Of a stretch of DNA of 64,000 bases, positions 1-64,000 are shown piece after piece (the stretch's first letter is position 1; every line of letters starts with the position of its first letter). The notes below the pieces were generated by a model. It did not search any database and had not been told where the DNA came from. It was given only the letters and a program-made list of their open reading frames with translations. The stretch covers positions 2,343,333 through 2,407,332 of the forward strand of contig OZ241976.1 of NCBI GenBank assembly GCA_965204205.1, written 5' to 3'. The translations under genes and the position numbers were made by a program. Origin of the DNA: an uncultured Candidatus Binatia bacterium. GTDB taxonomy: Bacteria; Desulfobacterota; Binatia; UBA9968; JAJDTQ01.

Positions 1-1
1 G

Positions 2-1420
2 GTGGGGTTCCTGCCGGGCATCGGCGGTCCCACCACCCTGGCCATCATGCTTCCGTTCGTGATGACCATGCAGGACCCCTATCCGGTCATCGCGCTGCTG
101 GTGGGCATGGACGCGGTGGGCAACACCGCCAGCGCCTTCCCCTCCATCCTCATCTCCATACCCGGGAGCTCGGGCTCCCAGGCCACGATCCTGGATGGCT
201 ATCCCCTGGCGAAGCAGGGGCAGGCCGCCCGGGCGTTGAGCGCGTCCTTCGCGGCGTCGCTGCTGGGCGGGTTCGTGGGCGCCTTCGTCCTGGTGGCCTC
301 CCTGCCGGTGTTGCGGCCCCTGGTGCTCACCTTCGGCTCGCCGGAATTCTTCGTGCTCACGCTGTGGGGCCTCACCATGGTGGCGGTGCTGAGCGGCAAC
401 GCGCCCGTCAAGGGCATCATCGCCGGCATCATCGGAGTCCTGGTGGCCACCGTGGGCATGGACGTGAAGTCCGGAATACCCCGGTTCGACTTCGACTACG
501 ACTATCTCTGGGACGGCATCAGCCTCATCATCGTCGCCCTGGGGCTGTTCGGCATCCCCGAGATCATCGACCTGGCGAGCCGCAAGACCAGCATCGCCGA
601 GCACGAGGAACTGGGCAGCGGTTTCCTGGAGGGCATCAAGGACGTGTTCCGGCACTGGTGGCTGATGGTGCGCTCCTCCGCCATCGGCGCGTGGGTCGGT
701 TTCCTGCCGGGGCTCGGCAGCTCCGTCGCCGACTGGTTCGCCTATGCCCACGCGGTGCAGACCGAGAGGAACACCGACGGCTTCGGCAAGGGCGACATCC
801 GCGGGGTCATCGCGCCCGAGGCCTCCAACAACGCCAAGGAAGGCGGCGGGTACATCCCCACCCTGGCCTTCGGCATCCCCGGCAGCACCTCCACCGCGTT
901 GATCCTCACCGCCTTCGTGGCCGTGGGCATCAAGCCCGGCCCCGACATGCTGACCTCGCAGCTCGACCTCACCTTCGCGGTGATCTGGACCCTGGTCATC
1001 GGCAACGTCATCGCGGTGGCGATGTGCTGCGCCCTCGCCAGGCCCATGGCGCGGGCATGCTTCATGCCGTTCCACAGCATCGTGCCGCTGGTGGCGGTGT
1101 TCGTCTTCATCGGCGCCTTCGCCGCCAACTTCAGCGTCAACGACCTGCGGGCGCTGCTGGTGTTCTCGCTGCTGGGCTTCATGATGCGGCGGCACGGGTG
1201 GCCGCGGCCGCCGCTGCTTTTGGGGGTGGTGCTGGGCACCAAGATGGAGACCTACCTATGGCTCTCCTACACCCGGTACGGACTTGAATGGCTGCTGCGC
1301 CCGGCCGTCATCGTGCTGCTGATACTGGTGGCGGCCTCGCTCTGCTACCCGATGCTGAAGGCGCGCCGTGAGCGCCGGCTGGCCGCCGCCGAGGCCGGCG
1401 GGGAACCGAGCGGGACATGA
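2..1420 (+). CDS. tctA: Tripartite tricarboxylate transporter large permease TctA (5' partial, runs off window start)
   Basis: 472-aa polytopic membrane ORF with repeated G-rich permease segments typical of the TctA family. It is in frame from base 2 with no upstream start inside the window. Confidence 0.8.
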   Translation: MGFLPGIGGPTTLAIMLPFVMTMQDPYPVIALLVGMDAVGNTASAFPSILISIPGSSGSQATILDGYPLAKQGQAARALSASFAASLLGGFVGAFVLVASLPVLRPLVLTFGSPEFFVLTLWGLTMVAVLSGNAPVKGIIAGIIGVLVATVGMDVKSGIPRFDFDYDYLWDGISLIIVALGLFGIPEIIDLASRKTSIAEHEELGSGFLEGIKDVFRHWWLMVRSSAIGAWVGFLPGLGSSVADWFAYAHAVQTERNTDGFGKGDIRGVIAPEASNNAKEGGGYIPTLAFGIPGSTSTALILTAFVAVGIKPGPDMLTSQLDLTFAVIWTLVIGNVIAVAMCCALARPMARACFMPFHSIVPLVAVFVFIGAFAANFSVNDLRALLVFSLLGFMMRRHGWPRPPLLLGVVLGTKMETYLWLSYTRYGLEWLLRPAVIVLLILVAASLCYPMLKARRERRLAAAEAGGEPSGT

Positions 1421-1899
1421 ACGGAGACCGGCGACAACGCTACGAGGGCGCCCTCTTCACCGTGGTCATCGGGCTGGTGCTGTTGTGGGCGCTGCAGGTG
1501 GCCCACGGGTGGGACGAGTTGCGGGCATCCATCATCGTGTTCTTCCTGGGCGGCATCGGCGTGTGCCTGGCCGCGCTCCAGCTCGTGATGGATCTGCGCT
1601 CGGGCCGCGGCGGGACGGGGGCGCCGGGTATCCACATGGATGTCCCGTCCGTGCAGCCCGGAAGCCGTTGGGGCAACGTCGAAATCTGGGCCTGGATCCT
1701 GGGGTTCTATGCCGCCATCCGCATCATCGGGTTCCCGCCGGCGGTGCCCCTGTTCGTGTTCACCTACGCCAAAACCTACGGCGGGGGCTGGTTCCTCTCC
1801 GGCCTCCTGGCCGCGCTGGCCTGGGGGTTCGTCTACGGCGTGTTCGAGCACATCCTGCACGTGCCCTGGCCGGAGCCGTGGCTGTGGGGACCCGATTGA
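1417..1899 (+). CDS. Small 4-TM membrane protein, TctB-like (putative)
   Basis: 160 aa, four hydrophobic helices, start overlaps the tctA stop (ATGA). The tctA-then-tctB order is atypical, so this is tentative. Confidence 0.45.
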   Translation: MNGDRRQRYEGALFTVVIGLVLLWALQVAHGWDELRASIIVFFLGGIGVCLAALQLVMDLRSGRGGTGAPGIHMDVPSVQPGSRWGNVEIWAWILGFYAAIRIIGFPPAVPLFVFTYAKTYGGGWFLSGLLAALAWGFVYGVFEHILHVPWPEPWLWGPD

Positions 1900-1931
1900 G
1901 TGCCGCCCGGCACGCTGCCGTGCGGCGGTCC

Positions 1932-1968
1932 GCAGGGGCCACCGGCCGGTGGCCCCTGCACCCTGTTT
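1932..1968 (+). terminator. Perfect 14-bp-stem palindrome GCAGGGGCCACCGG/CCGGTGGCCCCTGC followed by a weak T-rich tail; putative terminator after tctB
   Basis: Perfect inverted repeat read directly about 30 bp after the tctB stop. The downstream TGTTTC run is only weakly U-rich. Confidence 0.4.
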
Positions 1969-1976
1969 CAGCCCAA

Positions 1977-2136
1977 GTGTCCTGTCCGGTCAATTAGCAC
2001 AATAATCTGCGGGTCTTTTTCGCCGTCGGCGGCGTTGCTCTTCCTCGCGTGGTGCCCGCCACAGCTCGTCATCGCGCCTTGCCGACAACGAAAAATCCTC
2101 CGCATATTATCATGCCAATTTAACCGGACAGGACAC
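1977..2136. repeat. 160-bp MITE-like element with 14-bp perfect terminal inverted repeats (GTGTCCTGTCCGGT ... ACCGGACAGGACAC), abutting IS5 copy A
   Basis: TIRs read directly at 1977-1990 and 2123-2136. The internal 2030-2136 segment recurs at 40025-40155. Confidence 0.4.
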
Positions 2137-3437
2137 TAGCAGGCCGTGGAAAAACCCACGGATTTGAGTGTTGGTGACTGATGCAAAGGGAATCGGACCC
2201 TCGACGGGCTGGGATAGAGGTCATTCGCACGCCTTTTCATGCCAACGACCGTGGCGCAGACGCACGCCTCCACAGGAAGTGTGGTCACGTGCCCACTCCC
2301 AAGGTGCGCAGCCGCACCAGGTTGTAGGCCGCGAAGGTCAGGGTGAACTGGAAGTCCACCTTCGGAAGCCCCCGATGCTTGAGCTTGCGCAACCCGCCGA
2401 CGGTCTTGGCCCATCCGAAGGCTTCCTCGATCCGCTTGCGCACTCGCTGGCTCTGAGTGTAGCCAGCGTGGCGGGTGGTGCGGCCGTCAATGGCCGAACG
2501 CCGATTGGTGTCGTTCTGCGCCACATGAGGACTCGCGTTCGCCCAGCGCAACCCCTCGACAAAGTCACGGGTATCGTACCCCTTGTCCGCACCCACGGTG
2601 AGCCGGCCCTTGCCGGGTCGCCCCTCGATCATGGACAGCGCCGACTCCCGCTCAGCCCGGCCGCTGGCCTGGGTGGTACGCGTGTCGACGATCAGTCCAT
2701 GGCGGTTGTCCATCAAGGCATGCCCCAGGTAGCACAACTTCGCTTCCTGCCCCTTGCCCTTGCGGTACTGCAGGGCCTGCGGGTCGGTGGTGGACTCATG
2801 GGTCGCATTGCTGCGCTTCTCGCCCCGGAAGTCCTCCTCGGCATTGCGTCCGCCGCCGCCCCGCGGTCCCTCGCCCCCTTTGGGGCGAAACGACTTCATC
2901 GACGCCCAGGCCTCCAGCAGCGTCCCATCGACACTGAAGTGCTCATCCGACAAAAGCCGGGCGTCACGCGCCTGCACCAGGATCTTCGCAAAGAACTCCC
3001 GGGCGATGTCCGAGCCGATCAACCGCTCCCGGTTCTTCGTGAACGTCGAGTGGTCCCACATCGCCTCGTCCATCGACAGCCCCACAAACCACCGGAACAA
3101 GAGGTTGTAGTCCAGTTGCTCCACCAACAGCCGCTCGCTGCGGATCGAGTAAAGCACCTGCAACAGCAACGCCCGCAGCAACTGTTCCGGCGCGATCGAA
3201 GGCCGCCCCGTGTGCGAGTACATCGCCTCCAACTCCCCGGACAGATCTTCCAGCGCCCGGTTCACCATCTCCCGGATCGGTCGCAACGGATGGTCCTTGG
3301 GAACACGGGCTTCCGGCGATACATAGCTGAACATGCCTTCTTGACGCGGATCAGTGCCTCTCATCGACTCCTCCGTCCCAGTACGAACATACAAAATATG
3401 TACCCGCGTCAGACGGACTTTTTCAACAACCTGCTAG
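2137..3437 (-). mobile_element. IS5-family insertion sequence, copy A (about 1.29 kb body flanked by CTAG at both ends)
   Basis: Near-identical to the element at 56236..57537. Imperfect terminal IRs CAGG(C/T)(C/T)GT(G/T)GAAAA. CTAG is present at 2137-2140 and 3434-3437, consistent with IS5-group YTAR targets and 4-bp duplication. Confidence 0.85.
2285..3394 (-). CDS. IS5-family DDE transposase (DUF772 N-terminal region plus DDE_Tnp_1)
   Basis: 369-aa ORF. The N-terminus MFSYVSPEARVPKDHPLRPIR is characteristic of IS5-group transposases. A second copy in the window differs at about nine residues. Confidence 0.9.
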   Translation of the reverse strand: MYVRTGTEESMRGTDPRQEGMFSYVSPEARVPKDHPLRPIREMVNRALEDLSGELEAMYSHTGRPSIAPEQLLRALLLQVLYSIRSERLLVEQLDYNLLFRWFVGLSMDEAMWDHSTFTKNRERLIGSDIAREFFAKILVQARDARLLSDEHFSVDGTLLEAWASMKSFRPKGGEGPRGGGGRNAEEDFRGEKRSNATHESTTDPQALQYRKGKGQEAKLCYLGHALMDNRHGLIVDTRTTQASGRAERESALSMIEGRPGKGRLTVGADKGYDTRDFVEGLRWANASPHVAQNDTNRRSAIDGRTTRHAGYTQSQRVRKRIEEAFGWAKTVGGLRKLKHRGLPKVDFQFTLTFAAYNLVRLRTLGVGT

Positions 3438-4231
3438 CGGAACGTGATCACCGAGCTCACGCCGCGGCCGGCGTCGGTGTGGATCACCTCGCCGGTCATG
3501 ATGCGGGACTGGGACGACGCCAGCAGCAAGTAGGCGGCGGCGTGGTCCTCCGGGACCACGGCGACTTCGAGGAGGTTGTTGCCGAGGCCCGCGGGCGGTC
3601 GGGGAGCGCCGAAGACGTCGTCTCCGCCGGCTCCGGGGGCCAGGGACGGCGCCGCGCGCAGGCCGGTGGCGGTGCCGGACGGCGCCACCCCGTTCACCCG
3701 GACCGTGGGGGCCAGCTCGTTGGCCAACTGCCGCACCAAGCCCAGGGCGGCGTGCTTGGAGGCGACGTACAGGGTCCCGCCGCTCACGTAGTAGGACGAC
3801 GTGGACAGCGTGAACACCATGTTGCCGCGGGTCTTGATCAGCTCGGGGATGGCGGCCTTGGCGCCCAGGAAATAGCCCTTGACATTGACTCCGAGGACCT
3901 CGTCGTAGCCCTTCTCCAGCTCCTCGTCCGATAGCTCCGCCAGGGGCCGTCTGGCGTCGTGGATGCCGGCGTTGCCTACGAACACCGTCAGCTTTCCGAA
4001 CTCCGACACCGCCGCGGCCACCGCCCGGCGGTTGTCCTCCAGGCTGCGCACGTCGCCGGACACCACCGCCACTCCCTCGCCCACCTCGTCCTTCAGCGCG
4101 GCCAGTCGTTCCGCGGAACGGTCGAAGGCCACCACCTTGGCGCCCTCCTCGACGAAACGGACCACCACGGCCTTGCCGATCCCCGAACCGGCCCCGGTCA
4201 CGACCGCCACCTCGTTCTCGAGCCATTGCAT
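3434..4231 (-). CDS. SDR-family short-chain dehydrogenase/reductase
   Basis: TGAGSGIG Rossmann motif, NAG and YxxxK-like catalytic region. Start chosen at MQWLENE (ATG 4231) because an AAGGAG RBS lies 9 nt upstream. The stop TAG lies within the CTAG at the IS5 copy A junction. Confidence 0.85.
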   Translation of the reverse strand: MQWLENEVAVVTGAGSGIGKAVVVRFVEEGAKVVAFDRSAERLAALKDEVGEGVAVVSGDVRSLEDNRRAVAAAVSEFGKLTVFVGNAGIHDARRPLAELSDEELEKGYDEVLGVNVKGYFLGAKAAIPELIKTRGNMVFTLSTSSYYVSGGTLYVASKHAALGLVRQLANELAPTVRVNGVAPSGTATGLRAAPSLAPGAGGDDVFGAPRPPAGLGNNLLEVAVVPEDHAAAYLLLASSQSRIMTGEVIHTDAGRGVSSVITFR

Positions 4232-4438
4232 GGACGTTACCTCCTTGAGTGTGGGCTGTACCATACCAATCGCCGGGCCGGTTCGGAACCGTCCGGCGTC
4301 ACTCCGACCGGCGCCCTTCGGCTTCGCGCCGGCGGCGCGAAGCCGAAGGGCGCCATCCTGCTCGGCAGCAATGGATCAGCGCTTCCTTGACACCGCCACG
4401 CGCCCGGGGATAGAGTCGCCTGAGCGGACGGTGCGTCC

Positions 4439-5477
4439 CATGACGGTACGATTTCCCACAACCGGGGCCATCGCGGGCGACCTTTACGGCATGGTGTTGC
4501 GTGAGCTGACTCTGTGCAAGGCGACGTCCGACGAGACCATCGTTGTCTTCACCGACACCCGCACCAACGCCAACTACGCCGCCGCCTTCCTGGCCGCCGC
4601 CAAGGAAGTGGCCGCCAGCGCGTTCGAGATCAAGATCCCGCTGCTGCCCGGCACCGCCGGGGGCGACACCGACGTGACGCCGGTGGTGGAGATCCTGAAG
4701 AGCGCTCACCTGGTGGTGGACCTCACCACCGGTGGCGTCCTCTACCTCTACAGCAAGAGACTTGCGGACGTGCTGTCCGGCGGCACCCGGGTGCTGCAGG
4801 TGCGCGGCACCGAGGACCAGCTCCGGCGCTGCTTTCCCGACGAAGCGGTGCGGCGGCGGACCCTGAACGGCGCCCGGAAACTGGAGGACGCCGGCGAGAT
4901 ACGGGTCACCACCGGCACCGGCACGGACCTCTCCATGCGCAAGGACGGCCGGCGCGGCGTGACGCAGTACGGCATCAGCGACGTGGCCGGCCGCTGGGAC
5001 AGCTGGCCCTCGGGGTTCTTGTACTGCGCGCCGCTGGAGGACAGCGCCAACGGCACGCTGATGCTCGACCCCGGGGACCTGCTGGTGATGCTGGGCCGAT
5101 ACGTGCAGCAGCCGGTGCGCATCGAGGTCAAGGACGGCCGCATCACGGCCGTCGAAGGGGGCGTGGACGCCATCCTGCTCAAGGAGCACCTCGAGCAGTC
5201 GGGTGACCCCCAGGCCTTCATCATCTCGCACATCGGCTGGGGCACGGACGCGCGGGCGCGCTGGGTGGAGGTGGCGCAGCGCGGCACCGAGGAGGGCGCG
5301 CGCGACGCCCGCTCCACCTACGGCAACGTGCAGATCGCCTTCGGCGCCAACTACGCGCTGGGCGGAAAGAACACCACGCTGGCCCACGAGGACCTGATCC
5401 TGCGCCGGGCCGCTTTCCATCTCGACGGAGAGATGATCGTCGACGACGGCCAAATCATCCCCGAAGAGCTGAGGTGA
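4439..5477 (+). CDS. 2,5-dihydroxypyridine 5,6-dioxygenase-like protein (NicX / M29 aminopeptidase-like fold)
   Basis: C-terminal motifs GRWDSWPSGF, ISHIGWG and YGN..GG match my recollection of Pseudomonas NicX. Start ambiguous (ATG 4439 chosen; 4371 or 4491 possible). The long upstream ORF extension is antisense to the SDR gene. Confidence 0.6.
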
Positions 5478-5520
5478 CGGCTGTAGGCCGTAACGCCGTC
5501 GACACTGCAGGAGGAATCCC

Positions 5521-6375
5521 ATGAGCCTGACCGTCAAGCCCGTCTGCCCCGCCGTCGGCGCCGAGATCGAGGGCCTGGATCTGCGCGAGCCGCTGACCGA
5601 GGAAGCCCGTGAACAGATCCTGGACGCCTTTCACGAGTACGTGCTGCTGCTGTTCCGGGGACAGGAACTGACCGAGGATCAGCAGACGGCTTTCGCCACC
5701 ACCTTCGGCGAGTTGGGCAAGCGCACCGTGGGGGCCCGTTTCGTCAAGTCCCCCAAGGACACCTACGCCAACCCGGTGATGATGGTCACCAACCGCAGCG
5801 ACGACGGACCCACGGGCAACACCGCCTCCTTCGGCGACGGCGAGATGTGGTTCCACCACGACACCTGCTTCTACCCGGTGCCCAACATCGTCACCATGCT
5901 GTACGGCATGGAGGTCACCACCAGCGGCGGACTGACGCGTATCGCGAACATGTACCTGGCGTACGACAGTATCCCCCGGGAACTGCGCGACCGGCTGGAG
6001 GGACGAACCGTCCTGCAGGTTTACGACTACAACCGCTACCGCATCGACCCCAACGTGGACATGGCCGGCGCCCGAAGCCACGTGCAGCCCATCTTCATCA
6101 CCCACCCGGTGACCGGCAAGAAAGCGCTCTACGTGAACCGGACCATGACCGCGCACATCGAAGGGATGGACCGCGCCGAGAGCGACGCCATCCTGGACCA
6201 ACTGTTCGAAATCGCCGAGGACGACCGCATCGTTTACGACCACCAGTGGCGGGTGGGCGACCTGCTCATGTGGGACAACCGCTGCTCCACCCACGCGCGC
6301 ACCGACTTCCCCGCCGAGGAGGCGCGAATCCTGCGGCGCTGCACGGTGGCCGGGAAGGAGCCGGTCCACGCGTAG
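5521..6375 (+). CDS. TauD/TfdA-family Fe(II)/2-oxoglutarate-dependent dioxygenase, paralog 1
   Basis: 284 aa. HHD...H metal-binding pattern and an R near the C-terminus. AGGAGG RBS upstream. 55-60% identical to the next gene by eye. Confidence 0.85.
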   Translation: MSLTVKPVCPAVGAEIEGLDLREPLTEEAREQILDAFHEYVLLLFRGQELTEDQQTAFATTFGELGKRTVGARFVKSPKDTYANPVMMVTNRSDDGPTGNTASFGDGEMWFHHDTCFYPVPNIVTMLYGMEVTTSGGLTRIANMYLAYDSIPRELRDRLEGRTVLQVYDYNRYRIDPNVDMAGARSHVQPIFITHPVTGKKALYVNRTMTAHIEGMDRAESDAILDQLFEIAEDDRIVYDHQWRVGDLLMWDNRCSTHARTDFPAEEARILRRCTVAGKEPVHA

Positions 6376-6405
6376 GGACCGATTCCTCGGGAACAGGAGA
6401 AGACC

Positions 6406-7263
6406 ATGAGCTTGAACACAAGACCGCTGTCACCGGCCCTGGGAGTCGAGATCCTCGGACTGGACGTGAGCGAGCCGCTGGATGAAAAGGTCCGGGACGA
6501 GATCCTTGCGGAGTTCTACCAACACGTCGCGCTGCTGTTCCGCGGCCAGGACCTCACGGTGGAGCAGCAGAACCGCTTCACCACCACCTTCGGCGACATC
6601 GGCAAGCGCACCATCGGCCCCCGTCTTCGGAAATCCGCCGACGACATCTACACCACGCCGGTGATGGTGGTGAGCAACATCAAGGAGAACGGCAAGCCGC
6701 TCGAGGGGTCCTCGGCCAACGGCGACCGGGAGATGGGCTTCCACCAGGACACCGCCTTTCACGAGATCCCCGACCACGTCACCATCCTGTACGGCATCGA
6801 GGTGTCGTCCCACGGCGGCCATACCATGGTGACCAACCAGTACGCCGCCTACGACAGCGTCCCGGCCGACCTCAAGACGAAGCTGGAAGGATGCAAGGTG
6901 CTGCAGGTCTACGACTACCAGCGGCACACCGTGGGTCCCGACCTCGATCTGAGCGGCGCCCGCTATTTCATGCAGCCCATCTTCATCACCCACCCGGTCA
7001 CGGGCCGCAAGGCGCTGTACGTGAACCGCATGATGTCCGTCCACATCGAGGGCATGAACCGGGCCGAGAGCGACGCCATCCTGGGCGACCTGTTCGACAT
7101 CACCGAGGACCCGCGCTTCAGGTACGAGCACGTGTGGGAGGTGGGAGACCTGCTGATGTGGGACAACTTCTGCTCGATCCACGCCCGCACGTTCTACCCG
7201 GACGAGGAGCGCCGGCTGCTGCGGCGCACCACCGTGGCCGGCAAGGGCCAGTTGCACGCGTAA
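6406..7263 (+). CDS. TauD/TfdA-family Fe(II)/2-oxoglutarate-dependent dioxygenase, paralog 2
   Basis: 285 aa tandem paralog of 5521..6375. CAGGAG RBS upstream. Confidence 0.85.
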   Translation: MSLNTRPLSPALGVEILGLDVSEPLDEKVRDEILAEFYQHVALLFRGQDLTVEQQNRFTTTFGDIGKRTIGPRLRKSADDIYTTPVMVVSNIKENGKPLEGSSANGDREMGFHQDTAFHEIPDHVTILYGIEVSSHGGHTMVTNQYAAYDSVPADLKTKLEGCKVLQVYDYQRHTVGPDLDLSGARYFMQPIFITHPVTGRKALYVNRMMSVHIEGMNRAESDAILGDLFDITEDPRFRYEHVWEVGDLLMWDNFCSIHARTFYPDEERRLLRRTTVAGKGQLHA

Positions 7264-7365
7264 GCCGGTCTCGCCCGGCCCCCTGGACCCCGGGTCAAGC
7301 CCGGGGTAACGGAAGTGTCGGCCGGGGTGACGGAAGGGGCGTGCCGAGCCTTCCGGGACCGCGCG

Positions 7366-7761
7366 TCAGGTCAGTCCCGTCTTGACCTCGATCTGGTTGC
7401 CGTCCGGATCCAGGATGTACTGCGAGTCGCTGCGCCCGGTGGCGCCGGTGCGCGGCACCACGCCGCCTTCGAGCCTCACCCCCATGGCTTTTGTCCGGTC
7501 GAGGATTTCCCGGAACTCGGGGTCGGTGAAGGTCAGGCAGAAGTGGTCCACGCCGCCGTGCTCCTCCGGGCTGCGGGACCGGAACGATGCCTCGTTCAAC
7601 AGGAAGATAATGCTTCCGCCCACCTCCATGGCGGCCGCCTCGACATTGCTCCTTCCGAGCATGCGGCGGTCCACCATCTCGAAGCCGAAGAGATCGCTGT
7701 AGAACCGGATGGAGCGGTCGAGGTCGGTGACCTTGACCCCCACGTGGTCGAGTAGCGGCAT
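7366..7761 (-). CDS. VOC/glyoxalase-bleomycin-resistance family protein
   Basis: 131 aa from MPLLDHVGVKV. Typical glyoxalase-I-like betaalphabetabetabeta signature (HVGV..D...FY) and an ILDPDGN motif. Confidence 0.8.
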   Translation of the reverse strand: MPLLDHVGVKVTDLDRSIRFYSDLFGFEMVDRRMLGRSNVEAAAMEVGGSIIFLLNEASFRSRSPEEHGGVDHFCLTFTDPEFREILDRTKAMGVRLEGGVVPRTGATGRSDSQYILDPDGNQIEVKTGLT

Positions 7762-7897
7762 CACGCACCTCCTTGTCGGATACACGCTTATACCCCGAAC
7801 GGGGGGCGAAGGGTATCGGCACCCTCCCGACAGCTTCATGCGTGGCGGCGGATCAGGTAGACTAGGAGCCTGTCCGAACGATCGAATGGTTGCGGGT

Positions 7898-7920
7898 AGG
7901 GGCGACCGCGGGTCGCCCCT
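7898..7920. repeat. REP-like palindrome AGGGGCGACCGCGGGTCGCCCCT
   Basis: Perfect 9-bp stem with 5-nt loop. Member of a dispersed family with at least eight copies in the window. Confidence 0.5.
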
Positions 7921-7980
7921 ACGGGAGTCCACCTCAGCGTAGGACCCGGCCAATCATCCTCGAAAGCCCCGGTCACGCAC

Positions 7981-10329
7981 ATGAGCGACGCGGAAAGAGA
8001 CGGTACTAAGGCCAGGCGCGAGCCGCCGCTGGACTTCATCCGCACCATCGTGCGGGACGACCTCGCCGCCGGCAAGCACGCGGGCGGGGTGGTGACGCGT
8101 TTCCCGCCGGAACCCAACGGCTTTCTCCACATCGGCCACGCCAAGTCCATCTGCCTCAACTTCGGGGTCGCCGGAGAGTTCGGCGGGCGTTGCAACCTGC
8201 GCTTCGACGACACCGACCCCGCCAAGGAAGACACGCTTTTCGTCGAAGCCATCAAGGACAACATCCGCTGGCTGGGCTTCGACTGGGGAGAGGGCCTCTA
8301 CAACGCTTCCGACTACTTCGAGGAGCTCTACCGGTTCGCCGTGCAGCTCATCGAGCGGGGCGGCGCCTACGTCTGCAGCCTGAGCGAGGCGGAGATTCGC
8401 GAGACCCGGGGCACGGTGACGGAACCGGGCCGCGGGAGCCCGCACCGCGGCCGCGGCGTCGACGAGAACCTGGACCTCTTCGCGCGCATGCGCGACGGGG
8501 AGTTCCCGGACGGCGCCCACGTGCTGCGGGCGAAGATCGACATGGCGTCCCCGAACATGAAGATGCGCGATCCCGTGATCTACCGCATCCGCCACGTCAC
8601 CCACCACCACACCGGCGACGCCTGGCCCATCTACCCCATGTACGACTTCGCCCATCCGCTGTCGGATGCCCTGGAAGGCGTCACCCACTCGCTCTGCACG
8701 CTGGAGTTCGAGAACAACCGCGAGTTCTACGACTGGATTCTCGGACAGGTGGACGTCCCTTCCACGCCGCGCCAGATCGAGTTCGCCCGGCTGAACCTCG
8801 ACTACACCGTCATGAGCAAGCGCCGGCTGCTGGAGTTGGTGGAGGAGAAGCACGTAGCCGGCTGGGACGATCCGCGCATGCCCACCCTGGCCGGGCTGAG
8901 GCGGCGCGGCTACACACCGGAGGCGATCCGCAACTTCTGCCACAGCGTGGGCATCGCCAAGAGCGACAACACGGTGGAGATCGGGCAACTCGAGCACTTC
9001 GTCCGGGACGACCTGAACCACAAGGCGCCGCGGGTGTTGGCGGTGGAGCGGCCGCTCAAGGTGGTCCTCACCAACTTCCCGGAGGACCGCGTTGAGGAGC
9101 TGGAAGCCCCTTACTTCCCCCACGACGTTCCCAGGGAGGGTTCGCGCACCATCCCCTTTTCCCGCGAGCTCTACATCGAACGGGACGACTTCCTCGAAGA
9201 GCCTCCCAAGGGATACCATCGGCTGGCGCCGGGCCGGGAAGTCCGGCTGCGCTACGCCTACGTCATCCGCTGCGACGAGGCGGTCAAGGACCCCGACACC
9301 GGGGCGGTGCGGGAGTTGCGTTGTTCCTACGACCCGGAGACCCGGAGCGGCTCCGACAGGAGCGGCAAAAAGGTCCAGGGTACCATCCAATGGGTGTCCG
9401 CCGCGCATGCCCTGGAAGCCGAGTTGCGGCTCTACGACCGGCTGTTCTCGGCGCCGGACCCCCAGGGCGATCCGGGCCGCGACTACCGCGAGCTCATGAA
9501 CCCCCGGTCCCTGGAAACCGTCAGCGGCCGGGTGGAGCCGAGCCTGGCCGGCGCGCGTGCGGGCGACCGCTTCCAGTTCGAACGGCTGGGATACTTCTGC
9601 GTGGACCCGGACTCCACGGCCGATGCCCTGGTCTTCAACCGCATCGTGACGCTCCGGGACTCGTGGGCCAAGATCGTGCGGCGAGGCGAGGGCGGCGGAG
9701 AGCGCCGGCGTTCGCGCGGGACGCCGGCAGCCCGCTCGAGCGCCGGCAAGGTTCCGGCCCGGACGCGCGGACCCGTGGACCCGGGATTGCCGGCGGCCCG
9801 GCGTTCGCGCATGGAGCACTACCGCGACCGGTTGGGCCTCGCGCCCGGCGACGCGCTGCTGCTGGCCACGGAGGACGCCCCGGCCGCGTTCTTCGACGAG
9901 GCGGTCCGCGGCCACGACAATCCCAGGGCCGTGGCCAACTGGGTCGTCAACGAGTTGCGCCCGGCGCTGAAGGACAAGCCCCTGGAGTCACTGCCGCTGA
10001 CGCCGGCGGCGCTGGCGGAGCTGGTGGCTCTCATCGACGGCCAGGCCATTTCCGGCAACGCCGCCAAGCAGGTCTTCGCGATGTTGCTCGAGGACGGGGG
10101 GAGCCCGGCGGGGATCGTCGAAAGACTGGGGCTCCGCCAGGTGGCCGACGCCGGACAGATCGAGCCCGCGGTGGACGCGGTCATCGCCGCCAACCCGGCC
10201 AACGTCGCCCTCTATCGTGAAGGAAAGACCAGTCTGCTCGGATTCTTCGTCGGCCAGGTGATGAAATCCACCAACGGCAAGGCCGACCCCCGCCTGGTCA
10301 ACGAGTTGCTGCGCTCGAAGCTCGCGTGA
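7981..10329 (+). CDS. glnS: Glutaminyl-tRNA synthetase with C-terminal YqeY/GatB-like extension
   Basis: HIGH motif (FLHIGHAKS), VMSKR (KMSKS variant) and a class I core of about 555 aa. This is followed by a roughly 220-aa Arg-rich linker plus a YqeY-like helical domain, as in Deinococcus-type GlnRS. Confidence 0.9.
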
Positions 10330-10942
10330 CGGGCGGCAACGGCCGCCCCGGCCGCATGCGGGCGAACGTCGGCCGCCGGATGCCGCGACTGTCGGCCCTT
10401 TGGTGAAACCGAGGGCTGGAATCGCTCCTCCGTTTCCGGAACATCCGATGGCACCCCGAGCAGTTCTCCTGCAAACGCGCGAAGACGGCGTCGGGCGGCA
10501 TCGCCGCAAGCTCCCGCGGCGTAGGTTCCCCGGTGGCTGCGGGGGCGGCGCGGCCCGCCCCACGTTCATTGGATGCCGCCGCCGCCAACGCACCGGCGTA
10601 GTCGGTGAGTTGCCGCGCCATGGCGGAGAAACGCTCCCAATCGACCCATATCTCGGCCTTCGCCCGTGTCGGGTGTTGCAGGCTCCCTTCCGGGAACAAC
10701 GCGGTCAGCTTCTCGTCCCCGTGTCGGGCGATGATTCCCGCGTATGTCTTGACCCGTCCGGCATCGTAGGGTTGCCTTCCGCGCATCATCGCCCCTAAAG
10801 CCTTCATGGCTCGCCCCATGTCTTCCATGGCGTCCATGCGCTGCTTGACGATACCGGTGGCGCCGCGGTGTGCCAGCACCCCGGAGGAAGCCAACGGCAG
10901 CGTCAGGGCGACGGTAGCGGCCAACAAAACCTTCGGCAGCAT
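10298..10942 (-). CDS. Class II c-type cytochrome (cytochrome c'-like) with unusual C-terminal tail
   Basis: Signal peptide [24 protein letters not shown]. Single CSGCH haem site near the C-terminus. A 49-aa basic tail follows and overlaps the convergent glnS 3' end by 32 bp. Confidence 0.6.
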
Positions 10943-10961
10943 GGCGACGGCTCCGAGCACC

Positions 10962-11405
10962 TCAAAAGATTCCCTTGGCGCGTTGCAGCGCCCGCACGTA
11001 GCCAATGATGTCCTTGACCTGGCCGTCCGAAAGGCCCGGAACCGGCGCCATGTTGCCGAAACGCCAGTGATGGGCGCGCACGCCCCTCCTCACGGCCAGG
11101 ATGAACGCCATGTCCGAATGGTGGCCCGGCTCGTAGTAGCGGTGAACCAGCGGCGGCCCCTGAGCCGATCCGGCCGCGTTCAGGCCGTGGCAAACCGCGC
11201 ACTTCTGTTTGAACAGCGCCTCGCCGGGCATGCCCTTGACGGGGGCGGCCGGGACCATGGCGGCCATGTTGCCGGGGGTTTGCGTCATGTGCCGGCCATG
11301 GCCGGGCCACATGGCCCATGCCGCCGCCAGCACGGCCGCGACCGCCGCAACGATGAGTATCCTGCTTTTCGTCACTGCCAACGGCCTCGCTCTACGACGC
11401 ACCAC
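10962..11405 (-). CDS. Class I c-type cytochrome (membrane-anchored, CAVCHG)
   Basis: N-terminal hydrophobic anchor, CxxCH, and an M residue about 60 aa downstream as a likely axial ligand. Listed start is GTG; true start uncertain. Confidence 0.65.
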   Translation of the reverse strand: MVRRRARPLAVTKSRILIVAAVAAVLAAAWAMWPGHGRHMTQTPGNMAAMVPAAPVKGMPGEALFKQKCAVCHGLNAAGSAQGPPLVHRYYEPGHHSDMAFILAVRRGVRAHHWRFGNMAPVPGLSDGQVKDIIGYVRALQRAKGIF

Positions 11406-11456
11406 GAAAACGTACCTTTGCCGGAAGGTCGGGAGATGGAAGGGCGGGTCCGGATG

Positions 11457-11996
11457 TCAGGACTTGCCCAGCGTCACCAGCAGACTCGCCAGGTCGTCGG
11501 CGTGCTCCTCTTCCATCTTGAGGATGTCCTCGATGATCCGGCGGGTGGTGGGGTCGTCGTTGGCGAGCCAGCGTATAATCTCGGAGTAGGTCTCGATGGC
11601 CACCCGCTCGGCTACCAGGTCTTCCTTGATCATCGCCTCCAGGGTGTCGCCCTCTTCGTAGGCCGCGTGGGAACGGGTCGCCAGCCCCTCGGGACTGAAG
11701 TTGGGCGAGCCGCCGAGCTGGGTGATGCGCTGGGCCACCCAGTCCGCGTGCATCTGCTCTTCGTTGGCGTGCTGGAGGAACTCCGCCGCCACCGGACCGG
11801 CGTTGATGCCGCTGGCCATGAAATAATGATTCTTGTAGCGCAGGATGCACACGATCTCGGTGGCCAGCACCTCGTTCAGCACCGCCAGCACCTGCTCCCG
11901 GTTGGCCAGATAGGCGCCGGTGACGGCCCCCTGTTCCATCTTCTCCCGCGCCCGTTTCTGGATCGCCTCAAGGTCCGTCTTGAAGGGCTCCTTCAT
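11457..11996 (-). CDS. bfr: Bacterioferritin
   Basis: Ferritin-like four-helix pattern. E...EEQMHADW and ILRYKNHYFMASG resemble Bfr di-iron and haem-Met regions. Start MKEPFKTD placed by codon arithmetic from the ORF end. Confidence 0.8.
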   Translation of the reverse strand: MKEPFKTDLEAIQKRAREKMEQGAVTGAYLANREQVLAVLNEVLATEIVCILRYKNHYFMASGINAGPVAAEFLQHANEEQMHADWVAQRITQLGGSPNFSPEGLATRSHAAYEEGDTLEAMIKEDLVAERVAIETYSEIIRWLANDDPTTRRIIEDILKMEEEHADDLASLLVTLGKS

Positions 11997-12138
11997 TCCG
12001 CTCCCTCCTTCGAAGTGTGTTCGGGTCTGCTGTCCCAACACTTCATTGTACCGCGTTTTCTTGAGGTCCAGAAATGGCGAAGGTGCCGCGATCGGTTTCT
12101 CCTGACACGAAAGCGATACGAAGAGGTGCCGCTCCTCC

Positions 12139-14616
12139 TCAGAACTGCATTCCGAGGCTGAGAAAGAAGGTGCGCCCCCAACCGGCTTCCGTGGGGCCGT
12201 CCACGGCACTCGGGTTGGAGGTGTCCACCGCGAGGCCGGTGTCGGTGACGTTGAATACGCCCGCCGACACGCGCGCACCTTTCAGACCCAGCGGGTCGGC
12301 CCAGTCCAGCACCAGATCGTGGCCGGTCCAGGACCTGAAAGTTCCGGTACCCGTCCGGTTCTTGTAGCCGGCGCGGTAATAGGTGGTCCAGATGGCACTC
12401 AGGCCGCCCCGCCGCGCAAGGATTCCCATGCGGGCGACATTCTTGGGGAGGGGAAACCGGTCCTCTTCGCCCGCGATTCGGAGTTCGGTGCTGGTGACGT
12501 GCCGCCAGGCCGCGCGCAGGCCGACCACTCCCCAGCCCGTCCGGAAGCCCCCGCCGAGCCGTGTATTGATGCCCGAGAGATCGGTCTCGACGACGTTTGC
12601 ATACTTGGCGTGAATCGTGATGTCGCCGGCGGTGCGCTCGATGCAGTTCTCCCTTTCGCCCTCCGCGCATTCATGCAGGTTTTCCATGTGCCAATCCGCG
12701 CTGTTCTGCCCCGGCAGACCGGAGCGAGAAAGCCGATACCATTCCACGTTCAGGAAGAACGGCCCCTTGCGGGCCTCGGCGCCGGCTGCGAGCCTTTCGG
12801 TGTCCCAAGGATCGAGTTCCGGGTTGCCCACCGTCACGCGCGTCACCTGCCGTGGGTTGAGCTCGTCGCAAGAGCGGGGCGGGCTCCCGCTCCCCGGATC
12901 GCACTCGATGTAGGGGTGGCCCTGCACCTCCGAGCTGTAGAGATACAGCATGGAGGGCGGCCTCTCTCCCGCGCCCCAGGAGCCGCGCAGGGTGATGAGG
13001 TCGCTCAGCCGGTAGTCGGCCCCAAGGCGCCAGGACGCCATTCCGCCCACATCGTCGGTTTCGTCCCCGCGCGCCGCGACCCTGAGATCCAGGTTCCCGG
13101 CCAGCGGCAGTGACATCTCGGCAAAGGCCGCGGCGGCCTTGCGCTCGCCTTCATAACTGGCTCCACCGGAACCAAGCACCTGTGACACGTCATAGGTCTC
13201 GCCGTCATTGCTCCGATAGAGGGAGATGTCACGCGCTTTCCCGGTGCCCAGCTCGAGCCCCGCGGTCCATGCGGAATCCCGGCCGCCTATGGCGAATCCG
13301 GACCCTTCCAGCGCCATCCGGGCATCCAGGCCGTCCCAGCCGAAATCGTTCTCCAGCCGCAGGCTGCTGTACTCGATGGCATCCAAATGCTCTTGGGCGT
13401 TCGAGAACGGGTCCGCGAGGTTGTAGCGTCCTGCCCGGATTTCCTCTGTTATCCTTTCGGAGTGCACGAAGGTGTTGCCGTCCACGAAACCGTCCAGCCG
13501 AGAGGCGCTGATACGTGCATCGTAGCCGAGGTCCTCCGTTATCCGCCCTTCGAGGCCGACGGAAACGTCGTATTCCTCGGTGTCCGTCAGCCAGTCCCGG
13601 TTGCCGTGGCGGACAAAGCGATGCGCCGCCACGAACAGGTCGTTGCCGTCCGCCTCGAAGGACGAGCCGGCTGCTTCGTTGATCTCATCCCGCAAGCCCG
13701 GGTTCGGCGTGAACGTGAACGAATCGATGGACGGCGCGTAGCGGAACGCCGCATCGCCCCGCGTTACGTTCACGTCCAGGTGCAGCTCGGACTCTTCGGT
13801 GAGCGGATGGTCCAGGTTCAGGATCGCGCTCTTCTGCTCGTAGCTCCTGGTGTTCCACATGATCGCGCCGTAGGCGAAACCGCAGCCCTTGTCGCCAGGC
13901 GAGGTGATGCTCGGAGGGTTTCTGAGGGGGCCGGTATAGCCTCTCGCCGGGTCGCACTCCCCCAGCGCGACCGACCTCACGCCAGTCGGCATTCCGCCTT
14001 CATCTCGCTGGACGACCCAGACCGTGTTGCCGCCGACGCTGACGTTCTGCGCTTCGTTGAACGCGCCGTCCTTCTTCCAGACGGAACGGCTGTAGTCCCT
14101 GCTCCGGGCGGTAATCTCCTGGCGTGTGAGGACGTCCGCGCCCAGGGTCATGCGGCCCTTGCCCACCGCGCCGCCCCAGAAGACGCTTCCCTGCCAGCCG
14201 TCGCCGCCGTCCCGGCTCGGCATCCGCGCGAGCGCTCGCGTCTCGAAGCCGTCCAGGTCGGTCCGCAGCACGACGTTGAGGGCGCCGCGCACGGCACTGC
14301 CGCCGAGAGTGCCCAGGCTGTCGCCGCTGAGAAGCTCGAGGCGCTCGATGGCCGAAAGCGGCAAGGTGTCCAGATCGCCGGCAGTAGTGGCGTAGGGCCT
14401 GCCGTCGACCATGACGAGCAGGGACTGCCCTCCGGTGAGGAAGTAGCGGGCGATGCCGGTGTCCAGCAGTTCCTGCAGCGTCTGGGCGCCGGAACGCTCG
14501 ATAAAATCCCGCTCGAACTTGGCGATGACGCGCGGGGCGGGCGCCAGCGGGCCGGCATGGACCGCGCTCACCGCCAGTACGGCGAAAACGGCAAGCAAAG
14601 CCAAGAACCTCTTCAT
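12139..14616 (-). CDS. TonB-dependent outer-membrane receptor
   Basis: Signal peptide MKRFLALLAVFAVLAVSAVHA. Plug-domain motifs near the N-terminus. Long beta-rich body and a terminal aromatic F. Confidence 0.8.
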   Translation of the reverse strand: MKRFLALLAVFAVLAVSAVHAGPLAPAPRVIAKFERDFIERSGAQTLQELLDTGIARYFLTGGQSLLVMVDGRPYATTAGDLDTLPLSAIERLELLSGDSLGTLGGSAVRGALNVVLRTDLDGFETRALARMPSRDGGDGWQGSVFWGGAVGKGRMTLGADVLTRQEITARSRDYSRSVWKKDGAFNEAQNVSVGGNTVWVVQRDEGGMPTGVRSVALGECDPARGYTGPLRNPPSITSPGDKGCGFAYGAIMWNTRSYEQKSAILNLDHPLTEESELHLDVNVTRGDAAFRYAPSIDSFTFTPNPGLRDEINEAAGSSFEADGNDLFVAAHRFVRHGNRDWLTDTEEYDVSVGLEGRITEDLGYDARISASRLDGFVDGNTFVHSERITEEIRAGRYNLADPFSNAQEHLDAIEYSSLRLENDFGWDGLDARMALEGSGFAIGGRDSAWTAGLELGTGKARDISLYRSNDGETYDVSQVLGSGGASYEGERKAAAAFAEMSLPLAGNLDLRVAARGDETDDVGGMASWRLGADYRLSDLITLRGSWGAGERPPSMLYLYSSEVQGHPYIECDPGSGSPPRSCDELNPRQVTRVTVGNPELDPWDTERLAAGAEARKGPFFLNVEWYRLSRSGLPGQNSADWHMENLHECAEGERENCIERTAGDITIHAKYANVVETDLSGINTRLGGGFRTGWGVVGLRAAWRHVTSTELRIAGEEDRFPLPKNVARMGILARRGGLSAIWTTYYRAGYKNRTGTGTFRSWTGHDLVLDWADPLGLKGARVSAGVFNVTDTGLAVDTSNPSAVDGPTEAGWGRTFFLSLGMQF

Positions 14617-14648
14617 CGAAAAACTCCTTCCCTTCACACCTGACCGGT

Positions 14649-16292
14649 TCAACGTGCGCCCCGGACTTCCGTGGTGATGAGGTCCAGGATGTCCTGGCTC
14701 GTGATCGAGCCGACGAACGCCTTGGACTCCCGGTCGATCACCGGTATCGCCGTGAGCGAGCTCTCCGTCATCCGCTGGAGGGCGTCTTCCGCCGGCTCGT
14801 CCGCCCACGTATTCGGCGTGCTGGTGCGCGCAATCTTTCCCAGGTCGGTGTCCGCCCACGCATGCTTGGGCAGATACCTGAGCATGGCGAGGGACACGAT
14901 GCCCGCCGATCCGTCACTGCCCTTGATCACGTAGTCCTGTTGTCCGGGCGCGATCCACCGGTCGGCGAACTCGCGAACCGTCAGGTCCGTCTCCGGGTGA
15001 GGATGGTTGCGGTCGATGATGTCGCCGACGGTGATGTCGTCGAGGGCGAAGCGAATCATGGACGGCGGCACCGGCTGGGGCAACGACACAGGATCCGTGG
15101 GCTTGGCCCGGCTTACCGCGAAGCTGATGGCCGGAGGAGTCAGCAGAATGTAGGCGAGCATGATGAGCACGAACAACGAGAAGATGTCGGACCCGATGAG
15201 GCCGTGTTCCAGGAGCACGAGCAGCACGGCGATCTCGGCGACGCCCTTGGCCATCAGGCCGGTGGCGATGGTGAAGGGCATCTCCAGACGGGCCGCCGAT
15301 GCCCCCAGCCAGGCGCCGGCGAAGTTCCCCACCAACGGCACCACGATCAGCGCCACGATGGTCCATATCTGCAACTCGGTGAACGACAGGCTGAGGTGCA
15401 GCCCCGCCGAGCTGAAGAAGAGCGGCACGAAGAAGCCGTCCGCGACGCTCTTCATTCCCGGGATGATATCCCGGTGAACCTGGTGAGGCAGCCGCGAGAG
15501 CGCCACCCCCAGGAGCAACGCCCCGAGGGAGCCGTGCAGACCGATCCGCTCCGCCCCCACCACGGCGATGAACAGGACGCCGAGAATCAGCCCGAACGAC
15601 AGTTGCGGGACCCGCAGCAACCGTTCCAGCAACTCGATCAGCGGTGGGATGACCCGGCCGGCCAGAATCCAGGTGCCCACGATGAAGACGGCGATCTGTC
15701 CAAGCAGGAGCAGCACGCCGTCCAGGCTCACGTGCTCGGCGTGCTCGCCGATGGTGAACCCTATGATCAGCAGCACGAGCAGCTCGGCGATGAGCGCGAC
15801 GGTGAACATTTGGAGCCCGATGGGTTGCCGCAGGCGGTCCGCGTCGATCAACACCTTGGCGACAACGCCCAGGCTGGTGAGAGACAGTACCCCGGCCAAC
15901 GCCAGCGAACCGCTGAAGTCGAGACCCAGGCCGAAGTCGAAGATCAGGTCGAAGGTGACCACCAGGGAGGCCATGATCGGGATCACGACCGATATGACCG
16001 CGGCGATGAAGAACCGGCGATGGATCGCCGCCATGAACGCCGAGACGTCGAGCTCGTCCAGCCCGATCAGGAAGAAATAGAGGAAGATGCCGATGCTGAG
16101 AAGGACCTGCAGGTAGCTGTTGAGCTCGACGATGCCCGTTATCGGGCCGAGGAGAATCCCCGTGGCGGTGTAGGCGACGATGGAGTTCAGCCGGAAGCGC
16201 TGAAGAATGCCTTCCGCCAGCTTGGCGACGACAATGAGCAACCCGGTGGAGAGCAGCGCGTCTTCGAGCATGTCGGATGTTGCGGTCGGCAA
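14649..16292 (-). CDS. Cation:proton antiporter (CPA family Na+/H+ exchanger) with C-terminal CBS-pair domain
   Basis: 10-12 TM helices, then a roughly 130-aa soluble tail with a tandem CBS-like pattern. Confidence 0.8.
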   Translation of the reverse strand: MPTATSDMLEDALLSTGLLIVVAKLAEGILQRFRLNSIVAYTATGILLGPITGIVELNSYLQVLLSIGIFLYFFLIGLDELDVSAFMAAIHRRFFIAAVISVVIPIMASLVVTFDLIFDFGLGLDFSGSLALAGVLSLTSLGVVAKVLIDADRLRQPIGLQMFTVALIAELLVLLIIGFTIGEHAEHVSLDGVLLLLGQIAVFIVGTWILAGRVIPPLIELLERLLRVPQLSFGLILGVLFIAVVGAERIGLHGSLGALLLGVALSRLPHQVHRDIIPGMKSVADGFFVPLFFSSAGLHLSLSFTELQIWTIVALIVVPLVGNFAGAWLGASAARLEMPFTIATGLMAKGVAEIAVLLVLLEHGLIGSDIFSLFVLIMLAYILLTPPAISFAVSRAKPTDPVSLPQPVPPSMIRFALDDITVGDIIDRNHPHPETDLTVREFADRWIAPGQQDYVIKGSDGSAGIVSLAMLRYLPKHAWADTDLGKIARTSTPNTWADEPAEDALQRMTESSLTAIPVIDRESKAFVGSITSQDILDLITTEVRGAR

Positions 16293-16413
16293 CGAAACCG
16301 GGGTGCGTCCATGGCAAAGGAGAAGCCACTTCGACGCCCGGCGGCCGATCCCGCGGGCACTCTAGTCGATTCGAGGTGGCGGTGCAACCCGCCGACTCGC
16401 GGCGCTCCGTGCC

Positions 16414-16971
16414 TCAAGCGGGGTTCAATCCGAGGCGCTCGTCACGCCGGCGCAGCCAGACGATGAAGGGCAAGGCGAGCACCACCATCCAGGACTTCCC
16501 GAGCACTTGTCCCAGCAGGAACTCGATGCTGCCGAAGGCCAAGTACAGGAACAGGATGCTGTCGACGATGAGGCCCACGATGCTGCTGGCGAATACGGCC
16601 AGGATCAGCCGGCGCCGCTGCAACGGCGTATAGACGGCAAGGTCGGCGGTCTCCGAGAAGAGAAAGGCCGCGCCGGATGCCACCACCAGCGCCGGCGGCG
16701 CGACGAGCGCCGACAACAGGGCGCCGACGACCACGGCCACCGCCGCCCACCGGACGCCGATCCGGCGCTGCACCAGGTCACGGAGCACGAACGCCAGGCC
16801 GATCACCACCACCCCGCTCGGCGCCATGACCCCGGGCGCCACCGGAATCAGGCACGGCGAGTTCGGCGGGCACACCGTCCCCACGTTCCCGATGAGCCAG
16901 TTGGCGGCCGGGATGCACAAACCGAACCCGATTAGAAAAAGGACCCCTTCCCTGCGCCTTCGACGTTCCAT
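16414..16971 (-). CDS. VUT-family (YhhQ/queuosine-precursor transporter-like, COG1738) membrane protein
   Basis: Small polytopic protein with the conserved internal pattern of the DUF165/VUT family. Start chosen at MERRRRREG. Confidence 0.6.
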   Translation of the reverse strand: MERRRRREGVLFLIGFGLCIPAANWLIGNVGTVCPPNSPCLIPVAPGVMAPSGVVVIGLAFVLRDLVQRRIGVRWAAVAVVVGALLSALVAPPALVVASGAAFLFSETADLAVYTPLQRRRLILAVFASSIVGLIVDSILFLYLAFGSIEFLLGQVLGKSWMVVLALPFIVWLRRRDERLGLNPA

Positions 16972-17087
16972 ATCGGACACCAGCGTACCTCCCACCTGTG
17001 CACCTTCTAGCGGGTTCGTCCCGCGGTGCGCAAGGTCGCGGCGTCGTAACGCTACAGCGAGTCAGCGCAGACCGTCGGATACCGCGC

Positions 17088-17546
17088 TCATGCCCGGGAG
17101 CGGTAGCGCTTCGGCGGCTGCGGGTTGTTGGCGGGGTTGGTGTCGTGTTTCGCCATGGCGGTAACCACCGAGCCGCCCACCAGGGGCTTCAGATCGGCCT
17201 CCAGCGCGTCGGCTTTGTCCTTGTCGTAGACCTCGTCGCCGTCCACGTAGAGGGTGAAGGACTTGATGTACCTCGCCTTCTTCACGGGGTCCTCGATGGT
17301 GGCCCGGGTCCAGGCGTAGAGCGGGAATCGGTCGACGCCCTGCCGCTCGGCCTCGGCGCAATAGCCGGCGAAGGCGTCGTACTGGCATTGCAGCACGGCG
17401 TTGTGTCTGGCGAGTATGTCGTCGAGCGGCTCGAGGTCCGGATGCCCCTCACCGGCCCGGGCGGCCTTGGCGGCCTCGTCCGCGAGATCGATGCGTAGCT
17501 GGTACCGCCATCGGCCGGCGGTCCCTTTGGAAGCGTCCTCTGCCAT
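17088..17546 (-). CDS. Hypothetical protein
   Basis: 152-aa ORF with host-like codon bias, lying between the VUT and MFS genes. No recognisable motif. Confidence 0.4.
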   Translation of the reverse strand: MAEDASKGTAGRWRYQLRIDLADEAAKAARAGEGHPDLEPLDDILARHNAVLQCQYDAFAGYCAEAERQGVDRFPLYAWTRATIEDPVKKARYIKSFTLYVDGDEVYDKDKADALEADLKPLVGGSVVTAMAKHDTNPANNPQPPKRYRSRA

Positions 17547-17628
17547 AGCCTCATCTCCGGTCCCGAGTCTGATATCGAACGGCCTGCTCCGGCAACCGCG
17601 CCGCGGCCAGCGCTCCGCGAGCCTTCGC

Positions 17629-18801
17629 CTACCGCTCCAGCGTCTCCTTTGCGACGAACGCCAGCCCGGCGGCGGCGCCCAGCAGAATCGGCGCGTAGAA
17701 GAGGAACGTCGTGCCGGCGCTCATGAGGTCCACGAGCCAGCCGCCCACCAGCGGTCCCATCACCGCGCCGGACTCGCCCACGGTCCGGCGCAACCCCTGA
17801 AGGCGTCCCCGGGCCTCCGCCGGGATCACGTCGTAGGTGGACACCGCCAGGGCGCCCAGGGAGATGCCCTGGGCAAGGCCGATGACTACCATGATGACCG
17901 TGAGCTCGGACAGCGTCGAGGCGAACGGGAAGGCAAGGAAGGCGATGCCCGGGAGCGCCGTGCTGGGGACGCTGGCATACTTGCGGCCGACGCGGTCGGT
18001 GATGAAGCCCGCGGGCAGGATCATCAGCAGGACGAAAACGCCGGAAACGCCGAACAGGCCGCCCACGTGCGCCGCGGAGAATCCGAGCTCGACCCCGGCG
18101 TAAAGCGGCAGCATGCCCTGGAGCGTGGTGCGGTACATCTGCATGCTGAAAGTCGCGATCACCAGCGTCACGAAGGTGGCGCGCAGGCCGGGAAGGACGT
18201 CCGAGACCTTTCCCCACCAGGCGATCTTGCCCACGTGTCCCCGCGCCGTGTCTTTCCGGGCCAGCACCGCGGTCACGAACACCGCCAGGGCGACGGCCGC
18301 GTAGACCGTGAACACCATCCTGAACCCCACCCACTGGGCAATGATCCCGCCCGCCACCGGACCGAGGGCCATGCCCGCCGACTTGACCCCCATGAAGCCG
18401 CTCAGCAGGCGCCCCCGCTGACGCCGGGGCACCATCTCGACGCCCGACACCTCGCGCCCCATGGTCCAGACGCTGTCGCCGACGCCGGCCAGGAACTGCC
18501 CGAGAAAGAGCAGAGCGAAGTAGGGGGTGACGGCGGTCATGAAGGCGCCGCTCAGCACCAAGGCGCTCCCCACGAGCATGGTAACCTTGGCGCCGTAGCG
18601 GTCCAGGAGCAAGCCCGCCGGGATCAGGACGACGGTCCGGCCCAGGGCGTGGGCGGTCACCACCTGCACCGCCAGTCCCGCCGACACCGCGAAGGACTCC
18701 GCCAGCAAGGGGATGGTGGGGAACACCATACCCTGCCCCAGGCTCATGACGAGGACCGTGCTGTAAAGAAGTGCGAGGCTGCCGGCCCCTGGGCCCGTCA
18801 T
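17629..18801 (-). CDS. MFS transporter
   Basis: 390 aa, 12 TM helices, DRxGRK-like loop motif (DRYGAKV; DRVGRKY). Start MTGPGAGSL confirmed by cat at 18799-18801. The 1250-aa ORF-track extension is antisense to other genes. Confidence 0.8.
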   Translation of the reverse strand: MTGPGAGSLALLYSTVLVMSLGQGMVFPTIPLLAESFAVSAGLAVQVVTAHALGRTVVLIPAGLLLDRYGAKVTMLVGSALVLSGAFMTAVTPYFALLFLGQFLAGVGDSVWTMGREVSGVEMVPRRQRGRLLSGFMGVKSAGMALGPVAGGIIAQWVGFRMVFTVYAAVALAVFVTAVLARKDTARGHVGKIAWWGKVSDVLPGLRATFVTLVIATFSMQMYRTTLQGMLPLYAGVELGFSAAHVGGLFGVSGVFVLLMILPAGFITDRVGRKYASVPSTALPGIAFLAFPFASTLSELTVIMVVIGLAQGISLGALAVSTYDVIPAEARGRLQGLRRTVGESGAVMGPLVGGWLVDLMSAGTTFLFYAPILLGAAAGLAFVAKETLER

Positions 18802-18827
18802 CGAGAAGCACCCGGAGCCGGAACCGG

Positions 18828-19424
18828 TCAGGGCTTGGAACCGCCGTAGAGGGAAAGTCCGGAGCTTTTCTGATGGCAGGACACGTCCCCGAAGCCGGCG
18901 TTCCGGAACCAGCCGAGCTGGTCGTCCATCGATGCCGAGCCGCGGTCGAGGTTGAAGAAGCGGCCGCCGGAGCGCACGCGTCCGAAGATCTCCTCGTAGA
19001 CCGCCTGGATGGTGTCCCCCACCCGAACGTTGTGGATCGCGTTGCAGGAAACCACGAGATCGAACTCGCCGTCCGCCACCTGGCTCCAGTTCTTCTTGCT
19101 GAAGTCCGAGATCACGTACTCGAACCGACCTTCCAGCTCGTTCATGCGTTCGCCGCCCAGCTTGGCCATGGCCGCCGAGCCGTCGTGGCACACCGCGGTG
19201 GACCCGGGGAAGGTCTCCAGGAGGAACTTGCTGAGCGCCCCGTAGCCGCAACCCACATCCATGAAACGGAAGGCCGCCTCGCGGTCGAAAGGCACGAGGC
19301 TTGCCAGCAACGCGAACTGCTTGGCTCGAAGCGTCTCGTTGCGCATTTGGCGTTGCGCCCAATCCTCCACGTATTCCTCGGAGTTCCAATCGTGTTGACG
19401 CAACGGGTCGGTGATCTGTGCCAT
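18828..19424 (-). CDS. Class I SAM-dependent methyltransferase
   Basis: Motif I VGCGYGALS, motif post-I acidic residue, and small size (198 aa from MAQITDPLR). Confidence 0.75.
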   Translation of the reverse strand: MAQITDPLRQHDWNSEEYVEDWAQRQMRNETLRAKQFALLASLVPFDREAAFRFMDVGCGYGALSKFLLETFPGSTAVCHDGSAAMAKLGGERMNELEGRFEYVISDFSKKNWSQVADGEFDLVVSCNAIHNVRVGDTIQAVYEEIFGRVRSGGRFFNLDRGSASMDDQLGWFRNAGFGDVSCHQKSSGLSLYGGSKP

Positions 19425-19686
19425 GTGTGCTTCTCGACCTCCTGTGGAGTGGCTGTGTCCTGATCCCTGTCCGGCGGCGGTGTCGGTGGTGAACGGGCGC
19501 GGACGCGCTGAAACCGGCCCTTGCACCTCGTGTCGGACACGGGCGGGATTGAGAACCCGTCCCTACAATTAGATGAAATAGGCGCGGATGTCCAGGTTGA
19601 CACCCGGCCACGGCGGACCTATACGGGCTATAGGCCACGGACCGCCGGTTTCCGCGCGACATCGGTCCCGGCCCGGAGGCGGATGC

Positions 19687-21135
19687 ATGACGAGCGAACC
19701 AAGGGACGTCGAAGCGGCCCTGAACCTGCGGACCTTCATCGAGCGGCTCAAGCAGACGGGGAAGCTCAAGGAGGTACGGAACGCCCACTGGGACCTGGAG
19801 ATCGGCGCGCTCACCGAGATCGGCGCGGAGTCCGAAGGACGCCCGGCGCTGCTGTTCGACGCCATTCCGGACCACCCCGAGGGCTACCGCGTCCTCAGCA
19901 ACGTTCTCAGGTCCCCCGAGTCCGACGCCCTGGCCCTGGGCATGTCGCCGGACGTCCGCGGTCTCGACGTGGTCCGGGCCGTCAAGAGCCGGCTCCAGGA
20001 CCTGAAACCCATTCCCCCGGCGGAGATCGGCGAATCGCCGCTGCTGGAGAACGTCGCCTTCGACGGCGATGTCAACGTGCTCAAGTTCCCCACTCCCAAG
20101 TGGCACGCGGACGACGGCGGCCGCTACATCGGCACCTTCACCGCCACGGTCTGCCGCGATCCCGACACCGGCTACGTCAACGTCGGCACCTACCGCGTCC
20201 AGGTCCACAACGAAAACACCCTGGGCGTGTGGATGATCGCCGGAAAACACGGCGACCTCATCACCCGGAAATACTGGGCGCGGGGGGAAGCGTGTCCCGT
20301 GGCCATCATCTGCGGCCTCCCCCCGGGAATGATGACCGCGAGCGCGGTGGGCATCCCCTGGAACATGAGCGAGTACGACTTCCTGGGCGGAATGCTGCAG
20401 ACCCCGGTACCGGTCATCAAGGGACAGAAGACCGGGCTGCCGGTACCTGCGTTCGCGGACATCGTCCTCGAAGGGTCCATTCCGCCCCCGGAGCAGGAGA
20501 CCCACGAGGAGGGGCCTTTCGGCGAGTGGCCCGGATACTATGCGTCCGGGTCGCGGCAGGCTCCAGTGGTCAAGGTGGAAGCCGTCTATCACCGTAACGA
20601 CCCCATCATCACCGGCGACCCGCCGCTCAGGACCTTCCTCAACAGCGAGACCCACAAGTACATCCGCTCCGCCAACATCTGGTCGGCGATGGAGCGCGCG
20701 GGCATTCCCGAGGTGACCGGGGTGTGGTTCCCGGGTCAGGGGCGCTTCATGGTGACCGTCGCCGTCAGGCAGCGCTACTCGGGCCACGCCAAGCAGGCCG
20801 GTTACGGCGTCCTCGCCACCCGCGACGGCGGCCGGGACGTGCGCATGGTCATCGTGGTGGACGAGGACGTGGACATCACCAACACCGCCGAGCTGCTCTG
20901 GGCCATGTCCACCCGCTGGGACCCCAGGGCCGACTCCGAGATCCTCGACGTGGCCGCGAGCATCCTGAACCCGCGGCTTTCGCCGGAAGACAAGCAGCGC
21001 CGGGAGCTGACCACCTCGTGCATGGTGGTGGACGCGTGCCGGCCCTACAGTTGGAAGGACGCCTTCCCGAAGATCTCCGGCACCAGCGCGGAGTACAAAG
21101 CCGAGATCCTCGCTAAGTGGGGGGACCGGTTGTGA
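19687..21135 (+). CDS. UbiD-family (prFMN-dependent) aromatic acid decarboxylase
   Basis: About 480 aa with conserved UbiD middle-domain motifs (RY.G...G..G; GPFGEW.GYY). Start at MTSEPRD. Confidence 0.85.
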   Translation: MTSEPRDVEAALNLRTFIERLKQTGKLKEVRNAHWDLEIGALTEIGAESEGRPALLFDAIPDHPEGYRVLSNVLRSPESDALALGMSPDVRGLDVVRAVKSRLQDLKPIPPAEIGESPLLENVAFDGDVNVLKFPTPKWHADDGGRYIGTFTATVCRDPDTGYVNVGTYRVQVHNENTLGVWMIAGKHGDLITRKYWARGEACPVAIICGLPPGMMTASAVGIPWNMSEYDFLGGMLQTPVPVIKGQKTGLPVPAFADIVLEGSIPPPEQETHEEGPFGEWPGYYASGSRQAPVVKVEAVYHRNDPIITGDPPLRTFLNSETHKYIRSANIWSAMERAGIPEVTGVWFPGQGRFMVTVAVRQRYSGHAKQAGYGVLATRDGGRDVRMVIVVDEDVDITNTAELLWAMSTRWDPRADSEILDVAASILNPRLSPEDKQRRELTTSCMVVDACRPYSWKDAFPKISGTSAEYKAEILAKWGDRL

Positions 21136-21235
21136 CCCGGGCGGTCGGCGCCCACGCCCGGTCTCCCCGCAGGGAGACACGCCCATGAGATGCCCGTTAC
21201 GATTCGCGGCGGCGTAGGGGGTCGGAGGAAACCGC

Positions 21236-21964
21236 ATGGAAAACACGGACGTGCGGCTGAACGGCGTCGAAGGCGTATGGAAAGAGCTGGTGGATCTCGT
21301 CAACCGGCAGTTCGAGACCCAGCCCTTCCGGCGGCTGCTTGGGTTGAAGTTCTCCCAGGCGCGCGCCCAGGCCCTGTCCATCCAGATGAAGCACTACGTG
21401 GGCAACCGGCGGGACTGCTGGGCGTTCGTGGCCGGTGCGGCGCCTCTGAGCGTCAAGCGGCTCATCTGGGAGCACGAGGGCGAGGAGCTCATGGGCGACA
21501 AGGCCGCGGGCAAGGTGGACCATATCACCCTGGCGGTGCAGGAGGGAAAGATCTTCGGGCTCTCCCCCGAGGACTACGAGCGCGTGCGCCCGCTCGACGC
21601 GGCGGTGGCATGCTTCTATGCCTGGATCCATCTGGCCAAGGACCGCCCCTGGCGCGAGGCGATTGCGGCCTCGGCGGTGCTGGAGATGCGCAACTCCGAC
21701 GACTTGGTGCGCGGCGGTTCGCTCTCCTACCGCGTGGGCAAGAACCTTGAACGCGACCTGGGGATCCCGCTGAAACGGCAGATCAACAACGCCGAGCACG
21801 TCACCGCCGACGTGGAGCACGGCCAGCTCCTGCTGGAGGTGGCGCGGGAACACTGCCGGACCGGGGAGGAGCAACAGGCGCTCTTGCGGGGAGCACGGGA
21901 GAGTCTCATGATCGACCGCGCCTACCGCGAGCAGCTCGCCAACATGATGGAGGCGCTCGACTGA
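21236..21964 (+). CDS. TenA/PqqC-like haem-oxygenase-fold protein (iron-containing redox enzyme family), paralog 1
   Basis: 242 aa all-helical protein. H/E/D pattern and overall similarity to TenA_E/PqqC-like proteins. GGAGGA RBS upstream. Confidence 0.6.
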   Translation: MENTDVRLNGVEGVWKELVDLVNRQFETQPFRRLLGLKFSQARAQALSIQMKHYVGNRRDCWAFVAGAAPLSVKRLIWEHEGEELMGDKAAGKVDHITLAVQEGKIFGLSPEDYERVRPLDAAVACFYAWIHLAKDRPWREAIAASAVLEMRNSDDLVRGGSLSYRVGKNLERDLGIPLKRQINNAEHVTADVEHGQLLLEVAREHCRTGEEQQALLRGARESLMIDRAYREQLANMMEALD

Positions 21965-22045
21965 GTCGCCGTTACGGCGGCCGGCGCCGTAGAAGGCGCC
22001 GTGAGACGCGGAACCGGCCGCTGAGCCCGACAGGAGTCCGTTGAC

Positions 22046-22753
22046 ATGCCCGATATCGCCAAGCTCAAGAGCACGCTGAACGAGATGTGCAACCGCCAAT
22101 ACGGCACCGACGAGTTCCAGGACCTGCTGACGCTGCCCTGGACCATGGAGCGGGGGCGCTACTACGTGGTGCAGAACGCCCTCTACACCCGGAACCGGCG
22201 GGATTGCTGGGGCTACGTGCAGGCCGCCGCGCCGCTGGACGTCAAGGCGCTGGTGTGGCAGCACGAGAGCGACGAGCTGATAAACGACCCGCGGGCCGGC
22301 ATGGACCACTACTCGCTCACGGTCAAGCAGGGGGAGGTCATCGGCCTCGATCGCGAGGACTTCGAGAGGGCCGAGCTGCCGCCCATGGCGCAGGCGGCGT
22401 TCCTGGCCTGGCACCACATCGCCATCAAGGGCCCGTGGCTTGCGTCGTTCACCTCCTCGCAGATGCTGGAGCGGCGCAACAACCCGGACATCGTGAAGAA
22501 CGGCGGCATGTCCTACCGCATCGGCAAGAAGTTCGAGAACGAGCTCGGCATCAGCCTCAAGCGGATGATCTCGCTGAACGTGCACTCCACCGCCGACACC
22601 GAGCACTCCGACATGATGGACGGCGTGTACGACAAGCACGTGCTCACCCGGGAAGACTACGACACGGTGCTCCGGGCAGCCACGCAGTGCATGGCCATCG
22701 ACCGCGCCTATCGCGGCGGACTGGCCTACGCCATGCGGCGCATCGAGGGCTAG
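22046..22753 (+). CDS. TenA/PqqC-like haem-oxygenase-fold protein, paralog 2
   Basis: Tandem paralog of 21236..21964 with shared motifs (NRRDCW, AAPL.VK.L.W.HE.EEL, SYR.GK..E.ELGI.LKR). CAGGAG RBS upstream. Confidence 0.6.
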   Translation: MPDIAKLKSTLNEMCNRQYGTDEFQDLLTLPWTMERGRYYVVQNALYTRNRRDCWGYVQAAAPLDVKALVWQHESDELINDPRAGMDHYSLTVKQGEVIGLDREDFERAELPPMAQAAFLAWHHIAIKGPWLASFTSSQMLERRNNPDIVKNGGMSYRIGKKFENELGISLKRMISLNVHSTADTEHSDMMDGVYDKHVLTREDYDTVLRAATQCMAIDRAYRGGLAYAMRRIEG

Positions 22754-22780
22754 CGGCAACCAACGCGTGGACGCCATTTT

Positions 22781-22803
22781 GGGGGCGACCCGCGGTCGCC
22801 CCC
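22781..22803. repeat. REP-like palindrome GGGGGCGACCCGCGGTCGCCCCC
   Basis: Same family, immediately 3' of the paralog 2 stop. Confidence 0.5.
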
Positions 22804-22842
22804 GACGGAGAAAGGCACCAAGGGCCACGTAGGGAGACGACC

Positions 22843-23880
22843 ATGAACCTCGACGAACTCAACAGGGACCTGGCCACCAAGCAGTTGGCGGGTTTCTGGG
22901 CTTCCAACATCACCGACAACGACGGCGAGGTGCTGGAGCCCCGGACCACCGTGGTCCCCTACCTGTGGAAGTGGCACGACATCCACGACGGGCTCTTGCA
23001 GGCCGGCGAGCTGGTGAGCCTGGAGCAGTCGGAGCGCCGCACCATCCGGCTCCTCAATCCCGGCGTGCCCGGCACCACCGGGGCCACCAACACGGTGCAC
23101 ACCTCCATCCAGCTCGTGAAGCCCGGCGAGATCGCCAAGGCCCACCGCCATACCCTGACCGCGCTGCGCTTCGTGCTCCGGGGCGGCGGCGCCTTCACCA
23201 CGGTAGAGGGCGAGCGTTTCACCATGCACCCCGGCGACCTGATCCTGACGCCGCAGTGGACCTGGCACGACCACTACAACGGCACCGGCGAGAACATCGT
23301 CTGGCTGGACGGCCATGACGGCCCCCTGCTCAAGGCCCTGGAGGTGATGGCGGTGGAGCCCTTCGGCGAGAAGCAGCAGCCGGTGGAGGCGATGCCGGAC
23401 TTCAGCCTGCACCAGTTCGGCTGGGCGCGGCCGCCCGAGCAGCTCTCGGAATTCCCGGACCCGCCCTTCCGCTACCCGTGGGAGACCACCTACGAATCGC
23501 TGAAGGCGCTGGCGTCGACCCCGGGCGACGAGTGCGACGGCGTGCTGCTGCGCTACGTCAACCCCCGGAACGGGGGCTTCACGCTGCGCACCATCGGCTG
23601 CGAGATCCAGATGATCCGGCCCGACGAGAAGACGCGCTCGCATCGCCACACCAGCACCACCATCTATCACGCGTTCCGGGGCAGCGGCGCCACCGTCGTC
23701 AACGGCCAGCGCATCGAATGGAGCCAGGGCGACTTCTTCACCGTGCCGCTGTGGTCCTGGCACCAGCACGAAAACGGCAGCAAGGACGAAGCCATCCTGT
23801 TCTCGGTCAACGACCGCCCGGTGAAGGAGGCCTTCGGGCTCTACCGGGAAGAAAGGCGCCAAGCGCAGTCTGACCGGTAG
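22843..23880 (+). CDS. Gentisate 1,2-dioxygenase (bicupin)
   Basis: Two cupin modules each with an HRH...H...G motif (AHRHTLTALRF; SHRHTSTTIYH). 345 aa. AGGGAG RBS. Confidence 0.85.
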   Translation: MNLDELNRDLATKQLAGFWASNITDNDGEVLEPRTTVVPYLWKWHDIHDGLLQAGELVSLEQSERRTIRLLNPGVPGTTGATNTVHTSIQLVKPGEIAKAHRHTLTALRFVLRGGGAFTTVEGERFTMHPGDLILTPQWTWHDHYNGTGENIVWLDGHDGPLLKALEVMAVEPFGEKQQPVEAMPDFSLHQFGWARPPEQLSEFPDPPFRYPWETTYESLKALASTPGDECDGVLLRYVNPRNGGFTLRTIGCEIQMIRPDEKTRSHRHTSTTIYHAFRGSGATVVNGQRIEWSQGDFFTVPLWSWHQHENGSKDEAILFSVNDRPVKEAFGLYREERRQAQSDR

Positions 23881-23897
23881 AGTCGTGGCGAGGGCAA

Positions 23898-23919
23898 GGG
23901 CGACCGGCCGGTCGCCCCT
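23898..23919. repeat. REP-like palindrome AGGGCGACCGGCCGGTCGCCCCT
   Basis: Same family. First of two copies between the GDO stop and the next gene. Confidence 0.5.
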
Positions 23920-23958
23920 ACGAGTTCCCGTCCGCAATGCGGACCCCGGAGCGAAGGT

Positions 23959-23980
23959 AGGGGCGACCGGCGGTCGCCCT
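23959..23980. repeat. REP-like palindrome AGGGGCGACCGGCGGTCGCCCT
   Basis: Same family, 40 bp from the previous copy. Confidence 0.5.
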
Positions 23981-24048
23981 TGCGGGGTTCCGCCGCAACG
24001 CAAGGTCCCGGAGATCAGGCCCGTAACCCGCAGTAAGGAGCATTCACC

Positions 24049-25164
24049 ATGAGCAAGCCCGCAACCGTCGACACAGCCAACGGAACGGAACGAAACCTGA
24101 ACGAGGCTTCGGCCTTCGCCCCCATCAGCCCCTACGAGATCTACCAGCAGTGGGAGGGAATCCCGGTCTACAAGGGGTTCATCATCGACGACCTGCTGGA
24201 GCTGGAGCTCGGAGAGTGGGCGCGCACCGGCGGCAAGGGCGCGTTCGTGAACCTGGACGGCGCCGGCGGCACCTGCGATACCGTGATTCAGGAGATCGCG
24301 CCAGGCGGGGAGCTGCGGCCGCAGCACCACCTCTTCGAGGAGGCGGTGTTCATCCTGTCCGGACAAGGCGCCACCACGCTGTGGAACGAGGGCGGCCGGA
24401 AGCACACGCTGGAATGGCAGAAGGGAAGCCTCTTCTCCATCCCGCTCAACACCTGGTTCCAGCATTTCAATGCCCAGGGGCGGGAGCCGGTGCGGATGAT
24501 CTCGCTCACCGATGCCACCGTGATCATCAACCGCTACCGGAACCTGGACTACGTCTTCAACAACCCCTTCACCTTCGGCGACCGCTACGCGGGTGACGCC
24601 AACGAATGGGGCAGGCCCGGGCGCTATCTCGAAGGGGTCAAGAAGGGCCGCGTGTGGGAGTCCAACTTCATCGCGGACCTGTGGCAGTTCCAGCCGAAGG
24701 ACTACAAGGAGCGCGGCGGCGGCAACCGCACCACCCTGTTCGAGTTCGTCGACAACACCATGAGCGCCCACCTCTCGGAGTTCCCGGTGGGCAAGTACAA
24801 GAAGGCCCACCGCCACGGCGCCGGGGCGCACATCATCATGCTGACCGGTTCCGGATATTCATTCCTGTGGGAGGAAGGCGCGCCCAGGAAGCGCGTGGAG
24901 TGGGGCCGCATGAGCATGTTCGTGCCGCCCATCCAGTGGTGGCACCAGCACTTCAACAACGGCGCCGAGCCCGCTCGCTACCTGGCGCTCAAGCCCTGGG
25001 GCTTCAAGTACAAGGTGGAGGAGCTGAAGGACACCGGCGAGGACGTCAAGAAGGGCGGCGCGCAGATCGAGTACCAGGACCAGGACCCCGAGATCCACCG
25101 GGTGTTCGAGGAGGAGTGCCGGAAGAGCGGCGCCGAAGTCGACATGGCGCAGTTCGGTTTCTGA
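24049..25164 (+). CDS. Bicupin dioxygenase-like protein (divergent gentisate/1-hydroxy-2-naphthoate dioxygenase-like)
   Basis: 371 aa, two cupin modules with His-rich motifs (QHHLFEE; AHRHGAGAH). AAGGAG RBS. Confidence 0.7.
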   Translation: MSKPATVDTANGTERNLNEASAFAPISPYEIYQQWEGIPVYKGFIIDDLLELELGEWARTGGKGAFVNLDGAGGTCDTVIQEIAPGGELRPQHHLFEEAVFILSGQGATTLWNEGGRKHTLEWQKGSLFSIPLNTWFQHFNAQGREPVRMISLTDATVIINRYRNLDYVFNNPFTFGDRYAGDANEWGRPGRYLEGVKKGRVWESNFIADLWQFQPKDYKERGGGNRTTLFEFVDNTMSAHLSEFPVGKYKKAHRHGAGAHIIMLTGSGYSFLWEEGAPRKRVEWGRMSMFVPPIQWWHQHFNNGAEPARYLALKPWGFKYKVEELKDTGEDVKKGGAQIEYQDQDPEIHRVFEEECRKSGAEVDMAQFGF

Positions 25165-25192
25165 GCGGCGTCTCTTCCCCGCTCCGTTCGCC

Positions 25193-27016
25193 TCACGCTT
25201 CCGCCCTTTCTCCGGCGAGCCGGCGCCGGAGAGCGTCGGTGGCCTCGGGGTTCACTTGGCGAGTCCCGGGGTCCAGCACCACGCCGTAGATGTCCCGGGC
25301 CGCGTCCTCGGAAACCACGCCGTCCTCCACGTCCGCCTGCACCAGGCCCGGCTCCCGCGCCAGCGGATCGCCGTAGCCGCCTCCGCTGGCCACCCGCATG
25401 TAGAGGACGTCCCCCTCGTTGAAGTCAAAGTTGCAATACGGCAACACGCGCTCCTGCCCGCCGACGTCGTCAAGGTTCACCGCGTTCCGGTCGCCGGCCA
25501 TCAGCTCACGCACCCGCGTGCTTCCCCTCAGCACGATGACGCTGGGCGCGCCGGGATAGCCGCCGTACATGCCGTGGCCGGAGTTCCGGAGCCCGGCCAC
25601 GCCATAAGCCACGCCGCCCAACCTTCCCTCGGGTGCGTCGTGCGGCGTGTGGGCCGTCTCCACGGCGAGCCCGCCGCGGAACCTGCCGGGGCCCGCGGAG
25701 TCCGTCGCGTGGCGGCGGAACAGGTAGAGCACCGGGAAGTTGAGCTCGAACCACTCGGCGTTGGGACAGCTCATGTAGGTGCCGCCGGAGTCGATGCCGT
25801 CGCGGTAGGCGCGGGCGCCGTTGCCGTCCATGGCGCCGTGGGCGAGGTTGAACACGCAATAGCGCCCGAACTGGTTCACTCCCGAGTGCTTGCCGTTGCG
25901 GTGGCTGGCGTTGGGCGTCACGATCTCGTCCTTCCAGCGCTCGTGGGTGCCCAGCATCTGCATCAGCACCGAGCTGGCCAAAAACCCGATGCCGAAGCCG
26001 CACGAGGTGGTGTTCATCGACACCGGACCGGGGTACCTGACGTTCACCAGCGTCCCCTCGGGAGCGATGATCTCCAGCGGCCGCAGCACGCCGTGGTTCT
26101 TGGGCAGATCGTACACCAGGGTGGTGAGGATTGCGGCAAAGCAGAACCCGGCGGTGCCGTGGAACGGCAGGTTGACGCCGGTCGCCGCCTGGGGGTCGGT
26201 GCCGGTGAAGTCGAAAACGAGGCGGTCGCCGCGCTTCCGCAGCTCCACCCTCATGCGCCAGGTATCCTGGGCCTCCAGCGCCAGCTCCTCGGTCCACTCG
26301 CCGTCCTCGAACGAGGCGATCCGCTCCCGGAGGATGGCCTCGGTGTAGCGGATCATCTCGTTGCCCACCGACTCCAGCAATTCCGGGCCGTAGTGGTCGT
26401 ACATCTCACCAAGGCGCGCCTTGGCCACGTTGTTGGCGGCAATCTCGCACTTGAAATCCAGTCCCACCATGCCGGGCTGGCGGGTCATGTTGGTCAAGGT
26501 TTCGAACACGTCCTGGCGCAGCGTGCCCCGCTCCACCAGCTTGACCCCGGGAACCCGCAGCCCCTCGTGGAAGATCTCGGTGGCGTCGGGGGAGTCTCCC
26601 CCGGGCGACTGGGCGCCGACGTCATTCACGTGGACGAAGGTGGCGCTCCAGGCCACCAGCCGGCCGCGGTGGTGGATCGGCGCGATGACGTAGACGTCGG
26701 ATTGATGGATGGCGGCCAGGTAGGGATCGTTCAGCAGGAAGACGTCGTCCTCGAAAACCTCCTCCGGCGGAAACCGCTCGATGATGCGCTTGACCGCGCA
26801 ACTGGCGCAGGCCACGTGCTGTCCCAGCGTGGCGCCGGCGCAGAGGATCTCGCCGTCCGGGCGGTAGAGGGACGCCATGTAATCCCGCTGCTGCGTGGTG
26901 TTGACGGTGCCGCCGGTGCGCTCCAGGGTGATGCCCATCTCGCGGGTCACCTGGTGCAGCCGGTGCGACAGGATCTCGAAGGTCACGGGATCGACGCCGC
27001 GGATTCGCGTGTCCAT
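25193..27016 (-). CDS. hyuB: Hydantoinase B/oxoprolinase-family protein (HyuB)
   Basis: 607 aa with characteristic HyuB conserved blocks. Directly downstream of hyuA on the same strand. Confidence 0.85.
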   Translation of the reverse strand: MDTRIRGVDPVTFEILSHRLHQVTREMGITLERTGGTVNTTQQRDYMASLYRPDGEILCAGATLGQHVACASCAVKRIIERFPPEEVFEDDVFLLNDPYLAAIHQSDVYVIAPIHHRGRLVAWSATFVHVNDVGAQSPGGDSPDATEIFHEGLRVPGVKLVERGTLRQDVFETLTNMTRQPGMVGLDFKCEIAANNVAKARLGEMYDHYGPELLESVGNEMIRYTEAILRERIASFEDGEWTEELALEAQDTWRMRVELRKRGDRLVFDFTGTDPQAATGVNLPFHGTAGFCFAAILTTLVYDLPKNHGVLRPLEIIAPEGTLVNVRYPGPVSMNTTSCGFGIGFLASSVLMQMLGTHERWKDEIVTPNASHRNGKHSGVNQFGRYCVFNLAHGAMDGNGARAYRDGIDSGGTYMSCPNAEWFELNFPVLYLFRRHATDSAGPGRFRGGLAVETAHTPHDAPEGRLGGVAYGVAGLRNSGHGMYGGYPGAPSVIVLRGSTRVRELMAGDRNAVNLDDVGGQERVLPYCNFDFNEGDVLYMRVASGGGYGDPLAREPGLVQADVEDGVVSEDAARDIYGVVLDPGTRQVNPEATDALRRRLAGERAEA

Positions 27017-27028
27017 GGTATCCCCTTC

Positions 27029-29146
27029 TCAGTGCCCGATGAGCAGCCTCACGTTGCGGTACTCGTCCATGCACGCCCGGTCCCCGGGGTTGACCACGAT
27101 CGTGGTCACCGGCGTCTCGATGATGGCCGGGCCGGCAATCTCGTTCCCGGAACGCAAGAGCGCGAAGCCGTACACAGGGATCTCACGCGGCTCTTCGAAC
27201 TCCTCGAAGAGGACCTTCCTGCGTCCCTTGACCGCCGCCCCCGGGTCGCCCGTGGTCAACCGGTACCGCTGCAGCCGCGGCTTGTCCAGTGTCCCGGTGG
27301 CGGTAAGCCGGAAGTTCATGATCTCCTTGCCCGCGTCGCGGTAGCCGGAGCCGCGGCCGTAGGTTCGTTCATAAAGTTCGTCGAAACGTTCGTAGATGTG
27401 TGCAAGCTCCTGCTCGGACAACGCCGCGTCGCCCTCGGGCATACCGACGTTCAGCTCGTGCACCTGGTAACGATACCTCATATCGAGGCTTCGCTCGATG
27501 CCAACGCGCTCCTTCTCGAAACCGGCGGCGGCGAGGTCGGCGCGGGCGCGCCCCACCAGCTCCTCGAAGTTGCGGTTGACTCGCTCGCGTTCCGCCGGCA
27601 CCAGCAGCCGGTCCGACTTGCCGTACTGGTAGACGATGTCCGAGCTGACCAGGCCGGTGGCGCTGTGCACCGAGGCCGTCAGCGGCACCACCACCTGCCG
27701 GATGCCCAAGTCCGCCGCATAGCGGGCGGCGTGCACCGGCCCGGCGCCGCCGAACGCGAACAGGGTGAAATCCCGGGGGTCATGACCCCGCTCCACGGTG
27801 GCGCGGCGGATGAGGTCGCTCATATGCGCGTTGATGATGCGGAAAATACCGGCGGCAGCGGCCTCCACCGACAGTCCCAGGGGCTCCGCGACCCGTAGCT
27901 CGACAACGCGCCGGGCCGCTTCCGGGTCGAGGGACATGCGCCCGCCCAGGAAGTAATCCGGATTGAGGTAACCGAGCACGAGGTCGGCATCGGACACCGT
28001 GGGCTCGGTACCGCCCAAGCCGTAGCAGGCGGGGCCGGGTTGCGCCCCCGCGCCCTCCGGACCCACCTTCAGCAACCCTGTCTTGGGATCGGTCCAGGCG
28101 ATGCTGCCGCCACCGGCGCCGATGGACTCCACCCAGATCTTGGTGGAGTAGATCTGGTGGCGCAGCAGCACCGGCTTGTAGTCCATTTCGATGGCGCCGT
28201 CGCGGATCACGCTGACCTTGAAGGTCGTGCCGCCCATGTCCGTGGCCAGGATATCGGGGAGATCCATGAGGCTGCCCAGCCACGCGCTACCCGACACCCC
28301 GGCCGCGGGGCCGGACTCGATGGTGCCGATGGCGTTTCGGGCGGTGGCCTCAACCCCCAGCACGCCGCCGTAGGACTGCATGATCAGCGGCTCTCCGTCG
28401 AGTCCCCGCTCCCGCAGCCGGTCTCCCAGCCGCTTGACGTACGTGGAGACCCGCGGCCCGATGCTGGCGTTGAACACGGTGGTGGCGGTGCGCTCGTACT
28501 CCCCCAGGTAGGGCGCCACCTCGCTGGAAAGGCTGAGGAACACCTGCGGGTGTCTCTTGGCGACGATGTCTGCGATGGCCCGCTCGTGGCGATCATTGGC
28601 GACGGACCAGATGAGGCTCACCGCCAGGGCCTCCACGCCGCGGGATTCCAGCTCCGCCAGCGCCTTCTCGACCTGGGCGTGGTCCAGCCGCACCAGAACC
28701 GAGCCCTTGTAGTCCACCCGCTCGTCAACCTCCTGGATCAGAGGCCGTGGCACCATGGGAGCGGGCTTGTCGAGGGTAGCCAGGTGGAAGATCTCGGATT
28801 CGGGGATGCCGTCGGTGAAGCGCCCGCGCATGATCCGAAGGGTATCGGCGAACCCCTTGGTGGTGATCAGCCCGGTGACCGCTCCGGAGCCCGTGATGAG
28901 GGCATTGTCGCCGATGGTGCAGGCGTGGAAGAACAACCGGGTGGATGCGAGGAGCTCGGCTTCGTCCGCCAGGCCCAGACTCTCGGCCGCGTTCCGCACC
29001 GCGTTCAACGCCCCCACCGAGTAGTCCTCCGGAGTCGAGAGGGACTTGCCCACGGTCACCGTGCCCTGTTCGTCCATGGTGACGCAGTCGGTAAAGGTGC
29101 CGCCGATGTCCACGCCGACACGGAATCGGGTTCCCGAGTGACCCAT
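27029..29146 (-). CDS. hyuA: Hydantoinase A/oxoprolinase-family protein (HyuA)
   Basis: 705 aa from MGHSGTRFRVGVDIGGTFTDC, the typical HyuA N-terminal ATPase-fold motif. cat confirmed at 29144-29146. Confidence 0.85.
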   Translation of the reverse strand: MGHSGTRFRVGVDIGGTFTDCVTMDEQGTVTVGKSLSTPEDYSVGALNAVRNAAESLGLADEAELLASTRLFFHACTIGDNALITGSGAVTGLITTKGFADTLRIMRGRFTDGIPESEIFHLATLDKPAPMVPRPLIQEVDERVDYKGSVLVRLDHAQVEKALAELESRGVEALAVSLIWSVANDRHERAIADIVAKRHPQVFLSLSSEVAPYLGEYERTATTVFNASIGPRVSTYVKRLGDRLRERGLDGEPLIMQSYGGVLGVEATARNAIGTIESGPAAGVSGSAWLGSLMDLPDILATDMGGTTFKVSVIRDGAIEMDYKPVLLRHQIYSTKIWVESIGAGGGSIAWTDPKTGLLKVGPEGAGAQPGPACYGLGGTEPTVSDADLVLGYLNPDYFLGGRMSLDPEAARRVVELRVAEPLGLSVEAAAAGIFRIINAHMSDLIRRATVERGHDPRDFTLFAFGGAGPVHAARYAADLGIRQVVVPLTASVHSATGLVSSDIVYQYGKSDRLLVPAERERVNRNFEELVGRARADLAAAGFEKERVGIERSLDMRYRYQVHELNVGMPEGDAALSEQELAHIYERFDELYERTYGRGSGYRDAGKEIMNFRLTATGTLDKPRLQRYRLTTGDPGAAVKGRRKVLFEEFEEPREIPVYGFALLRSGNEIAGPAIIETPVTTIVVNPGDRACMDEYRNVRLLIGH

Positions 29147-29166
29147 GTTCCTGCGAGCTTGCCGTG

Positions 29167-30318
29167 TCAGCCGCGGAGCTTCGGGACATTGGCGAGCGAC
29201 AGCACGAGCTGTACCAACTCCATCTGCCGGGATATCCGGTGCTTTTCGAAGATTCGTTTGATGTGCCAACGGACGGTGTTTTCGCTCCGCCCCACGGCAT
29301 CCGCGATGCTGCGGATGGTGTTTCCCTCGGCCAACAAGACCGCAACGCGGCTTTCGGCCGGTGTGAGGTCCAGTGTGGCCGCGACCAGTCTCGGATCGAT
29401 GGGTGCCCGATTGAGCGGATCGACCACCAACACGAGCGCGGCAACGTGCCTGGGGAACAAGTCCATCCGTCCTCCGTTCGTGGGGGTGACGTGCAACACG
29501 AGCCGCGGCGAAAGAAGCGAGCGTGTCACCACCATCGACCCGCCAATGCGCTGAACGCCGAAGGGCGGGAGCGCGCGTGCCAAAAGCTCCTGGAGGCGGA
29601 CGTCGTCTTCCGCCGAGGAGGCGTGCAGGAAACCGCCCTGGTCGGCCAACCCGTCGCCTCTGCGCAGGAGGTCAAGGGCATAGTCGTTGACCGCCACGAT
29701 CCGTCCACGCCGGGCAAGTTGAATGACGCCGACCCTCATGTCCTCAAGCAGCGCGGCGTGTGACGAGCCCAGCGCATTGGCATCCACGAGCGCCTGTCTG
29801 GCGCGCACGAATTGACGAAGGTGGGGCAGAAGGCCCTTGATCGTCCGGACCTGAGAGGACGACCAGCCGTCCGGCTCCACGGGATCGGCGATTCCCCAGC
29901 CGATGTGGGACCCGCCCGGGCCATCGAGACGCACGCTGAGGCTGTTCCGAGCCTCAAAGAGGGGCAGCACCTCGTTGTATACGATCGATGTCCTTGCCTC
30001 CTGGGCGGTGAAGAGCGAGGAGACGTGTACCAGTTGGCTGTCCGGCCGATGTTGCATGCGTGGAATGCGTTCATCCACGGACCAGTAGAACTTGAAGTAA
30101 AGACGCTCGAAGTCTTGGTGGCGTTTCCCCTGGCTGCAATATCGAGAAAGGAGGATGTCGAAGTCACGTTGAGTTGTTCCCTGGGCCAAGAACAGAAAGT
30201 TGCCCTTTGCGCCGCAGGCTTCATCGATGAGGGCACCGGTTGCAGGCCATTGGGAATCGTCGAACACCGCTTCGTGAAACGACACCAGGATTCGCTGCAT
30301 CAGGTCTTGTCGACCCAT
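29167..30318 (-). CDS. LuxR-family transcriptional regulator with large N-terminal sensor domain
   Basis: C-terminal HTH LTPAESRVAVLLAEGNTIRSIADAVGRSENTVRWHIKRIF. Start at MGRQDLM with a GGAG RBS. Confidence 0.75.
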   Translation of the reverse strand: MGRQDLMQRILVSFHEAVFDDSQWPATGALIDEACGAKGNFLFLAQGTTQRDFDILLSRYCSQGKRHQDFERLYFKFYWSVDERIPRMQHRPDSQLVHVSSLFTAQEARTSIVYNEVLPLFEARNSLSVRLDGPGGSHIGWGIADPVEPDGWSSSQVRTIKGLLPHLRQFVRARQALVDANALGSSHAALLEDMRVGVIQLARRGRIVAVNDYALDLLRRGDGLADQGGFLHASSAEDDVRLQELLARALPPFGVQRIGGSMVVTRSLLSPRLVLHVTPTNGGRMDLFPRHVAALVLVVDPLNRAPIDPRLVAATLDLTPAESRVAVLLAEGNTIRSIADAVGRSENTVRWHIKRIFEKHRISRQMELVQLVLSLANVPKLRG

Positions 30319-30388
30319 AACGCTCTCCGTTCCGAAGACCGCACTCTGTAACCGCCATACACCATAATGGACGTCGGCTCCTACGCCC

Positions 30389-31588
30389 CTACCACGCTCC
30401 TTCAAGCACCCGCAGCACTTCTTCGGGATCGGTCACGGTCCTGGGGTTGTAGATGATGTTGGGAGACACGACGACCTTCCGGGCGATGTCCGGAAGATCG
30501 TCGCGGCTTATGCCCACGTCCCGCAGCCGGGTAGGCAGGTCCAGGTCTCGGACCAGGCCGGCCACGGCCGCCCGCGCGCTCTCGGCCAACTCGTCGTCGC
30601 CAACCCCTTCGGCTGCCAACGCCCGTCCGAGAGCGGCCTGGGAAGACACGCTTACGGAACGGTTGAAGTCCATGACGTGGGGCAGCATGACGCAGGAGGT
30701 GTGGCCGTGGGCGACGCCATAGGCGCCGAGTTGCCAGCCGATGACTTGTGACAGGCCCTTGTGGACGCCGCGCCCGTGGAAACCCACGCCCACCAGCGCC
30801 TCGTGGCACCGGGTGAAGGCTTCCAGATCCTCCGGGTTGTCCTTGCAGCGCGGCAGGTGGCGGTAGAGCAACTCGCCGGCCTTGAGGCACATGTTGTCAA
30901 CCACCGGGTTGCGGTCCACGGTATAGAGCTTCTCCACCACGTGCTCCATGGCCTTGAGGCCAGTGGCGCACCAAAGGCCGGGCGGGGTGGACGAAGCGAT
31001 GGCCGCGTCGAGGATCACCGCCCTGGGCACAAGGTCCGGGTGCCGCACGTGGTCCTTGAACTTGCGCTCCGGCCGGTTGATGGTCACCGACCAGGTCGCC
31101 TCCGACGCCGACAGGGTGGTAGGAATCGCCACCTGGGGAACGGGCGGACGAGGCAGGGCGGCCAGCCGCTGGTTGTCCGGCGAAGCCACGTAGCCGTCCA
31201 GCTCCTTTATCGACTCGAGGCCCTGGGCAAGGATGAACGCCACCGCCTTGCCCCAATCCGCCACGCTGCCGCCGCCGACGGTGACGATGACGTCGGGCTC
31301 GACATCCCGCGCTTGGCGGGCGGTGTCGAAGCACAACCAGTCGGGGGTGAACTCCGCGCTATCACTGCGGACTGCCGCCACCATGCCGCCCAACCCGTCG
31401 ACGATCCGGTCCACCCAGGGGGTGCGCTTCTTGAGAGAGCCGCTGGTGAGGAGCAGCACCCGGCTGCACCCCAAACCCTCAAGCACTCCTCTCAGCCGCT
31501 CATGGGAGCCCGCGCCCCAGATCACGTGGTCGGGGACCGCGGCTCGGTCGCGCCACTCGCCCTGAAGATCGTCGAGCGCCGTCGTCAT
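30389..31588 (-). CDS. Iron-containing alcohol dehydrogenase family protein (maleylacetate reductase-like)
   Basis: GGGS dinucleotide motif VTVGGGSVADWGKA and the His-rich metal site of the Fe-ADH fold. Strong [12 protein letters not shown]. Confidence 0.8.
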   Translation of the reverse strand: MTTALDDLQGEWRDRAAVPDHVIWGAGSHERLRGVLEGLGCSRVLLLTSGSLKKRTPWVDRIVDGLGGMVAAVRSDSAEFTPDWLCFDTARQARDVEPDVIVTVGGGSVADWGKAVAFILAQGLESIKELDGYVASPDNQRLAALPRPPVPQVAIPTTLSASEATWSVTINRPERKFKDHVRHPDLVPRAVILDAAIASSTPPGLWCATGLKAMEHVVEKLYTVDRNPVVDNMCLKAGELLYRHLPRCKDNPEDLEAFTRCHEALVGVGFHGRGVHKGLSQVIGWQLGAYGVAHGHTSCVMLPHVMDFNRSVSVSSQAALGRALAAEGVGDDELAESARAAVAGLVRDLDLPTRLRDVGISRDDLPDIARKVVVSPNIIYNPRTVTDPEEVLRVLEGAW

Positions 31589-31713
31589 GGATGATCCTCC
31601 TCCCGTGGCGTGTTACCACAAATCGCGCGTGCGTGCCCTCTCGCTCCCAGGAAAACCATCGGGCTTGCCAGTCCGGCGCGACTGTGCGAGAAGTGAAGCC
31701 GGAGGGTACGATC

Positions 31714-32844
31714 ATGAGCGACCGAATCATCTCTGCCGACGGACACATGGACCTCTTCTACCTCGACGAGGACACCTTCCGGTCCCGCGCTCCGGCGAAC
31801 CTGAAGGACCGCGTGCCCAACGTGCGCACGGTGGAAGGCAAGCCCACGTGGGTGGGCGACGGCGCGTTGATGGGCGGGCATCGGGCGTGGATGGGCCGAC
31901 AGCCCATGACCAACCACCGCGGTCGTAGAATGCGGGAGGCCGGGTGGGAGCCCACGCACCCTTCGGATCCCGGGCTGCGAGCCAGAGACCTCGACATCGA
32001 CAACATCGCGGCCGAAGTCATCTACGGCATCCGTTTCGTAGAGGACAGCATCAAGGACCCGGACGTGATCACCGCCACCTACCGGGCCTACAACGACTTC
32101 ATTGCCGAGTTCTGCGAGTACGACCCCAACCGCTTCATCGGCATCGCCGACATCCCCGCGCATTCCGCCGACGCCGCGGCGGCGGAGATTCGCCGCATCG
32201 GGAAGAACGGGCTCGGGCTCAAGGGCGCGCTGTTCGACTTCTTCAACGGCCCCGCGTCCATCTGGCACGAGATGTGGGAACCCATGTGGGCCGCGGCCGA
32301 GGAGGAGGAAGTGGCGCTGTCCTTCCATATCGGCGCGGGCCACGGCACCACCACGGTCGGCCCCCGGAGCGCGGAGGAAAAGCTCAGGGGGGATATCCCG
32401 AAGGTTTCCCGGGAAGCCCACGTAGCGGTGGTGGCCATGCAGGCCGACGAGTGTCTCGTGTCGATCATCCTGTGCGGCGCCCTGGAGCGCCATCCCGCCC
32501 TCAAGGTGGTCATGGCGGAAAGCCACATCGGCTGGATCCCCTACGTGCTGGAGCGGCTCGACACCAAGTTCGGGGAAGGCGAGTACGAGGGCCTGATCAG
32601 CACGCCGCCGAGCGCGCTGTTCCGGCGCCAGATGTGGGCCACCTTCCAGGACGACAAGGTCGGCGCCCACCTGGCCGAGGAGTATGCCCCGGAAAACTTC
32701 TGCTGGGCTTCCGACTATCCGCACCGGGACGGGGTCTGGCCCGATTCCCAGGAGTTCATCGCGCACACCATGGGCGGGCTGAGCGAGAAGATGCGCCGGC
32801 GGCTAACCGCGGACAACGTGGCGCGGCTATACGACATCCAATAG
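31714..32844 (+). CDS. Amidohydrolase_2 (PF04909, ACMSD/LigW-like metal-dependent hydrolase or decarboxylase), copy A
   Basis: Starts ISADGHMD (HxH-type metal ligand). TIM-barrel amidohydrolase pattern with a D near the C-terminus. GGAGGG RBS. Confidence 0.8.
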   Translation: MSDRIISADGHMDLFYLDEDTFRSRAPANLKDRVPNVRTVEGKPTWVGDGALMGGHRAWMGRQPMTNHRGRRMREAGWEPTHPSDPGLRARDLDIDNIAAEVIYGIRFVEDSIKDPDVITATYRAYNDFIAEFCEYDPNRFIGIADIPAHSADAAAAEIRRIGKNGLGLKGALFDFFNGPASIWHEMWEPMWAAAEEEEVALSFHIGAGHGTTTVGPRSAEEKLRGDIPKVSREAHVAVVAMQADECLVSIILCGALERHPALKVVMAESHIGWIPYVLERLDTKFGEGEYEGLISTPPSALFRRQMWATFQDDKVGAHLAEEYAPENFCWASDYPHRDGVWPDSQEFIAHTMGGLSEKMRRRLTADNVARLYDIQ

Positions 32845-32856
32845 GGAAGCGGGCGG

Positions 32857-32878
32857 AGGGCGACCGCCGGTCGCCCCT
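32857..32878. repeat. REP-like palindrome GAGGGCGACCGCCGGTCGCCCCT
   Basis: Same family, 3' of the amidohydrolase A stop. Confidence 0.5.
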
Positions 32879-32929
32879 ACGTGGGCGTTTCGGGCGCAGG
32901 TCGAGTTGGCCGAAGGCGTAACCCGACTC

Positions 32930-33556
32930 CTACAGGATCTGGATCTTGGCGCGGTTGTAGGCGGCCACCGACGCGGCCGAAGCGCGGCTGTCAAGATAGT
33001 CGGCGGCATCCAGGCTCCACACCATGGTGTCCCGCACAAGTCCATCCGCGTCGGTCTTGTTGCCGTAGAGCGTCGAACGGTGCACGTAGCCGAGCTTCTC
33101 GGCCACCCGGGCGCTGGCCTCGTTGCGCGGGTCGCAGCGTATCTCCACCCGCTCCACCCGGTTGATCTCGAAGGCCACGCGGGTGAGCGCGGCCGTGGAC
33201 TCGGTGGCCAGCCCCTTGTTGGCGTACGGCCGGGCGATCCAGTAGCCGATCTCCCGCGCGTCCTTGTTCTCCCGCTTGTGCAATCCGGTGCCGCCGACGA
33301 TGCGCACGCCGTCGGCGCCGAAGATGCCGTAGACGAAATCCCGCCGGGAGAGGAAATCGTCACGGAACCGTCGCAGGCGCTCCGTCTTCATTTCCAGGGA
33401 TTCCGGCTCCTGCCGCGCCCAGTCCATCCACGGGCGCAGGTAGTCCAGGTTGTCGTTGATCGCGCGTTGCAGCCGGCTGGCATCGGTGGGATGCCAGCAG
33501 CGGAGGATCAGACGCGGCGTGTGAATGCTGTAGGCCAGTCCCGAGGGGCGAGCCAT
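32930..33556 (-). CDS. GNAT-family N-acetyltransferase (RimJ/RimL-like)
   Basis: Acetyltransf_3-like pattern: LRCW, the acetyl-CoA loop (R/Q)xxGxG/A region and a conserved YxN. Confidence 0.8.
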   Translation of the reverse strand: MARPSGLAYSIHTPRLILRCWHPTDASRLQRAINDNLDYLRPWMDWARQEPESLEMKTERLRRFRDDFLSRRDFVYGIFGADGVRIVGGTGLHKRENKDAREIGYWIARPYANKGLATESTAALTRVAFEINRVERVEIRCDPRNEASARVAEKLGYVHRSTLYGNKTDADGLVRDTMVWSLDAADYLDSRASAASVAAYNRAKIQIL

Positions 33557-33611
33557 CTAGCTGGTGTCCTGCCTCAAGGCCCGCCCCTCGTTGACGGAAA
33601 CGTGGTACCCG

Positions 33612-34646
33612 CTACTTCTTGGCAGCAAAGGTCTTCTTGATGGTCGCCATCAGCTCCGCCGGCAGCTTGGCGATGTTGCCCACGAGCCGTTCCACTTCCT
33701 CGCCGGAGACGGGCGTGATGTCGAACTTGCCTTTCGCCTCGGCCAGGAGCTTGGGGTCCTTGGTGGCGGCGTCGAAGGCGCGGCGCAGGATCATCACCCG
33801 GTCCTTGGGGGTCCCCGGGGGCAGTGAGTACGGCCGGTTGAGGGAGCCGCCGATATCGTGGACCACGGTCTTCATGACCACCCTGCCCTCCTCCGTCTTC
33901 ATCTGGTCGATGCCCAGGGGCACCTTGGTGAGGGCGTAGTGGGGCTTGTCCACGAACTGCATCAGCACGCGCACGTCGCCGCTCGCCAGCGCCGCGGCCC
34001 AGGGGTTCTTGAGTCCTTCCCAGCTCGCGCACACGCCGCCTACCTCGCCCCTCTCCGCCGCCAACCGCACCGGCGCGGTGCCGCCGTACCCCTCGATGAG
34101 CTTGAGGGGAAGGTCCGTGTGCCTGCTCAGGATCATCGGGATGTCCGACATGGTGGAGCCGGGCCGCTGGCCGCCGAACTTGAGCGGCTTCTTGGCCGCG
34201 CTCCACGAGGCCAGGTCGGTGACGCCGCTGCTCTTGTGGGCCATGCACACGTTGTGGATGCGCACCGGCGCGCCGACCCACTCGAAGTTGGCCGCGTCGA
34301 ACTTCACCCCCTTGTCCCCCAGGTACTGCTGCAGGATAAGGCCGCCGATCCACATGCCCATGGTCAGCCCGTCGGGCTTGGCCTTGTTGTACATGTAGTT
34401 GGCGGTGATGCGGCCGCCGGCTCCGGGGCGGTTCTGGACGATCATCGTGGGGTTGCCCGGTATGTGCCTGGGCATGTGCCGCGCCAGCATCCGCGAGTAG
34501 GCGTCGAACCCACCGCCCGGGGAGGCCGCGACCATGATGTGCATGGTCTTGCCGGCGAAAAAGCTGTCGGCGGCATGCGCCGCCGAGGCGGCCATGGCAA
34601 AGGCCGCGAACAGAGCCAACGACGTAAGCGCGAGTTTCCGGGTCAT
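33612..34646 (-). CDS. tctC: Tripartite tricarboxylate transporter substrate-binding protein TctC (Bug family), orphan
   Basis: Signal peptide MTRKLALTSLALFAAFAMAASAAHA. Bug-family length and motifs. AGGAGG RBS. Located about 32 kb from tctAB. Confidence 0.85.
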   Translation of the reverse strand: MTRKLALTSLALFAAFAMAASAAHAADSFFAGKTMHIMVAASPGGGFDAYSRMLARHMPRHIPGNPTMIVQNRPGAGGRITANYMYNKAKPDGLTMGMWIGGLILQQYLGDKGVKFDAANFEWVGAPVRIHNVCMAHKSSGVTDLASWSAAKKPLKFGGQRPGSTMSDIPMILSRHTDLPLKLIEGYGGTAPVRLAAERGEVGGVCASWEGLKNPWAAALASGDVRVLMQFVDKPHYALTKVPLGIDQMKTEEGRVVMKTVVHDIGGSLNRPYSLPPGTPKDRVMILRRAFDAATKDPKLLAEAKGKFDITPVSGEEVERLVGNIAKLPAELMATIKKTFAAKK

Positions 34647-35098
34647 GGGTTCCTCCTGTGTCATCGAGGTTGACGATGTTGGAAACAACAGGTCAAGATT
34701 TCCAACGTATACCACAGGCACCCTATTTCGGTTCAAACGAATTATGAAGGTCTCCCTTTCAAGGCGGTGGTGGAGCCGGCCCCCGGCGATGACGGCAAGC
34801 GCATCCAGGCCGCCATCGACCGGGTGTCGCGGATGGAGCCCGACGCCGGCGGACACCGGGGCGCCGTGCTGCTGCGGAGAGGCAAGTACCAGATCGCCGG
34901 AACGCTTCGGATATCGACGGGTGGCGTGGTGCTGCGCGGAGAGGGACGGGAGCAGGACGGCACCGTGCTGGAAGCCACCGGAAACAGCGTCTCGCGCTCG
35001 TCGTTGAGCCCGTCGCGCAGCCCTGCGCAAGGTCGCTCGAATTGTCGAACAGGGCCCATTCGTCCGCAAGTTGCCGATAGACCTGCCGGAAGTTGCGC

Positions 35099-35500
35099 CT
35101 ACTTCCGCCGCGGCGGGGCGTAGAGCTGCAGCAGGTTGCCGTCGGGGTCGAAGAAGTAGAAGCCGCGGCCGGATCGGCGCTCCACCACCGGGACCTCGTG
35201 GATGCGGACGCCGGCGGCGCGCATTCTCTCCTCGGCGGTGTCGAAGTCATCGCTGTCGACGTAGAAGGCCTGGTGAGTCACGCCGTCTTCGGCCAGGGCG
35301 TCCCGGTCGATGGGCTCGGGGCGCTGGAACAGCACCACGATGCTCTTGCCGGAGCGCATGTCGGCGCGGCCCAGGCCTCGGAGGTCGTCCCGGGCGACAT
35401 TTGCCACCTCCATCCCCAGGACGTCACGGTAGAATGCCACCGCCCGGTCGATGTCGTTGACGGGGATGCCGCTGTGGTAGAGTCCCTTGGTCTTGATCAT
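35099..35500 (-). CDS. VOC/glyoxalase-family protein
   Basis: 133 aa from MIKTKGLYHSGIPV. Glyoxalase-like fold motifs. GGGAGG RBS. Confidence 0.75.
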   Translation of the reverse strand: MIKTKGLYHSGIPVNDIDRAVAFYRDVLGMEVANVARDDLRGLGRADMRSGKSIVVLFQRPEPIDRDALAEDGVTHQAFYVDSDDFDTAEERMRAAGVRIHEVPVVERRSGRGFYFFDPDGNLLQLYAPPRRK

Positions 35501-35620
35501 GTCCGACCTCCCGGCCCCTCGGGGCCTTGACACTCACTTTCAATCGAATCCCGGAGAGAAACGTGCTATGGCAGAGTCTCTGTCATCACAAGTCATAGCA
35601 CCAGCCAGAGGATACCACCG

Positions 35621-36904
35621 ATGAACGATCTGTGCCGACTTTCCGCCAGCGAAGCCGTGAACCTCATCAACCAGGGCAAGGTCACCTCCGAAGAGCTGGT
35701 CCGGGCGTGCCTGGAGCGAATCGAGGAGCGGGAACCGCAGGTGGAAGCCTGGGTCCACCTCGACGCCGAATATTCGTTGGCCCAGGCTCGGGAACGTGAT
35801 CGCGCATCGAGCCGAGGTCCCGTGCACGGCCTGCCGTTCGCGGTCAAGGATATCATGGACACCGCCGACATGCCCACGGGCTACGGCTCGCCCATCTGGG
35901 AGGGCTTCCGGCCCCGGGCGGACGCGGCGTGCGTGGCGCTGACCCGGGCCGCGGGCGGCGTGCTGCTGGGCAAGACCGTCACCGCGGAGTTCGCGAGCCG
36001 CCATCCCGGCAAGACCCGCAACCCCCACGACCCGACCCACACCCCCGGCGGCTCCTCCAGCGGCTCGGCCGCGGCGGTAGGGGACTACATGGCCTACATG
36101 GCCTTCGGCACCCAGACCCTCGGCTCGGTGATCCGGCCGGCGTCCTTCTGCGGCTGCGTGGCGTATAAGCCCACCTACGGCGAGATCAGCGCCGAGGGGG
36201 TCAAGGAGAACACCGGCTCCTTCGACACGGTGGGGCTGTTCGGCCGGGCGGTGGAAGACCTCCCGCTCTTCCGTGCGGCGAACACCGGCGAGCCGGTGCG
36301 GCCCTTGGAGCCGGTTCCCGTCAAGGGCCTCCGGGTGGGGCTATGCCGCACGCCGTTGTGGGACCGGGCGCAGGACTACACCAAGGCGCTGGTGGAAGGC
36401 GCCGCTGCCGACCTCGCCAAGGCGGGGGCGGCGGTTTCGGACGTCGACCTCGGCGGACCGTTCGCCGACTTCGAGGCCACCGGCCGGCGCCTGAGCGACT
36501 ACGAGATCGCGCGCGCCTTGACGTGGGAGCGCACCCACCACTTCGATCTGTTGAGCGAGTACCAGCAGGGCAAGATGAAGGACTGGCCCGTGGTCAGCTA
36601 CGACGAGTACCGGGAGGCGGAGCGGGTCATGGTGGCGTGCCGGGCGCATCTGGACGAGGCATCGAGAGATCTCGACGTGCTGCTGACCCCGAGCGCCACG
36701 GGCGAGGCCCCCGAGGGGCTGGACAGCACCGGCGACACCGCCTTCAACATCCTCGCCACCTGGACCCACGTGCCGTGCGTGACGCTTCCTCTGTTCAAGG
36801 GCCCCTCGGGCCTCCCGGTAGGCTTGCAACTGGTGGGTCACCGCTGTCATGATCACCGCCTGTTCGAGATCAGCCGGGCCGTACACTCGGCGCTGTCCGG
36901 GTAA
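35621..36904 (+). CDS. Amidase (amidase-signature family)
   Basis: Ser-cisSer-Lys signature region GGSSSGSAAAV. 427 aa. AGAGGA RBS. Confidence 0.85.
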   Translation: MNDLCRLSASEAVNLINQGKVTSEELVRACLERIEEREPQVEAWVHLDAEYSLAQARERDRASSRGPVHGLPFAVKDIMDTADMPTGYGSPIWEGFRPRADAACVALTRAAGGVLLGKTVTAEFASRHPGKTRNPHDPTHTPGGSSSGSAAAVGDYMAYMAFGTQTLGSVIRPASFCGCVAYKPTYGEISAEGVKENTGSFDTVGLFGRAVEDLPLFRAANTGEPVRPLEPVPVKGLRVGLCRTPLWDRAQDYTKALVEGAAADLAKAGAAVSDVDLGGPFADFEATGRRLSDYEIARALTWERTHHFDLLSEYQQGKMKDWPVVSYDEYREAERVMVACRAHLDEASRDLDVLLTPSATGEAPEGLDSTGDTAFNILATWTHVPCVTLPLFKGPSGLPVGLQLVGHRCHDHRLFEISRAVHSALSG

Positions 36905-36937
36905 CGGCCCGTAACCCCCAAAGCCGCGGAGGATGCC

Positions 36938-38311
36938 ATGGACCGCCTGAACGCGTTCATCGACTCGGTCAACGCCTTCGCGTGGGGTCCGCCCATGCTG
37001 GGCATGCTGGGGGTGACCGGCGTGCTGCTCACGCTCGGGCTCGTGTTCATGCCCTGGCGCAAGGTCGGCTACGGCTTCCGGCTGTTGTTCGACAAGAGCG
37101 GCGCGGCCGGCGAGGGCGAGGTCAAGCCCTTCAACGCGCTCATGACCGCGCTGTCGGCCACGGTGGGCACCGGCAACATCGCCGGCGTCGCCACCGCCAT
37201 CGCGCTGGGCGGCCCGGGGGCGATCTTCTACATGTGGCTCATCGCGCTCTTCGGCATGGCCACCAAGTACGCGGAGGCGGTGTGCGCGGTCACCTACCGC
37301 GAGGTGGACCGCAACGGCCATCACGTCGGCGGCCCCATGTACTACCTGCGCAACGGCGTGGGCGAATTCGCCCCCGAACTGGGCAAGTGGCTGGGGCTGG
37401 CGTTCGCGGTCTTCGGCGCGGTGGCAGCCTTCGGCATCGGCAACGCGGTGCAGGTCAACTCCATGGCCACGGCGCTGGTGGACAGCTTCGGCGTGCCGAC
37501 GTGGCTCACCGGGGTGATCGTCGCCGCGCTGGTGGCGGTGGTGGTCATCGGCGGCATCCAGCGCATCGGCGAGGTGGCGGGCAAGCTGGTGCCGGCGATG
37601 ATCGTGCTCTACATCGGCGCCGCCCTGCTGATCATCCTCATCAACATCGCCTCGGTGCCGGCAGCCCTCGCGCTGATCTTCACCCACGCCTTCACGCCGG
37701 CCGCGGCGGCCGGAGGTTTCGCCGGGGCGGCGGTGGCGGCGGCCATCCGCTTCGGGGTAGCGCGCGGGGTGTTCTCCAACGAGTCCGGCCTGGGGTCGGC
37801 GGCCATCGCCCACGCGGCGGCCCAGACCAACAGCCCGGTGCGGCAGGGCGTCATCGCCATGCTGGGGACCTTCATCGACACCATCGTGGTCTGCACCATG
37901 ACGGCTCTGGTGATCCTGACCTCCGGGGCCTGGACCCTCACCGGCGCCGACGGCGGCGGCCTCACCGGCGTGGTGCTGACGTCCGCGGGCTTCGAGAGCA
38001 CCGTAACGGGCGGACGCTACATCGTCACCGTGGCGCTGGCGGTCTTCGCCTTCACCACCATCCTCGGCTGGTCCTACTACGGCGAGCGCTGCTGGCAGTA
38101 CCTCTTCAGCGAGAACAGCCTGTTGATCTACCGCGGGCTGTGGGTGCTGGCGGCGCTGACCTTCGCCAACGTCAAGGTGGCCTTCGTCTGGAACCTGTCG
38201 GACACACTCAACGGCCTGATGGCGGTGCCCAACCTTATCGGCCTGTTGCTGCTGGCGCCGATGGTCTTCAAGGTGACCCGGGAGTACTTCGACAAGGCAG
38301 AGAACCGGTAG
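36938..38311 (+). CDS. Alanine/glycine:cation symporter (AGCS family)
   Basis: Conserved AGCS N-terminal block LSATVGTGNIAGVATAI..GGPGA.F.MW. About 11 TM helices. GGAGG RBS. Confidence 0.85.
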   Translation: MDRLNAFIDSVNAFAWGPPMLGMLGVTGVLLTLGLVFMPWRKVGYGFRLLFDKSGAAGEGEVKPFNALMTALSATVGTGNIAGVATAIALGGPGAIFYMWLIALFGMATKYAEAVCAVTYREVDRNGHHVGGPMYYLRNGVGEFAPELGKWLGLAFAVFGAVAAFGIGNAVQVNSMATALVDSFGVPTWLTGVIVAALVAVVVIGGIQRIGEVAGKLVPAMIVLYIGAALLIILINIASVPAALALIFTHAFTPAAAAGGFAGAAVAAAIRFGVARGVFSNESGLGSAAIAHAAAQTNSPVRQGVIAMLGTFIDTIVVCTMTALVILTSGAWTLTGADGGGLTGVVLTSAGFESTVTGGRYIVTVALAVFAFTTILGWSYYGERCWQYLFSENSLLIYRGLWVLAALTFANVKVAFVWNLSDTLNGLMAVPNLIGLLLLAPMVFKVTREYFDKAENR

Positions 38312-38357
38312 CCTCGGCACGGTGAGCTTCTCGAATAGAGAAGGGGCTTGACGCGCA

Positions 38358-39221
38358 TTGTTCCGCCCGACGATATGGGGTCGACTCGTCCTAGTCGCCG
38401 TCCCGGCTATCCTGCTGATGAGCTTTACGGGCTTCCTCGAGAACTTCTTCCTGTACCACCCGCTCCGCAGGATCGACGTCACCCCTGCCGACCACGGCGC
38501 ACCGTTCCGGGATGTGCGCTTCCAGGCCAGGGACGGTGTCCGGCTGCACGGGTGGTACGTGGAACCCCCCGGACCGGACCGCCCGGTGCTGCTCTGGGCG
38601 CACGGCAACGCCGGCAACCTCTCCCACCGGGCCCAAAATATCGCCATGATCCACGAGGAACTGCGCGCGGGAGTCTTCCTGTTCGACTACAGGGGCTTCG
38701 GCCGGAGCGAGGGGAAACCCGGCGAGCCGGGTCTCTATGAGGATGCTTGGGGCGCGTACGCCTGGCTGCGCCGGCGGGTGGCGCCGGAACGGATCTTTCT
38801 TTTCGGGCGTTCTCTCGGCGCGGCCGTGGTGGTTCGCATCGTCGCGGAGGGAGCCGCGGCCCGCGGCCTGATACTCGAAGCACCCTTCGAAAACCTGGTG
38901 ACCATGGGGAAGAGCGTCTTCCCCTTCCTTCCCGTCAGTTGGCTCGTTTCCCAGGAGTTCGACAACGTCAACTATCTTCCCCGGGTGAGGATACCGGTCT
39001 TCATCCTTCACGGGGACGCCGATGGCATCGTCCCCTCCACTCAGGGACAGCGGCTCTTCGAGCTGGCCAATCCGCCCAAGCGCTTCTACCTGATTCCCGG
39101 AGCGGGGCACAACGATACGTGGCTCGCGGGGGGAGGGCCCTACTGGGACGCCTGGCGGTCGTTCACGGCGAACCCCGAGCGCGGAACCTCGGAATCAGAG
39201 CTTCGGCAGCCCGAGCGGTGA
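38358..39221 (+). CDS. Alpha/beta hydrolase (bem46-like, N-terminal TM anchor)
   Basis: GRSLG nucleophile elbow, HGDAD and HN catalytic region. TTG start, uncertain. Confidence 0.65.
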   Translation: MFRPTIWGRLVLVAVPAILLMSFTGFLENFFLYHPLRRIDVTPADHGAPFRDVRFQARDGVRLHGWYVEPPGPDRPVLLWAHGNAGNLSHRAQNIAMIHEELRAGVFLFDYRGFGRSEGKPGEPGLYEDAWGAYAWLRRRVAPERIFLFGRSLGAAVVVRIVAEGAAARGLILEAPFENLVTMGKSVFPFLPVSWLVSQEFDNVNYLPRVRIPVFILHGDADGIVPSTQGQRLFELANPPKRFYLIPGAGHNDTWLAGGGPYWDAWRSFTANPERGTSESELRQPER

Positions 39222-39232
39222 CCTTGCCGCTT

Positions 39233-40000
39233 CTAGAAGCCGATACGGATACCGGCCGCAAAGACGTGGTTCTCGGCCTCGGACTTGACCGATTGACCCG
39301 AGATCCAGTTGAGTTTGGGTTCTCCCGCGCCCTTGTACCGATATCCCACGTGAACCACCAGGGACTCCATCAGGCGATACGCCACCCCGCCGCCGAATTG
39401 GTAGGCGAGCACCCAATCGCCGTCGTCACCGCCAAAGCCGCTAATGACGTCAATAAGACCGGCCCCGGGAATCAACTCGGGTCCTTCCGGTACCCCCTTC
39501 GGCCGATCGATTTTGTACCTCTCGTACTGAACCCCAAGACCGCCGCCGAAATACGGGGTGAAACCAAGGCCCACGTCGAGGTCGTACCAGGCGTTGGCCA
39601 TCAGACCCAACGTCGTGCGGCTCCCTTTCCAATCTTCGGCGTTGATGGCTCTGACGGCGTCCGGCATGAGCTCGCGCCCGTTGAACGTGACTCGAGCGTA
39701 CTTGATGGAGTCGACGCCCGTCCGCCGCCAGGAGGCCTCTCCCTCCATCCGTAGCGGCCCCCAGCCGAAGCCGACGGCCAAGCTGTATCCCAGCGCGGAG
39801 TCGAAGTCGGTTTTGCCGTTAGCGTCCTTCGACTTGAAATCCGAGGCGGAACCCGAGGCCATGGCCACATCCGCGCCCAGATAGAGCCCGCTCCCCCGCT
39901 GGGCGTGCGCCGCGCTGGAGAAAACCAGCAGCGTCATGCACAGGAGCGCGGCGGCACCCACTGCACTCCTAAGAACCACCGGGCCGGCTAAGTTACCCAT
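39233..40000 (-). CDS. Outer-membrane beta-barrel protein (OmpW/OmpA-like porin family)
   Basis: Signal peptide ending AHA. Alternating amphipathic beta strands. C-terminal F. AGGAG RBS. Confidence 0.65.
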   Translation of the reverse strand: MGNLAGPVVLRSAVGAAALLCMTLLVFSSAAHAQRGSGLYLGADVAMASGSASDFKSKDANGKTDFDSALGYSLAVGFGWGPLRMEGEASWRRTGVDSIKYARVTFNGRELMPDAVRAINAEDWKGSRTTLGLMANAWYDLDVGLGFTPYFGGGLGVQYERYKIDRPKGVPEGPELIPGAGLIDVISGFGGDDGDWVLAYQFGGGVAYRLMESLVVHVGYRYKGAGEPKLNWISGQSVKSEAENHVFAAGIRIGF

Positions 40001-40067
40001 TTTGCAACTCCTTTCCCTCGCCTGCGAGGAGCGAACACTCGCTCTTCGTCGCGTGGTACCCGCCACA

Positions 40068-40090
40068 TGGGGCGACCGCCGGTCGCCCTT
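40068..40090. repeat. REP-like palindrome TGGGGCGACCGCCGGTCGCCCTT
   Basis: Same family, 3' of the M20 hydrolase stop. Confidence 0.5.
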
Positions 40091-40120
40091 ACAAAGTCAT
40101 CGCGCCTTGCCGACGACGAA

Positions 40121-40148
40121 AATTCCTGCGCAATTTATCGCAGGAATT
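40121..40148. promoter_or_regulatory. Perfect 10-bp-stem palindrome AATTCCTGCG-caatttat-CGCAGGAATT between the M20 hydrolase stop and the OMP gene start
   Basis: Read directly. AT-rich loop in an otherwise GC-rich intergenic region. Candidate operator or terminator. Confidence 0.3.
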
Positions 40149-40162
40149 TACGGGACACCACA

Positions 40163-41497
40163 CTAGCGACTCTCGGGGTCGAACACCTCCGTCGCGTCGA
40201 GCTTGCGCTGATACTCCAGGTACTCCTGCTTCGTCATGCGCGGCTTGTCGTTCTCGAGGATCCGCCGCGCCGCCCCGGCGTCGTCGTGCAGGAGGTCGAT
40301 GGCGGTCATGGCCAGGAGCTTGGCCGACTTGACGTACACCGAATCCTGGTCCACCAGAAGGTAGCCGTTGGTATGGCCGCCGCCCTGGGCGCCGGCGACG
40401 TAGGGCTGCACCGCCGGCATGATATGGGCCAGGTCGCCGAAGTCGGTGCTGCTGGTGCGGTGCTCGGTGCCGAGCGCGAACTGGCCGGCGCCGAACAACT
40501 CCTCCGCGTTCCCGCCCCACAGACGGGCCATGGCCTCGTTGTTGGTCTGAGGCAGGTAACCCGGTACCGTGGTGATCTCCACGCTTGCGCCGACCGCCAT
40601 GGCGGCGCCACGGAGCGCGTTGTCTACCTTGCGGTTGGCGTCGAGGATGCCCTCCAGGGTCTTGCCGCGAATGAAGGTCTCGACGGTCACCTCCGCCGGC
40701 ACCACGCTTACGGCGTCGCCGCCCCGGGTGATGATCGGATGGATGCGAATGGTGTCGTCATCGTAGAAGGTCTCGCGCTGGTAGGCGATGGCGGTCATGG
40801 CCAGGTTGGCGGCGTTGAGGGCGTTGATGCCCTTTTGCGGGCTCCCGCCGGCGTGCGCCGCCTTGCCGATGAAGCGTATCTTCTTGATGACGGCGCCGTT
40901 GGACGACCGTGCAACGTGGGAGGCGAGGGTGTCGGTCTTGGTATGGAACATCATCGCCAGGTCGACGTCGTCGAAGTGGCCGAGCCGGATGAGCTCCGCC
41001 TTGCCCGAAAGAAACTCGAGCTCGTCCCGCGCCTTGCGCTGCATGCGCCCGTCGACGTCGATCATCTCTTCGGCCGGAACGGCGAAGAACACCAGCGAAC
41101 CGCTGAGTTCCGGCAACACCGCGGCGGACAGCAGGCCCATGGCCGCGCCCACCATCCCCGCCACCTGCGCGTTGTGGCCGCAGGCATGGGCCGCGCCGGT
41201 TCGGGGATCGGCATGGGGGTGGTCCGGCACCCGGAGCGCGTCCAGCTCACCGAGTATGGCCAGTGTCGGACCCGGGCCGCCGCAGTCGCGGCGGCCCTTG
41301 ACGCCGGTGATGGCCAGACCCCGCCGCGGCTCGACCCCGAGCCCCTGGAGCCGCGCGGCTACCAGGTCCGCGGTGTTGTTCTCGTTGAAGCCCGTCTCCG
41401 GGTTGCGCAGGATCGTCTCGCCGACGTCCACGATCTCCCCCCTGCGGGCGTCGATGACCCGGCACGCCTCGGCCTTGAGATCCTCCCTGGAGGTCAT
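40163..41497 (-). CDS. M20-family metallohydrolase (amidohydrolase/hippurate hydrolase-like)
   Basis: 444 aa. Metal-binding H/D/E pattern of the M20 peptidase family (HACGH; H.K.D). Start MTSREDL, cat confirmed at 41495-41497. Confidence 0.8.
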   Translation of the reverse strand: MTSREDLKAEACRVIDARRGEIVDVGETILRNPETGFNENNTADLVAARLQGLGVEPRRGLAITGVKGRRDCGGPGPTLAILGELDALRVPDHPHADPRTGAAHACGHNAQVAGMVGAAMGLLSAAVLPELSGSLVFFAVPAEEMIDVDGRMQRKARDELEFLSGKAELIRLGHFDDVDLAMMFHTKTDTLASHVARSSNGAVIKKIRFIGKAAHAGGSPQKGINALNAANLAMTAIAYQRETFYDDDTIRIHPIITRGGDAVSVVPAEVTVETFIRGKTLEGILDANRKVDNALRGAAMAVGASVEITTVPGYLPQTNNEAMARLWGGNAEELFGAGQFALGTEHRTSSTDFGDLAHIMPAVQPYVAGAQGGGHTNGYLLVDQDSVYVKSAKLLAMTAIDLLHDDAGAARRILENDKPRMTKQEYLEYQRKLDATEVFDPESR

Positions 41498-41979
41498 GGA
41501 TCGTGCCGGAGCGCGTCTTCCAGCAGCGCCAGGGCGGCCTCGGTGAAAGCCCACATGTTGGCTTCCCGGTCCGGGCTGCCGGTTTCGATGGTGATGGCTT
41601 TCTCCACCGGTCCCACGATGGCCATGCAACTGTGGCCGGCCGCGTCACCGTAGCGATTCCCGGCCGGGCCGGTGGCGCCGCTTTCGGAAAGGCCCCAGGT
41701 GGTGTTCAACCGTCCCTGGATCAATCGCGCCATGTTCAGCGCATAGGACTCGGTGCTGCCCCGGACCGTCACCTCGCTCTCCGGCATCATCAGGAGACCG
41801 GCCCGGGCGTGCCGGGTGTAGATGACCCCGCCGCCGACGAAATAGGCCGAAGCCCCGGGCAGCGACAGCAGCGCGGCGGAGATCAACCCGCCGGTGGAGG
41901 ATTCAGCCACCGCCACGGTCTGGTTCTTCTCCTTGAGCAACTCGCCCACGGAACGTCCGAGGGTGATCAGATCCGGCAT
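41494..41979 (-). CDS. CinA-family protein (PncC-like nicotinamide-nucleotide amidohydrolase domain)
   Basis: 161 aa, motif VAESSTGGLISAAL. AAGGGGAGG RBS. 4-bp overlap with the downstream M20 gene. Confidence 0.8.
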   Translation of the reverse strand: MPDLITLGRSVGELLKEKNQTVAVAESSTGGLISAALLSLPGASAYFVGGGVIYTRHARAGLLMMPESEVTVRGSTESYALNMARLIQGRLNTTWGLSESGATGPAGNRYGDAAGHSCMAIVGPVEKAITIETGSPDREANMWAFTEAALALLEDALRHDP

Positions 41980-42089
41980 GGGCCCTCCCCTTCTGGATTC
42001 CGGCTTCCGCCGGAATGACGGATGCGAAGCGTCATTGGTTCACCCGCCGGCCACGGGCCTTCCAAAGCAGCAACGGAAGCTCCCCGAAG

Positions 42090-43553
42090 TCATGCGCCGC
42101 CGCCCTTCTGCAACGACAGCGACAGGCCCGGCCGGCGCACGTGGATGCCGGCGTAGCGGCCGCGGTCGGTGAGCCGCTCCATCAGCTTCATCATGGGAAG
42201 CCTGGCGCTCAGGTACTCCCGCGGCGGGCCGGCGGCGCGCATGGCGGCGATCTCTTCCTCGCTCAACATCCACCGCAGCAGCAACTCCTCGTCGCTCACA
42301 CCCGGGCCGCCGAGCTTGCGTCTCACCTCTTCGATGGTGAGATCCGGCGGCTCCCACGCGGCCATCTCCTTGCCCCGGGGACGGTCCAGGATCTTGTGCC
42401 TGACGTCCGGGTCCATGGTCTCGGAGCCTTCCCGGCCCCAGAGCCCGAGCGCGTACTGGATGATCTGGTCGGTGACCTCGCGGTAGGGTTCGCCGACGAT
42501 GACGTTGATGGCCGCCTGACTGCCGACGAACTGCGAGAGCGGCGTGACCATGATGGGATAGCCGAGATCGGCCCGCACCCGCACGACCTCCTCCAGCGCC
42601 TCTTCCACCTTGCCTTCCAGACCCACCTTGGCGAGCTGGTGGCGCAGATTCGAGATCATCCCCCCCGGGACCTGGTGCTGGTACTGGGCGTAGTCGTATT
42701 CCACCGGCGCGCCCATGGGAAAGCCCTCCCGCCGGGCCACGGCGGTGAAAAATTCCGACACTTCCTCAAGGGCGTCGGTGTCCACGGCGCAGTCATAGCC
42801 CAGGGCGCGGAGGTTGGCGGCGACGCTGAACACCGACGGGTTCGAGGAGGCGTTGGCCAGCGGCGGCACCGCCGTGTTCACCGTGCGGATGCCGAGCTTG
42901 ACCGCCTCCAGGCAGCACAACGGACCCAGCCCCGTGGTGCAGTGGGTGTGCAACTCCACCGGGATGCCGCCGGCGTTCTCGAAGATCATCGGCACCAGGG
43001 TGCGGGTGCGCTCGGGGGTGAGGAGGCCGCCGGGATCCTTGAGGCAGAGGAACGGCACGCCCAGGGACGCGGCCTCGCGGGTCTTCCGCGCGTAGTACTC
43101 GTCGGTGTGCTTCGGAGACACCGAGTAGATCAGGTTGACGATGGGCTGGAGGCCGTTCTTGCGCGCGATGCCGACCTTGCGCTCCCACCCCTCCAGCTCG
43201 TTCCACTCCTCCGAGATGCGCGCCTGCCGGATGCCGTTGGCGGCCATGCGCTCGATGAAGAGCTCGTACACCGACACCGGCGTGATCTCGAACGCGTTGA
43301 CGCGGCCGGCCATGAGCCGCAGTGGCGTCCGCGTGACGCGCTCCGCCACCATGCGCACGCGGTCCCAGGGATCCTCCTTGAGCTCCCGGACGCACTTCTT
43401 GAGGTGGGACGCGGACATGAGCTCGATGGCGTCGAAGCCGGCCTCGTCCATGGTCCGGGCCACCGGCAGCATCATGCCCGTGGTCATCCGCTCGGCCCAC
43501 AGGCTCTGGTGGCCGTCGCGCAACGTGGTGTCTACGAATCGGATTTCGTCCAT
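42090..43553 (-). CDS. Carboxyltransferase (oxaloacetate decarboxylase alpha / pyruvate carboxylase subunit B-like 5S domain) lacking an obvious biotinyl domain
   Basis: N-terminal DTTLRDGHQS (HMGL-like TIM barrel). 487 aa. No AMKM biotin-attachment motif seen. GAGGA RBS. Confidence 0.75.
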   Translation of the reverse strand: MDEIRFVDTTLRDGHQSLWAERMTTGMMLPVARTMDEAGFDAIELMSASHLKKCVRELKEDPWDRVRMVAERVTRTPLRLMAGRVNAFEITPVSVYELFIERMAANGIRQARISEEWNELEGWERKVGIARKNGLQPIVNLIYSVSPKHTDEYYARKTREAASLGVPFLCLKDPGGLLTPERTRTLVPMIFENAGGIPVELHTHCTTGLGPLCCLEAVKLGIRTVNTAVPPLANASSNPSVFSVAANLRALGYDCAVDTDALEEVSEFFTAVARREGFPMGAPVEYDYAQYQHQVPGGMISNLRHQLAKVGLEGKVEEALEEVVRVRADLGYPIMVTPLSQFVGSQAAINVIVGEPYREVTDQIIQYALGLWGREGSETMDPDVRHKILDRPRGKEMAAWEPPDLTIEEVRRKLGGPGVSDEELLLRWMLSEEEIAAMRAAGPPREYLSARLPMMKLMERLTDRGRYAGIHVRRPGLSLSLQKGGGA

Positions 43554-43622
43554 CGGTCCTCGCGCGGCCGGCGCCGGCCGCCAAGAAATATTCGCCGCCT
43601 TGCGCTTCGCGGCGGTGCCCAC

Positions 43623-43645
43623 AGGGGCGACCGCGGGTCGCCCCT
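43623..43645. repeat. REP-like palindrome AGGGGCGACCGCGGGTCGCCCCT
   Basis: Identical core to the 7898 copy. 3' of the amidohydrolase B stop. Confidence 0.5.
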
Positions 43646-43777
43646 GCCCAGGATGCTGGACCCAACAGGGTCGCCACGTTGTCCCACGGGACGCGGGCGG
43701 CCCCTAGGCCCTCACCCGGCCTTCGGCCACCATCTCCCAGAGGGAGAGGGGTTGCGTTCGACTAGTCGGACAGACTC

Positions 43778-44947
43778 CTACTCCAGGATGCGGGAACCGA
43801 ACAGCGTCACCGCGTTGTCCCACAGGATCTTGGCCTTGGCCTCGTCCGGTATCGGTTGCGCGTCCAGGTCCGGCAGCGCCTTCTCCGGCCGCGGCGCGTC
43901 CGGATGGGGATAGTCGGTGTTCCAGGCGATGTTGTCCCCGCCCAGGTGGTCCACCGCGTAGGACAGCGCGCTCTCGTCGCTGTCGCAGGTCACCGTGATC
44001 TGGCGCTTGAAATACTCGCTCGGCAGCATCGGCAAACGCTCCACCGCGTTGCCCATGACGCTGTTGCGCCCATGGGTATGCTCATCCATCCGGCCGAGCC
44101 AGAAAGGCACCCAGCCGACGTTGGACTCGAGGATCCCCAGCCGCAGCTTGGGGAAACGCTCGAGGATGCCGGTGAAGATGAACTGTCCCATGGTGGCCAT
44201 GTTGTCGCACGGGAAACCCAGGGCGTGGTCGAGACCCCGCAGCGCCAACATCTGCATGTCGCGATCGTCCACGTTGCCGCGGTTGCCGCCGGCGAAGGGA
44301 TGGAAGCGGCGCTGACGGTACTCGCCGTGAACCGAAATGGGGAACTCCAGCTCGCAGGCCAGTTCCCACAGCGCGTCGTACTCGGGCTCGTGCAGCCAGC
44401 GGCCCTCGGGCAGGAACGGGTTCCGCACGGACACCGCGCCCAACTCGTCCACCGCCCGCCGCGCCTCCACCAGCATGGCGTCGGTATCCGATCCCGGAAG
44501 CACGGCGACGAACTTGAGGCGCTTGGGGTCTGCGTCGCAGTAGTCCCGGCACCAGTTGTTGTAGGCCCGGCACATGGCCGCCCCGAGCTTGGCGTCCTTC
44601 AGCGCCACCCGGTAGGCGAAGTTGCCGTTGTTGCCCGTGGGCAGCAGCACCTGCACGTCCCAGCCGTGCGTGTCCATGTCCTTGAGCCGGGTTTCCGCGG
44701 ACCACCACGTGCGGTACCCGTCGCCGTACTTGGCTTCCATGTCGGCCCACGCCGTGGCGGGCAGCTTCGGCTGCTTCTCGGTCTTGGGGATGATCCGCCC
44801 ATCCGGCTCGTAGACCATGAAGGCGCCGTCCATGAACGCCACCTTGGGCACCTGGTCCCGGTACGCGGGCTCGACGTAGCGCTCCCACAGGTACTGCGGC
44901 TCGTGCATGTGCGCGTCCGCGTCCATCACCTTGAATCCCTTCCACAT
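43778..44947 (-). CDS. Amidohydrolase_2 (PF04909) family protein, copy B
   Basis: N-terminal MDADAHMHEP metal-ligand motif. AAGGAG RBS. Confidence 0.8.
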   Translation of the reverse strand: MWKGFKVMDADAHMHEPQYLWERYVEPAYRDQVPKVAFMDGAFMVYEPDGRIIPKTEKQPKLPATAWADMEAKYGDGYRTWWSAETRLKDMDTHGWDVQVLLPTGNNGNFAYRVALKDAKLGAAMCRAYNNWCRDYCDADPKRLKFVAVLPGSDTDAMLVEARRAVDELGAVSVRNPFLPEGRWLHEPEYDALWELACELEFPISVHGEYRQRRFHPFAGGNRGNVDDRDMQMLALRGLDHALGFPCDNMATMGQFIFTGILERFPKLRLGILESNVGWVPFWLGRMDEHTHGRNSVMGNAVERLPMLPSEYFKRQITVTCDSDESALSYAVDHLGGDNIAWNTDYPHPDAPRPEKALPDLDAQPIPDEAKAKILWDNAVTLFGSRILE

Positions 44948-45114
44948 GATGGCGCTCCTTTCAGTCGCGCGCCGTCTGCAGGCACGGCACGGTACGCCTG
45001 TTACTATTCACTGTTTCGCGTCCCGCTTCAACCGCACGGCCGGCCCTTGACAGCCGCGCGACGATTCCATTAGGGTCCCGGCCGTACCCACAAGGCCGAA
45101 CTCGAGAGAACATC

Positions 45115-45783
45115 GTGACGTCGCACGCCTTTGTAGCCTCGGTTGTTGAGGAGATCATCGCCCCCGGAGTCGAACGGCTGCTGGCGGGACGGTATTTTTC
45201 CGACCTGCGCCACGGCACGCTGTCGAAGCGAAGACTCCAGGGCTTCGCGCTTCAGCACTACCTCCTCAACGTCGCCATCAACAAGGGCTTCACCCTGTGC
45301 ATGGCCAAGAACGCCCACAACCAGGAACTCTACGACCTGTTCCTCCATGCGTTCACGGAAGAACAGACGCACCCGGACCTGATGAAGCGGTTCGGCCTTG
45401 CCATCGGCCTGACCGCAGAGGACTTCGACGAGGCCCTGCCCATCTTCGAATGCCAGGCCCACGCCGCGGCGATACTCAGGGGCATGTTCCTGGGCTCGCC
45501 CGCCGAAAGCCGCACGAGCGCACTGGTGAATGAGAGCATGGTGGGCCGTTACGCGGCGGAGTTCGACGCCTGCCTTGCCCAAGGGTACGGCATCAACGAC
45601 TACGACCGGGAGTTCTTCACGGTGCACGCGGTGGCGGACCAGGAGCACACGGCGCTGGCGGCGCGGGTTGTCGAACGGTACTGCACGACCGAGCGGGACC
45701 GTCGCGTCGTCGAGCACGCGGCCCGCAACATGGTCCGCTTCAAGCTGGCCAAGTTCGACGGCATCTATGACGCCTACGCGTGA
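45115..45783 (+). CDS. TenA/PqqC-like haem-oxygenase-fold protein, paralog 3 (more divergent)
   Basis: All-helical 222-aa protein with an H/E-rich pattern similar to the two upstream paralogs. GTG start, weak RBS. Confidence 0.5.
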   Translation: MTSHAFVASVVEEIIAPGVERLLAGRYFSDLRHGTLSKRRLQGFALQHYLLNVAINKGFTLCMAKNAHNQELYDLFLHAFTEEQTHPDLMKRFGLAIGLTAEDFDEALPIFECQAHAAAILRGMFLGSPAESRTSALVNESMVGRYAAEFDACLAQGYGINDYDREFFTVHAVADQEHTALAARVVERYCTTERDRRVVEHAARNMVRFKLAKFDGIYDAYA

Positions 45784-45854
45784 GCCGAGCGGTCGTGTGA
45801 GCGGAACGGTTGACGGCCGGCGGAGCGGCTCTATAATCAGGGAAGGGGGTCAGC

Positions 45855-46541
45855 ATGGAAGACAAGACCGAATCCGTCTCGTTGCCCGGAATCCTTTCCG
45901 TGTTTCCGCTTACCGGCGTGCTGCTGCTGCCCGGCACGCGGCTTCCGCTGCACATTTTCGAGCCCCGCTACCGGAACATGGTGCATGACGCGCTCGAGGC
46001 GGAGGGCGTTTTCGGCATGATCCAGCCCTTCGTTCCGCAAAAGGACAACCGCCCCCAACCCGGCGCCGAACGCAGCATGCCCGACCTCTACCCCGTCGGT
46101 TGCGCCGGGCACATCGAGCGCTGGGAGCAAGCCCCCGACGGCCGCTACATGGTGCAGCTTCGCGGCATCAGCCGGTTCCGCGTCAAGGAAGAGCTGTCCC
46201 TCGAACGCGGCTATCGCCGCGTTTTGCCGGACTACGACTGTTTCGGCGACCTCGCGGAGACGGACCCCCCGACCGTCGACCGCCAGCACCTGACGCAGGC
46301 GCTGGAAGGCTATGCACAGGGCCACGGCCTCAACATCGACATTCGTCAACTCGACCCGGTGTCGGATGCCGACCTGATCAACTTCCTGGGAGTCGCCATG
46401 CCCTTCCATCCGTCGGAAAAGCAGGCACTGCTGGAAGCCGGTTCCGTGGAGGACCGGGAGCAGGTCCTCATCAGCCTGCTGGAATTCGGCGGCGGCGCCG
46501 CGCCGGCGCCCTCCACCCCGGGCTCACGCACCCTCAACTGA
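45855..46541 (+). CDS. LON substrate-binding (Lon N-terminal) domain protein
   Basis: LPLFPLTGVLLLPGTRLPLHIFEPRY motif typical of Lon-N/PUA-like domains. GAAGGGGG RBS. Confidence 0.75.
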   Translation: MEDKTESVSLPGILSVFPLTGVLLLPGTRLPLHIFEPRYRNMVHDALEAEGVFGMIQPFVPQKDNRPQPGAERSMPDLYPVGCAGHIERWEQAPDGRYMVQLRGISRFRVKEELSLERGYRRVLPDYDCFGDLAETDPPTVDRQHLTQALEGYAQGHGLNIDIRQLDPVSDADLINFLGVAMPFHPSEKQALLEAGSVEDREQVLISLLEFGGGAAPAPSTPGSRTLN

Positions 46542-46558
46542 GTTTCGCGTTCCGAAGA

Positions 46559-47845
<1,287 letters not shown>

Positions 47846-47857
47846 TGGAAAGGATGC

Positions 47858-47881
47858 AGGGGCGACCGGCCGGCCGCCCCT
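47858..47881. repeat. Degenerate REP-like palindrome AGGGGCGACCGGCCGGCCGCCCCT
   Basis: Same family with one stem mismatch. Between the amidohydrolase C stop and the rSAM start. Confidence 0.4.
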
Positions 47882-47898
47882 GCGATTTCAACCGCCGC

Positions 47899-48759
47899 TC
47901 AATCCATGCCGAAGAACTTCTTGGCGTTGTCCAGCATGAGCTTCTGCTTGACCTCGGGCTTGATGGTGATCTTCTCGAAGTCGTCCAGCCAGCGCTCCAC
48001 GCCGATGGCCGGCCAGTCGGACCCGAACATGGCCTTGTCCTGCAGGATCGAGTTCACCTGCTGAATCAGCTCGGCCGCGAAGTACTTGGGCGACCAGCCC
48101 GACAGATCGATGTAGAAGTTGCTCTTGTGCCGGGCGATGGCCAGGCTCTCGGCCGTCCAGGGCCACGACGGGTGAGCGCAGATGATCTTCAGCTCGGGGA
48201 AGTCCGCGGCGACGTCGTCCAGGTGGATGGGCTGGGTGAACTTGAGCTTGTTGCCCATGCCGCCGGGGGTGCCGGCGCCGGCGCCGGCCATGCCGCTGTG
48301 GAACAGGATCGGCAGCTCGAGCTTCTGGCATTCCTCCCACAGGGGATAGAAGCGCGTGTCGTTGGGGAAGAACTGCTGCCGCGCCGGGTTGATCTCGCCC
48401 ACGCCGTGCAGGCCCATGTCCTTGATGCGCCGGATCTCCTGCAGCGCCACCTTCTGCTGCCACGGATCGATGACGCCGAAGCCCAGGAAGACGTCGGAGT
48501 TCCGCTTCACGCCGTCGGCCACGTGCTCGTTGGGCACCGGTTTCAGCCCCGTGATGGTTTCGTCGGTGGTGTTCTGAATCACCGCCATCATGTTGCGCGC
48601 GCGGTACTCGTCCGCCATCTCGTCGATGGAAACCGGCTTGCGTTCCCGCTTGAAGTACTGGGCCATCTGCTTCGGGCGGTCGCCCTTGGAGCTCAGGGTC
48701 AGCTCGTCGCAAAGGTGTACGTGCACGTCAATGGCAATCGGGTCCGTAATCGGGTCCAT
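47899..48759 (-). CDS. Amidohydrolase_2 (PF04909) family protein, copy C
   Basis: Starts IDVHVHL (HxH). 286 aa. AGGAGG RBS. cat confirmed at 48757-48759. Confidence 0.8.
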   Translation of the reverse strand: MDPITDPIAIDVHVHLCDELTLSSKGDRPKQMAQYFKRERKPVSIDEMADEYRARNMMAVIQNTTDETITGLKPVPNEHVADGVKRNSDVFLGFGVIDPWQQKVALQEIRRIKDMGLHGVGEINPARQQFFPNDTRFYPLWEECQKLELPILFHSGMAGAGAGTPGGMGNKLKFTQPIHLDDVAADFPELKIICAHPSWPWTAESLAIARHKSNFYIDLSGWSPKYFAAELIQQVNSILQDKAMFGSDWPAIGVERWLDDFEKITIKPEVKQKLMLDNAKKFFGMD

Positions 48760-48875
48760 GCTTCCTCCTTGGGGGTTTCTCGAAAGTCGAAGGGCGCCGT
48801 GACAACAGAGTTTCCCTAGCACGATCCGCAATGGCTGGCCAGTGCATCACGCGGCTCGGGAATTGAAGTGCCTGC

Positions 48876-49361
48876 CTATTCCTCCCAGGGCGCGGCGGTC
48901 AACGCGTTGAGGGCATTGTCGAGCATCCGCCGCATGAACTCGGAGTTGCTGCCCTCGTTCAACTCGTAGCGCACGCCGGTCACGATCGTCACACCCTGCT
49001 CCTGGTCTTCCAGCACCGTGTGAAGCTCCACCTGGAACAGCGCGAAGGGGGTGTCGTCCAGCCGCTCCCGGGTCCGCGTGGCATTGCCCTTGAGGTAGTA
49101 GTTGAGGCCGTGGTCGGTGACCACCAGGGTCAGCGCGCCGGTGCGCACGAGGTTCCTTTCCGTGGTGCTGTTCTTGCCCACGGCCAGGTGGATGCGTCCC
49201 GGGCTCTTGGCCACCAGCTCGTAGTAGGAGCCCATGGCCGGGTGGCACCAGCCGGTCTCGTCCACCGTCGCCATGATGAAAACCTTGCCGGCTTCGACGG
49301 CCTTGCCGCTCATCAGCGCGAACAGGTCGTCCGGCATTTCTTTGCCCACTAGTCGTGACAC
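48876..49361 (-). CDS. Pyridoxamine 5'-phosphate oxidase-family (FMN-binding split-barrel) protein
   Basis: 161 aa, PNPOx-like beta-barrel pattern. GTG start with a GGGAGGA RBS 7 nt upstream. Confidence 0.65.
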   Translation of the reverse strand: MSRLVGKEMPDDLFALMSGKAVEAGKVFIMATVDETGWCHPAMGSYYELVAKSPGRIHLAVGKNSTTERNLVRTGALTLVVTDHGLNYYLKGNATRTRERLDDTPFALFQVELHTVLEDQEQGVTIVTGVRYELNEGSNSEFMRRMLDNALNALTAAPWEE

Positions 49362-49421
49362 GATGCGATCCTCCCTGTCTCGATGCGGTCCCAGGCCCGC
49401 CGCGGTTCCGGTCCGGCGGCG

Positions 49422-49895
49422 TCAGTCCTTGCCCAGGGCCAACTCCTGCCTCTTGCCGAACCCTTGCTGATTGTCGATGTAGTACAAGGTCTCCGGAATC
49501 ACGCGGTAGAACTTCACCTTGAGAAACGCCCGGTGATAGACCCCGCTCGAAGGGTCCGTGAACAGCTTGATGACGCCGGGGTATTTCCGCGCGTAGACCG
49601 CCATGGCCTTGGCCTTGGTCACCACTGAATCCACCAGCTCCACGGTCCCCTCAAGCTGGATACCCTTGATCTCTCGCCAGTCCTTGTAGTCCTCCTGGAC
49701 CGTCACCGCTACCCGCGGGTTGGCCGCGAGATTGGTACAGTGACGCGAGTCCGGGGCGGAGAAGAAATAGAGATGGAAGCCGTCGCTGGCGTAGAACACC
49801 GTGGCATTCCACGGCGCCCCGTCCGCGCAGGTGCCGAGGGTCATGGTGTTGTGGGTCCGGAGGTAGTCGAGGACCTGTTCCTCAAGATCGGCCAT
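49422..49895 (-). CDS. Pyridoxamine 5'-phosphate oxidase-family (general stress protein 26-like) protein
   Basis: 157 aa from MADLEEQVLDYL. Motif NATVFYASDGFHLYF resembles the PNPOx split barrel. An alternative TTG start lies 7 codons upstream. Confidence 0.65.
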   Translation of the reverse strand: MADLEEQVLDYLRTHNTMTLGTCADGAPWNATVFYASDGFHLYFFSAPDSRHCTNLAANPRVAVTVQEDYKDWREIKGIQLEGTVELVDSVVTKAKAMAVYARKYPGVIKLFTDPSSGVYHRAFLKVKFYRVIPETLYYIDNQQGFGKRQELALGKD

Positions 49896-49990
49896 GTGTA
49901 GAAAGGCTCGGGACAAACGGTTGCGAAACCGTTTCCCGTTGGTCCTGAGCGTAGCTCCGCGTCAGCGGAGCGAAGTCGGAGGACGACAAA

Positions 49991-50584
49991 CTACCCCTCG
50001 TCTCCGGGATAGCGGCTCAGGGACTCCTCGTCCCACCGGTGGAACATGTCGGTCTCGATCTCGAACTGGTCCAGGATGCGCGCCACGGTCTGGTTGATGA
50101 CGTCGTCCAGGGTCTTGGGGCGGTGGTAGAAGGCCGGCACGGGCGGAAAGATCACCGCGCCCATGCGGGTGAGCTGGGCCATGCTTTCCAGGTGGCCCAG
50201 GTGGAGCGGAGTCTCCCGGGCCACCAGCACGAGCTTCTTCCGCTCCTTGAGGATCACGTCGGAAGCGCGCACCAGCAGGTCGCCCCCCACCGACAGCACG
50301 ATGCCGCCCATGGACTTCATGGAGCACGGCGCGATGACCATGCCGGCGGTGCGGAAGGATCCGCTGGCGATGCTGGCGCCGATATTGTTGATATCGTGCA
50401 CTACGTCGGCCAGCCCCTCCACTTCCTTCACCGAGTGCGGCGTCTCCACCTGGGCGGTCATCTTGGCGGCCTTGCTCATCACCAGGTGGGTCTCGACGTC
50501 CGGCATCCTCGCCAGCACCTGGAGAATGCGGATCCCGTAGATGGATCCGGTGGCCCCTGACATGCCTACGATGAGACGACGCAT
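49991..50584 (-). CDS. ubiX: Flavin prenyltransferase UbiX
   Basis: N-terminus MRRLIVGMSGATGSIYG and 197 aa, as in canonical UbiX/Pad1. TAGGAGGT RBS. Confidence 0.9.
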   Translation of the reverse strand: MRRLIVGMSGATGSIYGIRILQVLARMPDVETHLVMSKAAKMTAQVETPHSVKEVEGLADVVHDINNIGASIASGSFRTAGMVIAPCSMKSMGGIVLSVGGDLLVRASDVILKERKKLVLVARETPLHLGHLESMAQLTRMGAVIFPPVPAFYHRPKTLDDVINQTVARILDQFEIETDMFHRWDEESLSRYPGDEG

Positions 50585-50597
50585 ACTGACTTACCTC

Positions 50598-51023
50598 CTA
50601 ACCGTCGAACACCACGGTCAACTCGTCCCCGTCCCGCACCGAGTGGGCCTGCTTGAACGAAACCGCGGCGATGAGCTCCAGCTTGTCGGCCGGGTATTCC
50701 GCCACCTCCGGCACCACCACCGCGACACGCTCCCGCGCTCTCGCGCCGGACTCCCATCCCTGGACAAAGCCCGTGAACAGGAAGGCGTTGCAGAAACCCG
50801 GATCCGGCGCCGGCAGGACGAACTTGCCGGCGTGTCGCCGGACCTCGCCCCACCGGGTGAGGTCGGCGCCGTCGGCGCGAATATTCAGCGTGCCGGGATA
50901 GGGATCGAAGCCCACGCGCTCGCGGATGGCCTTCCGCACCCAGTCGATGCCCACGAACGCCCCGGCCCGGCCCAGGTCCGAGAACACCACCCCTCTCACC
51001 CGGTTGTCGCGGGAACCGTTCAC
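50598..51023 (-). CDS. DUF120 / CTP-dependent riboflavin kinase-like protein (archaeal-type RFK fold)
   Basis: 142 aa. The motif GVVFSDLGRAGAFVGIDWV...GFDPYPGTLNI matches my recollection of the PF01982 PGTLN signature. GTG start overlaps the upstream xdhC stop (GTGA). Confidence 0.5.
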   Translation of the reverse strand: MNGSRDNRVRGVVFSDLGRAGAFVGIDWVRKAIRERVGFDPYPGTLNIRADGADLTRWGEVRRHAGKFVLPAPDPGFCNAFLFTGFVQGWESGARARERVAVVVPEVAEYPADKLELIAAVSFKQAHSVRDGDELTVVFDG

Positions 51024-51793
51024 TTGTTGCCGGAGAGGGACCGCGCCTTGCCGCCGCGCCGGACCTTGATGACCTCGCCCAGGATACCCAGCGCGATCTC
51101 CTCCGGAGTCTCGGTGGCGATGTCGAGCCCGATGGGCGCATACACCCGGGAGATGAGCTCCTCGGAAACGTGCTCCTCCTCCTTGAAGCGCTCGAAGCAG
51201 GCCTTGATGCGCCGCTTGCTGCCGATCATGCCGATGTACTTGGCCGGGCGGTCCAGCAGCTCGCGCAGACACGGCTCGTCGTACTTGTGGCCGCGGGTGA
51301 TGAGCACCACGTAGGTGGTCGGCGTGATGTCCATCTCCTTCACGGTCTCGGCCATGTCCCCCACCACCACCTCGTCGGCGTCGGGGAACCGCTCGCGGTT
51401 GGCGAAGAGGATGCGGTCGTCGATGACCACCACGTGGTAGTCCATGAGCTTGGCGATCCTGACCAGGGGCACGGCGATGTGGCCCGCTCCGACCACGACC
51501 AGCTTCGGCGGGGACGGCATGGCCTCGAAAAAGACGTCCGCCTGGCCTCCCGTCGAGGTCTCCACCGACACCAGCCGGGAGCGCTCTTCCGAGAGCCGCT
51601 CCGCCGCCTCCTGCAGCAGCGTCCGTTCGAGCTCCGCGTCGTTCACCTCTCCCAGAACGATGCGGCCGTCCCGGATGAGGCACTTGGCGCCGCTGTCGAA
51701 GCCGTCGAGGCCCTCGGACTCCACCACGGTAACGAGCACGGCGCCCGCGCCTTCGCTCTTGATCCTGATCAGCTCTTCAACCAGCGCGTCCAT
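51020..51793 (-). CDS. XdhC-family molybdenum-cofactor insertion chaperone, C-terminal (Rossmann-like) half
   Basis: Motif VVVGAGHIAVPLVRIAKLMDYHVVVIDDR, typical of XdhC_C. Confidence 0.8.
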   Translation of the reverse strand: MDALVEELIRIKSEGAGAVLVTVVESEGLDGFDSGAKCLIRDGRIVLGEVNDAELERTLLQEAAERLSEERSRLVSVETSTGGQADVFFEAMPSPPKLVVVGAGHIAVPLVRIAKLMDYHVVVIDDRILFANRERFPDADEVVVGDMAETVKEMDITPTTYVVLITRGHKYDEPCLRELLDRPAKYIGMIGSKRRIKACFERFKEEEHVSEELISRVYAPIGLDIATETPEEIALGILGEVIKVRRGGKARSLSGNK

Positions 51794-51835
51794 TCATCGT
51801 GACCCTGTCACTCACCGGCCATCCGGCGCGGTAAC

Positions 51836-52165
51836 TCAATCGCCTTCCTGGTCCTTCCACCACGGATCGATGAAGACGTTCATGATGCCGCCGCACACCG
51901 CCGGGCTGTCGGACGAAATATCGTCCAAAAGGTCCACGCGCACGGTGCGTGGCTTGCGGGTCCGCACCACCTCGATGGCCTCGCGCCGGACGTCGGCCTC
52001 GCCGCATCCGCCGCCGATGGTGCCGAGGATCTCGCCCCACGCCGTCACCACCATCTTGGCCCCGACCTCCCGCGGCGTCGAGCCCTTGGTGGAGACGATG
52101 GTGGCCACCGCCACGGTCTCGCCCTTTTCGAGGAACTCCTTCACGTCGTCGTAGATGTCTTCCAT
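51836..52165 (-). CDS. XdhC/CoxI N-terminal domain protein (split XdhC)
   Basis: 109 aa with the motif ATIVSTKGSTPREVGAKMVV...GTIGGGC, typical of the XdhC_CoxI domain. Encoded separately from the C-terminal half. AAGGAGG RBS. Confidence 0.7.
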   Translation of the reverse strand: MEDIYDDVKEFLEKGETVAVATIVSTKGSTPREVGAKMVVTAWGEILGTIGGGCGEADVRREAIEVVRTRKPRTVRVDLLDDISSDSPAVCGGIMNVFIDPWWKDQEGD

Positions 52166-52245
52166 CGATGCCTCCTTGCGGCGTTCCGCCTGCTCCGCGA
52201 GCCTGGCGGCCTCCGAGAAAGTAACGCCATTTCTCGGATCATCTC

Positions 52246-53466
52246 CTACGCCACCAGCCTGCGCATGGTGTGGCCGAGATGGACCAGGCTGTTGGCGTTG
52301 TGCGCCGACAGGAACAGGTCCAGGTACGGCAGCGCCGCCTGCATGCCCTTGCACAAAGGCTCGTAGTTCTCGCTGGCCAGCAACGGATTGAGCCAGATCA
52401 TCTTGCCGCAGCGCCGCTTGAGGGCCTGCATCTGCCGCTCCAGCACCCCCACGTCGCCCCGGTCCCAGCCGTCGCTGATGATGACCACCACGGTGCGGTG
52501 GGTGACCATGCTGACCGCGAAGTCGCGGTTGAAGATCTCCAGCGAGCGCCCGATGTTGGTGCCCCCGGACCAGCCCAGCACGCTCTTGGAGATCTTCTCC
52601 AGGGCGTTGCCGATGTTCTTGGTGCGGATCAGGTGCGTGATGCGGCTCAGGGTGGTGCTGAAGACGAAGGTCTCCACGCCCCACAGCTCGTTCTGCAGGC
52701 CGTACATGAACTGGATCAGGAAGCGGCTGTAGCAGTCCATGGAGCCGCTCACGTCGCACAGCAGCACCACCCGCGTCTTCTTGATGCGGCGCTTGCGCGC
52801 CACCAACTCCACCAGCTCGCCGCCGTACTTGATGTTGCGGCGCATGGTGCCGCGGGGGTCGATCTCGGTGCCCCGCCGCGCGCGCTTCTTGCGCCGGCTC
52901 ACCTGGGTGGCGATCTTCGAGGCGATGAGCAGGATGGCCTGGGTCACGGCCCGGCTCTCCTCGATGCCCATCTCGCTGAAGTCCTTCTCGTTGAGCTGCT
53001 CGTTGGGACTGTAGGTGGGCACCATCAGCGGGTCGGGGTCGTCGGGCCCCTGGTCGTTGGCCCCCTCCTGCTCGGTCAGGGTCTCTTCCACCGTGCCGCT
53101 GCCGTCGTCGGATGAATCCAGCGCCTCGTCCGGACTCTGGGCCGGGACCTCCATGGTCTCGATGCCTTCTTCGATCTCCATGTCGCCCTGCCAGAAGGCG
53201 TCGAACACCTGGTCGAAGAGCTCGAGGTCCTCGTGGTCGTGCAGCAGGTTGGCGGCCAGCGCCCGGTGGAAGTCCGGCCGGCTCTGGATGTCGATGAGCG
53301 GCAGCGAGCGGTTGGCGTCGATGACCTGGCTCAGGCCGAGGCGGAAACCCAGGTCCTTGAGCACCCGGCCGAACATCAACATGTTCGCCAGCGTGCCCTG
53401 TCCGCGCAAGGGCTTGTAGCGCTCCACCGCGCGGACGATGTCTTGTTCGTTCAGCTCTCTCGCCAT
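52246..53466 (-). CDS. coxE: VWA-domain protein CoxE-like
   Basis: C-terminal VWA/MIDAS motif LLCDVSGSM. Acidic low-complexity central linker. Adjacent to the MoxR ATPase, as in cox accessory clusters. Confidence 0.8.
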   Translation of the reverse strand: MARELNEQDIVRAVERYKPLRGQGTLANMLMFGRVLKDLGFRLGLSQVIDANRSLPLIDIQSRPDFHRALAANLLHDHEDLELFDQVFDAFWQGDMEIEEGIETMEVPAQSPDEALDSSDDGSGTVEETLTEQEGANDQGPDDPDPLMVPTYSPNEQLNEKDFSEMGIEESRAVTQAILLIASKIATQVSRRKKRARRGTEIDPRGTMRRNIKYGGELVELVARKRRIKKTRVVLLCDVSGSMDCYSRFLIQFMYGLQNELWGVETFVFSTTLSRITHLIRTKNIGNALEKISKSVLGWSGGTNIGRSLEIFNRDFAVSMVTHRTVVVIISDGWDRGDVGVLERQMQALKRRCGKMIWLNPLLASENYEPLCKGMQAALPYLDLFLSAHNANSLVHLGHTMRRLVA

Positions 53467-53585
53467 GCTCCGTCCCTGTTACATGCTCCCCGTTCGTCCC
53501 GAGCCCTTCGTACAGGCCTGTCCTGGGCTTGTCGAAGGGCTCGGGACAGGCTTCGCGAAGCGAAGTCGAAGGGCATGACGGACTC

Positions 53586-54512
53586 CTATCCCTGCCCGCC
53601 CACCACCGTGGCCGGCTCCTTCAGGATGCGGTCCATGTCGAGCTTGTCGCCGGAGATCTCTTCCTCCAGGTGGTGCAGGTCCTCCCGGTACTTGAACACG
53701 CAGCCCACCGTCTCCTTCACGGTCTCCGGGTCCAGCTCGGCCCGGTTCAGGAGCAGCAGCGCCGACGCCCAGTCCAGGGTCTCGGCCACGCCCGGCCGCT
53801 TGTAGAAGTTCATCTGCCGCACCTGCTGCATGAACGCGCAGATCTGCTCGGCCATGAGCCTCTGGATCTCCGGGTGCTTGGTCATGATGATCTCGTACTC
53901 CTTCTCGAAAGTGGGGTACTCGATCCAGTGGTAGAGGCAGCGGCGCTTCAGCGCGTCGTGGATCTCCCGGGTGCGGTTGGAGGTCAGGAACACGTAGGGC
54001 CGCTTCTGCGCCTGGATGGTGCCCACCTCCGGAATGCTGATCTGGAAGTCCGACAGCACCTCCAGGAGGAACGCCTCGAACTCCATGTCCGCGCGGTCGA
54101 TCTCGTCGATGAGCAGCACCGGGGGCTCGGCGCCGTCGGTGCGGATGGCGTCCAGCAGCGGCCGGCTGATGAGGTACTCCTCCGAGAAAATCTCGGTCTC
54201 CACCGACTCGCGGTCCCGGGAGCCGATCTCCTCCAGCTTGATGCGCAGCATCTGCTTGGGGTAGTTCCACTCGTAGAGCGCGGTGTTGGAGTCCAGACCT
54301 TCGTAGCACTGGAGCCGGATCAGCCGGGTCTGGAGAACGTCCGCAAGCACCTTGGCGATCTCGGTCTTGCCCACGCCCGCCTCCCCTTCCAGCAGGATGG
54401 GCTTCCCCAGCCGCACCGAGAGGTAGACCACGGTGGCGAGGCTCCGGTCGCAAATATACTTGCGCTCCCTCAGGGAATCCCGGATCGATTCGACGGAAAT
54501 GCTGTCCAGATT
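53586..54512 (-). CDS. coxD: MoxR-family AAA+ ATPase (CoxD-like)
   Basis: Walker A GEAGVGKT, Walker B LLIDEIDRA. 308 aa from MNLDSISVE. Confidence 0.85.
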   Translation of the reverse strand, partial: NLDSISVESIRDSLRERKYICDRSLATVVYLSVRLGKPILLEGEAGVGKTEIAKVLADVLQTRLIRLQCYEGLDSNTALYEWNYPKQMLRIKLEEIGSRDRESVETEIFSEEYLISRPLLDAIRTDGAEPPVLLIDEIDRADMEFEAFLLEVLSDFQISIPEVGTIQAQKRPYVFLTSNRTREIHDALKRRCLYHWIEYPTFEKEYEIIMTKHPEIQRLMAEQICAFMQQVRQMNFYKRPGVAETLDWASALLLLNRAELDPETVKETVGCVFKYREDLHHLEEEISGDKLDMDRILKEPATVVGGQG

Positions 54513-54600
54513 CATGCGTATCCCTTCTTCGCGGACGGCCCCGTGATCTTGTGATTGCTTTTGATACGCGGCGGCGGCCACATGGACCGTGCGCGGCGGC

Positions 54601-54933
54601 TTACTTGTTCTCGGCGAGCTGCCGTTTCCACCCCAGGGTCCTGGCCTTGGCGCCGACGGCTTCGGCCTCCTCGATCATCCCCTTGCGCTGGTAGAAGATG
54701 GAAAGGCTCGTGTAGGCCAACTCATCGTCGGGGCTCACCTCGATCAGACGCTTGCCCACCTCGATGGCCTCATCCAGACGGTCGGTATTCGCGTACGCCA
54801 TCCCCAGGGCGTGCAGCGCGTCCGCATAGTCGGGGTCGTCGGCCAAAGCCTTGTTGTAAGACTCGATGGCCTCGTCCACCCGGTCGTCGGCATACGCCTC
54901 CATGCCCTGGATGTAATGGTCCTCTTTCGTCAT
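54601..54933 (-). CDS. Tetratricopeptide-repeat protein
   Basis: 110 aa, three TPR-like repeats (AYANTDRLDEAIEVGKRLIEVSPDD...). Confidence 0.65.
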   Translation of the reverse strand: MTKEDHYIQGMEAYADDRVDEAIESYNKALADDPDYADALHALGMAYANTDRLDEAIEVGKRLIEVSPDDELAYTSLSIFYQRKGMIEEAEAVGAKARTLGWKRQLAENK

Positions 54934-55076
54934 CGGGTTTCACCCAATGGACCTAATCTGTATTACGAAATCGTGATATTCTCAACCGAACGCGCGGGGC
55001 GAAGTGGCCGGCGTCCCGGCGCCGATGCCCCGACCCGCGGCCTCACGAAAGCCACATCGACCCGGAGGACCCCTTC

Positions 55077-56174
55077 ATGGCGGAAGCCGCAACTCTCGAA
55101 GAAATCAAGGACCGCATCCGCAAGCGCGTGGGCAGGCGGAGCCCGTTCCACCTGATGGATGCGGCGGAAGCCGAAGGCGTGCTGGCCGAGCTCAGCAGCC
55201 TCGAAGCCGACGCCTGGGCGGAAGCCTGGAGCAGACCCGGCGCACGCTGGCAGAAGACCGCGAAGGAAGCAGAGGAAAAGGGAAACGCCGATGAGGCCAG
55301 GGACGCCTACTTCCAGGCCGCCGCCTTCTACGGCACCGGCCGCCATCCCTTCCCCAGCTCTCCCGGCAAGCAGGAAGCCTACCGCAAGACCATCGAGAAC
55401 TACCTCGCCGCGGCGCGCTACTTCGATCCTCCGCTGGAGCGCATCGCCCTCCCCTTGCGGGACAAGGACGTGGTGGGCTACCTGCGCCTGCCCGCCAAAC
55501 GGCCGGCACCGCTGATCATGCACTGGGGAGGCATCGACAACTGGAAGGAGGATCGCCACAACTTCGTGGAGTCCATGCTCGCCGAGGACTGGGGCTGCTT
55601 CATCATGGACAGCCCCGGCACCGGAGAGTCGCCGGTGCCGGCGTCGGATACCGCCCACGAGGTCTACAGCACCGCGCTGCACTACCTTGCCACCCGGCCC
55701 GAGGTAGACCCGGCCCGCATCGCCGCCCTGGGCGCCAGCTTCGGCGGCTACTGGTCCACCAAGCTGGCCCACGTGGAGCCCGACCGGCTGTGCGCCGCGG
55801 TCAACTGGGGCGGCGGCATCCATGGCTTCTTCCAGCCCGAGTGGCAGCAGCGGTCCCGCAACGCCTCGTCCTACCTCTTCGACCTCATCGAGGCCCGCGC
55901 CAACCTCTTCGGCAAGCGGACCTTCGAGGAGCTGTGCGAGGTCATGCCCATCCTCTCCCTCAAGGACCAGGGTCTGCTCGACAAGCCCTGCGCCCCCATG
56001 CTGCTGGTCAACGGCAAGGACGACCTCCAGGTCCCCATCGACGACTTCTTCATGCTGCTGGAGTGCGGCAGCCCCAAGGCCATGCGCCTCTTCCCCGGCG
56101 GCCACATGGGCGAGTCCCCGGACGTGTTCCCGACGATACTGCGGTGGCTGCATAGAGAGCTGGACGGGGAGTGA
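55077..56174 (+). CDS. Alpha/beta hydrolase (FrsA/DUF1100-like esterase)
   Basis: GASFGG nucleophile elbow, a C-terminal D and H (GGHMGE). GGAGGA RBS. A decayed duplicate of its last roughly 190 bp lies at 60833..61025. Confidence 0.75.
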   Translation: MAEAATLEEIKDRIRKRVGRRSPFHLMDAAEAEGVLAELSSLEADAWAEAWSRPGARWQKTAKEAEEKGNADEARDAYFQAAAFYGTGRHPFPSSPGKQEAYRKTIENYLAAARYFDPPLERIALPLRDKDVVGYLRLPAKRPAPLIMHWGGIDNWKEDRHNFVESMLAEDWGCFIMDSPGTGESPVPASDTAHEVYSTALHYLATRPEVDPARIAALGASFGGYWSTKLAHVEPDRLCAAVNWGGGIHGFFQPEWQQRSRNASSYLFDLIEARANLFGKRTFEELCEVMPILSLKDQGLLDKPCAPMLLVNGKDDLQVPIDDFFMLLECGSPKAMRLFPGGHMGESPDVFPTILRWLHRELDGE

Positions 56175-56235
56175 ACGGACACCGTGGACCCTGGCAAGGC
56201 AAGCATGAACGCGCACGTTGCTGGAAAGGCGAAGA

Positions 56236-57537
56236 CTAGCAGGTTGTTGAAAAGGTCCGTCTGACGCGGGTACATATTTTGTATGTTCGTACTGGGACGG
56301 AGGAGTCGATGAGAGGCACTGATCCGCGTCAAGAAGGCATGTTCAGCTATGTGTCGCCGGAAGCCCGTGTTCCCAAGGACCATCCGTTGCGACCGATCCG
56401 GGAGATGGTGAACCGGGCGCTGGAAGATCTGTCCGGGGAGTTGGAGGCGATGTACTCGCACACGGGGCGGCCTTCGATCGCGCCGGAACAGTTGCTGCGG
56501 GCGTTGCTGTTGCAGGTGCTTTACTCGATCCGCAGCGAACGGCTGTTGGTGGAGCAACTGGACTACAATCTTTTGTTCCGTTGGTTTGTGGGACTGTCGA
56601 TGGACGAGGCGATGTGGGACCACTCGACGTTCACGAAGAACCGGGAGCGGTTGATCGGCTCGGACATCGCCCGGGAGTTCTTTGCGAAGATCCTGGTGCA
56701 GGCGCGTGACGCCCGGCTCTTGTCGGATGAGCACTTCAGCGTGGATGGCACGCTGCTGGAGGCGTGGGCGTCGATGAAGTCGTTTCGCCCCAAGGGGGGC
56801 GCGGGACCGCAGGGCGGCGGCGGGCGCAACGCCGAGGAGGACTTTCGGGGGGAGAAGCGCAGCAATGCGACCCATGAGTCTACCACCGATCCGCAGGCAC
56901 GGCAGTACCGCAAGGGCAAGGGGCAGGAGGCGAAGTTGTGCTACCTGGGGCATGCCTTGATGGACAACCGCCATGGACTGATCGTCGATACGCGCACCAC
57001 CCAGGCCAGCGGACGGGCTGAGCGGGAGTCGGCGCTGGCCATGATCGAGGCGCGACCCGGCAAGGGCCGGCTCACCGTGGGTGCGGACAAGGGGTACGAT
57101 ACCCGTGACTTTGTCGAGGGGTTGCGCTGGGCGAACGCGAGTCCTCATGTGGCACAGAACGACACCAACCGGCGTTCGGCCATTGATGGCCGCACCACCC
57201 GCCACCCTGGCTACGCTCACAGCCAACGGGTGCGCAAGCGGATCGAGGAAGCCTTCGGATGGGCCAAGACCGTCGGCGGGTTGCGCAAGCTCAAGCATCG
57301 GGGGCTTCCGAAGGTGGGCTTCCAGTTCACCCTGACCTTCGCGGCCTACAATCTGGTGCGGCTGCGCACCTTGGGAGTGGGCACGTGACCACACTTCCTG
57401 TGGAGGCGTGCGTCTGCGCCACGGTCGTTGGCATGAAAAGGCGTGCGAATGACCTCTATCCCAGCCCGTCGAGGGTCCGATTCCCTTTGCATCAGTCACC
57501 AACACTCAAATCCGTGGGTTTTTCCACGGCCTGCTAG
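56236..57537 (+). mobile_element. IS5-family insertion sequence, copy B (inverted relative to copy A)
   Basis: Same termini as copy A, with CTAG at 56236-56239 and 57534-57537. One mismatch to copy A over the 80-bp left end compared. Confidence 0.85.
56279..57388 (+). CDS. IS5-family DDE transposase
   Basis: 369 aa. About nine residue differences from the copy at 2285..3394. Confidence 0.9.
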   Translation: MYVRTGTEESMRGTDPRQEGMFSYVSPEARVPKDHPLRPIREMVNRALEDLSGELEAMYSHTGRPSIAPEQLLRALLLQVLYSIRSERLLVEQLDYNLLFRWFVGLSMDEAMWDHSTFTKNRERLIGSDIAREFFAKILVQARDARLLSDEHFSVDGTLLEAWASMKSFRPKGGAGPQGGGGRNAEEDFRGEKRSNATHESTTDPQARQYRKGKGQEAKLCYLGHALMDNRHGLIVDTRTTQASGRAERESALAMIEARPGKGRLTVGADKGYDTRDFVEGLRWANASPHVAQNDTNRRSAIDGRTTRHPGYAHSQRVRKRIEEAFGWAKTVGGLRKLKHRGLPKVGFQFTLTFAAYNLVRLRTLGVGT

Positions 57538-57597
57538 CAGTCCCGCACCTACCCGTGGGGACTCTCCGCACATAGGTCTTGCAGAAAGGTGACCCTG

Positions 57598-58965
57598 ATG
57601 GAGCAAATCACCCTCAAGAATTTCCGTTGCTTCCGAGAAGAACAAAACGTCCGTTTGGCTCCGCTCACACTGCTGGTAGGCGAGAACAGCACTGGAAAGA
57701 CATCCTTCATGGCCATGATTCGGACGTTGGCCGATGTCGCGTATTCCCATCGTGTACCGGATTTCAAGGAAGAACCCTACGACCTTGGTAGCTTTGACGA
57801 GATTGCTCACCACCGGGGTGGTAGAGGCGGTCGGGCAGAAGCCTTCGAAGGAGGGTTCAACGTCGCCTCAAGGACTGGAGCCGGCACAGGACACGAAACG
57901 GCCCACCGCCAACCCTATGCCTTTGCGGCAACTTTCCAGAAAAAGGGGACCGCACCGACGCCGGTGAAAATGCGGCTATCTCACGCAAACGTATGGGTCG
58001 AGGTGAGTCTGGAGGGCAGTGAGTGGCAAGTCCGCTTCGGAACGGCCAAGGGGGCCTGGCAATCTTCCCATCCCCTTCCCAACGTGTTGGAGGGCGAATA
58101 TGGTTTGGGTATACCCCTGTTCTATTTCCTCAGTCTAAGGGCAACATTTGAGGACCGTGAAAGCAAACCTCGTCCGACCGAGATGCACGTCGGCGAATCA
58201 CCTACCACCGAAGATCATCAACAGGTCACGCGGCTTGTTGAGAGCTATAGACGTGCCGCCTATAGCTACGACGAAGACAGACCTTACGCCAGCGCTCCGG
58301 TTCGTTCCACGCCACAGAGGACTTACAATCCCTCCCGTCCGACACGAGATCCAGAAGGCGACTACATTCCTATGTATCTTGCCAGAATGTACTTCCAGGA
58401 CCAAAGCAAGTGGAAACATCTACGAAATGCGCTTGAGAATTTTGGGGAGGCAGCGGGTCTGTTTGATGAAATATCCATCAAGCAACTAGGACGAAGGGAC
58501 AGTGAGCCCTTTCAAGTACAGATCAGGAAATCCGGCACCAAGCGCAAGGGGCCTCCACGCAACCTTATCGACGTAGGATACGGTGTCAGCCAAGTACTAC
58601 CGGTGATCACAGAACTACTACGCTCGGATGCTCCGTCTATGTTCTTGCTGCAACAACCCGAAGTTCATCTTCACCCCAGCGCTCAGGCGGCGCTAGGTAG
58701 TCTTTTCTGCCAAATCGCCTCGCCGGACCGTAAGTTGGTCGTCGAGACACATAGCGACCACCTCCTTGATAGAGTCCGTATGGACGTTCGTGACAGCAAA
58801 GGATCGCTGAGACCGGACGACGTTTCAATCCTGTTCTTTGAACGCGGTGACTTGGAAGTAAACATCCATTCCCTACGGCTTGACCAAGAGGGGAATGTTC
58901 TAGACGCACCGCCCAACTACCGAAAATTCTTTTTGCAAGAAACTCAGCGTTCTTTGGGAATGTGA
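57598..58965 (+). CDS. ABC/AAA_21-type (OLD/SMC-like) ATPase with long insert between Walker A and Walker B and a short C-terminal tail domain
   Basis: N-terminus MEQITLKNFRCF. Walker A GENSTGKTS. Walker B/D-loop LLQQPEVHLHP. H-loop ETHSDHLL. RBS AAAGGTGA before ATG 57598 (an alternative GTG lies at 57589). Visibly lower GC than the flanks. Confidence 0.8.
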   Translation: MEQITLKNFRCFREEQNVRLAPLTLLVGENSTGKTSFMAMIRTLADVAYSHRVPDFKEEPYDLGSFDEIAHHRGGRGGRAEAFEGGFNVASRTGAGTGHETAHRQPYAFAATFQKKGTAPTPVKMRLSHANVWVEVSLEGSEWQVRFGTAKGAWQSSHPLPNVLEGEYGLGIPLFYFLSLRATFEDRESKPRPTEMHVGESPTTEDHQQVTRLVESYRRAAYSYDEDRPYASAPVRSTPQRTYNPSRPTRDPEGDYIPMYLARMYFQDQSKWKHLRNALENFGEAAGLFDEISIKQLGRRDSEPFQVQIRKSGTKRKGPPRNLIDVGYGVSQVLPVITELLRSDAPSMFLLQQPEVHLHPSAQAALGSLFCQIASPDRKLVVETHSDHLLDRVRMDVRDSKGSLRPDDVSILFFERGDLEVNIHSLRLDQEGNVLDAPPNYRKFFLQETQRSLGM

Positions 58966-59444
58966 GCATGTGCGGAATCGTTGATGCGGACATCGCCCCT
59001 GAAGTGTTCGGGTCTAATCCCACTGAGGCTGGCGTGAAGTTCCTTGAGTGGCTTATTTCCGGACCCGGCAACTTGGTTGTGGGTGGCAAATTGCTGGACG
59101 AACTCCTCAAGACGCCAGCGACAAACTGGCTACCGCAACTCCAACTCGCTGGGAGAATGACTACCAAGAACAAGACTGATGTAAGCGAACGAACAGATCA
59201 GCTCTTAAGAGATCGCTCTTGTAAGTCGAATGACGCGCATGTAATTGCCTTGGCCCAGATCAGCGGCGCGCGCCTATTGTACACGGATGACGGTAAGTTG
59301 ATAGAGGACTTCAAAAATCGGCGCTTAATCGTCGGTCCACAGGGCAAAATATACCCCGCACGTGGAGATGGGAGGTTTCGTGACGGGAGCTTCAGTAAAA
59401 GTCACGAACGGCTCCTGAAACAGAAAAATTTGTGCCACGGGTAA
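58962..59444 (+). CDS. Small protein with putative PIN-like nuclease fold, translationally coupled to the ATPase
   Basis: GTG start overlaps the ATPase stop (GTGA); an alternative ATG lies at 58968. Acidic residues at positions typical of a PIN domain (IVDADI; E about 20; NDAHVIALA; LLYTDDGKL). Not verified by search. Confidence 0.5.
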   Translation: MSMCGIVDADIAPEVFGSNPTEAGVKFLEWLISGPGNLVVGGKLLDELLKTPATNWLPQLQLAGRMTTKNKTDVSERTDQLLRDRSCKSNDAHVIALAQISGARLLYTDDGKLIEDFKNRRLIVGPQGKIYPARGDGRFRDGSFSKSHERLLKQKNLCHG

Positions 59445-59455
59445 AGGGCTCCACT

Positions 59456-60777
59456 CAGTAGTGTCCGACACATTTCATAGCAAAACCAGTTGGTTACGGT
59501 CACCGGGGCTTTCTGGCGGCGCGGGCGTACCGGTAAGTAGCTGAATCAAGGGGACTTTTTCGAAAGGCGTAACGCTGAGGATCTGTAGCATCACATGCAA
59601 GGAGAGGTCGAGATTGAGACGTTTCTTGATGATAGCAACCAGCACGTAAACGGCGACGGCGATCCAGATTTGGCTTTTGACAGCGTTCTCGGAGGTGCCA
59701 AAAAAGCGCTTGATGCGGAGATGTTGTTTGATCCACTTGAAGAACAACTCCACTTGCCAGCGGCTCTTGTACAGAGCGCACACGCTCAGGGCGGGGATGG
59801 CGAAGTGGTTGGTCAAGAAGACCAGTGTTTTGCCTGTATCGGGGTCTTTGAAGCGGATGCGACGGAGCCTGTCGGGATAGGCGCGGCGGGAGTCGATCAC
59901 GGTCAACCGGACTTGCTGGTCGCAGATAAGCCCGGTGGTGCGATCGACGGGGGCAGAGTAGATCCTTTTGCACCGGAGGTTGGATTTGGCACGAGTGACG
60001 AAGAAGGCGCCCGTGCGGTGCAGGACATGCAGCCGTTGGAAATCGAGGTAGCCCCGGTCCATCACGTAGAAGGCGCCCGGTTCGGGCAACAGGACGTCCA
60101 GCACGTGGACATCGTGCAGTTTTCCGTCCGAGATGAAGATAAAGGCCGGGATGGCGCTGCGCAGGTCCAGCAGCGTATGCAGCTTCACGGCCGCTTTGGT
60201 CTGGCGGAAAGGCGCCCATGGAAAAAGCGACAAGCACAAGTCGATGGTGGTGGAGTCCAGGGCATAGACCGTGTTCGCCAAGTCCACGGCCAACGACTCG
60301 TGCGCATACAGTCGTCGCGCCATGCGGATCAGCGCCTGAGGAACTCGCAGTGAATGCGCCAGTCCCGCGCTTCGTTGGCGTCGGCCAGGTTGCTGCGCGT
60401 CACATTGCCTCGGATACCCAAGTGATAGAGCTTGCCCGGCTGTGCCCCAAGACACGCTTCGATATCCCGCAGGCTCTCCCGGTAGGTCAGTTGCGCAACC
60501 GCCATGCACAGAAACTGATCCAGACACCGAAAGGTACGCACGTTGAAATCCCCTCGGTACGTCCTCACCAGGCGACGAAACGTATGCCATGGAGCAAACT
60601 CCATCACCTGGGCGAACACAAGCTTTCCTGCGTGCATGGCCACCTCCCGGATCAAACCGGGAAGTCTGCCAAACTCCGATCTCGCCGTCCAAATCGGTTA
60701 CACCCTCAAAACTCACAAATATCGTGTCATTTCAGTGGGTTACAGGTTGACGCGAGCCAACGTGTCGGACACTACTG
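59456..60777 (-). mobile_element. IS4-family insertion sequence with 16-bp perfect terminal IRs (CAGTAGTGTCCGACAC) and 9-bp target-site duplication GGCTCCACT
   Basis: IRs read at 59456-59471 and 60762-60777. Direct repeats at 59447-59455 and 60778-60786. Confidence 0.8.
59475..60655 (-). pseudogene. IS4-family transposase (DUF4372 N-terminal region plus DDE_Tnp_1), frameshifted
   Basis: N-terminal 108-aa ORF (60329..60655) carries MHAGKLVFAQVMEFAPWHTFRRLV. The C-terminal frame (59475..about 60340) carries the YKSRWQVELFFKWIKQHL YREK signature. The two frames meet near 60330-60345. Confidence 0.75.
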
Positions 60778-60832
60778 GGCTCCACTACCAATCCATAACG
60801 AAACGGGTGTGTTGGGACTATGACAGATTGCA

Positions 60833-61025
60833 TCGCTTCGGAGATGTCAATGCCCATCCTCTCCCTCAAGTACCAGGGCCTGCTCGACAAACCCTGCGCC
60901 CCCATACTGCTGGAGTGCGGCCGCCCCAAGGCCATGGCCTCTTCCCCGGCGGCCACATGGGCGAGTCGCCGGGCGTGTTTCCGACGATACTGTGGCGGCT
61001 GCACCGGGAGCTTGACGGGGAGTGA
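60833..61025 (+). pseudogene. Decayed 3' fragment of an alpha/beta-hydrolase gene (paralogous remnant of 55077..56174)
   Basis: Roughly 85-90% identity by eye to 55951..56174. A 54-bp deletion is bounded by ATGCTGCTGG direct repeats in the intact gene, plus a 1-bp deletion (frameshift). No start codon or RBS. Confidence 0.7.
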
Positions 61026-61037
61026 AAGAAAGACACC

Positions 61038-62675
61038 CTACCCCACCTTCTCCCGCGCCTCCATGATCTTGCTGACCACGACCTCGACGTCCGCCTCGTC
61101 CACGAACGGCGACATGATGTAGGACTTCAGGGCGTAGATGGGTTCGCCGTAGGCTGTGCGGCGGTAGCAGTCGGTGGAGGAGATGACGACGCCGCGGCCG
61201 GCCATGGCCTCGGAGTGGGCGTAGCCGAAGATCTTCCGGTTGAACTCGTTGTGGCACAGCAGGGTGTCCCGGAAGGCCGGATCGTCCAGCTCCTGGCGCT
61301 TGATGGCGAAGGTGTCCACCCCCGGCGGGTAGGCGCGGAACAGGGTCACGGTGCCGAAGTTGTCGCGGTTGAGCACGGTGGTGCCTTCACGCCCCTCCAG
61401 ATGTTCGCGAAGGAGCTGCGCCATCTCCACCATGTGTCCCAACACCACCCGCAGGCCCTCGCGCCCGAACAGGCGGTAGTTGGCGATGGCCGCGAGCGGG
61501 CCGGTGCCGGCCCGCGACGTCTCCAGCGTGTACATGCCGGGCCGGTGCTCGCCGAAATGGTAGAGGTAGGGCATCTGCTCCGGGGAGCGCGCGACCCTCT
61601 GCAGGTCCGCGCGCTCCTTCACCAGCACCAGGCTGGAGATGTAGGGCGCGAAGCCGGTCTTGTGGAAGTCCACGCCCACCGAATCCGCCAGCGAAAGGTG
61701 GCGGATTCGGCGGCACGCCCCCGCCAGGGCGCGCAGGGTGCGCGGCCGGAAGCCCAGGGGATTGCCCTCGAAATCGTAGTCGTTGAACACCGCCCAAGCC
61801 CAGCCGATGACCGCGTCGGCGTGGATGTGCGGGCGGTAAGGAAGCTGGAACTCGTCCGCGAGCGTGTCCCGTAGCCGCGCGATGGCCTCGAGGTCGTCGA
61901 GGCCGAACGAATCGGTGGTCCCCATGGTGGCGATGATCGCCGCGATCTTCCTGCCCTCGGCGAGGACCCTTCGGGCGGCCTTCTCCAGCCCGGCCAGGTC
62001 GATCTCGTTGTCCGGCGTGGTGGGCACCGTCACCAGGTTCCGGGTGCCCAGGCCGAGCCAGCCGGCGATGTTGGCGGCGCAGTAGTGGCCGGCGTCCGAC
62101 ACCAGGATGACGGCGTCTTCGGAGACGCCGTTGCGGATGGTGTCCGGACAGGCCTTCTCCAGCCCCATCTTGACTCCGTAGAGGGAAGTGCCGGTGCCGC
62201 CGAAGGTGAACACCCCTCCGGCCCGTTCCGGGTCGTAGCCGACGAGTTCCGCGGTCATGCCCGTGGCCTCCACCTCCGCCAGCGCCACCAGCCGGCTGTA
62301 TTCGTCCCAGGCGACATTGGGGTTGTGCAACGCGGCCAGCAGCACGCCGATGACGCTGGGGATGGTGGGCGGCGGGATGACGTTCTGCTGCGTGCGGGGG
62401 TGGCCGAAAATGGTCATGCCCTGCAGGTAGTTCACGAGGTCGCCGGTCACCGCCTCCACCGACGACGTCCCCTCCGGCAAGACGGCCTTGCGCGCCGCCT
62501 CGAAGTCGCCTGCCGCCAGTTCGCCGAGGATCGGCAGCTCCGTCTTGAGCGCGTCCACCTGGTCGAGGGCGCGCATGATGGAGTGGACGAAGTACGAATC
62601 GTGGATGGGATCGGACACCGGCTGCGGAAACGCCAGCCGCACCTTGTCAAGGATGTCGCGATAGGGTGTTGCCAT
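61038..62675 (-). CDS. PLP-dependent group II decarboxylase (aspartate aminotransferase fold)
   Basis: 545 aa with internal PLP-lysine region and fold-type I pattern. M1 confirmed by cat at 62673-62675. Confidence 0.8.
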   Translation of the reverse strand: MATPYRDILDKVRLAFPQPVSDPIHDSYFVHSIMRALDQVDALKTELPILGELAAGDFEAARKAVLPEGTSSVEAVTGDLVNYLQGMTIFGHPRTQQNVIPPPTIPSVIGVLLAALHNPNVAWDEYSRLVALAEVEATGMTAELVGYDPERAGGVFTFGGTGTSLYGVKMGLEKACPDTIRNGVSEDAVILVSDAGHYCAANIAGWLGLGTRNLVTVPTTPDNEIDLAGLEKAARRVLAEGRKIAAIIATMGTTDSFGLDDLEAIARLRDTLADEFQLPYRPHIHADAVIGWAWAVFNDYDFEGNPLGFRPRTLRALAGACRRIRHLSLADSVGVDFHKTGFAPYISSLVLVKERADLQRVARSPEQMPYLYHFGEHRPGMYTLETSRAGTGPLAAIANYRLFGREGLRVVLGHMVEMAQLLREHLEGREGTTVLNRDNFGTVTLFRAYPPGVDTFAIKRQELDDPAFRDTLLCHNEFNRKIFGYAHSEAMAGRGVVISSTDCYRRTAYGEPIYALKSYIMSPFVDEADVEVVVSKIMEAREKVG

Positions 62676-62791
62676 GGAAAGAACCCTCTGACGGAAGCCC
62701 GGTTTTCGGCGATGAACGTGTCCCCCTCCATTCAGTTTACAGCAAATCGATGAAGTCGCTATAAACCGGGCAGCCGAAAGGAGCGACAGAT

Positions 62792-63427
62792 ATGATCACC
62801 CTCTACAGCAAGGCCACCTCCAACGGCCGCAAGGCCTCCATCATGCTGGAGGAATCGGGGCTGGACTACAGCGTCCGGCCCATGGAGTTGGAGAAAGGCG
62901 AGCAGAAGGAAGACTGGTACCTGGCCATCAACCCCAACGGCCGGATACCCTGCATCGTGGATGACGACGGCCCCGGCGGCCAGGCCGTCACCGTATTCGA
63001 GTCCGGCGCCATCCTGATCTACCTCGCGGAGAAGTCCGGCCGGCTGCTGCCCCAGGATCCGGCCGCCCGCATGGAAGTGCTGAACTGGCTCTTCTTCGCC
63101 TCCGGCCACATCACCCACACCGGCCTTGGCGTGCACTGGCAGATCCGCTGCCGTGACGCCGGCGAGGAGCACGCCCACCTGGGCGTCTGGCAGATGGAGA
63201 ACAACCGAGTCTACGGCGTGCTCAATCGTGGGTTGGAAGGACGGGCTTATCTGGCGGGGGAATACTCCATAGCCGACATCGCCTCCTATCCCTGGATCTA
63301 CCGCTGGGGGTTCCAGGAGATCGACATCGACCGCTTTCCCAACGTCCGGGGATGGCTGGCCCGCGTAGGTGAACGGCCGGCGGTGCAGCGGGGATTGCAA
63401 GTCCCGCCGAGAAATGACGGACTATAG
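62792..63427 (+). CDS. Glutathione S-transferase
   Basis: N-terminal thioredoxin-like domain (LYS..TSNGRKAS; ESGAILIYL) plus helical C-domain. AAGGAG RBS. Confidence 0.85.
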   Translation: MITLYSKATSNGRKASIMLEESGLDYSVRPMELEKGEQKEDWYLAINPNGRIPCIVDDDGPGGQAVTVFESGAILIYLAEKSGRLLPQDPAARMEVLNWLFFASGHITHTGLGVHWQIRCRDAGEEHAHLGVWQMENNRVYGVLNRGLEGRAYLAGEYSIADIASYPWIYRWGFQEIDIDRFPNVRGWLARVGERPAVQRGLQVPPRNDGL

Positions 63428-63434
63428 TAGCCTT

Positions 63435-63454
63435 GGGCGGCAGCAATGCCGCCC
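63435..63454. terminator. Stem-loop GGGCGGCA-gcaa-TGCCGCCC 8 bp after the GST stop (terminator-like, no U tract)
   Basis: Perfect 8-bp stem read directly. Lies between the convergent GST and the small minus-strand ORF. Confidence 0.3.
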
Positions 63455-63713
63455 GCAGGCAGCAACAAACTCTCGGGCACCCTACCGCCACCGTTCGCCC
63501 GGCATGATCCGGCGCATGAACTCATCGAACATCGGCACGGTGAAGGCCGTGTCTCCGTGACTCGGGCTCCAGATCATGCCCTTGTTGATCACCCGACGGC
63601 GCAACTCGTTGGCGATGTCTCCGGAACGATGCGGGCCGGGGCCAAGTTGCGCCATGGCGCGCAGATAAAGATTCGATAAACTGCCTAAACTTGCTATAAA
63701 TGTCTGTTTCGCC

Positions 63714-64000
63714 CTAACCGAACAGCCCCAGCAACGCATCCACCGCGGCCTTCGTGTCGGAGAAATCGGGCAGCAGCCGGTCCGCGTCCAGCTCCCGGAG
63801 CTCTTCCAGGGGGTGGTAGCGGCCGGTGGCCACCAGGAGGCACTTCATGCCGTTGGTCCGGGCGGCTTCGAGGTCCCTGGGGGTGTCGCCGACGATGACG
63901 CAGTGGCGGGGTTCCACCGGCAGGTCGAGGTGGCGGCGCCAGCGTTCCATGGCGATGGCCGGGAGGTCGTTGCGGTTCGCGGAATCGCTGCCGAAAGCGC
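63714..64000 (-). CDS. HAD-superfamily hydrolase, C-terminal part (N-terminus beyond window end)
   Basis: Frame stays open from 64000. Motif CVIVGDTPRDLEAARTNGMKCLLVATG (HAD motif III/IV). Stop at 63714-63716. Confidence 0.7.
   Translation of the reverse strand, partial: AFGSDSANRNDLPAIAMERWRRHLDLPVEPRHCVIVGDTPRDLEAARTNGMKCLLVATGRYHPLEELRELDADRLLPDFSDTKAAVDALLGLFG

Follow-up and report, generated by a model that had tools for sequence, protein, structure and literature searches.

What does a gene from a family of archaeal riboflavin kinases do in a bacterium, directly upstream of ubiX and overlapping the end of a gene for an XdhC-type chaperone? UbiD-family enzymes catalyse difficult (de)carboxylations. 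These serve the activation of phenol and phthalate, and probably of benzene and naphthalene, the synthesis of ubiquinone, and the production of bio-based chemicals. Heterologous hosts fail to yield many UbiD enzymes in active form, because the supply and maturation of their prenylated flavin cofactor, prFMN, are limiting, and to our knowledge only a few prFMN helper proteins have been recognised (UbiX, LpdD and PhdC/YclD). The functions of other genes near UbiX and UbiD are described as unknown in the literature (PMC10865409).

The gene studied here, DUF120, lies in a 64,000-nucleotide stretch of DNA from an uncultured Candidatus Binatia bacterium, which we call the window. The host is a bacterium, since the closest DUF120 loci are in Candidatus Binatia MAGs, and the window also codes for a TonB-dependent receptor and an outer-membrane beta-barrel protein. 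We conclude that the most likely role of DUF120 is that of a hitherto undescribed helper, supplying flavin to the prFMN pathway of UbiD decarboxylases, because the same gene stands beside prFMN-making and prFMN-maturing enzymes here and in dozens of other bacteria.

The DUF120 gene and its operon

DUF120 is part of a run of genes on the minus strand, listed here in the direction of transcription, together with one gene on the plus strand.

54601..54933, minus strand: small TPR protein, first of the same-strand run (TPR families; same position in 12 window-type loci)
53586..54581, minus strand: MoxR/CoxD-like AAA+ ATPase (PF07728 and PF00004; NCBIfam MadB_ATPase 275 bits, below the cutoff of 475)
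52246..53466, minus strand: CoxE-like VWA protein (PF05762, 210.7 bits)
51836..52171, minus strand: stand-alone XdhC/CoxI N-terminal domain protein (PF02625, 91 bits)
51020..51793, minus strand: XdhC-family cofactor-insertion chaperone (PF13478, 148.9 bits, and PF02625; XdhC_rel_AOR 212 bits, below the cutoff of 350)
50598..51023, minus strand: DUF120 / PF01982 riboflavin-kinase-like gene, 141 aa (Pfam, MJ0056 profile match, AF2 model, coding GC, dN/dS)
49991..50584, minus strand: ubiX, flavin prenyltransferase, FMNH2 + DMAP to prFMNH2 (PF02441, 127.6 bits; NCBIfam NF004685, 271.6 bits, cutoff 188)
49422..49916, minus strand: YhbP-like PNPOx-fold (FMN-binding split-barrel) protein, PNPOx1 (PF01243, 65.1 bits)
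48876..49361, minus strand: PhdC-like protein, candidate prFMN oxidative maturase (best PDB match 9srg, PhdC)
47899..48831, minus strand: Amidohydrolase_2 protein, in the tail of the window-type operon only (PF04909, 162.4 bits)
46559..47845, minus strand: radical SAM/SPASM protein (anaerobic sulfatase maturase-like) with a C-terminal SEC-C motif (TIGR03942, 464.8 bits, cutoff 349; Pfam)
19588..21135, plus strand: UbiD-family (de)carboxylase (PF01977, PF20696, PF20695; TIGR00148, 269.3 bits, cutoff 244.85)

The DUF120 translation comprises 141 residues and a stop, and carries both motifs on which a preliminary description of this DNA had based its family assignment, GVVFSDLGRAGAFVGIDWV and GFDPYPGTLNI. 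The same description had noted that the gene overlaps xdhC and adjoins ubiX, and both points are borne out. Signals of translational coupling are present on either side of the gene: its GTG start (51023..51021) overlaps the TGA stop of xdhC (51022..51020) in the tetranucleotide GTGA at 51023..51020, and its TAG stop, 13 nt ahead of the ubiX ATG, falls within the AGGAGG that serves ubiX as ribosome-binding site. A promoter and terminator scan of the operon gave no signal above chance.

Long overlapping ORFs occur in several frames of this region, and could suggest that DUF120 is a chance open frame in GC-rich DNA, a concern raised in the preliminary description. This reading, which retains virtually no probability, is already refuted by the Pfam match (E 2e-21), by coding-type GC3 confined to the DUF120 frame and span, by homologues that keep their length down to 35% identity, by dN/dS below 0.4, and by a confidently predicted fold. 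GC at the three codon positions is 0.71/0.47/0.89 within 50598..51023, which is coding-like, and 0.95/0.68/0.39 upstream, which is not; on this basis the 361-aa ORF given for 50598..51683 by the ORF finder was rejected as an artefact of the GC-rich frame. DUF120 has 131 homologues, the close ones being 70-96% identical and 141 aa long, and its dN/dS against five relatives is 0.24-0.38. The 141-codon gene is thus confirmed. Its neighbours in the operon evolve more slowly (dN/dS 0.03-0.2), and it is 40% identical where UbiX is 77% identical. One further value, a dN/dS of 3 for PNPOx1 in locus L003, was discarded as an alignment or frameshift artefact.

For the PhdC-like protein of the window, the best PDB match is 9srg (PhdC) at E 0.0055, and a local HMM gives E 2e-7; the family profile (A3) finds 9srg at E 4.5e-9, whereas the next match, an unrelated one, reaches 0.012. 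PhdC itself is an experimentally demonstrated prFMN maturase (PMC13040415). PNPOx1 shows no detectable relation to PhdC, and its relatives in the PDB are uncharacterised structures only; it aligns at 50% identity (E 6e-50) with the C-terminal half of a DUF120-PNPOx fusion protein (P0169). The Amidohydrolase_2 gene is found in window-type loci and is missing from the sister clade, and the radical SAM/SPASM gene is the last of the window-type run. No UbiD gene adjoins the operon. The nearest lies 29 kb away, and is a candidate client for the prFMN that the operon would supply.

Family, fold and active-site residues

The DUF120 protein matches PF01982 over profile positions 1-119 of 121 (E 2.1e-21, 76.6 bits, cutoff 25), and profile searches match it to MJ0056 (E 9e-13) and Thermoplasma acidophilum RbkR (E 1.5e-7). 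Its AF2 model has a pLDDT of 88.8 and superimposes on the M. jannaschii MJ0056 structure that the preliminary description had proposed for comparison (2vbu; Foldseek TM 0.79/0.84, rmsd 2.5 Å), and all seven Foldseek matches with E ≤ 0.001 are MJ0056 or RbkR. As modelled, the protein is a small cradle-loop barrel of the PF01982 family. Its scores fall far below the NCBIfam equivalog cutoffs for RibK (NF040694 ribK_Meth, 42.9 bits against 168; NF010762, 52.1 bits against 279), and RefSeq labels the homologue from Azoarcus sp. KH32C (WP_015451796.1) as 'DUF120 domain-containing protein' only.

Residue roles were taken from work on archaeal RibK and RbkR and mapped through alignments, with T. acidophilum (Ta) numbering (PMC5397151). 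In these enzymes a YxGTLN loop touches phosphates and metal (Ta T131, L132, N133), a Gly-rich loop, S-G-x-G-E-G-R, accommodates the polyphosphate (Ta G102, G104 and G106, 'highly conserved'), L202-R203 of RbkR contact the cytidine, and FMN is contacted by six residues (Y109, Y115, F165, P185, Y190, E195), of which Y115 and E195 are 'absolutely conserved' and E195 is the proposed catalytic base of RbkR (PMC5397151). The window protein has the GTLN loop, as Y42-P-G-T45-L46-N47. T45, L46 and N47 are kept across all complete bacterial homologues, departures being confined to a frameshifted and a truncated row (L002 and L079), and E116, the equivalent of E195, is retained in all complete homologues, with the same truncated row as the sole departure. 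One archaeal locus (L082) has Asp in place of the loop Asn. The flavin contacts F23, F77, P105 and Y110 are likewise retained in the window.

Other positions have changed. The nucleotide loop of the window protein reads S15-D16-L-G18-R19-A20-G, that is SDLGRA against SGxGEG, with Asp16 at Ta G102 and Ala20 at Ta G106; the same is true of nearly all XdhC-linked loci, to which the SDLGxA variant is restricted. Ta L202-R203 aligns with F123-K124 in the window and with L-K in its clade, a conservative change in which the Arg is lost. The flavin-contacting Tyr115 aligns with Val29, directly preceded by a near-invariant Trp28, in two independent alignments. Beside the flavin-contacting Phe77 stands Cys78, which is invariant in 78 of 78 bacterial homologues and absent from MJ0056 and Ta RbkR. 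Homologues from UbiX-linked loci of Betaproteobacteria retain an SGLGEG loop and the Arg.

Owing to the altered loop, the Arg-to-Lys change, Cys78 and the sub-cutoff RibK scores, kinase activity and the use of CTP are properties that we infer. The earlier claim of an archaeal-type, CTP-dependent kinase therefore stands as regards family and fold, and is left in doubt as regards RibK equivalence and the nucleotide. CTP is the phosphoryl donor in archaeal relatives, but the nucleotide loop differs in the window protein, which may use CTP or another donor.

The same changes could indicate that DUF120 acts in the prFMN pathway as a flavin-binding protein rather than as a riboflavin kinase. It would then carry FMN or FMNH2 to UbiX or to the XdhC-type chaperone, or alternatively act as a kinase on dephosphorylated prenyl-flavin (salvage) or convert prenol to DMAP. 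Besides the loop, the lost Arg, the replaced Tyr115, the invariant Cys and the scores below RibK thresholds, the weaker constraint on DUF120 than on its neighbours fits such a role, and non-catalytic prFMN-binding helpers such as LpdD do exist (PMC10865409). We nevertheless regard this as unlikely. The presence of T45, N47 and the base E116 in every complete homologue is hard to square with a mere binder, the four retained flavin contacts out of six argue against a small prenol substrate, the Betaproteobacterial relatives in UbiX-DUF120 clusters keep the canonical SGxGEG loop and Arg, and a fusion of DUF120 to an MFS transporter fits uptake and trapping of riboflavin.

Gene associations across genomes

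A scan of one genome per species, covering 185,579 species, returned at least 514 DUF120 relatives, archaea included. The family had been described as rare in bacteria; it is not especially so among anaerobic aromatic degraders and Binatia. Eighty loci (75 bacterial and 5 archaeal) were compared. In this set, which was gathered with peptide patterns biased towards the subfamily and represents the closest relatives of the query, ubiX adjoins DUF120 in 65 of the 75 bacterial loci and in none of the five archaeal ones. The pair occurs in at least four architectures, including XdhC-DUF120-UbiX, UbiX-DUF120 and DUF120-UbiX(-UbiD), and the loci are labelled as Binatia, Beta- and Alphaproteobacteria, Chloroflexota and Nitrospinota, although some labels of MAGs on short contigs may be binning errors. 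Complete Binatia genomes with the operon include OZ220712.1 and OY762897.2.

Further genes of the pathway recur in these neighbourhoods. In the sister clade, a type-2 IPP isomerase (IDI-2) gene lies between ubiX and the PNPOx genes (TIGR02151, 413.7 bits, cutoff 281.3), and a NUDIX gene follows DUF120 in Azoarcus sp. KH32C and 14 further loci. DUF120 is also found inside phenylphosphate carboxylase clusters, beside UbiD genes; one of them is that of the cultured strain KH32C, a catabolic cluster carried on a plasmid. DUF120 is fused to IDI-2 (IDI-2-DUF120), to PNPOx (DUF120-PNPOx), to HAD domains in both orders, and to the MFS transporter mentioned above. An apparent XdhC_C-DUF120 fusion (P0069) was rejected as a frameshift artefact, as it lies on a long-read contig of 5x coverage that also has ubiX split in two. 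The neighbours of DUF120-HAD fusions and of three lone bacterial genes are heterogeneous and without pattern.

These associations bear on two further explanations. According to one, DUF120 is the general riboflavin kinase of the cell, an archaeal-type substitute for the kinase part of RibF, and nothing should be read into its place next to ubiX. Membership of PF01982, a family of housekeeping kinases in archaea (PMC5397151), is in keeping with this. E. coli RibF gave no tblastn match in the window and 1.46 Mb of related loci, which at some 20 kb per genome is uninformative. Against it, DUF120 is repeatedly found next to ubiX, in different gene orders and lineages and in the company of PhdC-like, IDI-2 and NUDIX genes, the KH32C gene is plasmid-borne within a catabolic cluster, and DUF120 evolves fast for a housekeeping enzyme. 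Moreover, Betaproteobacteria generally possess ribF, and many carriers of DUF120 belong to this group. The explanation is accordingly very unlikely. Going by what is usual in Proteobacteria, DUF120 is probably an accessory to RibF and not its replacement.

According to the other, DUF120 is a partner of XdhC in the maturation of the molybdenum cofactor, for instance in a CTP-dependent step tied to its cytosine dinucleotide form, and ubiX is a bystander. The overlap of the DUF120 start with the xdhC stop is compatible with this, as is the presence of XdhC, the XdhC N-domain protein, the VWA protein and the MoxR ATPase upstream of DUF120 in all window-type and sister-clade loci. The restriction of the SDLGxA loop to XdhC-linked loci and the binding of CTP or CDP by archaeal relatives point the same way. 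Yet about 25 loci have DUF120 with ubiX and lack XdhC altogether, whereas every XdhC-linked locus has ubiX, bar one contig that ends right after DUF120. The fusion partners in the sample examined are IDI-2, PNPOx, HAD and MFS, with no molybdenum cofactor protein among them, and the window ORFs that were scanned include no subunit of a Mo-hydroxylase. We therefore hold this explanation to be extremely unlikely.

A proposed role in prFMN supply

Comparative genomics thus strongly supports a link of DUF120 to prFMN. The suggestion in the preliminary description that the gene serves prFMN synthesis gains weight from the recurrent ubiX adjacency, the PhdC-like, IDI-2 and NUDIX genes and the fusions; the literature searched holds no paper that ties DUF120 or a riboflavin kinase to UbiX or prFMN. 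We consider it likely that DUF120 phosphorylates riboflavin to FMN, or at the least binds flavin and hands it over, for UbiX, within an operon for prFMN supply and maturation. What the data establish is the family, the fold, the conserved phosphoryl-transfer residues and the gene associations; riboflavin as the substrate, kinase activity and hand-off to UbiX are what we infer.

On this model, DUF120 would make FMN from riboflavin, and UbiX, encoded 13 nt downstream, would prenylate the reduced FMN with dimethylallyl phosphate. The PhdC-like protein would oxidise the prenylated product to its active iminium form, and the YhbP-like split-barrel protein may play some flavin-handling part. Sister operons would also encode a prenyl arm, in which the type-2 IPP isomerase, the NUDIX hydrolase or a fused HAD phosphatase are candidate suppliers of the prenyl donor. 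The finished cofactor would serve UbiD-family (de)carboxylases such as that at 19588..21135. In a genome that already carried ribF, it would be hard to see why a second riboflavin kinase is needed.

A more elaborate proposal, which we think quite unlikely, concerns the nine-gene module conserved in Binatia-type genomes, in which the genes run MoxR ATPase, VWA protein, XdhC N-domain protein, XdhC, DUF120, UbiX, IDI-2 (in some genomes), YhbP-like protein and PhdC-like protein. This module might be a self-contained cofactor factory, in which chaperones of a type otherwise known only from the maturation of Mo-hydroxylases have been co-opted to insert prFMN, or a flavin modified still further, into apo-UbiD. 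Translationally coupled to XdhC, the loop-variant DUF120 (Asp16, Ala20, Lys124, Cys78) would be its entry point, and might use a donor other than CTP or pass flavin on directly.

Comparison with known systems

The window protein shares its Pfam family and fold with archaeal RibK (MJ0056, PDB 2VBU/2VBV) and the kinase domain of T. acidophilum RbkR (PDB 5TRD), as well as the GTLN phosphate/metal loop, the proposed catalytic Glu and four of six flavin contacts. It differs from these housekeeping kinases in being bacterial and encoded in a prFMN operon, in its S-D-L-G-R-A loop, in the replacement of Arg203 by Lys and of Tyr115 by Val with an adjacent Trp, in the extra invariant Cys78, and in scoring under the NCBIfam equivalog cutoffs.

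In the phdA-phdB-phdC operon of Mycolicibacterium fortuitum, which encodes a UbiD decarboxylase, UbiX and the prFMN maturase PhdC (PMC13040415), UbiX is coupled to PhdC as it is to the PhdC homologue in the window, an arrangement by which dedicated helpers would make and mature prFMN. As described, however, the phd operon is devoid of kinase, IDI-2, NUDIX and XdhC/MoxR/VWA genes, whereas the window operon lacks the adjacent UbiD.

A homologous UbiX-DUF120 pair occurs in the phenylphosphate carboxylase (ppc) clusters of denitrifying Betaproteobacteria (Azoarcus, Thauera, Aromatoleum), in reversed order, with UbiX first; in Azoarcus sp. KH32C the two genes overlap, stop of ubiX with start of DUF120. 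The pair is followed by the NUDIX gene in KH32C and the 14 other loci, and other loci have a PhdC-like gene, in some cases behind the NUDIX gene. Unlike the window, these clusters retain the SGxGEG loop and Arg, have their UbiD clients adjacent, and are without XdhC/MoxR/VWA genes.

The bifunctional bacterial RibF (ATP-dependent riboflavin kinase / FMN adenylyltransferase) catalyses the reaction proposed for DUF120, riboflavin to FMN, but shows no tblastn similarity to it, is a housekeeping enzyme and makes FAD too. The plant enzyme AtFMN/FHy joins an FMN hydrolase of the HAD type to a riboflavin kinase. This layout of phosphatase and flavokinase is matched by the HAD-DUF120 and DUF120-HAD fusions, although the window protein is unfused and the AtFMN/FHy kinase has the eukaryotic RFK fold and not that of PF01982. 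The HAD part of the DUF120 fusions could, in a UbiX context, convert DMAPP to DMAP instead.

Implications

If DUF120 is a dedicated flavin kinase, it would complete, together with the NUDIX, IDI-2 or HAD and PhdC-like genes, a toolkit with which riboflavin and IPP/DMAPP could be turned into prFMN, and co-expression of these genes could activate recalcitrant carboxylases. Such a role would revise the view of PF01982 kinases as confined to Archaea (PMC5397151), and gives a testable role to unannotated ORFs of the long-studied gene clusters for anaerobic phenol degradation.

The DUF120 gene and its operon

The DUF120 gene lies within a run of eleven same-strand genes with short gaps, in which a scan for promoter and terminator signals detected none above chance.

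Genes of the run, in order (all on the minus strand)
Gene 1 (54601..54933): TPR protein
Genes 2 to 5 (51020-54581): MoxR/CoxD-like AAA+ ATPase, CoxE-like VWA protein, XdhC N-domain protein and XdhC
Gene 6 (50598..51023): DUF120 protein
Gene 7: UbiX
Gene 8 (49422..49916): YhbP-like PNPOx-fold protein
Gene 9 (48876..49361): second PNPOx-fold protein, PhdC-like
Gene 10 (47899-48831): Amidohydrolase_2 protein
Gene 11 (46559-47845): Radical SAM/SPASM protein, scoring over the threshold for anaerobic sulfatase maturases, with a C-terminal SEC-C zinc motif

The DUF120 gene reads as an unbroken frame of 141 residues and a stop codon, and contains the motifs GVVFSDLGRAGAFVGIDWV and GFDPYPGTLNI. As the preliminary description had stated, the gene overlaps xdhC at its start and adjoins ubiX. 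The overlap (GTGA) consists of the GTG start of DUF120 and the TGA that ends xdhC upstream; at the other end, the TAG stop of DUF120 falls inside the AGGAGG that serves ubiX as ribosome-binding site, 13 nt ahead of the ubiX ATG. An ORF finder returns a longer frame of 361 aa (50598..51683). GC by codon position is of coding type only in the last 426 nt of this frame (0.71/0.47/0.89, versus 0.95/0.68/0.39 upstream), and the originally assigned coordinates, 50598-51023, are therefore correct. Start position and length are common to homologues, and dN/dS against five relatives is 0.24-0.38, compared with 0.03-0.2 for the neighbouring genes. DUF120 is thus under purifying selection, although weaker than that on its neighbours, and a spurious ORF is excluded.

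Family, fold and conserved residues

The protein matches PF01982 (CTP-dep_RFKase/DUF120) over the whole domain (Pfam; E 2.1e-21, 76.6 bits, cutoff 25). Among solved structures, the family profile detects MJ0056, the archaeal CTP-dependent riboflavin kinase RibK of M. jannaschii (E 9e-13), and T. acidophilum (Ta) RbkR (E 1.5e-7), and no others. An AlphaFold2 model (pLDDT 88.8) superposes on MJ0056 with TM 0.79/0.84, and all seven structure matches with E <= 0.001 are to MJ0056 or RbkR. Residue roles were taken from RbkR/RibK (PMC5397151) and transferred via two independent alignments.

Residues of Ta RbkR and their counterparts in the window (numbering of full-length DUF120, Met1 = GTG)
GTLN phosphate/metal loop: T131, L132, N133; window T45, L46, N47; kept except in L002 and L079, both damaged rows
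Proposed catalytic base: E195; window E116; kept in all rows but L079, which is truncated
Flavin contacts: Y109, F165, P185, Y190; window F23, F77, P105, Y110; kept
Gly-rich loop: S-G-x-G-E-G; window S15-D16-L-G18-R19-A20; G102 and G106 altered
R203: window Lys124; changed
Y115: window Val29, with Trp28 just before; changed

The residues of phosphoryl transfer are conserved, whereas Y115, described as ‘absolutely conserved’ in RbkR/RibK (PMC5397151), is not. The S-D-L-G-x-A loop combined with Lys124 is confined to XdhC-linked operons; UbiX-linked Betaproteobacterial homologues still have the Arg, and their loop is the SGxGEG of the archaeal kinases. Cys78 (codon 50790-50792), beside the flavin-contacting Phe77, is invariant in 78/78 bacterial homologues examined, and is absent from MJ0056, Ta RbkR and most archaeal relatives. 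The DUF120 protein falls far short of the two score cut-offs that NCBIfam sets for RibK equivalogs. Judged by its sequence, the window protein is a genuine PF01982 member, yet, given the altered loop and residues, the sub-cutoff scores and Cys78, a derived variant; the family originally proposed stands, but the protein is not an ortholog-grade RibK. Given its altered Gly-rich loop, the loss of the Tyr, the additional Cys and its faster evolution, the protein could alternatively carry flavin without being a kinase, or act as a kinase on a different flavin, which we consider possible but less likely.

Gene context in related loci

Proteins of the operon were mapped by tblastn onto 80 genome loci (L numbers), the relatives nearest the query as retrieved by subfamily-biased peptide patterns; where contigs are short, the taxon labels of MAGs may be mistaken. 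The nearest relatives belong to Candidatus Binatia MAGs.

Architectures of the mapped loci
Window type: 12 loci
MoxR-VWA-XdhCN-XdhC-DUF120-UbiX-IDI-2-PNPOx-PNPOx (sister clade): about 28 loci
UbiD(1-3)-UbiX-DUF120-(NUDIX)-(PNPOx): about 24 loci, Betaproteobacteria and a Nitrospinota MAG
DUF120-UbiX with UbiD nearby: 3 loci, Chloroflexota and an alphaproteobacterium
DUF120 fused to HAD phosphatase: 5 loci
DUF120 alone: 8 loci, 5 archaeal and 3 bacterial

ubiX adjoins DUF120 in 65/75 bacterial loci (contig ends cut two of the exceptions) and in 0/5 archaeal loci. What looks like an XdhC_C-DUF120 fusion in L002 (ENA ERZ25069580 ctg93576_5x_l, 10001-11295), together with a ubiX broken in two, probably reflects frameshift errors of a 5x-coverage long-read contig. 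In the sister clade, ubiX is separated from the PNPOx genes by the gene for IDI-2, the type-2 IPP isomerase (413.7 bits versus an equivalog threshold of 281.3); the Amidohydrolase_2 and Radical SAM/SPASM genes that close the window-type operon are both missing there.

The usual task of MoxR AAA+ ATPases, CoxE-like VWA proteins and XdhC-type proteins is to mature molybdenum hydroxylases. Their genes share an operon with DUF120, UbiX and the PhdC-like protein in about 40 genomes (the window, L003-L046 and L083-L086), a persistent coupling. No Mo-hydroxylase gene was found near this operon in the window or L083, and no subunit among the window ORFs scanned. That DUF120 acts with XdhC in Moco maturation is unlikely, since UbiX, not XdhC, is the common denominator across lineages.

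Phenylphosphate carboxylase (ppc) clusters of Ca. Desulfobacillus denitrificans and of the cultured phenol degrader Azoarcus sp. KH32C (plasmid pAZKH, NC_020548.1 139976-141574; L088) end with the UbiX and DUF120 pair, in the order pps, ppcBDAG, UbiD, UbiX, DUF120. The next gene encodes a NUDIX hydrolase in KH32C and a PhdC-like protein in Ca. Desulfobacillus, and 4-hydroxybenzoate-CoA ligase comes after it. The ubiX stop and DUF120 start overlap in KH32C (ATGA), and in 14 other Betaproteobacterial loci DUF120 is likewise succeeded by a NUDIX gene. Such catabolic and plasmid contexts make it unlikely that DUF120 is a housekeeping replacement for RibF.

The PhdC-like protein has PhdC (9srg) as its best PDB match (E 0.0055), and its orthologue profile, including the ppc-cluster copies, reaches E 4.5e-9 (next unrelated match 0.012). 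M. fortuitum PhdC is an experimentally characterised maturase of prFMN, the prenylated flavin cofactor of UbiD enzymes, and is encoded alongside UbiD and UbiX (PMC13040415). The YhbP-like protein has no detectable likeness to PhdC; in natural fusions of DUF120 with a PNPOx domain, the C-terminal half shares 50% identity with it.

Gene fusions

When 1.84 billion representative proteins were searched with a profile, 1,886 DUF120 family clusters matched, the best 150 of which include fusions.

Fusions among the best 150 of 1,886 clusters
IDI-2-DUF120 (IDI-2 part 347.9 bits, cutoff 281.3)
DUF120-PNPOx (YhbP-like PNPOx domain)
HAD-DUF120 and DUF120-HAD
Low-molecular-weight phosphatase-DUF120
MFS transporter-DUF120

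Operon partners of DUF120 recur as its fusion partners. The natural fusions are found in proteins P0126, P0144, P0149, P0150, P0169, P0171, P0193, P0200, P0225 and P0240 and in loci L057, L062, L070, L073 and L076.

Other features of the window

7981-10329 (+): class I Glu/Gln-tRNA synthetase, 782 aa, with C-terminal GatB/YqeY domain
19588..21135: UbiD-family gene, 29 kb from the DUF120 gene
25193-29269 (-): hydantoinase B/hydantoinase A pair (oxoprolinase or acetone-carboxylase-like), beside a LuxR-type regulator
31591-32844, 43778-44947 and 47899-48831: three Amidohydrolase_2 genes

A methyltransferase gene, two genes for Haem_oxygenas_2/TENA-like proteins and a cupin gene flank the UbiD-family gene (18828-25164), in a region not recognisable as an aromatic-acid decarboxylase cluster. 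Two inverted IS copies (2136-3437 and 56236-57537), encoding a DUF772/DDE_Tnp_1 transposase, share 97% identity across 1302 bp. After the second copy, GC is lower (0.51-0.58 at 57.5-60.7 kb), in a stretch that holds a further DDE transposase (59475-60716). This insertion is missing from the syntenic loci L001 and L002.

A predicted role in prFMN synthesis

The tie to prFMN synthesis, first suggested from placement beside ubiX, is strengthened by that adjacency across bacterial loci, by the PhdC-like, IDI-2 and NUDIX companions and by the fusions. All statements on function made here derive from sequence, structure prediction and genomic context. UbiX requires reduced FMN and dimethylallyl phosphate. 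DUF120 would convert riboflavin to FMN and hand it to UbiX, and dimethylallyl (mono)phosphate would come from IDI-2, NUDIX or HAD enzymes. NUDIX hydrolases convert DMAPP to DMAP, and the NUDIX gene after DUF120 may supply dimethylallyl phosphate in this way. The prFMNH2 produced by UbiX would then be matured by the PhdC-like protein for UbiD-type clients. Our full-text literature search found no paper connecting the PF01982/DUF120 family with UbiX or prFMN, RefSeq names the Azoarcus homologue merely ‘DUF120 domain-containing protein’, and, according to the prFMN literature, many genes associated with UbiD have no known function (PMC10865409). The physiological role proposed for DUF120, in the prFMN pathway, is therefore a new prediction.

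Follow-up and report, generated by a model that had tools for sequence, protein, structure and literature searches.

The stretch of DNA analyzed here, referred to as the window, comprises 64,000 nucleotides from an uncultured Candidatus Binatia bacterium. It harbors a two-gene cassette, coding for an ABC-type ATPase and a PIN-domain protein, that lies between two insertion sequences. The features at this locus are as follows.

56236..57537, forward strand: IS5-family element (56240-57533), with CTAG at 56236-39 and 57534-37; matches to DUF772 and DDE_Tnp_1
56279..57388: IS5 transposase open reading frame (ORF)
57538..59455, no strand: low-GC foreign segment containing the cassette, as judged from GC, GC3, and tetranucleotides; it resumes at 60787-60849, beyond the IS4 element
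57589..58965, forward strand: ABC-type ATPase gene with a DUF3696-like C-terminal tail, similar to NsnB and the HEC-03 ATPase; probable start at ATG 57598
58968..59444, forward strand: gene for a 158-aa, stand-alone PIN-domain protein that is VapC-like; GTG 58962 is an alternative start
59447..60786, reverse strand: IS4-family element (59456-60777), including its 9-bp target duplication; match to DDE_Tnp_1 at 2.7e-27
59475..60716, reverse strand: IS4 transposase ORF
60850..61026, forward strand: decayed 3' remnant of an alpha/beta-hydrolase gene, recognized by its identity to 55944-56175, which forms the right edge of the cassette

Both ORFs of the cassette exist as described in the first-pass annotation, but their boundaries differ slightly. 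The ATPase ORF encodes 458 aa when counted from the GTG codon at 57589. The true start is likely ATG 57598, because an identical database protein has 455 aa and homologues align from residue 2-4; a length of 455 aa is thus likelier than the 456 aa initially given. The ATPase stop codon (TGA, 58963-65) is followed by ATG 58968 of the co-directional PIN gene, whereas GTG 58962, which overlaps this stop, would give a PIN ORF of 160 aa (58962..59444). The GTGA stop/start overlap reported earlier is physically present, but a real overlap is unlikely, since in 68 of 77 homologues the PIN protein begins with ATG, as "MC...", 2-3 nt past the ATPase stop. ATG 58968 is therefore the likely start, in which case the two genes abut tightly with a gap of 2 nt. 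A promoter and terminator scan of positions 57300-59600 retrieved no sigma-70-like promoter and, given that IS5 is located 51 bp upstream of GTG 57589, the expression of the cassette is uncertain.

The composition of the cassette sets it apart from the rest of the window. The ATPase gene has a GC content of 0.539 and the PIN gene one of 0.520, whereas the window averages 0.658 (sd 0.031 among 1-kb windows), and the cassette provided the sole 1-kb windows of the entire 64-kb stretch with a GC content below 0.60. GC3 was 0.56-0.59 in the cassette versus 0.90-0.93 in the flanking genes, and the tetranucleotide distance between the cassette and the remaining window corresponded to a z of 10.7. The low-GC island noted by eye in the first-pass annotation has thus been established by computation, and this composition supports a foreign origin of the cassette. 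Its neighbors in the window are metabolic genes, and there is no defense island at the locus.

The same annotation had also taken the adjacent insertion sequences as a mark of acquisition, a view that is not supported because both are secondary insertions. The IS5 element sits in the 113-bp spacer that separates the hydrolase gene from the ATPase gene; since it is a simple insertion flanked by CTAG within this spacer, nothing was deleted at the site. A second, inverted IS5 copy (97% identical) is found at 2136-3437. The 9-bp target duplication of IS4, GGCTCCACT, is located at 59447-55 and 60778-86 and, in agreement with the earlier observation, begins 2 bp past the TAA stop codon of the PIN gene. 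A metagenome contig (L083) that is 91.6% identical and collinear, yet devoid of IS4, shows the empty site. Both elements are therefore later simple insertions with target duplications that flank the cassette and are not its carriers. The possibility that the inverted IS5 pair forms a composite transposon carrying the cassette was rejected, as the cassette lies outside both copies, and so was the severing of an upstream NsnA-like gene by IS5, as CTAG is present on both sides within the 113-bp spacer. The hydrolase remnant at the right edge is 90-94% identical to positions 55944-56175 and contains one 54-bp and one 1-bp deletion. All family-invariant residues are kept in the window copy, and the dN/dS ratio was 0.26. 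The two-gene cassette appears to be intact and horizontally acquired.

The ATPase was matched by the Pfam families AAA_15 (7.8e-21) and AAA_21 (4.5e-18), and its fold model was closest to the heads of Rad50, SMC (5h68), GajA, retron PtuA, and OLD, in agreement with its initial assignment to the OLD/AAA_15/AAA_21 ABC-type proteins. With NCBIfam, only sub-threshold P-loop matches were obtained. Among the PADLOC models, NsnB of the Menshen system (NsnA-NsnB-NsnC; Millman et al. 2022; Li et al., NAR 2025, PMC12065111) was the best match (4.2e-49), followed by HEC-03B (7.6e-32, with a best stretch covering only residues 269-444) and AriA (3.5e-23), whereas the GajA and PtuA models scored around e-10 to e-13. 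PDC-M55, an uncharacterized three-family cassette, also matched. The Pfam match to DUF3696 was weak and below threshold (E 0.0026), but the NsnB model aligned with residues 4-443 (profile positions 2-330 of 345), so that the DUF3696-like tail suspected earlier is upheld.

Inspection of the protein confirmed the previously listed Walker A (GENSTGKTS, 31-39), Walker B (LLQQPE, 353-358), and H-loop (ETHSDH, 386-391) motifs, which are kept in 77 relatives; a signature-like motif, GYGVSQ, is found at residues 330-335. The Walker B motif is atypical in that both canonical acidic residues are absent in 77/77 relatives, with QQ being invariant. This renders ATP-driven regulation uncertain, and the replacement of Asp-Glu by QQ suggests a switch that binds nucleotide but hydrolyzes it little or not at all. 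A hypervariable insert spans residues 81-232 and has a mean conservation of 0.37, as compared to 0.72-0.86 for the core and the conserved tail (residues 401-458).

The fold of the PIN protein was closest to that of VapC toxins. Conserved acidic residues are D8, E47, D91, D110, and D116, and C4, H93, H148, and C158 are also conserved (numbering from GTG 58962). The PIN-like nature of the partner, proposed earlier from residue spacing, is thus confirmed by the fold and the D-E-D-D acidic set. The protein matched no PADLOC model, effector models included, and no NCBIfam model, and no relatives emerged when the viral contigs of IMG/VR and the plasmids of PLSDB were scanned with the PIN family. Some family members are longer; their interpretation as NsnC-like PIN-toxin fusions was rejected, as these gene calls appear to be frameshifted or chimeric.

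The family is large, with about 1,900 representatives at 50% identity and 278 matches among GTDB species genomes, and its hosts are mostly uncultivated bacteria. In 79 of 80 genome loci, which represent many phyla, the PIN gene directly follows the ATPase gene, mostly with a stop-to-start gap of 2-3 nt; the pair is thus conserved. The distance matrices of both proteins were correlated (Mantel r 0.62; 0/999 permutations above 0.18), and the two genes thus co-diverge. Relatives are distributed patchily across phyla without conserved housekeeping neighbors, and some genomes contain tandem divergent copies of the pair.

These relatives frequently occur among defense genes. Between 11 and 13 of 79 related modules sit between HmaB and HmaC, whereas the window copy is located outside any Hma system. 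Approximately 16 of 75 immediate upstream neighbors matched PADLOC models at 1e-10, which is a raw count and not an enrichment over a genome-wide background. Genes at a distance of 6.5-9.5 kb, considered as controls, represent extended islands and not a clean background, since about 10% of them also matched PADLOC models at this threshold. The matched neighbor models include HEC-01, PDC-S01, restriction-modification methylases, SspH, Cas1, and reverse transcriptase. Among the closest relatives is one (63% identity) whose locus additionally encodes a SIR2-Piwi pair, a restriction protein of the ResIII type, and a methylase.

Considering the ATPase family matches, the strict pairing, the context of the relatives, the variable insert, the integrity of the genes, and the literature on HEC-03 and Menshen, we propose that the cassette is an anti-phage or abortive-infection pair of the "DUF3696-tailed ABC ATPase + PIN nuclease" type, to which we assign a probability of roughly 0.7. 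The defense function suggested in the first-pass annotation is thus supported by the HEC-03-like architecture, the conservation of the pair, and the defense and Hma context of its relatives. The closest tested relative is HEC-03 (Hma-embedded candidate 03) of Pseudomonas cichorii, formed by WP_025259138 and WP_025259137, which guards E. coli against phage, requires both genes, and is toxic on induction (Payne et al. 2024, bioRxiv 10.1101/2024.01.29.577857).

By analogy with NsnB and GajA, which form tetramers of ABC dimers, the ATPase may oligomerize, and we infer that its conserved C-terminal tail keeps the PIN protein inactive. The hypervariable insert (81-232) would recognize a phage-derived cue, and a nucleotide-dependent change in the ATPase would then free or activate the PIN domain. 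The putative metal site formed by D8/E47/D91/D110 might subsequently cut RNA (tRNA, rRNA, or mRNA, as VapC toxins do), so that the infected cell would stop growing. A more far-reaching and tentative proposal, which we consider possible but rather doubtful, is that the family represents a third, unmodeled branch of a DUF3696-ATPase/PIN supersystem, one whose PIN domain, though clamped, has remained the active effector. This would be the ancestral state that preceded the inactive-PIN adaptor and fused toxin of Menshen, the ATPase with its invariant QQ would be a non-hydrolyzing nucleotide switch, and the pair would have spread horizontally through a multi-phylum marine-sponge consortium.

Among the alternative explanations, a toxin-antitoxin or addiction module survives best, but we judge it improbable. 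According to this explanation, the large ATPase, in place of VapB, neutralizes a VapC-like PIN toxin, and the module mainly stabilizes mobile or foreign DNA or serves in a stress response. The resemblance of the PIN fold to VapC toxins, the tight abutment of both genes, and the toxicity of HEC-03 on induction are consistent with this notion, as are the toxin-antitoxin genes that adjoin the pair at one locus (L082) and the Pfam label of AAA_21 ("putative AbiEii toxin, Type IV TA system"). However, VapBC has another gene order and partner size, the pair lacks a DNA-binding antitoxin domain, and HEC-03 needs both genes for phage defense. Relatives are located inside Hma and beside other defense genes, and the family was not found on PLSDB plasmids or IMG/VR viral contigs, which are common places of addiction modules. 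The toxin-antitoxin and defense readings overlap mechanistically.

It is very unlikely that the cassette is a degenerate Menshen system, in which the NsnA sensor gene and the NsnC toxin domain were lost and a non-functional remnant stayed behind. NsnB is indeed the best PADLOC match of the ATPase, the PIN-fold partner resembles the N-terminal domain of NsnC, and IS5 is inserted just upstream of the ATPase gene. This insertion, however, was a simple one into the 113-bp spacer without any deletion; the pair is maintained without NsnA in 79 of 80 loci, and the NsnA model was absent from the PADLOC matches of the 75 upstream neighbors. Furthermore, the window protein keeps the D-E-D-D set, unlike the inactive PIN domain of NsnC, and the dN/dS of 0.26 also argues against decay. 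A housekeeping pair for nucleic acid processing (e.g., RecF/SMC-like DNA maintenance or RNA maturation) with a merely coincidental composition is the least credible explanation, in view of the foreign composition (z 10.7), the patchy distribution without conserved housekeeping neighbors, the tandem divergent copies, the Hma-embedded relatives, and the restriction of RecF and SMC matches to the Walker A region.

PADLOC v2 would miss the cassette, since the PIN gene has no model match and the ATPase alone matches NsnB. The inclusion of the family in defense-finder models would permit the annotation of many "hypothetical" pairs. The family links HEC-03 and Menshen, as it combines the same ATPase family with an apparently active PIN partner. 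It offers a simple two-protein system in which clamping of the PIN domain by the DUF3696 tail can be tested, and it could reveal the role of an ABC ATPase whose Walker B motif lacks the canonical acidic residues.

Several known systems share features with the cassette. PARIS (AriA-AriB), Septu (PtuA-PtuB), Gabija (GajA), AbiL, and OLD likewise combine an ABC ATPase, as sensor or regulator, with a nuclease effector; the ATPase matches the AriA, GajA, and PtuA models, and GajA, PtuA, and OLD are among its fold matches. However, PARIS, Septu, Gabija, and AbiL employ TOPRIM/DUF4435 or HNH effectors in place of a PIN domain, the ATPase matches to these systems and OLD concern mainly the P-loop and the C-terminal core, and the DUF3696-type tail is absent there. 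VapBC shares the VapC-type PIN fold with its conserved acidic quartet but differs in that the cassette has no VapB-type DNA-binding antitoxin; the upstream partner is instead a 455-aa ABC ATPase in 79/79 loci, and the window PIN protein additionally ends in a conserved tail that contains Cys and His residues.

The likeness to Menshen is more extensive. The ATPase is NsnB-like over residues 4-443 (4.2e-49). Both proteins have an ABC fold nearest to SMC 5h68, carry Arg where the Q-loop Gln is expected, read GxG instead of SGG, deviate from the canonical Walker B motif, and end in a DUF3696-type tail. Its partner has the PIN fold, the domain type that, in NsnC, is predicted to be clamped by the DUF3696 tails of NsnB (PMC12065111). 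In contrast to Menshen, the gene for NsnA (ParB-DUF262 plus ParBDB) is absent, and the gene upstream of the ATPase encodes a hydrolase. In addition, the PIN domain of NsnC is inactive and continues into a fused toxin at the C-terminus, whereas the window partner (158 aa) comprises the PIN domain only and retains the presumed catalytic D8/E47/D91/D110 set.

The first-pass annotation did not recognize the pairing as a named system. This does not hold, as a DUF3696 ABC ATPase with a VapC-like PIN protein corresponds to HEC-03 in PADLOC and the NsnB-NsnC core of Menshen, in which the same ATPase family holds a PIN-fold domain (PMC12065111), also contradicts it. In PADLOC-DB v2, HEC-03 is represented by HEC-03B (ATPase) and HEC-03A (PIN). 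As in the cassette, an ABC ATPase of ~460 aa (a DUF3696 protein at NCBI) precedes a stand-alone VapC-like PIN protein of ~157 aa, and the genes are co-directional and abutting or overlapping (322707-324092 and 324079-324552 for HEC-03). BLASTP of the window ATPase against WP_025259138 returned an E value of 1e-22, alongside the HEC-03B match (7.6e-32, exceeded by that of NsnB), and the motifs DVGxGVSQVLP, QPExHLHPS, and E(T/S)HS(D/E)HLL are common to both. Relatives of the window module are located between HmaB and HmaC, as is HEC-03 itself. However, the ATPases are only 22% identical, Walker B reads QQPE in the window family and EQPE in HEC-03, and the hosts are uncultivated lineages as opposed to Pseudomonas or Burkholderia. 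The HEC-03A model gave no match at E <= 10 to the window protein and five relatives, whereas the P. cichorii PIN protein, used as a control, scored 9.4e-86. An hhalign comparison of the two PIN family profiles resulted in a non-significant probability of 4.9% (E 0.008), with a collinear alignment and the acidic residues in register; the PIN proteins appear to be separate sequence families that are alike at the fold level only. Taken together, the sequence comparisons indicate that the cassette is probably a divergent relative of HEC-03 and Menshen, without a PADLOC system model, that extends a known type of immunity.

The cassette is a divergent, currently unmodelled relative within an already known kind of system. 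Both of its ORFs had been proposed in the first-pass annotation and were confirmed in the window, where they lie next to a hydrolase gene and two IS elements:

55077..56174, intact alpha/beta-hydrolase gene, left of the cassette
56240-57533, IS5 element with CTAG at both ends (56236-57537 including CTAG)
57589..58965, + strand, ATPase ORF, 458 aa counted from GTG
58962..59444, + strand, PIN-like ORF, 160 aa counted from GTG
59456-60777, IS4 element with the 9-bp duplication GGCTCCACT
60850-61026, decayed copy of the hydrolase 3' end (90-94% identity to 55944-56175, with 54-bp and 1-bp deletions)

Translation of the ATPase probably starts at ATG 57598, and a database protein is identical to the resulting 455-aa product, so that the length initially proposed was corrected. 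The GTGA stop/start overlap is present in the DNA but is probably unused, since 68 of the 77 PIN homologues start at a later ATG with "MC", 2-3 nt past the ATPase stop; judging from these sequences, the PIN gene probably starts at ATG 58968. The AT-rich contrast, previously noted by eye, proved strong on computation. The GC content was 0.539 in the ATPase gene and 0.520 in the PIN gene, whereas the window mean was 0.658 (sd 0.031), and in the profile of the whole window only the 1-kb windows of the cassette fell below 0.60. GC3 was 0.56-0.59 in the cassette genes versus 0.90-0.93 in neighbouring genes, and the tetranucleotide distance between the cassette and the rest of the window corresponded to z = 10.7. 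The cassette is of foreign origin; dN/dS with respect to the closest relative was 0.26.

The IS elements, initially read as a mark of this acquisition, are both secondary simple insertions. A second IS5 copy (2136-3437) is inverted, 97% identical and likewise bounded by CTAG; the two copies are 52.8 kb apart, the cassette lies just outside the pair, and inversion of the intervening segment could occur. Without IS5, the hydrolase gene is followed by a 113-bp spacer and then by the ATPase gene, indicating that no upstream gene was lost. The IS4 target duplication starts 2 bp past the PIN stop codon, as had been annotated. A metagenome contig (L083), with 91.6% identity to the window across its 1815 bp, runs collinear with it from the ATPase 3' end through the PIN gene and the hydrolase remnant into the decarboxylase gene. 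IS4 is absent from this contig, which therefore represents the empty insertion site. The decayed copy means that the cassette is flanked by the intact hydrolase gene and the 3' remnant of the same gene, and the same order in L083 indicates that this arrangement is older than the IS4 insertion. Recombination inside the hydrolase gene is one possible route of entry. Elsewhere in the window, a 300-nt direct repeat (76% identity) is accounted for by what looks like an ordinary gene duplication:

5521..6375 and 6406..7263, tandem genes encoding clearly similar proteins of 284 and 285 aa

By eye, these proteins have the appearance of TauD/TfdA-type dioxygenases.

The OLD/AAA_21/AAA_15-type assignment of the ATPase was borne out by Pfam (AAA_15, 7.8e-21; AAA_21, 4.5e-18) and by an AlphaFold model (pLDDT 70.7), whose best fold matches, the heads of Rad50, SMC (5h68), GajA, retron PtuA and OLD, identify an ABC-type protein. 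The suspected DUF3696-like tail gave a match that was weak and below threshold (E 0.0026). In PADLOC, the top match was NsnB of Menshen (4.2e-49, residues 4-443), followed by PDC-M55A, the HEC-03 ATPase model (7.6e-32) and AriA (3.5e-23). None of 77 relatives departs from the Walker A, GYGVSQ and H-loop motifs. Walker B, too, reads hhhQQPE in all of them, and both canonical acidic residues are thus missing. The cores and the tail (residues 401-458) are conserved (0.72-0.86), whereas conservation in the hypervariable insert (residues 81-232) averages 0.37.

For the second protein, the Pfam PIN match was just under threshold, but many homologues carry PF01850 and some are named PIN-domain proteins by NCBI. 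The invariant residues D91, D110 and D116 and the nearly invariant D8 and E47 (numbering from GTG 58962) all lie where the PIN active site is expected, in agreement with the fold initially proposed. C4, H93, H148 and C158 are likewise conserved. Conserved Cys/His residues, including a C-terminal "LC" motif, are common to this family and the HEC-03 PIN family, where they are C23, C27, C150 and H153 (PIN family alignments A1 and A2). In both families, they might form a metal site joining tail to core.

The PIN family comprises 1889 representatives at 50% identity (E <= 1e-3), with 278 matches in GTDB species genomes. Pairing is strict: an ATPase homologue (45-64% identity) lies directly upstream of the PIN gene in 79 of the 80 best loci, the remaining one being cut off by a contig end. 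The two genes co-diverge, as their distance matrices are correlated (Mantel r 0.62; maximum of 999 permutations, 0.18). No neighbouring gene is universally conserved among the relatives' loci, whose context is often one of defence. Of the 79 modules, 11-13 were flanked by HmaB (DUF1156 methylase) and HmaC (DUF499 ATPase), often alongside HEC-01 pairs. In Rhodothermales, such Hma-embedded modules are also found in tandem with another, divergent ATPase-PIN module; two divergent tandem modules, with 44-52% identity to the window proteins, occur in L060 (6512-10456), L067 (6515-10456) and L063 (1-3172), in the first two within one Hma system. Five loci (L016, L028, L032, L052 and L064; about 2.5-14 kb) each show one Hma system with several consecutive modules, in the order HmaB, HEC-01 pair, ATPase-PIN pair, HEC-01-like ATPase, HmaC. 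In raw counts, about 16 of the 75 genes immediately upstream had a PADLOC match at 1e-10, HEC-01-like genes made up at least 6 of the 74 neighbours on the downstream side, and ~10% of genes 6.5-9.5 kb away matched defence models, including type I and type III methylases, SspH, Cas1, reverse transcriptase and PD-Lambda-2. L081, among the closest relatives (63% identity), also has AAA_14/DUF4143, a methylase, a SIR2-Piwi pair and a ResIII restriction gene.

Nearly all hosts are MAGs, from Latescibacterota, Binatia, Dehalococcoidia, Caldilineaceae, Rhodothermales, Gemmatimonadota, Nitrospirales and Entotheonella. The host set of the 80 loci resembles the symbiont consortium of marine sponges; the SB06xx bin series is also the source of the sponge-specific Entoporibacteria (PMC7883664). 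Sharing across phyla within one habitat is suggested. Searches of IMG/VR viral contigs and PLSDB plasmids revealed no relatives.

Homology and context support the defence interpretation. HEC-03, Menshen, PARIS and Septu serve as analogues for the most likely mechanism, in which an ATPase oligomer would sequester the PIN RNase in a putative complex via the conserved tail, while the hypervariable insert would serve as the presumed surface sensing a phage cue. A nucleotide-dependent change would then free or activate the PIN domain, and cleavage of its probable RNA substrate would arrest the infected cell. An addiction-type toxin-antitoxin pair is less likely, and so is a degenerate Menshen system, the NsnB match notwithstanding. 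A housekeeping function is also less likely, given the foreign composition and the Hma-embedded relatives. Many uncultivated genomes would be better annotated with the cassette family taken into account. As a minimal system, it also lends itself to probing the DUF3696-PIN clamp model and what an ABC ATPase without Walker B acids does.

The pairing was wrongly regarded as unnamed, since a DUF3696 ABC ATPase with a VapC-like PIN protein has already been described as HEC-03 from Pseudomonas cichorii by Payne et al. (bioRxiv 10.1101/2024.01.29.577857). There, a 461-aa "DUF3696 domain-containing" ABC ATPase gene is followed by an overlapping 157-aa VapC-like PIN gene within an Hma system; both genes are required for phage protection in E. 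coli, and induction is toxic (bioRxiv 10.1101/2024.01.29.577857). The lettering is reversed between the preprint (HEC-03A, ATPase) and PADLOC-DB v2.0.0 (PDLC04147, PDLC04148; HEC-03A, PIN; HEC-03B, ATPase). The ATPases share motifs and 22% identity over the available HEC-03 length (E 1e-22), whereas the PIN proteins have no detectable sequence relationship. The PADLOC HEC-03 PIN model matched its own protein at 9e-86 and none of six members of the window PIN family, and profile-profile comparison of the families gave a probability of 4.9%, with a collinear alignment and four acidic residues in register. Menshen consists of three proteins, namely NsnA (ParB-DUF262), NsnB (an ABC ATPase carrying a DUF3696 tail) and NsnC (a toxin fused to an inactive PIN domain) (Li et al., PMC12065111). 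In NsnB, Walker B has "EN" for "DE", Arg replaces the Q-loop Gln and GxG replaces SGG; the DUF3696 tails of its tetramer are modelled to clamp the PIN-like domain (PMC12065111). The Menshen survey was seeded with NsnA (PMC12065111), so pairs devoid of NsnA would be missed. Taken together, the cassette resembles HEC-03 in architecture and genomic context and Menshen in its NsnB-like ATPase, but is set apart from both by the sequence family of its PIN protein and by the QQ in its Walker B.
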